A DNA stretch of 64,000 bases, from assembly GCF_001194135.2 (NCBI RefSeq), contig NC_069003.1, forward strand, positions 16,741,531-16,805,530, in the 5' to 3' direction. The first letter of the stretch is position 1. The number at the start of each line of letters is the position of its first letter. Position numbers and translations under genes: made by a program. The stretch comes from Octopus bimaculoides (lineage: Eukaryota). Shown here piece by piece: positions 1 through 64,000 of the stretch. The notes beneath the pieces were generated by a model. It searched no databases, was not told the DNA's origin, and saw only the letters and a program-made list of their open reading frames with translations.

Positions 1-82
1 AGATTGCTCAGCTGAAGAGGGATGCAGGGGACATACCTATGCATGTAAGCATTATATACTCACATACACATACATATATACC

Positions 83-235
83 CTATGAGGTGATTGGTGT
101 TAGAAAGGGCACTTGGCCGCAAAAACTGTGCCAAAACAAACACAGAAGTCCAGTGCAGACGTCTGCCTGGCCAGCTCCTGTCAAACCGTCCAACCCATGC
201 CAGCACGGAAGGTGAACGTTAAATGATGATGATGA
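83..235 (+). mobile_element. RTE-LINE 3'-end / RTE-tailed short retroposon fragment
   Basis: Ends aacccatgccagcacggaaggtgaacgttaaa(tga)n. The same tail recurs at 27057, 42590-42800, 45746, 54633, 56950, 57580 and 60050-60450, and terminates the RTE copies in this window. Confidence 0.7.
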
Positions 236-299
236 TATATTCAACACATATAAGTAAGTGTGAGATGGCCAAAGGGAGTACAGACAAAACAATGTTCAG

Positions 300-1637
300 T
301 ATTTCAGTGAAGACCTTCAACCTGCTGTTCACAGAGAAATTGCCACTTGATTCAAAAGGTGCAAATCTTTCCTTTTTGAACATAGTATTCCACTCAGTAA
401 TATTCTTGCCTGTGCGTCTGAGGGAGCCCCTTCAATGATAGGAAGATACAGAGGTTTTCATCTCTCCTAAAGTGTGAAATTTCCCACCAGACACTGTTCA
501 TTGCTTGGCACACCGGCAGCATTTAGTGGCAAAAAATATGAACAGTAGATTGAATGATGTGCTACAGTAGGTTACTGCAAGGAAACAGAAAAAGTCTCGT
601 TGATTGTAAATCATTTATCACTACCTTCATTTCGAAATTGGTGTTAAGACTAACATTTCAAAACATCAATTCCATCAATTTCCACAACTTGGATTCTTTG
701 AAAGATGAATTGGTTGATGAGGATTTAATTACATATCGCAACTATTTACAATCATTTCCCGATGACATGGTGGAGCGATTTCAAGATGTAATTGCGCTGA
801 ATATTCCAAGTTGGTATAGCAATCCATTTGAGGTCGATGCAGTCGATTGCGAGGATCATGTTCAGGAAGAATTGATAGAATTGCAAAAACGACAACGACG
901 CCACAATGCGATATCACAGTAATGGCAAAGAAGGTTTATGGTACCATTAGAGTATACTGAACTCCTACCCCAGTCTGTGGAAACATCTGAAATTACTTTT
1001 GCTTGCCTTCCCTACCACATACCTGGTTGAATCTGGTTTTAATCATGTTGGAACTTTATTTTCCCATAAAAAAATTGGACTGGATGTAACACAACGAGGA
1101 GACTTGCAGCTAAAAGTTGACAAGTTTGAAATCGAATGTTTCTGCACTTGATGCATTGCACCAGACACATGGTTCTCATTAAAAAGTTTTATTCTTTTCC
1201 TTTATAATACAATCATTAATTATTTTTGCATCGGTAGTTCTAATCAATGGTTCATTTGGGGAAAATGAAAATCAGTGTAAAAGAAAGTGCAAGTTTCCAG
1301 AAGTTAATCTGTCTGCATAATATAGAATCAACGTTAGAATTTTATTCACGCTAATGCAAAACTAAACCCACAATAAGGTTGTAAACAACCGCATATTTAG
1401 TCCTAACAGCACTAACAGGGCAACGAGTCTACGATATAGCCGAGACACGTGTGTATAATTTAATCGTTTCAGTTATTGGTTATATTTTTCCATTTTTCAG
1501 GAGGGGGGGACTAGGGGATTTTGTGTTAGGGAGGGGGTTGTGACAGGTTTTTTTTTTACACAGGTGGGCGATGGAGCATGTTTCGGCCAATAGGTGGGCG
1601 ATATTGCAATTTGGCGTGAAAAGTTTGGGAAGCACTG
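300..1637 (+). mobile_element. Decayed hAT transposon (Buster/Charlie, ZBED8-like transposase) with right TIR
   Basis: Frameshifted motifs IPLSNILACASEGAPSMIGRYRG, HRQHLVAK, IPSWYSNPF and the dimerisation region AFPTTYLVESGFN...RGDL...HQTHGSH* (stop 1180-1182). TIR gtttgggaagcactg at 1623-1637 (reverse complement CAGTGCTTCCCAAAC). Confidence 0.85.
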
Positions 1638-2149
1638 TACATAAGGTATGAAACATCAGCATTTCTCTGTCTTTTATCTATAGAAACTTGTTTTATGTCT
1701 CTGTTTCCCTTCTCTTGTCCCTATCTTTTTCTCATTTTGTGTTTCTCCCGCTCATTCTGTAAAATTTTATCTGAAGAAAGCAGAAATTCAAAGAAGAGAA
1801 AGCGAAAAGGACAGAGAGGAAGAAAGTGAAGGAGATGAGAAAGTGAAAGATGTATGTACATGTATATGAAATGGATGTGTGTATGTGTGCGTGCGTGCAC
1901 GTCTGTGTGAGAGAGAGAAAGAGGGAGAGACAGAGAGAAAGAGACAGAGAGATAGAGTGAGTGAGTGTGTTGTGATGATTGATGTCTTTTAAGGTACACA
2001 CACATATAGAAAAATGTGACATCATCATCGTATAAAATGTTTACGATAGTTGATTTATGGAAAAGATTATAATGTTAAATTTTTGAAATGCAAATACATA
2101 TGTGAATCAAAATTAAGTTTAGTTTGTAGCCAAAATAGTACTGAAATAG

Positions 2150-2315
2150 TACGGTTAGGGTTATGATTATTTTTGCCATAACCTCACTCATAACTCTAAC
2201 CCTAAAACTTATAACCCTAACCCTAACCCCAACCCTAACCCTAAAACCCTAACCCTAACTCTAAAACCCAAACCCTAACCCTAACTCTAAAACCCAAACC
2301 CTAACCCTAAAACCT
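2150..2315. repeat. Degenerate telomere-like (CCCTAA)n tract with duplicated higher-order unit
   Basis: Multiple ccctaa/accctaa units, aaccctaaccctaactctaaaaccca present twice, and ggttagggtta in the opposite orientation at about 2152. Confidence 0.85.
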
Positions 2316-2745
2316 TACTAGGGAATAATGATATAATTAAACAGGGAATGACACTCTTGACACCGGTAAAAATTATTGTTTATAAAAAGCACTAACTGTA
2401 TTTAGCTGAATAGACATCAGTGATTGATTGAAATTACAGAAATACGACAACTTTAACATGAAATAACTTATTAAGAACTAATTTTTGTTAAGAAGGCTAA
2501 GAGAAAAAGATGTTTTATATGACACATTCTACCAGTATCCCAAGTTTGAAAGTGTTTCGTTAAGAAAACAAGTGTTGCCCGTCAAACCAAAAAGATCCCA
2601 TTGGGCTCGCATTAAGCAAGAAGCTGAAACTTTTTTGGCCTATGACAGTGCATGGATCCTAAGTAAGGCATGTGTAAAACTTGAATGAAATCGGTTGGGT
2701 AGTTCTCAAATTTTAGTGATTCACACAGACAGACACACATTCTCA

Positions 2746-2793
<48 letters not shown>

Positions 2794-2794
<1 letters not shown>

Positions 2795-2952
2795 GATGGC
2801 CTTCTTTCAGTTTCCATCTACCTAATCCACTCACAAGGCTTTGGTCTGCTCGAGGCTATAGCAGAAGACACTTGCCCAAGGTGCCACACAGTGGGACTGA
2901 ACCCAGAATCATGTGGTTGGTAAGCAAGCTACTTACCACACAGCAATGCCTG
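2794..2952 (-). mobile_element. tRNA-derived SINE, 5' half
   Basis: Reverse complement gives ggcattgctgtgtggtaagtagcttgc...gggttcagtccc (A/B-box-like) then ccttgggcaagtgtcttc. Same family at 40205 (+) and 49400 (-). Confidence 0.8.
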
Positions 2953-3184
2953 TATAAATGTTTATAATTATGTACATTCAGTTATGTTATACTGATGACA
3001 GTAAAGGAAGTTATATCCCTGAATTAGAAATCAATTGATCTGTGGCTAAACTTTAAAAAAAAATCTTTTTCATTAATTTCCCTCGCTTTCAGCCCGTGTC
3101 TATGTGATAACTAAAATAGTTTTAGAGTCATTTGGTATCTTCTAGCATGTGGCTCTACCATGTAGTTACCCTTATTGCCCTTAT

Positions 3185-3740
3185 TGTTGAAACAGACCTA
3201 TTTTACAAACCAACAGGCACACACCAATACTTAAATTTCCGATCAACCCACGCATCTAGGAAAAAAGATTATATGAACTAAAATGGTTCCTTAAAAGATA
3301 AAAATGTCTGGTGAACCTCATCAATACAGCTATCTCCAAGGCCCAGAACATTCCAGTGACAACACTGAGAAAAACAGACCAATCAAAATAAAAAGGAAAA
3401 AACAGTTATCCTTTTTGTTGTTACTCACAACCCAAGGAACTTCAACATTGTGAAAGCCGCCAAACAATATTTCCCAATTTTCCAGCAATTCCCCAAAATG
3501 AATGCACTCATAAAAGACTCACAAATAATATATAGCAGACGCCAAGCACCCAACCTAAAAACACTGCTCACCAAAGTGAAATTTATGTCTAACATTGAAA
3601 CAATGCAAGTTAAGCAATGAGGAACTTGTGAAAACATTGAAAAGGGCAGACAAATCTCCTTTAAAAATAATCAGATTTTCAAAGTTAATGCAAAAATGAA
3701 TTTCAAAGCAAAAAGCTTAATTTACTGTGCAACTTGTATG
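3185..3740 (+). mobile_element. Penelope-like element remnant (RT thumb to GIY-YIG start)
   Basis: ETDLFYKPTGTHQYLNFRSTH, THNPRNFNI, YSRRQAPNLKTLL and LIYCATC resemble Penelope pol motifs; broken frames. Confidence 0.8.
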
Positions 3741-4530
3741 TATCTGTTCTCTGTTGTTATACGTCCTTCTTTATGTTTACATTCGGTTCTTTCTTCCAAG
3801 GAATCTGGGGCTCTTAACTTCCTTTTGCCTAAGCTGCAATGATAATTTGTAACTAGACTGAATAAGGAATACCCCGTTTCATTCATTCATGTTTTTGTTA
3901 CATTGTCTGTCTGCATGTTCAGCGTCCTTGTCTCCTCTTAGTATTTTTCACATATTTTTCATAACATAGAAACGTAAAAACACACACAACCACACATACG
4001 TGATCTGTGACAACATACACATAAATACATACACACATCAACATTATAGATAGAAGATTTAGTTCGTGTGTGTTTTTTATATAAACACGCGTACGCATAG
4101 CTATTTTATAACTGTCTTCCGTTCTCCCTTCCTCTCTTTCTCTCTCTTCATTGCTCCCGTTCTCTATTCCTTTCTCCCCTTCTCTCTCTCACTTCCTCTC
4201 TCCCTCTTCTCTCTCAAACGTACACACACGCACGTACACACAAGCATTCACTACAATATAACTAGATCTTACCTTACTACATGTTCATCAATGTTTTGTA
4301 AATATACAAACTACGGAACTTATGTAGACAGGACAACACATTACAAATCAGTGAACTTCTTTAGAAATGTGAAAACTACCTACCCTGCCATCTGTTATAA
4401 CTTTTTGTTGTTCTGTTTAATATATACATAGATTATTCCTCCAAAGAAGAGAGTTTTCTGGGGAAAGAAGGCAACCGGTTTAAAAAGACAGCAACAGACT
4501 GCAACAATTCACCACATTCCAGAAGCTACT

Positions 4531-7500
4531 TTGAACATAATGCAAAATGGTGCATCAATATCTACAGAACTGTGTAGCAACAGATCGCCAGCAATTGCTA
4601 CATCAGAAATTGCCGTCCTAGCTCCTGCGAAAAGGGATTATTCTGCTATGCGGAGAGCAAGACGTGCTGCTTTACAAGCCGCAAGGCGAGCTGCTCAGTC
4701 TGAGCAACAGCGTAACCTGCGTTGTATGAATAATGCTGCTTGCACTTCGGCCCGCAGAGCGGCTGAAAATGCTGAACAACGTGCCATTCACCTCAACAAA
4801 GATGCTGCTTCTACTTCTGCCCACAGAGCTGCTGAGAATGCTGAACAATGTGCCATTCGCCTCAACAAAAACACTGCCTCTACTGCTTCCTCCAGAATTA
4901 ATGAGAGCTCCGAAGTCAGGCTTCGTCGCCTGGCCAATGTCTCAATTCAAAGAAATTGTCGCCGAGGTGTTTCTAGGCCATGAAATTCCAGATGGTCATT
5001 AAAAGCGTTCGACTATGCATCCCATCCAGACCTATCGATTTCCTATATGCAAGTCATTTGTCCAATTTGTTCTGCGAGGAAGTGGCCCGGTGAACCAGCT
5101 GGATTGTGCTGCTCAGGTGGAAAGGTCAGACTACCTTCTTTGTTGGACCCCCCTCATCCATTACAGCTGCTTCTTACCGGAACAAACACTCAATCAAGGC
5201 GTTTTCTTCGTTACATAAGCAAGTACAACTGTGCTTTCCAAATGACCTCATTTGGAGGGAACGTCATCAGATAAGAAGGGTTCATACCCACTTTTAAAGT
5301 ACAGGGCCAAGTTTACCATAGAATTGGATCTCTTCAGCCAGCCGCAGGCCAAGAGCCAAAGTTTCTTCAGCTGTACTTCATTTGCAACTATCAAGACCAA
5401 ACCGCAAAATGATCCACAATATCACCAGGTACTGACTTCGAGCTGACATTGCAATTGCAAGAGATGTTTCATGCTACAAACAGCTACGTGCGTAGTTTCA
5501 AGTATGCCGTGGAGATGACCTCAAGCCCCAATTTTAAATTGGTCATTGATGCTGACAAACGCCCATCTGGAGAACACCTTGGACGTTACAACCAACCTTC
5601 ATGTAATGAAATGGCTATCATTCTTCAGGGTGACCAGTCTAACCCTAGGGACATCGTTCTGTTGTGTCGTGATGATACCATAAGGCGAATTCCAGAAACT
5701 CACAGGGCATACGATGCACTCCAGTAACCCCTACTATTTCCTCATAGTGAAAACGGGTACCATATTGGCATTCTGCAATGTCATCCTCTCAGGACAGACG
5801 TCTGCAGCAACAAGCAGGTTTCATGCATGGCTTTCTACTCTTATCGCCTGATGATTCGAGTCAATGCCATGAATCATCTGCACTGTTCCCGCAAGCTTTT
5901 CCATCAGTTTGCTGTCGACATGTATGCAAAAATGGAATCTGAAAGGCTTCGTTTCATTAGAAACAATAAAAAAAAGCTGCGGTCTGAGCAGTATATCCAT
6001 CTCCTCGATAGCCTCAACAATGACGTTGCTCCTGGGGATATAGGACATGCATGCATTTTGCCCTCAACGTTTACCGGTGGTCCGCGTTATATGCAGGAGA
6101 GAATGCAAGATGCTATGACATATGTACATCATTTTGGTCGGCCTGATCTCTTCATAACTTTCACCTGCAATCCCAAGTGGCACGAGATACAGGCAGAAGT
6201 TTTCAATGGTCAAAAGCCCAACGACAGACACGACCTTATTGCCAGGGTTTTCCGATTTAAGTTACATAAATTCATGGATTTCATCAAATTCGGCCAGGTA
6301 TTTGGATGTGTTCAGTGTGACATGTTCACAGTTGAGTGGCAGAAAAGGGGTTTGCCACATGCCCACATTCTTATTTGGTTGTCCACAAAGATAAGCACAA
6401 ACGACATAGACAAGATAATCTCTGCAGAAATTCCTGATCCCTCTGCTGACAAAGACATCTTCGAAATAGTTCGCATAAACATGGTTCATGACCCTTGTGG
6501 ACATGGGTTCAACCCTTTGCTTACGAGACTCTGTATGTACCAAAAAANNNNNNNNNNNNNNNNNNNNNNNNNNNNNNNNNNNNNNNNNNNNNNNNNNNNN
6601 NNNNNNNNNNNNNNNNNNNNNNNNNNNNNNNNNNNNNNNNNNNNNNNNNNNNNNNNNNNNNNNNNNNNNNNNNNNNNNNNNNNNNNNNNNNNNNNNNNNN
6701 NNNNNNNNNNNNNNNNNNNNNNNNNNNNNNNNNNNNNNNNNNNNNNNNNNNNNNNNNNNNNNNNNNNNNNNNNNNNNNNNNNNNNNNNNNNNNNNNNNNN
6801 NNNNNNNNNNNNNNNNNNNNNNNNNNNNNNNNNNNNNNNNNNNNNNNNNNNNNNNNNNNNNNNNNNNNNNNNNNNNNNNNNNNNNNNNNNNNNNNNNNNN
6901 NNNNNNNNNNNNNNNNNNNNNNNNNNNNNNNNNNNNNNNNNNNNNNNNNNNNNNNNNNNNNNNNNNNNNNNNNNNNNNNAAATTCCTGATCCCTCTGCTG
7001 ACAAAGACATCTTCGAAATAGTTCGCATAAACATGGTTCATGACCCTTGTGGACATGGGTTCAACCCTTTGCTTACGAGACTCTGTATGTACCAAAAAAT
7101 TTCCAAAACAGTTCCTCCGTTACACCCAGACTTGCACGGACGGTTACCCACTGTATAAACGCAGGAGACCCGAAGATGGCAGGTTTTCGGCACGTGTTGG
7201 TTTGTATGAAGTCGATAACCGCTGGATAGTACCATATTGTCCGCTGTTGTCAAAAGCCTTCAACACTCATATCAACGTAGAGTTCTGCAGCTCTGTCAAG
7301 TCAATAAAGTATGTATGCAAGTACATAAATAAGGGCTCTGACGCAGCTACGTTTGGCCTACAGCGAGACGGAAATCAAGACGAGGTAACACAGTACCAAG
7401 TCGGGAGGTACATAAGCAGCAACGAGACCTTCTGGCGCATTTTTGGGTTCCCTTTGCATCAACGCCACCCAGCCATTCAGCAACTTGCTGTTCACCTTGA

Positions 7501-10218
7501 GAACGGTCAAAGAATTTACTTCTCAGCTTCCACTGCTGCCGCATTGGTCGAAAACCCGAGAGACACTACTCTGACTGCATTTTTTTAAATCATGCAATGA
7601 AGATGCATTCGCTGAAACACTGCTGTACCACCAAGTGCCATCATACTACATTTGGAAGAATAAGGCCTGGCACCGAAGGACACAGGGCAAATCCGTTGAC
7701 AACTTCCCGTCCGTTAAGTTTGACAGTTGTCTTGGCAGAGTGTACACTGTTCATCCAAGTCAACAGGAGTGCTTCTATCTTCGGTTGCTTCTTCATGAGG
7801 TACGGGGACCAAAGTCCTATCAACATTTGAAAACAGTCAATGGTGAGCCTTGCAGAACATTCAGGGAGGCATGCTTAAAATACAGACTTTTAGAAGACGG
7901 TGCACAGTGGGATGCTACTCTCGCGGAAGCTGCCCTTTCCAGGTCTCCTCAAAGCCTCAGAGACCTTTTTGCAATTCTCCTTCATATTTGTGAGATAGCA
8001 GACCCCCTATCCCTATGGATGAAGTATAGAGATGCCCTTGCAGAAGACTTCTACCACCAAGCCAAACAGCAGTTCCCCACCCTTCATTCTGCAAATGATG
8101 CTGTCTATAACTGTACCTTGATTGCACTTGAAAACAGGATTTCTTGCATAGGTGGAGGTACCTTGACAACTTACGGGCTTCCAGAACCCTTTCGAGAAGG
8201 AACTAATTCTCTGAGTAATGAGCTAATTTGAGAAACTTCCTATGACACACATGCCCTTACAAAGTACATATGCGAAAATGAGTTCAAACTTCTTCCTGAA
8301 CAACAGCATATCGTATGCACAATCTTAGATAATGTGAAGAACAAAAAAGGTGGACTTTTTTTCCTATATGCACCGGGAGGGACAGGAGAAAACTTTTTAA
8401 CAAAGCTTCTTCTTGCAAAAGTGCGACTGCGGAAAATTATCGCAATAGCGGTGGCATCTTCCGGAATAGCTGCAACTCTGTTACCCGGTGGCAGGAAAGC
8501 ACATTCGGCCTTCAAGCTACCTTTTAACTTGGCTAAATGTGACAAGCCCTCTTGTAACATAAGAAAAACGTCAGACGCTACACTACAAGATCTCAGAGAT
8601 TGCTCAACTACAATGAGGGGTGTTACGATTCTACTTTCTGGTGACTTTCGGCAGACTCTACCAGTTATTCCTAAAGGAACCAGGGCAGACGAAGTTAGTG
8701 CGTGCCTCAAGTCGTCTTCGTTATGGCAAAGCATAACAACGCTGACCCTTACAACGAATATGCGAGACAGACTGCATAGCGACCAACAGGCAGCAGAATT
8801 CGCAGCGAACCTTTTGTCACTGGGGCATGGATTTCATTTCTCAGTGATGATGGAGAAACTACCCCGTCCTCGATTTCAACAAAGGTCAACACCCTCGAAG
8901 AACTAAAAGGAAAAGTATTTCCCGGTCTGCATGAAAACTACCAGGACCTTAACTGGTTATGCGAAAGAGCTATTTTAGCTCAAAAAAACAGCATGGTTAA
9001 CGCCATCAACCAGCAACTGGTGCAAGTCATTCCTGGTAGGCTTCATGTCTACAAATCAATTGATTCGATCCCTGACCCAAATCAGGCAGTCAACTATCCC
9101 GTTGAATTTCTTAATTTACTGGAACCACCAGGATTGCCCCCTCATATATTGTCAGTGAAAGTTGGAACTCCAGTTATGCTTCTGAGAAATCTAAGCCCTC
9201 TAAAACTCTTGCTTCTCCCATGGGCAACTCTACGTAGGATGCTCTAGAGTAGGAAGTAAAGACAATCTTTTTACTTACATTCCATGTGGAAAAACAAAAA
9301 AACATTGTATACAAGGAGGTCTTGTGCAATTAAGCCAAAACTTATAGTGAGAGAACATTATCATTGTAAGTTTCAATAAGACACCCACTAATCTATTTAA
9401 AAAATGTCATACCAAAGCATCAAGTTTTCCATTCAGGCGTTATTACAGACTCCACTGATACAATTAATGCTGCATTCAATCAGTCCTTATAAGTCGCCAC
9501 AAGTGTCAACACACACTATATCTTCCAAAGATTAGTCGTATGGAGGTAAGCAATTTAGCAAAGATTAAAATTTTTTTTNNNNNNNNNNNNNNNNNNNNNN
9601 NNNNNNNNNNNNNNNNNNNNNNNNNNNNNNNNNNNNNNNNNNNNNNNNNNNNNNNNNNNNNNNNNNNNNNNNNNNNNNNNNNNNNNNNNNNNNNNNNNNN
9701 NNNNNNNNNNNNNNNNNNNNNNNNNNNNNNNNNNNNNNNNNNNNNNNNNNNNNNNNNNNNNNNNNNNNNNNNNNNNNNNNNNNNNNNNNNNNNNNNNNNN
9801 NNNNNNNNNNNNNNNNNNNNNNNNNNNNNNNNNNNNNNNNNNNNNNNNNNNNNNNNNNNNNNNNNNNNNNNNNNNNNNNNGAGGGATTCATTCATGGTAA
9901 GACTGCGTCATCCAATCGCACTTTTATCGCTCTTACAATTTACTAACTTGGCATTGTGTTCGGCATTGTATAATCAGGGGAGCGCAAAAAGTTGTATAGC
10001 CAATTAGACGGATGAAATTTACATACGCTTAATAATGTTACGCAAAATAGCCTTCAGACTTTCCCTATCAATTTCATCGTCATTTGAATTATGAACATAT
10101 TTACATCATAAGGTTTTTTGTTTGTAAGGATTTCTTTTTAAGTTGATTTTCACCTAGCAAGACTTAGCGTAGATGGCGTAATAAATCACACCCGGACAAC
10201 GTCGGGTTATACTGCTAG
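4531..10218 (+). mobile_element. Helitron copy 1: Rep/PIF1-helicase pseudogene with intact 3' terminus (5' end undefined)
   Basis: Zn-finger CPICSARKW...CC; Rep motifs PDLFITFTCNPKW, VEWQKRGLPHAHILIW (HUH), KYVCKYINKGSD; helicase motifs APGGTGENF, VASSGIAATLLPGG, SGDFRQTLPV, LTTNMR, GTPVMLLRNL, HGQLYVGCSRVG. Several stops and frameshifts. Confidence 0.95.
10190..10218 (+). other. Helitron 3' terminal hairpin and CTAG
   Basis: acccggac-aac-gtcgggt hairpin (10190-10207), 7-nt spacer, CTAG at 10215-10218 followed by T. Confidence 0.9.
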
Positions 10219-11391
10219 TATATATATATATACAAACACATATATACATACATATACTTACGTGTGTGCGTGTGTGTGCGTGTGTGTGTATATATATGTA
10301 TATATCATATACCTTTATGAATGTATTTATGTGTGTAGGTTTGTAAGTTTGAGTACATTACATTGATATTTGCATATTGGCTAGATTTTCTTCTTGACTG
10401 TTTTCATATGCATGGGCATTGAGTTGTCAAATATTTCTCATTAATTATTCAAGATGTTTTTTCCACATCTGAAACGTCACTGCTTATACGATTCGTTTAT
10501 TCAAAGCATTATTAGATGCAGTGAATTGAAAACGTTTTACGAATCATAGGAAGCGTTATATATTTTATTTATTTTTCGCATTTATTCATATCAAATAGTT
10601 GAAATAAGTATTTCGCGTGAATTTTACATTAATATCGTACAAAAGGAAATGTATGCTAAACAGAAATTTAAAATGATATTCTAACATAGATAGAGATTTG
10701 TATACACGGAATAATATATTTAAAACTAAAATGAGTATATTTGTCGATATATATTAAAATTTGCCTCTTCTGTAATTTTTATTGGGAATGATACCTTTAA
10801 TATGTTTCTATTTTGATGAATCGGTAATATATACATGTAGAAGCGTTTATGAATAATAAATTATTAGCAAACAATAAGCTCATATTACAAAAATAAGGAA
10901 TATATATATACATTGAAGATTAATCGATTACATTTTAAATGAGTAACTCATGATTAGAACATCAAAATAAGCCAGCAGTATATTTAAGAATAAGGAGTAA
11001 AGAGTTAGGGCAGCGGAGGCGGTTTCAGCAGTTGCATCATTACTATGATCACTTGCAGTCTATTAAAAGATGTGGCAAGTGCGTGACATTATCATCATTC
11101 CTTTCGAAATGTGGGCGGAGAATGTCTTGAGACTTTAATGGTCTTAGAAACGTTATAGTCTCAAATTAAGAGAGGCTAATGAGGAAATATATCTCATGAA
11201 GAAATATGCAGAATCTATAGTGATAACAATTAAAGTCAAATATAGGCGTGTCTTCTATAAAACTTTTTCAAACGAAAATTTTCCTCATGTTCATACGCAT
11301 GCATAAATACAATCCACCTCCACAAAACACACACACACACGTACATATGCAAACACACACATATACATATACGCGTGCGTATGTAGATATC

Positions 11392-11431
<40 letters not shown>

Positions 11432-12149
11432 TATATGTGTACCTATTACTATTATCTATTGGTACACGCTCACACACACAGACACTAAGACATATAGACA
11501 TGCACACATTCTAGACAAAAACATACACAAACAAATAATATGTAAATGGAATTAATTAATGTTAGTGTCATAAACCTCAGATTAAGTAGACGGATCGAAA
11601 ATCAATCAAATTATCACGACTTCGAATTAGATCGTTTTATCAGCTTTGAGAACTAAAATATAATTTGCTTATTGTTGTATTTCATTTGTTAGTAGTCTCT
11701 ATTTTTCATTTCCAATCATATAGATATGTGTGTGTGTGTGTGTGTGTGTTGGTGTATGCCTGAATGTGTATGTGTTGGTGTATGCCTGAATTTGTGTGTA
11801 TGTATATAATATAATATGATAGAATATATATATATGTATCCATATATACGGAGAAATAGAATGGAAGGTATATTGGAACAAAAGAAAAGTACATTCAACC
11901 ACCCATATCGAGGGTTTTCAAATTATATTTTGTACAGCTTAGAGTTCTGAATAACTAAGTTTCAGCAGACACAGACAAATCACATCCTATTATTTTGGCC
12001 CTTTTCTCTTTGAAACGATCACGGTTTCTAAAGGAGGTTGTGACTCAAGAATTAAGGTTCATTTTGATATGTCATGTGAATGAAAGCAGCCTTTCGATAA
12101 GTACTGTCGAGTAGGATTTTCTCTGTCAATATCTATACCAAACTCTTGA

Positions 12150-12290
12150 AGTTTCACCAAAGTTGACTTTGCCTTTCATCATTTTTGGGGTCAATAAACT
12201 AAGTGCCAGTTGCATACTGGGGTCGATCTAATCGACTGGGACCCCTCCCGAAAAATTTCGGCCCTTGTTCCTAGAGTAGAAAAGAATATC
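12150..12290 (+). mobile_element. SINE 3' fragment (same family as 46900 and 55970)
   Basis: gactttgcctttcatc...ggggtcgatctaatcgactgg...tagagtagaaaagaata. Confidence 0.7.
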
Positions 12291-13832
12291 TATACCAATA
12301 TCTATTTCGATTGAAATTTTACAATGCCAGTCAAAATCTATAAGCTATTAACATATTACTAAAAGTCATACACAGCGAAGTTTTCTTAGAGGCAAATATC
12401 ATGTATTTTTTATGCTAAAATGATAAAATGGGAGATGTGCTCAGATGGTGTTTTTCATAGCTAAAAACATTTTAAAATAGAACGTGTGTTATTTATCATT
12501 CATTAACAATAATTATTGGTAGATGGAATTATTGACACGTCAGTTCTCAGTATTCAAGCAAATAAAGAAGAAAAAAGCAGGAGTGATATTTAGATGTCTA
12601 TAATTTTACTTGTACGAGCCTAAGGAATATCATGTGTGTATGTAGACTATCTAATGCAATCATAGCTGTAAGGCCTTTATTTGCAGGCCTATATTTATAT
12701 GTGCACTAAATATTGATAATGTGTTTTTTTTGTCTCCGACTTTTACGTTCGCTGACTTGTTCCCAGCAGCTTTTTGCTGATGATACCATCACAATGAACA
12801 ATCTTAGTATCAAAGGCGCAAAACCCTAATGATTTTTGAACAATAGCTGGTGTGAAAAACGTATGTCCACGTCTTGTGTAATTTTTCCATCTTCTCTTTG
12901 TTGTAATTCTTGCTTATACATACATATATATATTTGAATGTATATTTACAGTGAGAGAGGGGGAGAGGGAAGAGAGAGATACATGGTTGAGATAGTGGTT
13001 GGAAATAAGAATTATAATGCGACGGAGATGAACAAGGATAAGGCCTTTAAGTAGATATTTCGATAAAGAAACAATGTTTAGGAGATAGATTATTCTCAGA
13101 CGAGAAAGACAGATAAAAGATATATTTCGAAATAGTTGGTGTGGTAGATAAAGAAGCAGATGTCGAATGAAAGAGGGATGTAAGCATAAAGAAGATGAGA
13201 AAAGTCAGAAAACTCGCGCACAATCTGTAGAGTTTAAAAGTTAAAGACGATCACGCAGATATGCTATCACAGACATTTAATTCGAGCAAAACGGAGAGAG
13301 TAAAAGAGATATATAGAGAAAGAGGGAATATAAAATGTAAGCTAGAAAGTGAAATAGCTCGACAGAGATGAAGAAACAAACAGCAGTAGAAATACGCGTT
13401 TATATATATATATATATATATATATNNNNNNNNNNNNNNNNNNNNNNNNNNNNNNNNNNNNNNNNNNNNNNNNNNNNNNNNNNNNNNNNNNNNNNNNNNN
13501 NNNNNNNNNNNNNNNNNNNNNNNNNNNNNNNNNNNNNNNNNNNNNNNNNNNNNNNNNNNNNNNNNNNNNNNNNNNNNNNNNNNNNNNNNNNNNNNNNNNN
13601 NNNNNNNNNNNNNNNNNNNNNNNNNNNNNNNNNNNNNNNNNNNNNNNNNNNNNNNNNNNNNNNNNNNNNNNNNNNNNNNNNNNNNNNNNNNNNNNNNNNN
13701 NNNNNNNNNNNNNNNNNNNNNNNNNNNNNNNNNNNNNNNNNNNNNNNNNNNNNNNNNNNNNNNNNNNNNNNNNNNNNNNNNNNNNNNNNNNNNNNNNNNN
13801 NNNNNNNNNNNNNNNNNNNNNNNNNNNNNNNN

Positions 13833-13864
<32 letters not shown>

Positions 13865-26890: not shown

Positions 26891-26971
26891 CTGTTTCTAC
26901 TTTGTTGATCCAGTATGCTACAGTTCACATATCATCCAAAAATTGAACTCCAAAGCTTCATCAGAGAGTCA
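26891..26971 (+). other. Candidate isolated 81-nt coding exon (phase 2-2)
   Basis: Acceptor actcttatag|, donor |gtaagt; one open frame CFYFVDPVCYSSHIIQKLNSKASSES. No partner exon identified. Confidence 0.35.
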
Positions 26972-27056
26972 GTAAGTCCATAATAGTAAGGATACAAAGT
27001 AAAAAGTAAAGACCAAGGCTATATTCAGAAGTTGTGAGATCACATATTATTGCATT

Positions 27057-27461
27057 CATCATCATCATCATCGTCGTTTAACGTCCACTTTCCATGCTAG
27101 CATGGGTTGGACGATTTGACTGAGGACTGGTGAAACCAGATGGCTACACCAGGCTCCAATCTGATTTGGTAGAGTTTCTACGGCTGGATGCCCTTCCTAA
27201 CGCCAACCACTCAGAGAGTGTAGTGGGTGCTTTTACGTGTCACCCGCACGAAGGCCAGTCAGGCGGTACTGGCAATGGCCACACTCAAGATGTTGTATTT
27301 CATGTACCACCTGCACAAGAGCCAGTCTAGGGGCACTGGCAACGATCTCGCTCGAAACTCCTACAAAGGCCAGTCAGGCGGTACTGGCAGCGGCCACGCT
27401 CAAAATGGTGTATTTTATGTGTCACCCGCTCAAGAGCCAGTCCAGGGGCACTGGCAATGAT
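27057..27461 (-). mobile_element. RTE 3'-end element with internal duplication (unit about 120 bp), runs into gap
   Basis: (cat)n cgtttaacgtcc start; aaggccagtcaggcggtactggc present twice. Confidence 0.75.
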
Positions 27462-28802
27462 NNNNNNNNNNNNNNNNNNNNNNNNNNNNNNNNNNNNNNN
27501 NNNNNNNNNNNNNNNNNNNNNNNNNNNNNNNNNNNNNNNNNNNNNNNNNNNNNNNNNNNNNNNNNNNNNNNNNNNNNNNNNNNNNNNNNNNNNNNNNNNN
27601 NNNNNNNNNNNNNNNNNNNNNNNNNNNNNNNNNNNNNNNNNNNNNNNNNNNNNNNNNNNNNNNNNNNNNNNNNNNNNNNNNNNNNNNNNNNNNNNNNNNN
27701 NNNNNNNNNNNNNNNNNNNNNNNNNNNNNNNNNNNNNNNNNNNNNNNNNNNNNNNNNNNNNNNNNNNNNNNNNNNNNNNNNNNNNNNNNNNNNNNNNNNN
27801 NNNNNNNNNNNNNNNNNNNNNNNNNNNNNNNNNNNNNNNNNNNNNNNNNNNNNNNNNNNNNNNNNNNNNNNNNNNNNNNNNNNNNNNNNNNNNNNNNNNN
27901 NNNNNNNNNNNNNNNNNNNNNNNNNNNNNNNNNNNNNNNNNNNNNNNNNNNNNNNNNNNNNNNNNNNNNNNNNNNNNNNNNNNNNNNNNNNNNNNNNNNN
28001 NNNNNNNNNNNNNNNNNNNNNNNNNNNNNNNNNNNNNNNNNNNNNNNNNNNNNNNNNNNNNNNNNNNNNNNNNNNNNNNNNNNNNNNNNNNNNNNNNNNN
28101 NNNNNNNNNNNNNNNNNNNNNNNNNNNNNNNNNNNNNNNNNNNNNNNNNNNNNNNNNNNNNNNNNNNNNNNNNNNNNNNNNNNNNNNNNNNNNNNNNNNN
28201 NNNNNNNNNNNNNNNNNNNNNNNNNNNNNNNNNNNNNNNNNNNNNNNNNNNNNNNNNNNNNNNNNNNNNNNNNNNNNNNNNNNNNNNNNNNNNNNNNNNN
28301 NNNNNNNNNNNNNNNNNNNNNNNNNNNNNNNNNNNNNNNNNNNNNNNNNNNNNNNNNNNNNNNNNNNNNNNNNNNNNNNNNNNNNNNNNNNNNNNNNNNN
28401 NNNNNNNNNNNNNNNNNNNNNNNNNNNNNNNNNNNNNNNNNCCATGTAGATATTTTTTAAAAGACTTCAGGGAGACTACCTTCATGAAATGTCGTGGTCT
28501 AATCGGTTTATGGCTGGCCATATGTGTGTGTGTGTGTTTGTGTTTTGGGGAAGGAATTATTTTTATGTTAAAAATATTTTTATTGAATTGAATGGTAGAT
28601 TACTTTTCTATTGAAAATATAGTTGGCTGTATGTATACGTTCTGTTAAATGAATTTTAACAATTTTATTGAAGGGGTTTGTGTGGAATTACTTTTCATTT
28701 ACTTTGTGGTGTGAGTAAATGAAAAATAATTCCTTTAAAACCTCTTCAATAAAATTGTTGACCACCTTTAAAATTTATTTAACATAAATGTATTCAGATA
28801 AA

Positions 28803-29048
28803 AGGAGGTGCATGGCTTAGTGGTTAGGGTGTTGGACTCATGATCGTAAGTTTGTGGTTTTGATGCCTGGACTGGTTGATGCATTGTGTTCTTGAACAAA
28901 ACACTTCGTTTCATATTGCTCCAGTCCACTCAGCTGGCAAAAATGAATAATCCTGTGATGGATCGATGTCCTGTCCAGGTGGAGAATATATACGCCACTG
29001 AAACTAGGAAATTGGCCCTTATGATCCTGGCATGACTTGAGAAGGAAA
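28803..29048 (+). mobile_element. tRNA-derived SINE (separate family)
   Basis: ggtgcatggcttagtggttagggtgttggactc...ggttttgatgcctgg tRNA-like head followed by a non-tRNA body. Confidence 0.75.
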
Positions 29049-29107
29049 CATTCATTTTTTATTTATACAGATAAAAGAGTGATATATTAGACACACATAT
29101 TTATATA

Positions 29108-29665
29108 TTAGAAGCAACTCAAGGTACATAAACAAAATCACACAAGGTATGTATGTTGTTCGTGGGTCAGCTGCAGTTTTTAGGCATAAGAGAATATATT
29201 CTCTCTGTGCCTAGAATAAACAAAACACCTGAAAGTAAGTTACAATCAAGTGAGACATCTCACATCAGGTCCTTCTCAGAATGACAGACATTGATGTTTC
29301 CTCATTGCTTTGACTTATTAATGCTACATAAGAAAAAAGTTCCATTGCAAGCCATATCGCTGACTATGACTATATGTTAAACGGTTTAAAAACCATCTAT
29401 CTGCTGGCATGCAGATAGCAACGTTTCATGCTATGGAAAACATTCAAATATGAATTAGAAGCAGCTCAATGTAAATAAACAAAATTGAACACACATACAT
29501 AAGGTATGTGTGTTGTTATTTTGTGGGTTAGTTGCTTTTTTAGGTATATAAGAGAATATATTCTGCATGTGTCTGGTGTAAGCAAAAACACTTGAAAGTA
29601 AATCACAGTCAAACAAGACAACTCACATCAGGTCTTTTTTGGAATGACAACCGTTGATACTTCGT
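29108..29665. repeat. Diverged direct repeat, about 200 bp units, period about 347 bp
   Basis: ttagaagca(a/g)ctcaa...ataagagaatatattc...ctcacatcaggtc...gaatgaca at 29108 and 29455. Confidence 0.8.
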
Positions 29666-30042
29666 AATCAGATGGTGTTTAAACCATTTAGCATATAGTC
29701 ATAGTTGGTGATATGGCTGGCAGCAGGCCTTATTCACTATGCAGCATTTGTTTGACTGTGATTTAGCTTGTAAAATTCTGTAATTCCTATTAGTAAATTA
29801 AACATGTGTAATGATGAATAAATAATATCAATAAATTTTCTAACTTCTTGTTTTGTTATACAATAACTCTGCAAATAATATTTCCAGAAATACTCATCCA
29901 ATATGTAGTTTCTGTTGTTGCTGTATACCTATACAGCAACAACAGAAACTACATATTGAAGTGTAATAATGGAACCAGCAGATGTGCTTCAAGAGGAAAC
30001 AGCTGGGATTTTACCCCACATACCTACATAATACATACATAC

Positions 30043-30126
<84 letters not shown>

Positions 30127-30288
30127 GTCTTGAAGAAATTGGAGTTAACAAAACAGAAAATGAGAACAACAAACTGGATGTATTAATTTGTTGCTCAGGA
30201 AAATAGAAGTCTTGACGTTTTGAGCCTACACTATTCTACAGAAAGAAACAAAGAGAGAAAAACATGTCTGAATTAATTAATATATATG

Positions 30289-30322
<34 letters not shown>

Positions 30323-30649
30323 CATCCGTCTTCTATGCATGTATGGGTAGGGCAGTTGACAAGAGCTGGCCAGGTAGAAGACTACCCCAGGCTAGTGTGT
30401 CAGGCATTGCCAAGAAGGTGCAAATAGGGAGTGGGGATTGCAGTGACTGGCGAAAACCTGGGTATAAAGAAGTGGGGAAAAGCAGTGATACAGTGAGCAG
30501 GGCAGGGAAGAGGACTGGAAGACAATCGTAGTTTATAAAGAGAAAATGTGAGGAAGAGAAAGTTACAGTTTAGAAGAGGAGATGTAGTTCGTTTTTTTGG
30601 CGTAGGGTGTATGAAAAGTTTATTGTTACATGTGGATGGGGCACAATAC

Positions 30650-30905
30650 TTCTAGCACTCAGTTTTGCTCTAGAACCTCATCACCAAACATCTCAGTCCA
30701 TTGTTATTTCCTCTGTGAGCCCTAAGATCAGTCCTCACCACTTCATTCCATGCCTTCCTGAGTCCCCCTCTTCCACAGGTACCATCCACTCTCAGTGATA
30801 GGCACTTTTCTATACAGCTGTCTTTACTCACACACATCACATGTCCAAACCAACACATTCTCCTCTCCAGCATGCCACATTTAACCCCTCTTATGCCTAA
30901 CTGTT
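30650..30905 (-). mobile_element. RTE LINE C-terminal fragment
   Basis: LGIRGVKCGMLERRMCWFGHVMCV...GTCGRGGLRKAWNEVV. Confidence 0.8.
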
Positions 30906-31164
30906 GCATGTATGTATGTATGTGTAAAGAGATGTGCTGGCAGAATCATTAGCACATCAGACAAAATGCTAAGTGGCATTTCTTCTAACTCATTATGTTC
31001 TCAGTTCAAATTTTCCCAAGATCAGCTTTGCCTTTTCGTTCTTTCGGTGGTGGGGTGGGAATGATAAGATAAATGCCAGGTGATCAATGGGGCTGATATA
31101 ATTGAGTACTCCCCTTTCCTGCCAAAAATTTCAGGCTGTGTACCTGAATAACATGTATAAATGT

Positions 31165-31208
<44 letters not shown>

Positions 31209-31688
31209 GTGTGTGCGTGTGTTGTTCAGGCATCCACACTGAATTAACTGGTCACTGATAACAAGTTATTTGAAGTACTTCAGGATTGCCATGTCTCTGT
31301 ACATGCATACACACACATGCTTGAACACACACTGGTATATGAAAATGCACACACATACACAAATACACACACATACATACAGACATATACTCATATGCAC
31401 ACATATACCTGCATGCTCAGACACACACATGCGTGCACACATAATACACACACACACATCTACATATGTACATACACATACACACATACATATGCATGTA
31501 TTCTTTATATAAGTATGTATGCTTGACAGGTTCAGAGGGGTTTACTTTTAGTTCCTCTGTCCCCCTCTATTCCCCCACCTTCATTATGACCCACTTGACC
31601 CCTTGCTATCTTAAAAGAGAAAGGACACATTAGATGATATAGTCCTAATAATACTATTATATGTATTATATATGTATATATATTATCA

Positions 31689-31724
<36 letters not shown>

Positions 31725-32171
31725 NNNNNNNNNNNNNNNNNNNNNNNNNNNNNNNNNNNNNNNNNNNNNNNNNNNNNNNNNNNNNNNNNNNNNNNNNNNN
31801 NNNNNNNNNNNNNNNNNNNNNNNNNNNNNNNNNNNNNNNNNNNNNNNNNNNNNNNNNNNNNNNNNNNNNNNNNNNNNNNNNNNNNNNNNNNNNNNNNNNN
31901 NNNNNNNNNNNNNNNNNNNNNNNNNNNNNNNNNNNNNNNNNNNNNNNNNNNNNNNNNNNNNNNNNNNNNNNNNNNNNNNNNNNNNNNNNNNNNNNNNNNN
32001 NNNNNNNNNNNNNNNNNNNNNNNNNNNNNNNNNNNNNNNNNNNNNNNNNNNNNNNNNNNNNNNNNNNNNNNNNNNNNNNNNTGTGTCTGGATAGGAGGTA
32101 TGATGAGTATAACAGCTGGAATGTTTTTTCTCTTATAGAGCTACTGGACTAGGGCTGGCCAGAGGTCAAAC

Positions 32172-32360
32172 AACAACAACAACAGTCACAACAATCACTA
32201 TTCTCACCATTATCATCCTCATAATCAGTCTATTGATTATGACAGCAATAACAACAACAGCAGCAGCAGCACCACCACCACCACCACTACCACCACCAAT
32301 ACTACTGTCACAACCACTAACATCACCACTATAATTTTCATCACTACCACCATTGCTACC
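32172..32360. repeat. Compound CAA/CAG/CAC trinucleotide tract
   Basis: caacaacaacaac...cagcagcagcagcaccaccaccacc. Confidence 0.8.
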
Positions 32361-32661
32361 AAACTTATAAGAAGACTAAGACAAACCTATATTTTCATGA
32401 GTGATTCTACAAGATGCAGGTAATTTCCTATTAATTCTTTTTTTTTTTCTCAAAGGGTTTTCAACCCAATATTTGCATGCTATTATTTATAGCTTTATGT
32501 GCTCCAAGATCCATTGCTTCAAAAAAGAATTATTCCATGTCCTCTTGAAAGTTTATAAATTCTTTTGACATCAAATTTCTGATTATTTTTTCTTAATGAC
32601 TATGTTATAAGTGAAAATCCCAACAAGGATCCATTTAATGACATTCCTGTTATATAGAGGG

Positions 32662-32875
32662 ATTAGATTTAATTAAACACCAGTAAAATACTGGCACAGA
32701 TTCCATTAAGTTCCAGTTAAATACTGGATAGATTTAATTACATAGTAATTAAATATTGGTATAGATTTTATTAGATACCAGTTAAATACTTAGCAAAAAT
32801 TAATTAACTACTAGGTAAATACTGGTATAGATTTGATTAGATACCAGCTAATAACTAGGGTAGATTTAATTAGGT
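32662..32875. repeat. 32-33 bp minisatellite (about 6 units) with internal CCAGT/ACTGG hairpin
   Basis: Unit cores at about 32680, 32713, 32745, 32778, 32811 and 32844; consensus close to ccagttaaatactggtatagatttnattagata. Confidence 0.8.
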
Positions 32876-34675
32876 TGTTTCCAATATTATTAACACACGA
32901 ACTGGTTCAATTCCACTCCATTTTTATTAGTCAATTGCTTAAGTATTCAACTAACTAATCAATTATTTGTTTAATTTGGTTAAACAGTAAGTCATTTGTT
33001 TTGTTTTTGTTTGTCAAAACACTTTCATTGCTACTTGTAACCTTTTCAATGACTTTTGACTTAGTCTGTAATGGAGGTCGTGTTTATCTGCTTGAGATCT
33101 TGTTGTGTGAGTTTGTGTGTGTGTGTGCTAGTGTGCACATGTGCTTATGTATGTATGGTTGTATGTATATATTTAAGTATGTATGTATGCATGCATGTAG
33201 GTATGTAAGTATGTATGTATGCATGCATCTATATGGTATGTATTCTGTGTATTTTTGTGTCTGCGTGTGTGCATGCTTGTATATTTGTGTAGGAAGGATT
33301 ATTATTATTATTACCACTAGCTCGTTGTCGTCGTCATCATCTTGACTGTTTCTTTTATTTAAATATTTTTTCATTGGTTTCAGTCAGTGAACTGTGGCCA
33401 TGCTGGAGTACCACCTTCAAAAGATTTTATTCAATTATATATCAACTCCAATATTTAGTCTGATATCTGTTTCATTGATCTGGCCCTGTCTGCAGCACAT
33501 GCCACCATAACACCACATTACATTTGGCTGGAACCTCACACCAGCCACAAATTTAATCAGTAGCCTTCAACAGACTGTCTCATTTATAGAAACTTTCAGG
33601 TTTTCCTCTATGTTATACATCTCTATCTCCTCTTCCCTTCTACCATATGTGTTAGCTACAACTTCTTTGAATCTATAACCAGTCAAACACTCAACTCCTG
33701 TGTTTTTCTTCCTTATATTGTCATTTATCTCTGAGTTCTGCCTCCAAAGTTACCAATCACTAATCTATATTATGTCCTATATCCTTCATCAATGAAAATT
33801 TGGCATTTACAACCATCTCCCTATTCCATTTTCACCTGAGAATAAAGTCTAATTGACCTATGTGTTCATGTGATTGGTAGGTGATCACATCCTGGGTATG
33901 ACTTTAAACTGCTCTCAGTAGTATGGCCCTAGTTTGGGAGCTCCAGGCTTTTGAGAAGAGTGGAACCATCTCATAGATACTATTATTCTTAGGTCTACTC
34001 TAACCCAGAGTTGTAACACCTGTCAAGGTCACATCAATGGTTTAATTAGCATATCAGGGCTTGCCTACTATGCATGCAGAGATTTGATCTAGTGGACTCT
34101 GCAGAAGCAACTTTCATGGTTCAGTGGAGGGAAGGGCTGCTGTAGCAGCACATTAATGAAGTGCAGAGAGCAAGATGAGACAAAGTAAGACATTTTGGTC
34201 ATCCACTGCATCCATCTCTATCCCAGTCATCTTGACGTAGTCTTGCCACTGGACTGAAGATGGTAATGACAACAGTTTACAACTCTTCACTTTAAACAAA
34301 GTTACTACATAAGCCATCAGTCATTCTTATGATGACTAGATGATCCTCACCACTCCAACAGACAAACATAGGGGAGGTGATCAGGTAGCAGCTAGTTTCT
34401 TGAAGTTCATTTTGCAGATAGTATTACAGAATTTCAGGATCCTTGACATTCCTTCATTCTTTGTATCATGTCTATAGCCTCTCTGTACATCAGAGAAGCC
34501 ACACTAGTACTTACATTAAAATTGCATGCGATAGTAAGGAGGTTACTATCATTTGCTTTTGAGCTATTCTGCAAAACGGTCTCACAGAAGTAGTCCTTTT
34601 CTTCATTTGTTTAACTTGGTTGTAATGTTGCTGTTGTTTTGTTAAGCTACATACATACATTTGTACATACGTATC

Positions 34676-36128
34676 ACTAAAGAACATAACAATTGAATAA
34701 AGAAAATTTGGACCTCAGAACTCTCTGAAGTCAATAAACCAGTGACCTACAGTGTGTTTGCAGTGCCAGTACTCATACCACCATTTGGGCTGCTTGATTG
34801 ATATCTGAGCCATTGATCTGGAAATCTAGAAAATACTAACAAGCACACATAATTTCCACATAAAGAGTGACAGAGATTGCCTTTACCTAAAATGAAAACA
34901 AGGCAGCAGTGGCTTAACCTCGATCCAAAATGCCTTTGAGTATCATATCATATCCCTTCAGCAACATCTTTTAACCACCAAGTGCATCCCTTGATCAAGT
35001 TTGCATAAAAGAGGCTAATAACATCATAAGACTTGGAAGGCAGCTCTTTGAGCAGCTTTTCTTATCTGATAACCTTAAATAAATGCCCAAAGAAGTCACA
35101 CAACTCTACTGCAACATATCATCAGATGAAAGGATGAGCATATATGAGCAGAAGAACATGTTAGTAGAAAGCTCTGAGATGATAGTAACATTGATTATCA
35201 AAGCAGTCTATCATGGACCAATAACCAAATTACTGCCTCCCACTTTGAAGGGTATATGTTTGCAATCCAAGAACAGGAAATATCAACCAAATACCTGATG
35301 CACAAAAGAGACAGAGATGCAGGAAAAGCAGTAAAATGTGACAACCAGTGCTGACATTGTGGAGTTAACACTGAAGATATCACCCACATAAGCAGGTGTC
35401 TGAAAAAATGTCATCACAGTATTATCTACTGATGAGACATGATATTGTAGCTAGGACACAATATAAAGAAATCTGTCGGAAGGATAACCCCAAGGACAGA
35501 GAAATAAGAACCCACAGTATGGTAGAAGCCAAAGCCACTCATAATAAAAAGGTGTACTGGTGGAATGTCCCAGTGAAAATCTCAATAAAATGTAAGCACA
35601 ACAGACCTGATATAATGATTTGGAATGGAGAAGAGAAACTGTATCCAGTTGTCGAAATTAGCTGCTCAGTGGATGTTAATATAAAGTTGAAGATCAGTGA
35701 AAAGGAGAATACCTATGCTGAATTATTGAGAAATCTGCAGTTACTCTATCCAGATTACACGTTCAGGTTTATACCTATAATTATTGGGGCCCTGAGATAT
35801 GTAACACATTGCCTAAATACCAATATTGAGAAATTATGCTTTTCAAAGCCAGAAAGGAGAAAGCTGATTCAAAGACTACAGATCCAACCAACCTCTGAAA
35901 CTGCAAAAACCTGTAAAACTTTCCAGAAGTTTATCATGTCTAGAGATACAAGTATATGCATGAGAAGACACATAAAACAAAACATACAAATTTTCACACA
36001 TATATATATATATGCATACAAAAATACCCTGTTGTTGATGTTGAAATTCGAATGAAGGAGCCTTGGATCTAGGTTAGAAACCGGCTCTTTCTTGGATGGC
36101 AAGAAATCTTGAAATAAAACTGAATAAG
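34676..36128 (+). mobile_element. R4/Dong-like non-LTR retrotransposon (RLE type), 5'-truncated copy 1
   Basis: CCHC knuckle C*HCGVNTEDITHI..C, RHDIVAR, WWNVPV..KCKHNRPDIMIW, VEISC, EKENTYAELLRNL, FIPIIIGAL; 3' UTR ends aaataaaactgaataa. Confidence 0.85.
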
Positions 36129-36159
36129 GACATGCACACACACACACACACACACACAC

Positions 36160-37858
36160 TGTTTCTTTGTGGATCACTTAAAACTATATGCCAAGAAATT
36201 GCATGAGATGAAAAATAGCCTTTATCTGGTTAAACATTCTCTAAGAATAAATGTTGCTATGCGGTTGTGAAAAGAGGGAAAACTGTAAACCAAACTAGCA
36301 GCATTTCTATCAATGACTTAACTGTTTCCCCTATGTCTAATGAGGAATGTTACAGGCACCTAGGGATGGATGAAAGCATATCTTATGATGACACCTGTAA
36401 CAAGAAACTTGTCACTAAAGAATATGATGGTTGAATAAAGAAAATATGGGCCTCAGAATTTTCTGCATTCAATAAAACTGGCCTACAGTGTGTTTGCAGT
36501 GCCAGTACTCATACCAACATTCAGACTACTTGGTTGGCTGCTTGATGGGAATCTGAGCCATTGATGTAAAAACCCAGAAAATACTAACCAGCACACATAA
36601 TTTCCACATCAACAGTGGACTGTCTTTACCTAAAATGAAAATAAGGCAGCAGAGAGGCCTTTGATCCAGACTGCCTTTGAATGTCATATCATATCTCTTT
36701 GACATCTTTTAATCACCAAATGTTGAAGTGCATCCCTTGACCAAGTTTGCAAACATAAGGCTGATAACATCAGGAGACTTGAGGAGCATCCCTTATCTGA
36801 TAATCTTAAATATATGCCCAAAGAAGTCACGTACTCTACTGCAACATATCATCAGATGAAAGGATGAGCATATATCAGCAGAGGGTCATGATGGAGATGA
36901 TAGCAGGAATGTTGTGGGATGATAGTAACATTGATCATCAAAGCAGTCTATCATGCACCAACAACTGGGTTACTAACTCCCATTTTGTAGGGTATGAGTT
37001 TGCAATCCAGGAACAAGAAATATCAACCAAATACCTGATGCACAAAAAGAACAGTGATGCAGGAAAAGCAGTAAAATGTGACAACCAATGCAGATTTTGT
37101 GGAGTTAACACTGAAGATATCACCCACATCATAAGTAGTTGTCTGAAAAAATGTCATTACAGTATTATCTACCAATGAGGATTTTGTAGCTAAGACAATG
37201 TATAATGAGATCTGTCAAAAGGATAACTCTGAAGCCAAAGAAATAAGAACCCACAGTATGGTAGAAGCCATAGCTACTCAAAATAAAAAGGAGTACTGGT
37301 GGAATGTCCCAGTGAAAGTGTCAATAAAATGTAAACATAACAGACCAGGCATAGTGATGGAAAAGAAAAGCTCTATACATACAGTTGTGGAAATCAGCTG
37401 CTTGGCAGATGTTAACATAAATCTAAAAATCAGCAAAAATGAAAATACCTATGCTGAACTATTGAGAAATCTACAGTTACTCTACCCAGATTACAAATTC
37501 AGGTTTATACCTGTAATTATTGGGGCACTAGAATATGTAACACATTACCTAAGTACCAATCTTGAGAAATTAGGCTTCTCAAAAACAGAAAGGGGAAAGC
37601 TGATTCGAAGACTACAGATCCAAGCCATCACTGGAACTGTAAAACTCTGTAAAACTTTGTATGTCTAGACATGCAACTATATGCATGAGAATACATACAT
37701 AAAACAAAATATAAAAATCTGCACATACACTGACTCCAAATACTGCACATATACAAAAATACCCTGTTGATGTTGAAATTCCAATGGAGTCTTGGATCTA
37801 GGTTAGAAACCCACTCTTTCTCAATAGGCAAGAAATCTCGAAATAAAACTGAACAATG
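36160..37858 (+). mobile_element. R4/Dong-like non-LTR retrotransposon, 5'-truncated copy 2
   Basis: Degenerate RT motif FVDHLKLYAK, CYRHLG, CRFCGVNTEDITHIISSC, HNRPGI, VEISC; same 3' UTR as copy 1. Confidence 0.87.
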
Positions 37859-37977
37859 AGATACATAAATACATGCATACATATGCATCTGTATAAACAT
37901 ATATACATACCATACAAACATGCATACATACATACATACATACACACCTGCATGTATGTATGTGTCTCTCTCTCTTG

Positions 37978-38014
<37 letters not shown>

Positions 38015-39019
38015 CACATACATATACATCTTATATAAAATAGACCTGAGTGTGTGTGCATTTGCTTTTCATGTGAAAACAGCTGCACGAATTGCTTCCA
38101 TACTTGGGGTGCATGAATAATTTGACCTCGGATACATAATAGGGTCTTCAGTTTATTTTTTTATTAAAAATAAATAATATTGTTTTTATATATGATTCTT
38201 TAAAAAGTTTCTCAATATCAACTCCTGGTATTCACGTAGTAACAGCGAAATTTTCTATTTTCATTTGCAAAATCTCTTGCTCTCTATTTTAATGTTTTCA
38301 TTTCAAGTTTTAATTCACTCTTTACAAACAACTATGATAAATTACTGAAAGAAATATTTACTAAGTTCACGAATTTAAATATTTGGTACAAAATAGTTTT
38401 TAACGAGCTTTTATTTATAAGATTTTTTTCATTTCATGTTTATTTCATTCATTGTTTGCAATGTCCTCTCTTTCTCTTACGCTCTCACACACACACAAGT
38501 CAGTCACACATGCACACATATGCTTTTGTATGTATGTTTGTATACATTTATGTATGTATGTGTGTTAGTGTGTGTGTGTGTGTGAAAGAGAAAGAGAGAG
38601 TCAGTCAATGAGTTTGTTGTCATGTATACATATATATATAAATACATGTGCATACACCTTTGTGTGTGTGTGAAACAGAGAGAGTGATGTCTAAGTGGCA
38701 TGCAGTCTCTCTCTCTCTCACACACACACACATACACACAAAAAGATATATGCATATTTATGTATGTATACATGACAACATACTCCTTCACTCTCTCTTT
38801 CCCTCTCTCTCTCGCACACCCATTTCATCTGTTGTTTGATATTCTGTGTGTGTGTGTGTGTGTGTGTGTACCTGCATGGTATGTGTGGGGCATTCCACAA
38901 TCGCTATTTATTGCAATCACTCTCGTGAAGATATTCACGTAACTCCTTTTTTCATTTAATCCCCATTTTAACTTTTGAAAAAGTTTCCAAGAACAATGTT
39001 CTCACTTGTTACAAGAGTC

Positions 39020-40025
39020 AGGACAGATGTAGATAATCAGTGAAGCAAAGACGAACATAGGTAGCCAGAGTCAATGTTGAATCCTGCAACTCTGTTAACT
39101 CTATTAAGTATGTTTGCAAATATATAAATAAAAGTTTAGATGCTGCAACATACACTCTTATGCAGAATGGCAGTCAGCAGATAAACAAAAATGACAAAGT
39201 TGCACAGTATGACAGAGAAAGATACATCAGTACCAATGAGGCTTTTTGGCACATCCTCAATTTTCTCATTCATAAGAGGCAGCCAGCCATCATTCATTTG
39301 AGTCTTCATCTAGAGAATGGTCGCACGGTTATCTTTACAGAACAAACAATCTTGCAACAAGCACTTTCTTAAAACGAAACTACTCTTACTGCCCCTTTTA
39401 GTTGTGTGAAGTAGATGAAGATGCAGGAAAACTCCTTTATCCACAATTACACCAGGAGAAACAATAAAAGGCTCAAGAAGAAATGGGCTGACGTTCTTGC
39501 AAGAGTTTACAGTGACCCCACCAACCCAGCAGAATGCTACTACTTACAGCTCTTTTTGCATGAAGTACGTGGTCTCGAATCATTCCAAGATTCAAGGAAG
39601 GTAAATGGTCATGTATGTGAAACTCATAGAAAAGCATGCTATCAACAAGGTTTTTTTTTTAGAAAACAATGAGCTTGCATTGACTGAAGCATCAGTGTCA
39701 GATTCTCCAATGAAACTCCATGACATTTTTGCAATTATACTGAACATGTGTCAACTTGGCAGTTCCCTCAGCTTTGGATGAAACATCAAGAGGACATGGC
39801 TGAGGACAGGCAAACCCAGATATCAATATTCAGTTCTCTGATTGAAACTGAGGATCAAGTTTTGGCCATGGGAGGGGAAAATTTGCATGAGTCTGGCTCT
39901 GGAGTGCCAAAAACCATCAAATTAGTGATTTAACTTCAAAAACATAACAAGAGAGTCAAATTCTGACATCATAGACATGGTTGCATTTGTGAATGAACAT
40001 GAACCTAAACTTCTTCCAGAATAAC
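39020..40025 (+). mobile_element. Helitron remnant of an older, different family
   Basis: NVESCNSVNSIKYVCKYINK, RYISTNEAFW, LHLENG, ECYYLQLFLHEVRG, LWMKH.EDMAED, EHEPKLLPE. Confidence 0.9.
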
Positions 40026-40204
40026 GCTATGCATGTGATGAAATTTTTCGATTTTTATTATTATCATTTTTTTTTTGTATTATGAATTCAGAATTGATTT
40101 CCCAATTGAAGAATAAATTGAATTTACAATAACAAATTTCTATACAACATATTTTGTGTTGTTCTTCCAATATATAAGGAACAGTTTCATTCTCAGGCAA
40201 CACT

Positions 40205-40583
40205 GGGTGCCTGACTGTGTGGTAAGAAGTTTGCTTCCCAACCACATGGTTCCTGGTTCAGTCTCACAGCATGGCACCTTGGGCCAGTGTCTCCTACTAT
40301 AGCCTCAAGCCAACCAAAACCTTGTGAGTGGATTTGGTAGGCGGAAATTGAAAGAAGCCTGTCATGTGTGTGTGTGTGTTTGTCCCCCCAGCATTGCTTG
40401 ACAACTGATGTTGGTGTGTTTAAGTCTCCATAACTTAGTGGTTTGACAAAAGAGGCCGATAGAATAAGTACTAGGCTTATAAAGAATAAGTCCTGGGGTC
40501 AATTTGTTCAACTAAAGGCAGTGCTCCAGCATGGCCACAGTGAAATTACTGAAACAAGTAAAAGCATAAAAGAATAAAAGAAT
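40205..40583 (+). mobile_element. Near full-length tRNA-derived SINE
   Basis: gactgtgtggtaagaagtttgcttcccaacc...ggttcagtc head, central (tg)n, (taaaaga)n tail. Confidence 0.85.
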
Positions 40584-40640
40584 ATATATGTAAAAACTTA
40601 CTGTTGACAAAGGCTACATGGCATTCAATTATAAATAATT

Positions 40641-40838
40641 AAAAATACACATTAAGTACAGGATATCACCAACGAGTGAAAAATATATAAACACACAGAG
40701 ATAAGTACAGGACAAAATACGTGTACTTAATGTGTATCTTTCTGTATTTTTTTTTTTTGTATTTGTTCTGTACTTATCTCTTGTGTGTTTACATATTTTT
40801 CACTCGCTGGTGATGTCCTGTACTTAATGTGTATTTTT
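40641..40838. repeat. Foldback with about 80-bp arms
   Basis: 40641-40720 matches the reverse complement of 40759-40838. Confidence 0.9.
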
Positions 40839-42079
40839 AAATATATGTATATATATATATATAAACCGGCAGAAAGACCGCCCTCTGGGTGGTTTTCTGC
40901 TAGCTTCTTAATAATATTTTCACATTTGATTCTGAATTCTAATATATTTTATATTTTACATTGAATTATTTCTTTGTATAATTAGTGCTCACTTGCTTAG
41001 TAAATACTGCTTTCATTATTTTATCACAGTCATAATCTTTTAAACAAACATCACTGTAGTCCAGCAACAGAGGGAGAAGCAATTTATCAAGAGTTACCTT
41101 CCCCTCAGAGCAACATAGAGATTACATTTCAGCAGCCCATTTGTAAGCTTTGCAGTGTGTGTGTGTGAGAAAGAGAGGGGGAGAGAGAACATTGCAAACA
41201 ATGACTGAAATAAACATGAAATGAAAAATCATATAAATAAAAAGGCATTACTACAGATGTATATGCCCCCAATTTTGTTGCCTCATAACATCCAGAAAAA
41301 TGAATACTTTTTAACAAAATTTTCTACAAATACCGCTTAGATGTTGTGGCTTCAGAGTATATAGAGATTTATAGAAAAGAATTTTTCAAGGTGATGTTTT
41401 TTTCTGAGAGGAGTTATGTAAAATCCACAAGATCTGACTTTTTTCTCTCATAACTTTCATAAATGAAAATTTATACAAATCCCTTTTAAATGGCATAGAT
41501 TACGATTATAAAGAAATTTGTGGGGAAAATATTTTCAGAGATTTTTCCCCATTTTTTTTAAACCACATCCTTTGGGTGGGGGTGAACATCTTTGTATGAA
41601 AAAAGCTTTGAAAACTCTTTTTTTTACAACCCTCCCCTCCCTCATCATCCCACTCCGGACCTATTTTGGCCAATTTTTTTGCACTTCACAACAATAGGAA
41701 GAGCATTTTCGGTAAAAAGGATTTTTTTATTGTTAATATTTTTAGAGGGAAAAGTGAATGGTTTAAAGGCGATTTGACTGTTGTTTCTTGCATATCCAAA
41801 GACAACTCTACTCGTTTCTTTATCACTCTCACTTGTATTGATGTTTTTCAATATTTTTTCCCCATAAATACATTTATATGCTATAAAAATGAAAATTTGA
41901 GAAATTATGAATTTTTAGCAACCCCACTCCCTGCTCCTAATTGTTTCTGTTTAGAAATTGAAATATTGAAAAGCCCAAAAGGTCATTGCTGGCATTTATC
42001 CACAGTGATTTAAAAAATTAGGGAGATGTACTTGCATAGCAAGTGACTTGATCTGAGATTGTGTGCTGAGGCAAAAACT

Positions 42080-42369
42080 ATTGCAGTGTGGAAGATATTT
42101 GTAAGCCATTCAAGAACACACAAAAACAGTTAGTTTCACTTCAACATTAAAATTTCATTTGTGTCAAAATATTTTCATCACTTTGAAACCTCGACCTGTT
42201 CACTGACAAAACTTCATAAAAGTGATGCAGCATGAAGCTTTGTCATTGAACAGGTTGTGGTTTCAAAGGCATGAAAATATTTTGACTCAAATAAAATTTA
42301 AATGTTGAAGTGAAACTAACTGTTTTTGTGTGTTCTTGAATGGCTTACAAACATCTTCCACACTGCAAT
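42080..42369. mobile_element. Foldback MITE-like element, 138-bp arms and 14-bp spacer
   Basis: 42080-42217 vs reverse complement of 42232-42369, high identity. The left arm extends to about 42020 (gggagatgtacttgc) without a partner. Confidence 0.85.
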
Positions 42370-42765
42370 TGTTGTTGAGTTAAAAAAAAAGAGTTATGTA
42401 AACGTTAATTCATTTTTATAGCATACTTTTTGATTAGAAAATGTTTTTTTTTTACACACACATGGCTTTGCTTGATTTAGGTGGGGGTAAAAATTTGGAT
42501 TACAAATTATTTTTNNNNNNNNNNNNNNNNNNNNNNNNNNNNNNNNNNNNNNNNNNNNNNNNNNNNNNNNNNNNNNNNNNNNNNNNNNNNNGGCATGTAA
42601 AAGCACCCACTACACTCTTGGAGTGGTTGGTGTTAAGAAGGGCATCCAGCTGTAGAAACTCTGCCAAATCAGATTGGAGCCTAGTGTAGCCATCTGGTTC
42701 ACCAGTCCTCAGTCAAATCGTCCAACCCATGCTAGCATGGAAAGCGGATGTTAAACGACGACGAC

Positions 42766-42797
<32 letters not shown>

Positions 42798-43135
42798 CAT
42801 GTGAGAATGAAAAGGGGGGGTGTTTTGGGTTGTGCTAGAAATAACAGCAAAACCTCCCTTGAATTGTTCACCCATTCCTCTAAAAATATTTACAATTTGT
42901 TTTGTTTTATTTTCTTTTACTGAAAAGGCAGAGCTTTGGTTGCCAGTGTCAATTTTCTGTTTGAATTGATTTCATATTCAGTGTAATTATACACTTTTAT
43001 AGGCAAATTAATGATGTGAAAGAGTTATTAGTAATTAAAGTTGAAAATTTTGGTAATTTTAGTCAATCATAAGTCACAGACACATTCATGTCTGTTTTGA
43101 TAGTATCAAGCGGAAACATGAGAACTCTTTTGCCT

Positions 43136-43149
43136 GTTGCCATAGTAAC
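43136..43149. promoter_or_regulatory. RFX X-box-like motif GTTGCCATAGTAAC
   Basis: Fits the GTTGCCATGGCAAC-type consensus; lies about 1.2 kb upstream of the candidate start codon at 44377. Confidence 0.45.
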
Positions 43150-44376
43150 ATAGTAACATAGTCTTTGAAAATCTGTGAGGAAGCATGTGTTGACAGCCGT
43201 CTTTGAAAAGTCTTTTATCTGTGAGGAAGCACACATAACATATAAACATGTTCATCTTTTAGAACATTGTCATTTTATAAGATTTTGCTGGTAAATTTTT
43301 AAATTAGCATAAACATTTGTTTACGTGAAAGGAAATTATCAGTGAACTTTTGTGATGAAAATACCAGCTAAAAAGATTTTTTGGACAAATCTTTTGAATT
43401 AAAGTTTATTTGCCAACATCTCATTCAGAGATTTAAAACAAACTGCTTTTCTCTTTTAAATTAACATAAACATTTATTTACATGAAAGAAAATTACCGGA
43501 GAAATTTTATGCTAAAAATAACAGCTAAATAAGATTTATTTACATGAAAGAAAATTATTGGAGACATAACATGTGTTGTTTACAAATATTGACAACATGT
43601 GCTATTTTCAGGATGTTGACGACAAAATGTGCAGTCACGCACAAAACGACAGCTTCCAAATCCTGTTTGTTTTCTGACTGGGGGAAAATGATCAAACTTT
43701 AAACCTCTATAACTTTTTCAGTTTGGGCAAGTGTATTATTGTGCCAAATTTGAAAATTTTCAGTAAACTTTAATTTTTGGAGCTGCTGGCAACCAAACCA
43801 AATGGTTTTTAAGTTAGAAGGGAAAATGGCCAAATTCGGTCCAGGTAGTTATTATTGTAAGGCTTATAGTGTTCCAAACAGCCATAATAACAAAATCACT
43901 TTAAATTTCTTTTACAAAAATTATATGGGTATTTTAAAAAATTTTCAATAAATAATGTTTTTACATTATGTATACATTAATAGAATAAACTGTCGGTTTT
44001 CGAAATAGTGATTTAAAACTTGAAATGAAAACATTAAAAGAGAAAGTGAGAGACTTTGCAAATGAAAATGGAATACTCCACAGTGAATGCAATGAATATT
44101 TAAATTTGCGAAAAATTGGAGTTAAAAAATTCAATAAACTTGAGAAATCAAAATTATAGGAAATTTCTTAGAACATGAATTTATAAAAATATTTCCAGAC
44201 AGTCAACCCTTTAATAATTGCTTTCTTTTAGTACTTTTAGTAATTGCTACATACCTAATTAATAAACAGCTTTCTCCATTATAGTATAGATATGTGTGAA
44301 GAAAGGACACAAACAGTTAAGGTTCACTACATTTGTTTCAGACATGTTTTTTGTTGATGAATAATTCAATTACATC

Positions 44377-44755
44377 ATGAAAAAAAAAAGTTTTCTTCAG
44401 GTGAGTTAAAATTTAAAATTTGGACCAAGATCTGGAATGTGGATTGATCCTCTCATTTTAGCAACAAATGAGAGAATCATTTGAGATCTTATTTATGTAT
44501 ACACCACACCTGAGACCTTCTTTGTGCTGGATTTAGAACTTACATTGGATCATGAAACTACATGTCAATTTGCATGGGTATATAATTTCATGTACATGTA
44601 TATGTAAGCATGAATATGTCCATAAATGCATGACTATATGTGAGTGTGTTTGTATATGGTATATAGATGGATGTGTGGATTTTGGCCCTCATTTGGAATC
44701 ATTAATGTTAAAATACCTTGATTCAAATGAATCCAACAAATAATTAATAATACAA

Positions 44756-44795
<40 letters not shown>

Positions 44796-45247
44796 TCAAA
44801 ATTATCTTTCAGAATTCATATGGAGCATCTTCAGACAGCAGGAAATCATGGTTAGCAAGTGCCTTCTGCATCAAAGACAGTCATTTGGGAGAGTGCCTGC
44901 TCTCAACTAATGCACGTGAAGACCGACGCCTGATACTGGTGTTGAACAACTTATCACGAGAATACCAAGATGCACAACGCATGCAGCGAATTCATGTTCG
45001 CAACTTTCTCAATAGATCCTATGTTTTGCACCACAAGCCAGTCCAATGTAGTGGTGGCCATTTGCCATATATTGCAGGGCTTATGTGTTCTAGAGATGTC
45101 ATAGAGCTCCCTCCAATTAGAGTAATTAACCCTGCTGCTCAGTTGGTCTTGAATACCAGGTACCAAGGTTCAATACCAGTGCAGAATAGATTGCCACACT
45201 GCAACAAGCAGTTATTTAGATCCAGCACAGTTTTCAGAAGACATTAA
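44377..45247 (+). CDS. Candidate host gene, join(44377..44400,44813..45247), 152-aa uncharacterised protein
   Basis: Acceptor tttgtttcag| at 44341, ATG 44377, donor CAG|GTGAGT at 44400/44401, acceptor ttatctttcag| at 44812. Both junction phases are 0, giving MKKKSFLQ-NSYGASSDSRKSWLASAF...LNNLSREYQDAQRMQRIHVRNFL...FRRH*. The 435-nt terminal exon is uninterrupted, non-repetitive and has no TE motif I recognise. Confidence 0.62.
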
Positions 45248-45279
45248 TTTAATTGTGCAGTGATATCATCACAGTGATT

Positions 45280-45745
45280 AAATAGATAGAGCTACAGTGC
45301 CAATAAAGATGTCACCACTATAATACTATCTTTTTAATGACAATAAAGATATTACAATGGTAACAATAATGACAGCAAAGATATCATCACAGTGCTAATA
45401 TAAATACAATGACAGTGACAATAAAGATATCACCACAGTAACAATATTTATATGACTACAGTGACAATGAAGATATCATCACTGCAATATTATCTTTTCA
45501 ATGACAATAAAAATATCACCTTGATAACTGTATCTTTTGTATAACAATAAGGATATCATTACAGTAATAATATAGCTACAACTACAGTAGCAATAAAGAT
45601 AGCACCACAATAACAATATTGATACAACTGCAGTAACAAAAAAGATATCACCATGGTAACTGTGGTAACTCATGACAATAATTATATCTTCACAGTGACA
45701 ATATAGACACAACAACAGTATCAACAAAGACATCACCATGATAAC
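45280..45745 (+). repeat. Degenerate minisatellite (about 40 bp; gacaataaagatatcaccacagtaacaat), resumes at 46741-46890 after an RTE insertion
   Basis: Recurring caataaagatatcac units. Confidence 0.75.
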
Positions 45746-46740
45746 ATCGTCATCATCATCATCATCGTTTAACATCCGCTTTCCATGCTGGCATGGGTTG
45801 GATAGTTTGACTGAGAACTGGCAAGCCAGAAGGCTACACCAGGCTCCAATCTGATCTGGCAAGGTTCCTACAGCTGGATGCCCTTCCTAAAGCCAACCAC
45901 TCCAAGAATGTAGTGGGTGATTTTTAGATACCACCAGCACAGGAGCCAGTCAGGTGGCATTGGCATTGGCCATGCTCAAACGGTGCTTTTTAGATGCCAC
46001 CAGCACAGGAGCCAGTCAGGTGGCATTGGCATTGGCCATGCTCGAATGGTGCTTTTTACATGCCACCAGCACAGGAGCTAGTCAGCCTGCAATGGCATCA
46101 ACCACACTCGAATGTTGCTTTTTACATACCACTGGCACTGTCATCGGTTATGCTAGGATGGTGTTTTTTACGTGCCACCAGCATGGGTGTCAGTCAGGTG
46201 GCACTGCCATCGGCCATGGCAACAATTTTATTTTACTCGATAGGTCTTCTCAAGCACAGCATATTGCCCAATGATTGAAGGGTACTTTTAAATGGGCTAG
46301 TTATGCAACACTGGCATTGGCCAAGGCTATGATCTCACTTGGCTTGCAGGTCTTCTCAAGCACAGCATATCTCCAAAGGTCTCGGCTGCTTGTCATTGCC
46401 TCTGTGAGGCCCAATGTTTGAAGGTCATGCTTCACCACCTCATCCCATATCTTCTTGGGGGGTCTATCTCTTCCACAGGTTCCCCCCACTGTTAGGGTAT
46501 GACACTTCACACAGCTGTCCTCATCCATATGCAATACATAATCATACCAGTGCAGTTCTCTGTCTTGCACACCACATCTTTTCTCTCAGGGCACTTACAC
46601 TCTGTTGTGTATGCACAGTAGATCATACTAGCTTCATTTCTTTCAAGCCTATGCATGTTCTCAGCAGTTGCAGCCCATGTTTCACTGCTGTGTAGCATGG
46701 CTGTTCATGCACATAAATCATACAGTCTACCTTTTACTCA
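45746..46740 (-). mobile_element. 5'-truncated RTE LINE with (GAT)n tail
   Basis: MLHSSETWA...; KKIWDEVVKHDLQTLGLTEAMTSSRDLWRYAV; possible TSD agtatcaacaaaga(c/t)atca at 45717-45735 and 46741-46759. Confidence 0.85.
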
Positions 46741-46899
46741 AGTATCAACAAAGATATCAACTCAGTGAGATTTGAGAATCAATGACTGTGATGATAACTT
46801 ATATACAGAAAAAAATAATGATATCATTACTGAGGTAGTGACATTATTACTAAAGTGGTCATAACAACATTATGATAGTGACAATAATACTCTCATTAA

Positions 46900-47112
46900 G
46901 GCGGTGAGCTGGCAGAAATATTAGCACACTAGGCAAAATGCTTAGCGGTATTTCGTCTGTCTTTATGTTCTGAATTCAAATTCCGCCAAGGTCAACTTTG
47001 CCTTTCATCCTTTTGGGGTCGATAAAGTAAGTACCATTTGTGTACTGGGGTCAATCTAATCAACTGGACCCCCTCCCCAAAAATTTCAAGCCTTGTGCCT
47101 AGAGTAGAAAAG
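46900..47112 (+). mobile_element. Full-length SINE with 17-bp TSD
   Basis: TSD aataatactctcattaa at 46883-46899 and 47113-47129; B-box-like gaattcaaattcc. Confidence 0.9.
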
Positions 47113-47284
47113 AATAATACTCTCATTAATGATAATAGTGACAGCATTTCATCCATCTCTATATTCTGAGTTAAGATTTCACCAAGGCCAACTTTACCTT
47201 TCATCCTTTCAGGGTTAATGAATTAAGTACCAGTGAAACACTGGGGTCCCATAAATTTCAGGCCTTGTACCTTTTGTAGGAAGG

Positions 47285-47316
<32 letters not shown>

Positions 47317-47431
47317 GGCACTGATACTGCTGAATTTTTTATAACCTGGCAGTGCATAATGCAACTCAGTCAATGTTGTTCACTGTGTTTTAGTTAAAGT
47401 TATGACCTTCAATCTATTCAGAGTTACCTCT

Positions 47432-47480
47432 CTTTGGTATTACTCTTTGGTATTACCCTTTGGTATTATCCTTTGGTAAC
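47432..47480. repeat. 13-bp tandem repeat (ctttggtattac[t/c]) x about 4
   Basis: Direct reading of the sequence. Confidence 0.9.
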
Positions 47481-48249
47481 AGCTAAAAGTGCTAGAAACA
47501 TTGTGTTCTGGAATCCAACAGAGAGCAAATATAGTGTTTTTACACCTTTTACCATAAGAGAGAATTTTTTCTCAATAGTAACTTCAGTGAATTTGTTTTC
47601 AGAAGTTGAAATGTATCACAAGCATATTATAACAAGCTTAAACTTTGCTTATATATGTGTGTGTGTGATCATTATCATCATCATTGTCCATGGGTTGGAT
47701 GGTTTGATTGAGCTGCACCAAGTTCCAGACTGATTTGGCATGGCTTCTACAGCTGGATGCCCTTCTTAATGCCAACCACTTTACAGAGTGTGCTCAGTGC
47801 TTTTACATGGCACCGCAATCTGTATATTTTTCTGCTTTGAAAACATCATCTTATTTGTATCGTACAATACTCGTTTTGATGCTTATAAAAAACAAATGTT
47901 AGTTTGTTCATATCTATATACATTATATATTAGCTGTTTAGTGTCTAAATTTGCAGATAAATTTGTCAGTGGGCAGTTTAGCTTAATGGTAACAGGTGTT
48001 AGTTTCTTTTTGCTTGTTTCAGTCATTTGACTTCAGCTATGTTGGAGCACCACCTTAAAGGGTGTTAGTCAAAGAAATTGACTCCATGACTTTTTTTTTG
48101 TAAGCCTAGTACTTATTCTATCGTTCTTTTTTGCTGAACTGCGAAGTTACAGGAACATAGACACACCACCATCGGTTGTCAAGCAATGGCGGGGACACAC
48201 GCATACATACACACATAACAGGCTTCTTCTAGTTTCTGCCTATGGATCT

Positions 48250-49385
48250 AGTTGGGAAATTTGGATAATTTTAGCCAATCAACAGACATGGCATTAGCAG
48301 CTTGTTACCATGACAACTGCACACTGTGTTGTGGTTCACTGTCTGTGACATATGTTGTTCTATGCTAATTTTTCACACTTGATTTTTCACACCACGAGAT
48401 TCTTTTCACCCACATGTTTTGTTTTAATTTTTCTTTATGTTAGTATATTACATATTTTTCTGTGCTTGTGTGTGTTAGTACTTTTTGTGCTTTTTCTGTG
48501 TTAATATTTTTACATATTTTTCATTTCATATATTTTTGGGACTCATTGACTCAGATAGCTGGATTTATGATTTCACTAGGTTAATTCTATTCATAAAAAT
48601 TTTAATTAGGAGTTTTTCTTAAACCGTTAGCTTCACATTTCAACAGCTTAAATAAAATATCAGCCCGCGTAACAGAAACTGAGAGGAATATCATGGAACA
48701 GAGAAACTGGGGTGATACAGATAATTTGAATTACTTTTGAATTTTGCATGCAAAAACATATAAGATACAGGTATTCTTTTCCTTGGATCAAATTCTTTGG
48801 TAACCAGTGTTATTCTTATCATAGTTTACAAATCCAAGCATGAAAATGTTACTCACCTTTGGAGTTTTGGAGACAGATGCCCCCTTTTCACACACAAACA
48901 TATACACACACACACACGTACTTATATTTTAATGATATACACAAATACATGATAAGTAATCATAATACTGAAATACGCATGCAGTCAAATATATTGATAT
49001 TACAAATTTTAAAAAATAGTAAAAACATACAACCAATGAAGAGTAAAAAGAAACAGTAAGATGATGATACATGCTGATTTTATTAGGTATTTCTGTCTCT
49101 TTAGAGGTCATTTCACAGATGAAGAGGTCATTTCACAGATGCTAAACTATAAATTTCACAGGGTACAACCCTAAATTGACACTGCTCTACTAAACACAAA
49201 AAATTTCTGTCTCGCTATTGGCTATAAATACAGTTTTTTTGATTTTTAAACCTCTGTAACTTTTAACTCCAAGTTTTTTCTCCGCAACATCATACCTTCA
49301 TAGCAATTAGACTGGAAAACTTTATTATTATAGTCGATTTTCAGATTTTTTTTACTCTCTTTTAAAAAATGCATATTTTGCAAAT
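48250..49385 (-). mobile_element. Unclassified non-autonomous element, copy B (inverted relative to 22.9-23.9 kb)
   Basis: Reverse complement collinear with copy A over about 48335-49380. The adjacent 48250-48335 segment (possible terminus) has CCAAT (48275), GTTACCATGACAAC (48304-48317) and ends ...ccaaCTAG on the minus strand. Confidence 0.7.
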
Positions 49386-49399
49386 GAAAAAAACTAGAT

Positions 49400-49591
49400 T
49401 CCCCCATCTACTAAATCCACTCACAAGGCTTTGGTAGGCCTGAGGCTATAGTAGGAGATACTTGCCCAAAGTGCCATGCAGTGGGAATAAACCTGAAACC
49501 ATGTGGTTGGGAAACAACCTTCTTATCACATAGCAACACCTGTGCCTTGCCACACAGCCATGCCTGTGCCTTTCACACAGCGACGCCTGTA
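49400..49591 (-). mobile_element. tRNA-derived SINE 5' half with triplicated leader
   Basis: Same family as 2794/40205; three cacacagccatgcctgtgcc-like units at 49525-49591. Confidence 0.75.
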
Positions 49592-49646
49592 CCTTATATG
49601 TATATATNNNNNNNNNNNNNNNNNNNNNNATATATATATATATATA

Positions 49647-50640
49647 GAAGGGGGTATCCAAAAGAAACTGGAATTGTTTTCTGTGAGACAAGCCTGCAGT
49701 AGTTCAGGCTTCTGCCACTAGAAGTTACTTAATGTGACCCTCAGGCATCAGTCTGCTAACTGGTCTGGTTGAGTGAAGTCATATTGCCACTTTGTGTATC
49801 TTTGTTTGCAGTGTTTCTCCCCCTGTTCATTGATTTTTGTGATGGCTGAAATGAAGGAACAACATGCTTCCATGAAATTCTGTTTTCTACTGGGGAAAAC
49901 AACAGCCAAAACAGTTGTCATGTTTCAAACAGCTTACAAGGACGTTTCCATGAGCTAAACACAAGTTTACGAATGGTTTTCATGCTTTTGGAATGGTCAC
50001 TTGTCACTTGAGGACTAACCTCGTTCTGGGTGACTGTTGACCTCCCGAAAGCTCATTAACTGATCTTGGAGGTTTGTCACAGAATAATTGATGAACTTGT
50101 TGATATGATTGGTGAGTCCTGGAGCTTCTGCCAATGAATTTTGAGTGAGGAATTGCGAATGAAAAGAGTTGCAGTAAAATTTGTGACTTGTTTTCTCACG
50201 GAAGATCAACATTAATCACAACTGAATGTGTGTCATGAACTGAAAGAGCAGTTGGAAGTGGTGGTCTCATCATCACAATGCCCCCTAACCCTAACCACTT
50301 TGGGTGTGGAAGTTTCTGACCAAAAATGACATGACTCTGCTTACCCATCCTCCCTATTCACCCAATGTTGCTCCCTGTGATTTTCTTTTGGTCCTCTGGA
50401 TGAAAAATGTCCTGGAAGGAAAACGCTTTGCAGTTGTGGAAGAAGTGAGGGAAAAATGATGGGGGCATTAAAAGGCATCCCATTGCAAGAGTTTCAGGAC
50501 TGTTTCAAACAGTGGAAAGCATCTGGACTGATATATTGTTTCAAATGGAGAATACTTTGAGGGTAATAAAAATGCAAGCATGTAAAATTAAGTGAATAAA
50601 ATAATATTGTGAAATTCCGGTTTCTTTTGGGTAACCCTTC
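49647..50640 (+). mobile_element. Mariner (irritans-like) element with both TIRs, internally deleted
   Basis: TIRs gaagggggtatccaaaagaaactggaatt (49647-49675) and aattccggtttcttttgggtaacccttc (50613-50640). Remnant motifs QHASMKFCFLLGK, MKRVAVKFV, HPPYSPNVAPCDF, NGEYFEG; segment with the first catalytic Asp missing. Confidence 0.92.
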
Positions 50641-50780
50641 ATATATAGTGAACATATATAAGCAGACTAAACTTAATATAGATAACATAGAGTAGTTCTC
50701 TAACCTCTTCATCCAGTAACTGTGCCTCTGCATCAAAAGTTGGCTATTAGAACAATCCTTACTGAGCTGCTATGGAGGTA

Positions 50781-51365
50781 CAAGGGTCACCTGTAAAGTT
50801 CATAGGCTGACCACGATATTCACATGGAATGTAACCAAATGAGATTTATTTTTCAACATAGTCTCCCTTGCAGTTCACACACTTCTTCCCTCAATGTTGC
50901 AGTGCTTGGATCTCATTAGTGCGAAGTTTTAATCCTGCTGGTCAAACAAATCATCGTCAACAGACATGACATCATCATCACTGCGATACTGGTTCCCAGT
51001 CAAGTTTTTTTTCATGTTGGAGAACAGATGATTGTCAGATGAGGCCAAATCAGGAGAAGACAGACGGTGATCAACCAGTTCAAAGCCACAGACATGCACA
51101 GCAGCCATTGAAAATAAGGACTTGTGTGCTGGAGCATTGTCCTGATGAAGCAAGATCGCTTTTGTCAGTTTTCCTGGGCTTTTGGTCTTGATAGCTTTAT
51201 GTAACTGTCTCAGTAGGTTGACATAGTACTCTCTATTGATGGTGTGACCCTTTTGAAGATAGTCAATAAACACAATGCTTTTTGCATCTCAAAAAACCGA
51301 AGCCATCACCTTCTCTACAGATGGAACGACTTTGGCCTCCTTTAGGTGAGGAGGGGTGTTTCTTC
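50781..51365 (-). mobile_element. Second mariner (Himar1/irritans-like), 3' half with right TIR
   Basis: KVMASVF*DAKSIVFIDYLQKGHTIN, LLHQDNAPAH, SPDLASSD, CKGDYVEK* (stop 50846-50848); TIR-like end TA|caagggtcacc at 50779-50811. Confidence 0.9.
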
Positions 51366-51911
51366 AAAAATTCCAGGTTGATGTTGAGTGTGCTGGAAGA
51401 CCATGAGTGAGGCACCCCTCAATTTTTGTTAAAGCATGTCTCTAGGAGAAGGCCATACTGATATAAAACTAAATATGCAGGGAATAGCTTCAAACATTTT
51501 TGGGATTTTTTTGCTTGTGCTTGAGATCATGGTACTCCCACATTCCTGGGCCTGTGATCCAGATTGGTACTGGATATCTTGCCATAGTTTGTCTCTGGAT
51601 CATGTCAGTAGGATAGAGAGGGCCTATGAGGTGCTATGCAAGCTTTGTTGGATGAAACATTTTAGGCTCACAGAAATTGCAGACATGAAACAGGGTGAAG
51701 CCAACTGCTGGTGCATGAACCTCATGCATGGGTGTTGCTGGCATTTTGCATCGGCAATAGTTTGTGATGGTCTTCCTTGGTCATGAGTGGACAAACATCA
51801 TCATCATCACATATATATATTACACACATACACACACACACACACATAAGTATACACACACATACATATATGTGTATTTGTGTGTGTGTGTGTGTGTGTA
51901 TGTGTATTTAG

Positions 51912-51996
<85 letters not shown>

Positions 51997-51999
51997 CAC

Positions 52000-52675
52000 A
52001 CACATATATATGTACACATCCCTTCAGGTAGATGGTCCTGCCTGATCTATAGAAAAGGCGTAGGTAGAAACTCCATAAGATGTACCTGGTATAAGCTATA
52101 GACACATAAGAGGTGCAGCAGTATCAAAGGAAGGCTAACTGGGGAGATAGATTTTGTGTGTGCCAGATGTAAAGGGGCAATAAACACTGAAAATGTGCCG
52201 ACAACAGCTTCTGTCACATTCCAGGGGGAAAAACTAGCAGTAGCTGATAGCTTCCGTTGTCTAGGTGACTCTAAGATCATAGCTGCTAGAATAAGAATAG
52301 CTTGGGCAAAGTTCAGAGAGCTCCTACTTCTCCTGGAAACAAAGGGTCTCTCACTCAGAGTGAAAGGTAGACTGTATGATGCATGCGTATTATGAACCAT
52401 ACTACACAGCAGTGACACATGGGCTGTGACTGCTGAGGACATCTGTAAACTTGCAAGAAATGAAGCTAGTATGCTCTGCTGGATGTATAATGTCAGTGTG
52501 CATAAACGACAGAGTGTAAGCACTCTGAGAGAAAAGTTGGACATAAGAGGGATCAGATGTGGTGTGCAAGAAAGACAACTGTGCTGGTATGGTCATGTGT
52601 AGCGTATGGATGAGGACAGCTGTATTAAAAAGTGTCACACCCTAACAGTGGAAGGAACCCGTGGAAGAGGTAGAT
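52000..52675 (+). mobile_element. RTE LINE fragment (Cys-rich insert to C-terminus)
   Basis: [45 protein letters not shown]. Confidence 0.85.
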
Positions 52676-52689
52676 TTATATATATTTGT

Positions 52690-53500
52690 TACCAGCAGTA
52701 GCAGGAGCTCTCTGAACTTTACCCAGGCTATTCTTAATCTAGCAGCTATGCTCTCAGAACATTCACTCCTGCCACTGACTTAGTCACCTAGGTAATGGAA
52801 GCTATCAACTACTTCTAGTTTTTCCCACTGACATGTGACGGAAGCTGTTTTCTGCACATTTTCAGTGTTTATTGCCCTTGTGCATTTGTCACACACAAAA
52901 ACTGTCTTCCCAGTTAGTCTTCCTTTGATACTGCTGCACCTCTTATGTGTCTAAAGCTTACACTGGGTACATCTTATGGAATTCCTACTTATGCCTTTTC
53001 TACAGATTGAGTAGGGCCATATACCTGAAGGGATTTGTGATTTGTCTGCCTTCTTACTTACTAAAATTTTGGTTTTTGCTAGATTCACTCTAAGGCTCTT
53101 CGATTCTAGACCTTGCTTCCACACCTGAAACTTCTCCTCTAGTTCTGATAGTGACTCAGCAATTAGAGCAAGGTCATCAGCATAGAGGAGCTCCTAGAGG
53201 CATCCTGTCTTGAATTCCTCTGTTATTGCCTGGAGGACTATGATGAATAAGAAGGGGTTGAGGACAGAAACTTGGTGGACCCCTACATCTTCATTATACT
53301 CGGAATTCTTCTCTATATTCGTTGCCAACCTTCACCTTACTTACAGCATCTCTGTACATGGCTTGTACAGCTCTCACTAACCATTCATCTATCCCTACTG
53401 TCAAAGGCTTTCTCAATGTCAATGAAAGCCAAGTACAGAGGTTTATCTTTGGCTAGGTATTTCTCCTGTAGCTGTCTTTCCAGAAATATAGCATCAGTGT
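52690..53500 (-). mobile_element. RTE LINE RT fragment, convergent with the previous copy
   Basis: Reverse complement carries RT-region motifs ending ELLYADDL and overlaps the same region as 52000-52340. Confidence 0.85.
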
Positions 53501-54812
53501 CGCTTCTCATATATATATATATATATATATATGAACTAGCCGGTATACAGCACTTACTCGGTATTACCTGTATCTTTGGGTTTAGTTAAATCCAATACCT
53601 TTCTTAACCTTATATATATATATATATATATATATCATAATATTAGGGATAAGAATCCAAAGTTACAGGTTAGAATTCAATTAAAATCAATTTATTAAAA
53701 ATTAAAATTAAATTAAGTTTCACNNNNNNNNNNNNNNNNNNNNNNNNNNNNNNNNNNNNNNNNNNNNNNNNNNNNNNNNNNNNNNNNNNNNNNNNNNNNN
53801 NNNNNNNNNNNNNNNNNNNNNNNNNNNNNNNNNNNNNNNNNNNNNNNNNNNNNNNNNNNNNNNNNNNNNNNNNNNNNNNNNNNNNNNNNNNNNNNNNNNN
53901 NNNNNNNNNNNNNNNNNNNNNNNNNNNNNNNNNNNNNNNNNNNNNNNNNNNNNNNNNNNNNNNNNNNNNNNNNNNNNNNNNNNNNNNNNNNNNNNNNNNN
54001 NNNNNNNNNNNNNNNNNNNNNNNNNNNNNNNNNNNNNNNNNNNNNNNNNNNNNNNNNNNNNNNNNNNNNNNNNNNNNNNNNNNNNNNNNNNNNNNNNNNN
54101 NNNNNNNNNNNNNNNNNNNNNNNNNNNNNNNNNNNNNNNNNNNNNNNNNNNNNNNNNNNNNNNNNNNNNNNNNNNNNNNNNNNNNNNNNNNNNNNNNNNN
54201 NNNNNNNNNNNNNNNNNNNNNNNNNNNNNNNNNNNNNNNNNNNNNNNNNNNNNNNNNNNNNNNNNNNNNNNNNNNNNNNNNNNNNNNNNNNNNNNNNNNN
54301 NNNNNNNNNNNNNNNNNNNNNNNNNNNNNNNNNNNNNNNNNNNNNNNNNNNNNNNNNNNNNNNNNNNNNNNNNNNNNNNNNNNNNNNNNNNNNNNNNNNN
54401 NNNNNNNNNNNNNNNNNNNNNNNNNNNNNNNNNNNNNNNNNNNNNNNNNNNNNNNNNNNNNNNNNNNNNNNNNNNNNNNNNNNNNNNNNNNNNNNNNNNN
54501 NNNNNNNNNNNNNNNNNNNNNNNNNNNNNNNNNNNNNNNNNNNNNNNNNNNNNNNNNNNNNNNNNNNNNNNNNNNNNNNNNNNNNNNNNNNNNNNNNNNN
54601 NNNNNNNNNNNNNNNNNNNNNNNNNNNNNNNNCACGTAAAAGCACCCACTACACTCTCTGAGTGGTTGGCGTTAGGAAGAGCATCCAGCTGTAGAAACTC
54701 TGCCAAATTAGATTGGAGCCTGGTGTAGCCATCTGGTTGCACCAGTCCTCAGTCAAATCGTCCAACCCATGCTAGCATGGAAAGCGGACGTTAAACAATG
54801 ATGACGATGATG

Positions 54813-54850
<38 letters not shown>

Positions 54851-54967
54851 GTTGTTATGACCACTATAGCAATAATGTCACTACCTCAGTAATGATATCA
54901 TTATTTTTTTCTGTATATAAGTTATCATCGATCTTCAAATCTCACTAGCTGATATCTTTGTTGATAT

Positions 54968-56303
54968 TTGAGTGAAAGGTAGACTGTATGATGTATGTGC
55001 ATGAACAGCCATGCTACACAGCAGTGAAACATGGGTTGTGACTGCTGAGGACACACATAGGCTTGAAAGAAGTGAAGCTTATGCTCTGCTGGATGTGTAA
55101 TGCCAGTGTGCATACACGACAGAGTGTAAGTGCCCTGAGAGAAAAGTTGGACTTAAGAAGCATCAGATGTGGTATGTAAGACTGACGACTGCGTTGGTAT
55201 GGTCATGTATTGCATATGGATGAGGACAGCTGTGTGAAGAAGTGTCACACCCTGACAGTGGAGGGAACCTGTGGAAGAGAGAGACAGTGAAACATGGGCT
55301 GCAACTGCTGAGAACATGCATAGGCTTGAAAGAAATGAAGCTAGTATGATCTACTGTGCATACACAACAGAGTGTAAGTGCCCTGAGAGAAAAGATGTGG
55401 TGTGCAAGACAGACAACTGCACTGGTATGATTATGTATTGCATATGGATGAGGACAGCTGTGTGAAGTGTCATACCCTAACAGTGGGGGGAACCTGTGGA
55501 AGAGATAGACCCCCCAAGAAGATATGGGATGAGGTGGTGAAGCATGACCTTTGAACGTTGGGCTTCATGGAGGCAATGACAAGCAACCAAGACCTTTGGC
55601 GATATGCTATGCCAAGCACGTCAAGTGTGACCATAACCATGGCCTATGCCAGTGTAGCATAATCGGCCCATTTAAGAGTATCCTTCAATCATTGGGCAAT
55701 AAACTGTGCTTGAGAAGACCTATTGAATCAAGTGAAATCATTGTCGTGGCCGATGCCAGTACCACCTGACTGACACATAAAAAGCACCATTCGAGCGTGG
55801 CTTTTACCAGTGCCACCTGACTGGCTCCCATGCTGGTGCCATATAAGAAGCACCATTTGAGCATGGTCAATGCCAGTACCACCTGACTGGCACGTAAAAA
55901 GCACCCACTACACTCTTGGAGTGGTTGACGTTAGGAGGGGCATCCAGCTGTAGAAACCTTGCCAGATCATAAGGCAGTGAGCTGGCAGAAATGTTAGCAC
56001 GCCGGGCGAAATGCTTAGTGGTATTTCGTCTGCCGTTATGTTCTGAGTTCAAATTCTGCTGAGGTCATCTTAGCCTTTCATCCTTTCGGGGTCGATAAAT
56101 TAAGTACCAGTTACGCACTGGAATCATTGTAATCAATTTAATCCCTTTGTCTGTCCTTGTTTGTCCCCTCTGTGTTTAGCCCCTTGTGGGCAATAAAGAA
56201 ATAAGAAACCTTGCCAGATCAGATTGGAGCCTAGTGCAACCTCCTGAGTCAAACCGTCTGACCCATGCCAGCCTGGAAAGCGGACATTAAATGATGATTA
56301 TGA

Positions 56304-56305
<2 letters not shown>
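54968..56305 (+). mobile_element. 5'-truncated RTE LINE (duplicate of the 45746-46740 insertion), tail interrupted by a SINE
   Basis: Same 5' junction gatatctttgttgata(t/c)ttgagt|gaaaggtagactgtatg as at 46740; (gat)n tail at about 56290. Confidence 0.85.
55970..56203 (+). mobile_element. Full-length SINE with 18-bp TSD
   Basis: TSD agaaaccttgccagatca at 55952-55969 and 56204-56221; B-box gagttcaaattc. Confidence 0.92.
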
Positions 56306-56339
<34 letters not shown>

Positions 56340-56763
56340 GTACAATAAATTTTCATAAGGCAGAAATAAAAAGCAAGAAATCATATATTTGGTAATAGAG
56401 TCAGTATATTGTTTATACAATATTATACATACAGCCTCATAGCAGTCAATTCATAATCTTATGTTAAACAACCTTTCCAAGTCTTGAAATTGACAATCAT
56501 CAGACAAGGCTGGAAGGAAGAAGGGCATAGCCACTGTTTCAGTCTAACTAGTAATATCATTTAAACTCACAAATATATAAAGAACAACATTAACTTATTT
56601 ATTGTAGCATGAAATATAAAAGAGCATAATTTCCACATACATAAAGCTTGAAAAATCAAAAAAACATTTTAGCAGTTTAGTTAATTTTGGTGGCGGCGGC
56701 ACCAGTGGTGGTGGTGGTGGTGAGGGTTAGTATGGTGATGGTTATAAATATTGAACCACTTAC

Positions 56764-56867
56764 TTTTTTGAATGCCATGCCTGATCATGTGATGAGTGAC
56801 CTTTCCATATCTTGAACACAGTTGATACATTTTGGTGATGATACTGGGTTAAAACACAATAGCTAGC
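56764..56867 (-). other. Candidate isolated 104-nt coding exon
   Basis: Minus-strand acceptor ttcttcttctgcag| and donor |gtaagt; single open frame ASYCVLTQYHHQNVSTVFKIWKGHSSHDQAWHSK. Confidence 0.4.
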
Positions 56868-56889
56868 CTGCAGAAGAAGAATATATATC

Positions 56890-56928
<39 letters not shown>

Positions 56929-56939
56929 ATGATCATCAT

Positions 56940-58930
56940 CATTATTTAACGTCTGCTTTCCATGTTGGTATGGGTTAGACGGTTTAACCGGAACTGGTAA
57001 GCCAGAGAGCTGCATTGGATTCCAGTCTGATCTGGCATAATTTTTTATGGCTAGATGCCCTTCTTAAAGCCAGCCACTCTGAGAGTGTAATACGTGCCTT
57101 TTACATGCCACCGGCATGGGTGCCATTTATATGACACCGGTAAGAGCCATGGCTATGATTTTTGTGTGTCATTTACATGACTTTGGCAAAAGTCATGACT
57201 ATGGTTTCATTTGGCTTGAGAAATCTACACTTAGCTTGACAAGCACAGCATATCATCAAAGTCTCAGTCACTCTTCATCACCTTGGTGAGGCTCAACATT
57301 CAAAGATCATGCTTCATCACCTCATCCCTTGCCGCTATGAAGCTCAACATTTGAATGTCATACTACCAGCAACGGCCACAACTACAATTTCATGAGTACC
57401 ATTTACAAGACACTTGCAACCTCCATAACTACAATTTCACTTGGCTTGACAAGTCTTCTTGAGCACAACATATCACCAAAGGTCTCTGTCACTATTCATC
57501 ACCTCTGTGAGGTCCAACATTGTAAGATCATGCCTTGCCACCTCATTCCATGTCTTCCTGGGTCTATATCATTATCATCATCATCATTTAACATCCGTTG
57601 TCCATGCTAGCATGGGTTGGACGTTTTGACCAGGGCTGGCAAACTGAGGGGCTGCATCAGACTCCAGTCTTATTTGGCATGGTGCTTTTTATGTGCCACT
57701 GGCATGGATGCCTGTTACAAGACACCAGTATCAGCCACATTGCCTCTATGAGGCCCAATGTTCAAATGGTGCTTTTTATGTGCCACCAGCACGGTGCCAT
57801 TTACATGACACCAGCAACAGCCACAACTACAATTTCATGGGTGCTATTTACATAACACTGGTAATGGCCATGACTATGATTTCACTTGGCTTGATGAATC
57901 TTCTCAAGCACCATCTATCGCCAAAGTTTTGGTCACTTGCCATCACCTCTGTGAGGCCCAACATTTAAAGATCATGCTACCAGCAATGGCTACAACTTAC
58001 AATCTCACTTGACTTGATGAATTTTCTCAAGCTCCACATATCACCAAATGTCTCAGTCACTTGTCAGATCAGACATCTCCATGAGGCCCAACATTTGAAG
58101 ATCATGTTACCAGCAATGGCTACCAGCTATTGCTACCTCTTCCACAGTTAGGGCTCAGCACTTCTTCACACGGTTGTCCTCATCCATCCACATCACGTGA
58201 CCATACCAGTGCATTTGTCTCTCTTGAACAATTCTTATGCCTCTTATGCCCAGTTTTTCTCTCAAGACACTTACACTCTGTTGTACATACTCACTGACAT
58301 TGTACATCCAGCGAAGCATGCTAGCTTCATTTCTTTCAAGCTTACACATGTCCTCTGCAGTCATAGCCCACAATTCACTGCTGTGTAGCATGGCTGTTGA
58401 CACACAGGCATCATATAGTCAGCCTTTCATTCTGAGCAAGAGGCCCTTTGTAACCAACACAGGCAGGAGCTCTCTGAACTTTGCCCACCCTATTCTTATT
58501 CTAGCAGCAACACTCTCAGAGCATCCACCTCTACTGCTGACTTGGTCACCTAGATAACGGAAGCTATCAACTATTTTTAGGTGTCCCTCCCCTCGTATTT
58601 GATGGAGTCAATTTTCTATACATTTCTAGTGTTTATTGTACCTGTACATCTGTCACATACAAAGACTATTTTCCCTGTTAACCTTCCCCTGACATTGCTG
58701 CATCTCTTATGTGTCCATAGGCTGCACCCAGGAAAATCTTATTGAGTTTCTACCTATGCTTTTTCTACATGTCAAGCAGGGCCATCTACCTGAAGAGATT
58801 TGTGATTTGTCTGCTTTCCTACTTACTAAGACTTTGGCTTTTGCTAAATTAACTCTAAGGCCTTTTGATTCTAGACCTCACTTCCACACCTGAAACTTCT
58901 CTAGTTCTAGTAGTGATTCAGCTATAAGAA
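56940..58930 (-). mobile_element. Cluster of RTE LINE copies and tandemly amplified 3' modules
   Basis: Two (cat)n tails (56930, 57570), repeated roughly 120-bp ttcacttggcttga...gaggcccaacattt modules, RT C-terminal motifs at 58150-58930. Confidence 0.85.
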
Positions 58931-59201
58931 CAAGGTCATCAGTATGGAAGAGCTCTATGTATTTTCTATGTGTATGTATGTGTATATGTGATATCTAAAT
59001 ATGTGTACATATAATATCAGGTGCGTATATATCATGTTACTCTGTGGAATCTTTTACAATATGAACTTAATTTAATGAGTAGGTAAAAAGGTTTTTTTGT
59101 TTTCCATAATTCACATCGTTTTTGTATTGAGTTTCTAAGTTATAGTTAATTGTTTATTATCTTAAAACATTTTGATATAACTCATCATATGTTAAAGTGT
59201 G

Positions 59202-59241
<40 letters not shown>

Positions 59242-60049
59242 CACGTGCGCATGCATGTGCGCACGCGCGTGTATGTACTGGGCATAAGAGAAATCAGATG
59301 CAGCATGCAGAAAGACATGAGATGAAGCAGCGAGGACCGATCTCAAAATGTTGAGGCCTTGTAGAGGAAATGATAATGGACTGAGATGTCTAGTGATATG
59401 AGGTTCTTGAGAAGTCCTGCCCTCCTCACAGAAACTGAGTTCTGGAAGTGCTTTGTGTTCCATCCACATGTAGCATTAAATTATTCACTCATCCTACCCA
59501 ATAAATCAAACTACATCTCTTTTTCTTCTCTTCTTCATATTTCTTATTTTATATGCACTATGCTTATATTTCCTTCCCCACCCTTGTGGCCCAATCCTAT
59601 CCTTCCTGCCCTGTTCACTGTATCATTGCTATCCTGTTGTCCTTCCTACATATACCAAGGTTTCACTAGTCATTGCTACCCCCACTCTCCTCTCTTTTTG
59701 TATTCATCTAAACTCCTTACTCATGTACTTTTGGTAATCCTCTACCATTTATTTATATTCTCATCCTTGTACCAAGAAAGTATGTTCTAGCACATCACCA
59801 TCATATTTCTTGCTCTCTTCCACTCTCATTCTCATTCATTCTCGCTCATTCTCTTCCTCTCTCTATCTCTCTCTCTCTCACTCTCTTTCACTTTCTCCCT
59901 CTAACTGGGGTAACAATGTATCAATCTCTACAGCAAAACACCAGCTTCTGTCTCTCTGTCATACTCTAACCTGTCATAACTTGACACAAAGCCACCTCCT
60001 CCAATATCACTCCACCTCTCAAAGGATCTTTGTCTTGCAGGTTATTTTA

Positions 60050-60446
60050 TGACTTTGCCTGTGCTGGTGCCATATGAAAAGTACCCTGTCCACTCTGTAA
60101 GTTGGTTGGCATTAGGAAGAGCATCCAACTGTAAAAACTATGCCAAACAGACCTCACTTGTGCTGATGTTGGTGCAATGTAAAAAGCACCCAGGCCACTC
60201 TGTAAAGTGGTTGGCATTAGGAAAGGCATCCGACCATGAAAACCATGCCAAAACAGACCTTGCCATTGCTGGTGCCACATAAAAGCACTCAGTCCATTCT
60301 GTAAAGTGGATGGTGCTGGAAAGGGCATCCATTTGTAAAAACCATGCAAAAACATACAGTGGAGCTTGGTGCCATCCTCTGGCTTGCCAACTCCTGTGAA
60401 ACCAGCCAACCCATGCCATCATGGAAGACAAACATTAAATGATGAT
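60050..60446 (+). mobile_element. RTE-tail element with a triplicated internal module
   Basis: ccactctgtaaagtggttggcattagga...gcatcc...aaaccatgccaaaacagac present three times; (gat)n tail. Confidence 0.75.
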
Positions 60447-60471
60447 GATAATGATGATATATATACATGTG

Positions 60472-60514
<43 letters not shown>

Positions 60515-61236
60515 ACGTGTGCATGTGTGTGTGTGTATGTGTATCTATTTGTGTATGAGTATACACATACACATACATAAATAAATTATTTGTTATCAAA
60601 GTCAAAACAGCCATTTAGAGACAGATAAGTTATTTTAATTAGTCAAAAATATTCTCTTAAAGTACAGAAGGAGTACAATGACTATGAACAGAGGAGGAAA
60701 AAAAATCTTTGAACCAGGTTATACTTAATTCAACCAGAGAATATGTATATGTATGTGTATGAGAGAAAGAGAGAGAGAGAAAGAGAGAGCGAGAGAAAGA
60801 GAGATTGAGAAAGAGTGAGAGAGAGAGAGAAAGAGAGTGTGTGTATGTGAATGTGTGTATATAAGTGTATGTGTGAATGTGTGCATATAAGTGTGTGTGT
60901 ATGCGTCATCCTTGCAAGTAAGTTTTAACTTTATATTTCTGACGCGACTCTATCTTTGTTTCTTTCTCCCCCTCTCGTTCTTCCATCTGTTGTTCTTTGC
61001 CTCTCCCCTTCACTACTATATCTCTCTCTTCCTCCCTGTCTCTTGCTGCTCACCTATATTCTACTTCCTCCCCTTTTTCTCCCTCTACCACTCTTTCTCC
61101 TTACCCCTCGCTGGTCACATGTGCCCAGCTACGTCTTTTTGCAACGTCCTGTACCCAGATATGCATCTATATATAGATGTAGATGTAGGTATGTACATAC
61201 ATGTACGTATATATGCATATACTCATATATTTTTTG

Positions 61237-61333
<97 letters not shown>

Positions 61334-61384
61334 TACACACACATATATACATTGCACACAGATATTCTAAAAAGTAAATAGCCA

Positions 61385-62445
61385 CCCCAAGATGCAGTTT
61401 GGTTTTGTGCCAAGGAGAAGCACCACTGATGCTATATTTCTGGTAAGACAGCTGCAGGAGATAAACCTCTGTACTTGCCTTTTGTTGACATGGAGAAAGC
61501 CTTTGACAGGGTTCCCCAATCCCTTATATGGTGGTCAATCTGGTAACTATGGATAGACAAGTGGTTGGTGAGAGCTGCCAGGGATGCTGTCAGTAAGGTG
61601 AGTGTTGGCAATGAATATAACAAAAATTTCTGGGTAGAGGTAGGGGTTCATCAAGGATCAGTCCTTAGCCCCGCCTTGTTCATCATAGTCCTCCAGGCAA
61701 TAACAGAGGAATTTAAGACAGGCTGCCTCTGGGAGCTCCTATATGCTGATGACCTTGTTCTTATAGCTGAATTACCACCTGAACTAGAGAAGTTTAAGGC
61801 GTGGAGGCAAGATCTAGAATTGAAGAGCCTTAGGGTTAACCAAGCAAAACCCAAAGTCTTACTAAGTAAGAAAGTAGACAAATCAGAAATCCCTTCAAAT
61901 AGATGACCCTGCTTGGTCTGTAGGAAAGGTATAGGTAGAAACTTCATAAGATGTACCCAGTGCAACCAATGAACTCATAAAGGGCACAGCAATATCAGAG
62001 AAAGGTTAACAGTTTTTGTATGTGGAAGGTGAACAGGTACGATTAAAACTAAAAATGTATAGGAAATAGACTCCTTCAAATGCCAAGGGGAAAAACTAGA
62101 AGTAGTTGATAGCTTCCATTATCTAGGTGACCAAGTGAATAGTAGGGGTGAATGCTCCGAGAGTGCAGCTGCTGGAATAAGAATAGGTTGGGCAAAGTCC
62201 AGAGAGCTCCTACCTGTGTTGATAACAAAGGGCCTCTCCCTCCAAGTGAAAAGCAGATTGTATGATGCCTGTGTGCAAACATGCTATGCAGCAGTGAAAC
62301 ATGGGTTGTGACTGCAGTGAACATGTGTAGGCTTGAAAGAAATGAAGCAAGCATGCTTCACTGGATGTACAATGTCAGTGTGCATGCATGACAGAGTGTA
62401 AGTGTCTTGAGAGAAAAGTTGGGCATAAGAGGCATCAGCTGATGT
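61385..62445 (+). mobile_element. RTE LINE RT fragment
   Basis: FVDMEKAFDRVP, GVHQGSVLSPALFIIV, WELLYADDLVL, Cys-rich insert, ETW...MLHW. Confidence 0.93.
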
Positions 62446-62449
62446 TTGT

Positions 62450-62939
62450 AGAGACCACAGCTTATGGAGAACTAGCCCATAGATTTTGAAAAGCTCTGAA
62501 GGAGGCTAAACTCAACATTAAGATCGTCGAAAAGCCAGAGAGCTCCATCAGATCACAACTATGTAGGACGTACCCCTTTGAGAATACCACATGCACCAAT
62601 GATAACTGCATGGTATGTAAGATTAACCCTGGCATTAACTAGAAATGTAGTCTACAGCATAAAGTGCATAGTGGGTGCTTGTAAAGACAAGAACATAATA
62701 TACATAGTGAGACATTTAGAAGCAGTGCGGAGAGACTAAATGAACATTTGAGACTATATGACGACAAAAATCCATCCTCCATACTCTACCAACATGCCAA
62801 AGACCAACATGGAGTCAAACAGGGTCAACTTGACATCTGCATTTTATCCAAGCACCCGAAGGACACAACACTCAGACAAGTACAAGAGTACGTCCTCATT
62901 GATGAAACATTTCCAGTACTAAAGAGGAAATATACATAG
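62450..62939 (+). mobile_element. Penelope-like GIY-YIG endonuclease C-terminal remnant
   Basis: CTNDNCMVC, frameshifted YI(G)ETFRSSAERLNEH, SILYQHAKDQH, RQVQEYVLI...PVL. Confidence 0.75.
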
Positions 62940-63574
62940 GTGTCATACCTACAGTTTATATAGTCACACAAACCCATATACAGACACACACAAGCATGCA
63001 CACACAGGGAGACAGAGGTACACACACAAACACACACACACATACAGACACAAACATACATACACACACAAACATAGCCACAAATACACACGCACAAACA
63101 CACACAAACTCACACGAACATGAACACACAAGCACATGGATATGCAGAATACATACATACATACATACAAACATGTATACATGCATACACGCATATGTAT
63201 ATGCATACACATGCACACGTACATGCATATACACAGACATACAGTGTACATACATACATACAAACGTGCACATATGCATACATGCATACACACACATACA
63301 TACATGCATACACATGTGTATGCGCACGCACACGCATGGACACAAAAAAAAAAAAAAAAGAACGCAGTCCCGATAACAAACAGAGTTAACGACTATTGAA
63401 AAGGTTGCAAGACGCAACAAAAATTTTAGTAAAAATAAATAAGCAAATGAGTGGAAATCAGACTGGTGAGTGTGTTAAATTAAGGCACTAAAAGAGAATA
63501 ACTCTTCCCAGACACAATGAAATATGCTTCAACACACAAATTCACATAAAGAATCTTGCAAACAAAATATAAAA

Positions 63575-64000
63575 ACCAAATATTTTTTTTATTTCGTCAA
63601 AAGCCTTTTGGCAATTTTCCAACCAATTCCATTTCATATCTTTTTTTTCAGCAGATTATTCACTGCATATTTGGAATATAATTTTGGTAATAATTTGCCA
63701 ATCCTAAAAATGCTTGTAAGGTCACTATATTAGTTTGGGGGGGGGGCGTATTTTTTATTGCATCTGCTCTTGACGGGTCTGTTTGAAGTCCATTTCTGTC
63801 AATGATTTGTCCTAAATATCTTATTTTCGGTAAGAAAAAACCACACTTTTCCTCGCTCAAAGTAAAGCCGAAATCCCTAATTTTTTCAAATATATATTTT
63901 ATGAGCTCTACATGTTGATCCCTGGATTCGCTTTTAATGAGTATATCATTCAGATATGGAATTGCGAATATTTCTAAATTTCTTTTCAATTCGTCTGACG
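63575..64000 (-). mobile_element. Ty3/Gypsy pol (RT/connection) remnant
   Basis: PYLNDILI (YLDD decayed), KCGFF...YLGQII, LQAFLGLANYY, LLKKDMKWNW..CQKAFDEIK. Confidence 0.93.

What the first reader, a model, noticed from the sequence alone, without database searches (positions are those of the whole stretch)
44342..45247. Hidden small host gene (152 aa) that the ORF track only partly shows
Seen: an 8-codon first coding segment with a strong GTGAGT donor splices in phase to a 435-nt terminal exon; the ORF track starts it at an internal TTG. It is the best non-TE coding candidate in 64 kb. The segment LSTNAREDRRLILVLNNLSREYQDAQRMQRIH looks helical. I recognise no known family. Inference: an uncharacterised, possibly lineage-restricted gene.
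Basis: partly seen in the sequence, partly recalled or inferred. Interest (0 to 1): 0.7.

Follow-up and report, generated by a model that had tools for sequence, protein, structure and literature searches.

The report
Annotated small orphan gene in octopus
The 435-base exon is the real last exon of a small, selectively constrained, apparently lineage-restricted protein gene.

Summary
The terminal exon (44813..45247, +) is real. Its acceptor, frame and length match Octopus sinensis LOC115223524 (146 aa, 91% identity) at a syntenic locus. dN/dS is 0.26 against O. sinensis and 0.13-0.18 within a second, deeply diverged clade of unnamed eukaryotic contigs. A roughly 29-residue core is invariant although synonymous sites between the clades are saturated.

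The proposed first exon (44377..44400, MKKKSFLQ) is present as described. It has no counterpart in O. sinensis, and no database protein uses it. A UniRef/MetaClust protein equals 'MQ' plus this window's exon 2. The sequence AAGATGCAG|GTAATT that starts the O. sinensis model occurs identically at window 32414..32419. The supported model is therefore 146 aa with a 12.4-kb, transposon-swollen intron, not 152 aa.

An exhaustive profile search of 1.84 billion protein representatives, Pfam, NCBIfam and PDB sequences found no other relatives. AlphaFold predicts one long helix and a disordered basic tail (pI about 10). There is no signal peptide.

The gene lies antisense inside intron 1 of the GABA transaminase (ABAT) gene.

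Verdict: a real gene, already annotated and uncharacterised. It is one of many clade-restricted genes. Interest is low.

The parts
32414..32419 (+). Coding end of the supported exon 1 (ATG CAG), followed by the donor GTAATT at 32420. An in-frame TGA lies four codons upstream, so this ATG is the first possible start. An out-of-frame upstream ATG sits at 32398. The 5' limit of the exon is unknown, and an assembly gap at 31725-32081 lies just upstream.
   Evidence: The 19-nt CTACAAGATGCAGGTAATT is identical to O. sinensis L001 9994-10012, where the annotated CDS starts at 10001. P0001 and P0004 both start MQ|NSYGAS.
32420..44812 (+). Intron of 12,393 nt, against 2,351 nt in O. sinensis. It is expanded by lineage-specific insertions, including a 1.5-kb tandem duplication (34674-36152 and 36412-37881) that carries TE-like ORFs.
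   Evidence: Colinear blocks are L001 10738-11281 = window 32757-33313, L001 11826-12048 = window 40367-40589, and L001 12321 onward = window 44776 onward.
44377..44400 (+). It is unsupported. At most it is a species-specific alternative first exon.
   Evidence: There is no counterpart in O. sinensis and no database protein with this N-terminus. Ten consecutive A's would encode KKK.
44813..45247 (+). Terminal coding exon: 144 codons plus the TAA stop at 45245-45247.
   Evidence: It is 92.6% identical in nucleotides to O. sinensis with no indels, and dN/dS is 0.26. The acceptor AG and the phase are conserved in all homologous contigs.
44843..44932 (+). The most conserved core, KSWLASAFCIKDSHLGECLLSTNAREDRRL. 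Twenty-two residues (CIKDSHLGECLLSTNAREDRRL) are invariant in all homologues. The segment has two Cys and one His and is flanked by conserved dibasic pairs (RK/KK and RR).
   Evidence: Many codons in this block differ synonymously between clades.
44912..45025 (+). Predicted long alpha-helix (exon-2 residues 34-71). The remainder of the protein is predicted to be disordered.
   Evidence: window protein: pLDDT 52-62 in the helix, 44 overall. (P0002: helix 5-54, pLDDT up to 87).
45302..45347 (+). Two AATAAA candidate poly(A) signals, 55 and 95 nt after the stop codon, at the start of an AT-rich 23/46-nt tandem repeat.
   Evidence: The homologous contigs also have AATAAA 20-45 nt after their stop codons. 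Their use is inferred, not shown.
56764..56830 (-). Coding part of exon 1 of the host gene ABAT (4-aminobutyrate aminotransferase): MYQLCSRYGKVTHHMIRHGIQK.., with donor GTAAGT. The small gene lies antisense in the intron that follows this exon.
   Evidence: an Aminotran_3 gene on the minus strand spans the O. sinensis locus. (exon 1 aligned). (the next exons in O. sinensis match PDB 1ohv GABA-AT, E = 4e-18).

Best explanation
This is a genuine two-coding-exon nuclear gene for a 146-residue protein. It is already annotated as an uncharacterised protein.

Gene structure: exon 1 contributes only ATG CAG (32414-32419), a 12.4-kb intron follows, and exon 2 (44813-45247) encodes everything else. The gene sits antisense in intron 1 of the octopus ABAT (GABA transaminase) gene.

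Shown:
- orthology and synteny with O. sinensis LOC115223524;
- purifying selection in two deeply diverged clades;
- no detectable relatives elsewhere.

Inferred (low confidence): the product is an intracellular, strongly basic protein (pI about 10) without a signal peptide or membrane segment. It would act as a binding module rather than an enzyme. The nearly invariant N-terminal segment (SWLASA-x-CIKDSHLGECLLSTNAREDRRL) and the long helix it leads into would dock onto a conserved partner, either protein or nucleic acid. The poorly conserved, disordered, basic C-terminal half would tolerate change.
For: - Homologues: P0001 (O. sinensis, 91% identity, 100% coverage), P0002 and P0003 (43-46%).
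- P0004 in the same 90% cluster equals 'MQ' plus window exon 2 exactly.
- Colinear synteny between the window and O. sinensis chromosome CM016881.1.
- The exon 1 junction sequence is identical. The exon 2 acceptor is identical and the exon has no indels.
- dN/dS is 0.26, from 16 synonymous and 16 non-synonymous changes on 96 and 336 sites (p = 5e-4). By codon position the changes are 9:6:17.
- Within the second clade dN/dS is 0.13-0.18 (p about 1e-13). Between clades pS is about 0.9 while pN is about 0.39.
- Indels between clades and next to the acceptor are multiples of three.
- This exon is the only element shared between 20 kb of the distant contig and the window.
- No TE domain and single copy.
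- A profile search of 1.84e9 representatives returned only P0001 and P0002.
- One long helix is predicted in both orthologues.
- pI is 10.1-10.2 in all four sequences, and the maximum 19-residue hydropathy is 1.04 or less.
Against: - No transcript or junction data could be consulted. The exon 1 assignment rests on two database gene models and on sequence identity of a 2-codon exon. Flank conservation there (about 91%) is not above background.
- A 2-codon initial coding exon is unusual, and an upstream out-of-frame ATG exists at 32398.
- One homologous contig (L007) has a 1-nt shorter A-run between the acceptor and the conserved core. If genuine, it would break the frame upstream of the internal Met.
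- The organisms behind the second clade could not be named.
- The mechanism is inference only. Structure confidence is low (pLDDT 44-55) and no heptad pattern was evident.
Confidence: 0.75

Rival explanations
1. The gene starts at the proximal mini-exon 44377-44400 (MKKKSFLQ), splices 44400/44813 and encodes 152 aa, either as the main isoform or as a species-specific alternative isoform.
For: It has a perfect CAG|GTGAGT donor, which is the only CAGGTGAGT on the + strand of the window. It is also the only ATG...AG|GTRAGT phase-0 candidate in the 12.4 kb upstream. Simulated sequence gives at least one such candidate in only 6% of trials over the whole intron, and 0.3% within 500 nt. There is an A at position -3 of the ATG.
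Against: The interval 44100-44775 has no counterpart in the syntenic O. sinensis interval, which holds a palindromic MITE-like element instead. No database protein carries this N-terminus, and the 90% cluster has only the two MQ-start members. A 10-A run would have to be translated. The candidate was selected after the fact.
Confidence: 0.1
2. The exon is the last exon of a longer protein whose upstream coding exons are missed by current models. One possibility is an exon encoding a signal peptide. That would make the invariant 26-residue, two-Cys segment flanked by RK/KK and RR a processed secreted peptide.
For: The 2-codon start is odd. Conserved dibasic pairs flank SWLASA[FM]CIKDSHLGECLLSTNARED in all homologues. 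The region just after the acceptor is variable, like a propeptide spacer. Assembly gaps lie near exon 1.
Against: An in-frame TGA lies four codons upstream of the ATG in exon 1, in both octopus species. Any extension would therefore need a different exon. Two database models agree on the MQ start. The segment lies within or next to a confidently predicted long helix. No hydrophobic N-terminus is present.
Confidence: 0.1
3. It is not a functional protein gene. Alternatives are a decayed TE or pseudogene ORF, a conserved non-coding element in the ABAT intron, or an antisense lncRNA with a fortuitous ORF.
For: It is located inside an intron of another gene in TE-rich DNA. It has no known domain. 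The C-terminal half is less constrained (dN/dS 0.53).
Against: There is a synonymous excess in two independent clades. The ORF stays intact at about 140 codons in every homologue although synonymous sites are saturated. Indels are in frame. The exon is single copy with no TE domain. Conservation is frame-specific: the antisense frames are open for only 43-70 codons.
Confidence: 0.04

Closest known systems
Octopus sinensis LOC115223524 (XP_029650014.1, UniRef100_A0A6P7TFH9), 'uncharacterized protein'
   Same: It is the orthologue. Identity is 91% over the full length and both proteins are 146 aa. Both have the two-segment CDS (ATGCAG plus a 435-nt exon). The locus is syntenic and lies antisense in ABAT intron 1.
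   Different: The intron is 2.35 kb there against 12.4 kb here. There are 13 amino-acid differences, mostly in the C-terminal half.
Unnamed homologues P0002/P0005-P0007 (Logan contigs from 9 or more sequencing runs) and P0003 (ENA assembly ERZ21867824)
   Same: The acceptor position and phase are the same. The CIKDSHLGECLLSTNAREDRRL core is invariant, and the RMQRI, SYVL-H-P, LP-I, GS and CNK-L motifs are conserved. Length is similar, the proteins are basic, a long helix is predicted, and a poly(A) signal lies close after the stop.
   Different: Identity is only 43-47%. They have Met where octopus has Phe before CIKD. The source organisms were not identified; decapodiform cephalopods is my inference and was not tested. 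The upstream exon is unknown, and no ABAT exon was seen within 10 kb on either side in L005.
Nominally cephalopod-specific genes as a class (Albertin et al. 2022, PMC9068888: 1,597 D. pealeii genes similar only to other cephalopod genes; examples include reflectins)
   Same: It has no detectable similarity outside the clade and is conserved within it.
   Different: It is a single-copy, intron-nested small gene rather than one of the tandem-array families discussed there. No link to any cephalopod innovation is known.
Prohormone or neuropeptide precursors (a working analogy only)
   Same: A short invariant segment with two Cys is flanked by conserved dibasic sites.
   Different: There is no signal peptide in the supported or the proposed model. 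The segment is predicted to be helical and continuous with a long helix. Membership is not supported.

Membership tests
Orthologue of O. sinensis LOC115223524 | Full-length sequence similarity | tested here: met
   91% identity, 100% coverage, E = 2e-84.
Orthologue of O. sinensis LOC115223524 | Conserved synteny and orientation relative to neighbouring genes | tested here: met
   Colinear blocks run over L001 5354-17650 = window 20578-62420. ABAT exon 1 lies on the opposite strand in both.
Orthologue of O. sinensis LOC115223524 | Same exon-intron structure | tested here: met
   The acceptor ...TTATCTTTCAG|AATTC is identical. The exon 1 end AAGATGCAG|GTAATT is identical. Actual splicing in this species was not observed.
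Transposable-element protein | TE domain (RT, transposase, integrase, helicase) or multiple copies | tested here: not met
   No Pfam hit at E <= 10. The exon is single copy in the window and in L001. There is one contig per cluster member.
Taxonomically restricted (orphan) protein-coding gene | No homologues outside the clade in sensitive searches | tested here: met
   An hmmsearch profile against 1.84e9 representatives returned only P0001 and P0002. Pfam, NCBIfam and PDB gave nothing significant. Caveat: small unannotated genes are under-represented in protein libraries, and genomes of other molluscs could not be searched at the DNA level.
Taxonomically restricted (orphan) protein-coding gene | Evidence that the ORF is maintained by selection | tested here: met
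   dN/dS is 0.26 (p = 5e-4) and 0.13-0.18 (p about 1e-13).
Taxonomically restricted (orphan) protein-coding gene | Transcription and translation | not testable with these tools
   No RNA-seq or proteomics access. An exact-sequence look-up found no transcript contig.
Secreted peptide / prohormone precursor | N-terminal signal peptide | tested here: not met
   The N-termini MQNSYGASSDSRKS and MKKKSFLQNSYG are hydrophilic. The maximum 19-residue Kyte-Doolittle mean is 1.04 or less.
Secreted peptide / prohormone precursor | Conserved dibasic cleavage sites flanking a conserved peptide | tested here: met
   RK/KK before SWLASA and RR after NARED in all homologues. Cleavage itself was not tested.
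Coiled-coil protein | Heptad pattern of hydrophobic a/d positions along the helix | tested here: inconclusive
   The best register has 6 of 11 hydrophobic a/d positions. A single long helix is predicted. The oligomeric state was not modelled.

The most novel reading that the evidence does not exclude
The invariant roughly 29-residue N-terminal segment could be the functional unit of a clade-specific microprotein. It contains two Cys and one His, is flanked by conserved dibasic sites and leads into a long helix. Two readings remain open:
- it is a docking motif for a conserved cellular machine;
- if an unannotated signal-peptide exon exists, it is a processed disulfide-looped peptide signal specific to this lineage, presumably coleoid cephalopods.
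Probability: 0.08. Interest if true: 0.5.

Novelty: already known. Interest (0 to 1): 0.2.

Why it matters
This is mostly a correction to the scan. A real gene was spotted from raw sequence, but it was already annotated, and the 5' exon deduced from splice consensus alone is probably wrong. The supported first exon is only two codons long and lies 12 kb away across a transposon-swollen intron.

Biologically, it adds one well-supported case of a small, strongly constrained, apparently lineage-restricted protein nested antisense in the GABA transaminase gene. Such genes number in the thousands in cephalopods (PMC9068888), and almost none have been studied. The invariant 22-29-residue core makes this one a tractable candidate if its expression pattern turns out to be interesting.

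Tried and rejected
- **Family searches.** Pfam and NCBIfam scans of the spliced protein and of P0002 gave no hits, even at E <= 10. A PDB sequence-profile search gave only chance-level hits: MRPS25 at E = 0.71 and L31 at E = 4.
- **Fold search.** I did not run one. Both AlphaFold models are a single helix plus low-confidence coil (pLDDT 44 and 55), so any matches would be meaningless.
- **Naming the source organisms of the distant homologues.** A literature search for the run and assembly accessions and for LOC115223524 returned nothing. A database search with a neighbouring RT fragment of L005 returned only unnamed ENA proteins.
- **Spliced-transcript contigs.** An exact look-up of P0004 found nothing on record.
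- **Exon 1 in the distant contig.** A search for an exon-1-like AAGATGCAGGTAA motif upstream in L005 found none. This is uninformative.
- **ABAT exons 2 and 3 in the window.** They were not found. They are either hidden in an assembly gap (19133-19643) or displaced beyond the window by the Helitron-rich first 20 kb.
- **Non-coding RNA.** Rfam and tRNA scans of the whole window found nothing.
- **TE origin.** Rejected, because the exon is single copy and carries no TE domain.
- **Conserved non-coding element.** Rejected, because of the synonymous excess and the frame-preserving indels.

Full report
**What is in the sequence.**
There is an ATG at 44377, followed by eight codons (MKKKSFLQ) ending at 44400. 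A GTGAGT donor begins at 44401. The polypyrimidine/AG acceptor ends at 44812. An open frame then runs from 44813 to the TAA at 45245-45247. The mechanical ORF list shows this frame only from an internal TTG at 44885 (120 aa). The frame is actually open from 44744. The exon is a GC island of about 44% in a background of 25-33%.

**The terminal exon is a real coding exon.**
A search with the 144 residues of the exon returned three protein clusters.
- P0001 is Octopus sinensis 'uncharacterized protein LOC115223524' (XP_029650014.1): 146 aa, 91% identity, full coverage.
- P0002 (Logan contigs) and P0003 (an ENA assembly) are unnamed proteins at 43-46% identity.

The O. sinensis locus (L001, chromosome CM016881.1) is colinear with the window over L001 5354-17650 = window 20578-62420. 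This makes it the orthologous locus.

The 435-nt exon aligns without any indel and has an identical acceptor. There are 16 synonymous and 16 non-synonymous differences on 96 and 336 sites. This gives dN/dS = 0.26 (Fisher p = 5e-4). The ratio is 0.14 for the first 78 codons and 0.53 for the rest.

In the second clade the genomic contigs show the same layout. An acceptor (tttcag|) lies in the same phase, the frame is open from the acceptor, the stop is in a similar position, and an AATAAA lies 20-45 nt after it.

Within that clade dN/dS is 0.13-0.18 (p about 1e-13). Between the clades synonymous sites are saturated (pS about 0.9) while pN is about 0.39. Indels are multiples of three.

The 22 residues CIKDSHLGECLLSTNAREDRRL are invariant in all sequences, and the preceding SWLASA is nearly so. 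Many of their codons differ synonymously between the clades.

This exon is the only thing shared between 20 kb of the distant contig L005 and the whole window. It is single copy in the window and has no TE domain. I therefore reject the TE, pseudogene and non-coding-element readings.

**The proposed first exon is not supported.**
The O. sinensis protein begins MQ|NSYGAS. Its CDS range (L001 10001-12792) equals ATGCAG plus the 435-nt exon. The annotated first coding exon is therefore two codons long and ends ...CTACAAGATGCAG|GTAATT. Exactly this 19-mer occurs in the window at 32407-32425, inside a colinear block of about 90% identity. That puts the ATG at 32414 and the donor GT at 32420.

The second member of P0001's 90% cluster is P0004 (sources UniRef and MetaClust). 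It is exactly 'MQ' plus the window's exon 2. The window's own species therefore already has this 146-aa model in public databases. No protein with the MKKKSFLQ start exists in that cluster.

The 300 nt before the acceptor there are a palindromic MITE-like element.

Composition-matched simulations produce at least one such candidate in only 6% of trials. A species-specific alternative first exon therefore cannot be excluded without RNA data. I give it about 0.1.

The supported intron (32420-44812) is 12,393 nt, against 2,351 nt in O. sinensis. The difference comes from inserted and duplicated repeat sequence.

Some caveats apply to exon 1.
- I could see no transcript data.
- The 5' end of the exon is unknown, and an assembly gap (31725-32081) lies just upstream.
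- An in-frame TGA four codons before the ATG rules out a simple upstream extension.
- An out-of-frame upstream ATG sits at 32398.

**Genomic context.**
In O. sinensis the small gene lies inside a minus-strand gene whose product has an Aminotran_3 domain. The next exons of that gene (L001 4689-4558 and 3729-3610) match 4-aminobutyrate aminotransferase structures (1ohv, E = 4e-18). Its first coding exon aligns to window 56830-56764 on the minus strand.

The small gene is thus nested antisense in ABAT intron 1. This is shown for O. sinensis. It is inferred for the window, where ABAT exon 2 is not present. That exon may fall in the N-gap at 19133-19643, or beyond the Helitron-rich first 20 kb.

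**What the protein is.**
An exhaustive HMM profile search of 1.84 billion cluster representatives returned only P0001 and P0002. Pfam, NCBIfam and PDB sequence searches gave nothing significant.

AlphaFold2 with the shallow 4-sequence alignment gives low overall confidence: pLDDT 44 for the window protein and 55 for P0002. Both models agree on one long helix and no confident structure elsewhere. The helix covers exon-2 residues 34-71, and residues 5-54 in P0002, where pLDDT reaches 87.

All four homologues are strongly basic (pI 10.1-10.2) and lack any signal-peptide-like or membrane-like segment. The helix shows no clear heptad pattern.

**Most likely mode of action (inference).**
I think this is an intracellular small basic protein that works by binding. 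The invariant Cys/His-containing segment and the helix would form the interface for a conserved protein or nucleic-acid partner. The C-terminal half would be a tolerant, disordered tail.

A more adventurous reading is a processed peptide. It is prompted by the conserved RK/KK and RR pairs flanking the invariant two-Cys segment. It would require an unannotated signal-peptide exon, and I rate it at about 0.1 or less.

**Comparison with what is known, and novelty.**
The gene is the orthologue of an annotated, uncharacterised O. sinensis gene, and it is itself in UniRef. As a feature it is already known; only its function is not. It belongs to the large class of nominally cephalopod-specific genes. 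Albertin et al. (2022) counted 1,597 such genes in the squid D. pealeii (PMC9068888).

I could not name the organisms of the second clade. That they are decapodiform cephalopods is my inference, based on the divergence pattern.

**Unexplained item.**
Contig L007 has six rather than seven A's between the acceptor and the conserved core. This would shift the frame upstream of the internal Met. It may be an assembly error in a homopolymer.

**Verdict.**
Interest is low (0.2).

Noticed in passing
window 4531-17362 (+): A Helitron-like element. Pfam hits are Helitron_like_N (E = 6e-58, 5827-6546), PIF1 helicase (E = 6e-40, 8334-8903) and the Pif1 2B domain (16745-17359). It is partly duplicated (7040-7588 repeats at 14689 onward) and is interrupted by assembly gaps.
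   Followed up: partly
window 56764-56830 (-): First coding exon of the ABAT (GABA transaminase) orthologue. The whole region from about 20.5 kb to 56.8 kb appears to be its intron 1. Exons 2 and 3, seen in O. sinensis, are absent from the window.
   Followed up: partly
window, 15 N-runs (e.g. 19133-19643, 27462-28441, 31725-32081, 53724-54632): The window is a gapped draft assembly. One gap lies 330 nt upstream of the small gene's start codon. Another lies where ABAT exon 2 would be expected.
   Followed up: no
window 34674-36152 and 36412-37881: A 1.5-kb tandem duplication (80% identity) inside the small gene's intron. Each copy carries a TE-like ORF (35396-36055 and 37198-37668) with no Pfam match. 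It is absent from the O. sinensis intron.
   Followed up: partly
window 45370-45746 and 45916-46132: A 23/46-nt AT-rich tandem repeat begins about 120 nt downstream of the gene's stop codon. It carries repeated AATAAA and is shared with O. sinensis. A separate 66-nt tandem repeat (3.3 copies, 88% matches) lies further on.
   Followed up: no
window 27056-27341, 42592-42779, 45731-46035, 54633-54827: A SINE-like repeat family of about 185 nt. It has several copies in the window and in the O. sinensis locus (83-93% identity).
   Followed up: no
L007 (ERR3431203) about 30 nt upstream of position 659: The homopolymer run is A6 instead of the A7 seen in sister contigs, between the acceptor and the conserved SWLASA. 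It is either a frameshift or an assembly error.
   Followed up: no
L001 12125-12300 (O. sinensis): A palindromic MITE-like element lies immediately upstream of the exon 2 acceptor in O. sinensis. It is absent from the window.
   Followed up: no
L005 10385 onward: The database protein P0003 (176 aa) reads through two TGA codons as Trp. It was evidently called with a non-standard genetic code on a eukaryotic contig in a metagenome-style assembly. The real product ends ...EIKTK.
   Followed up: yes
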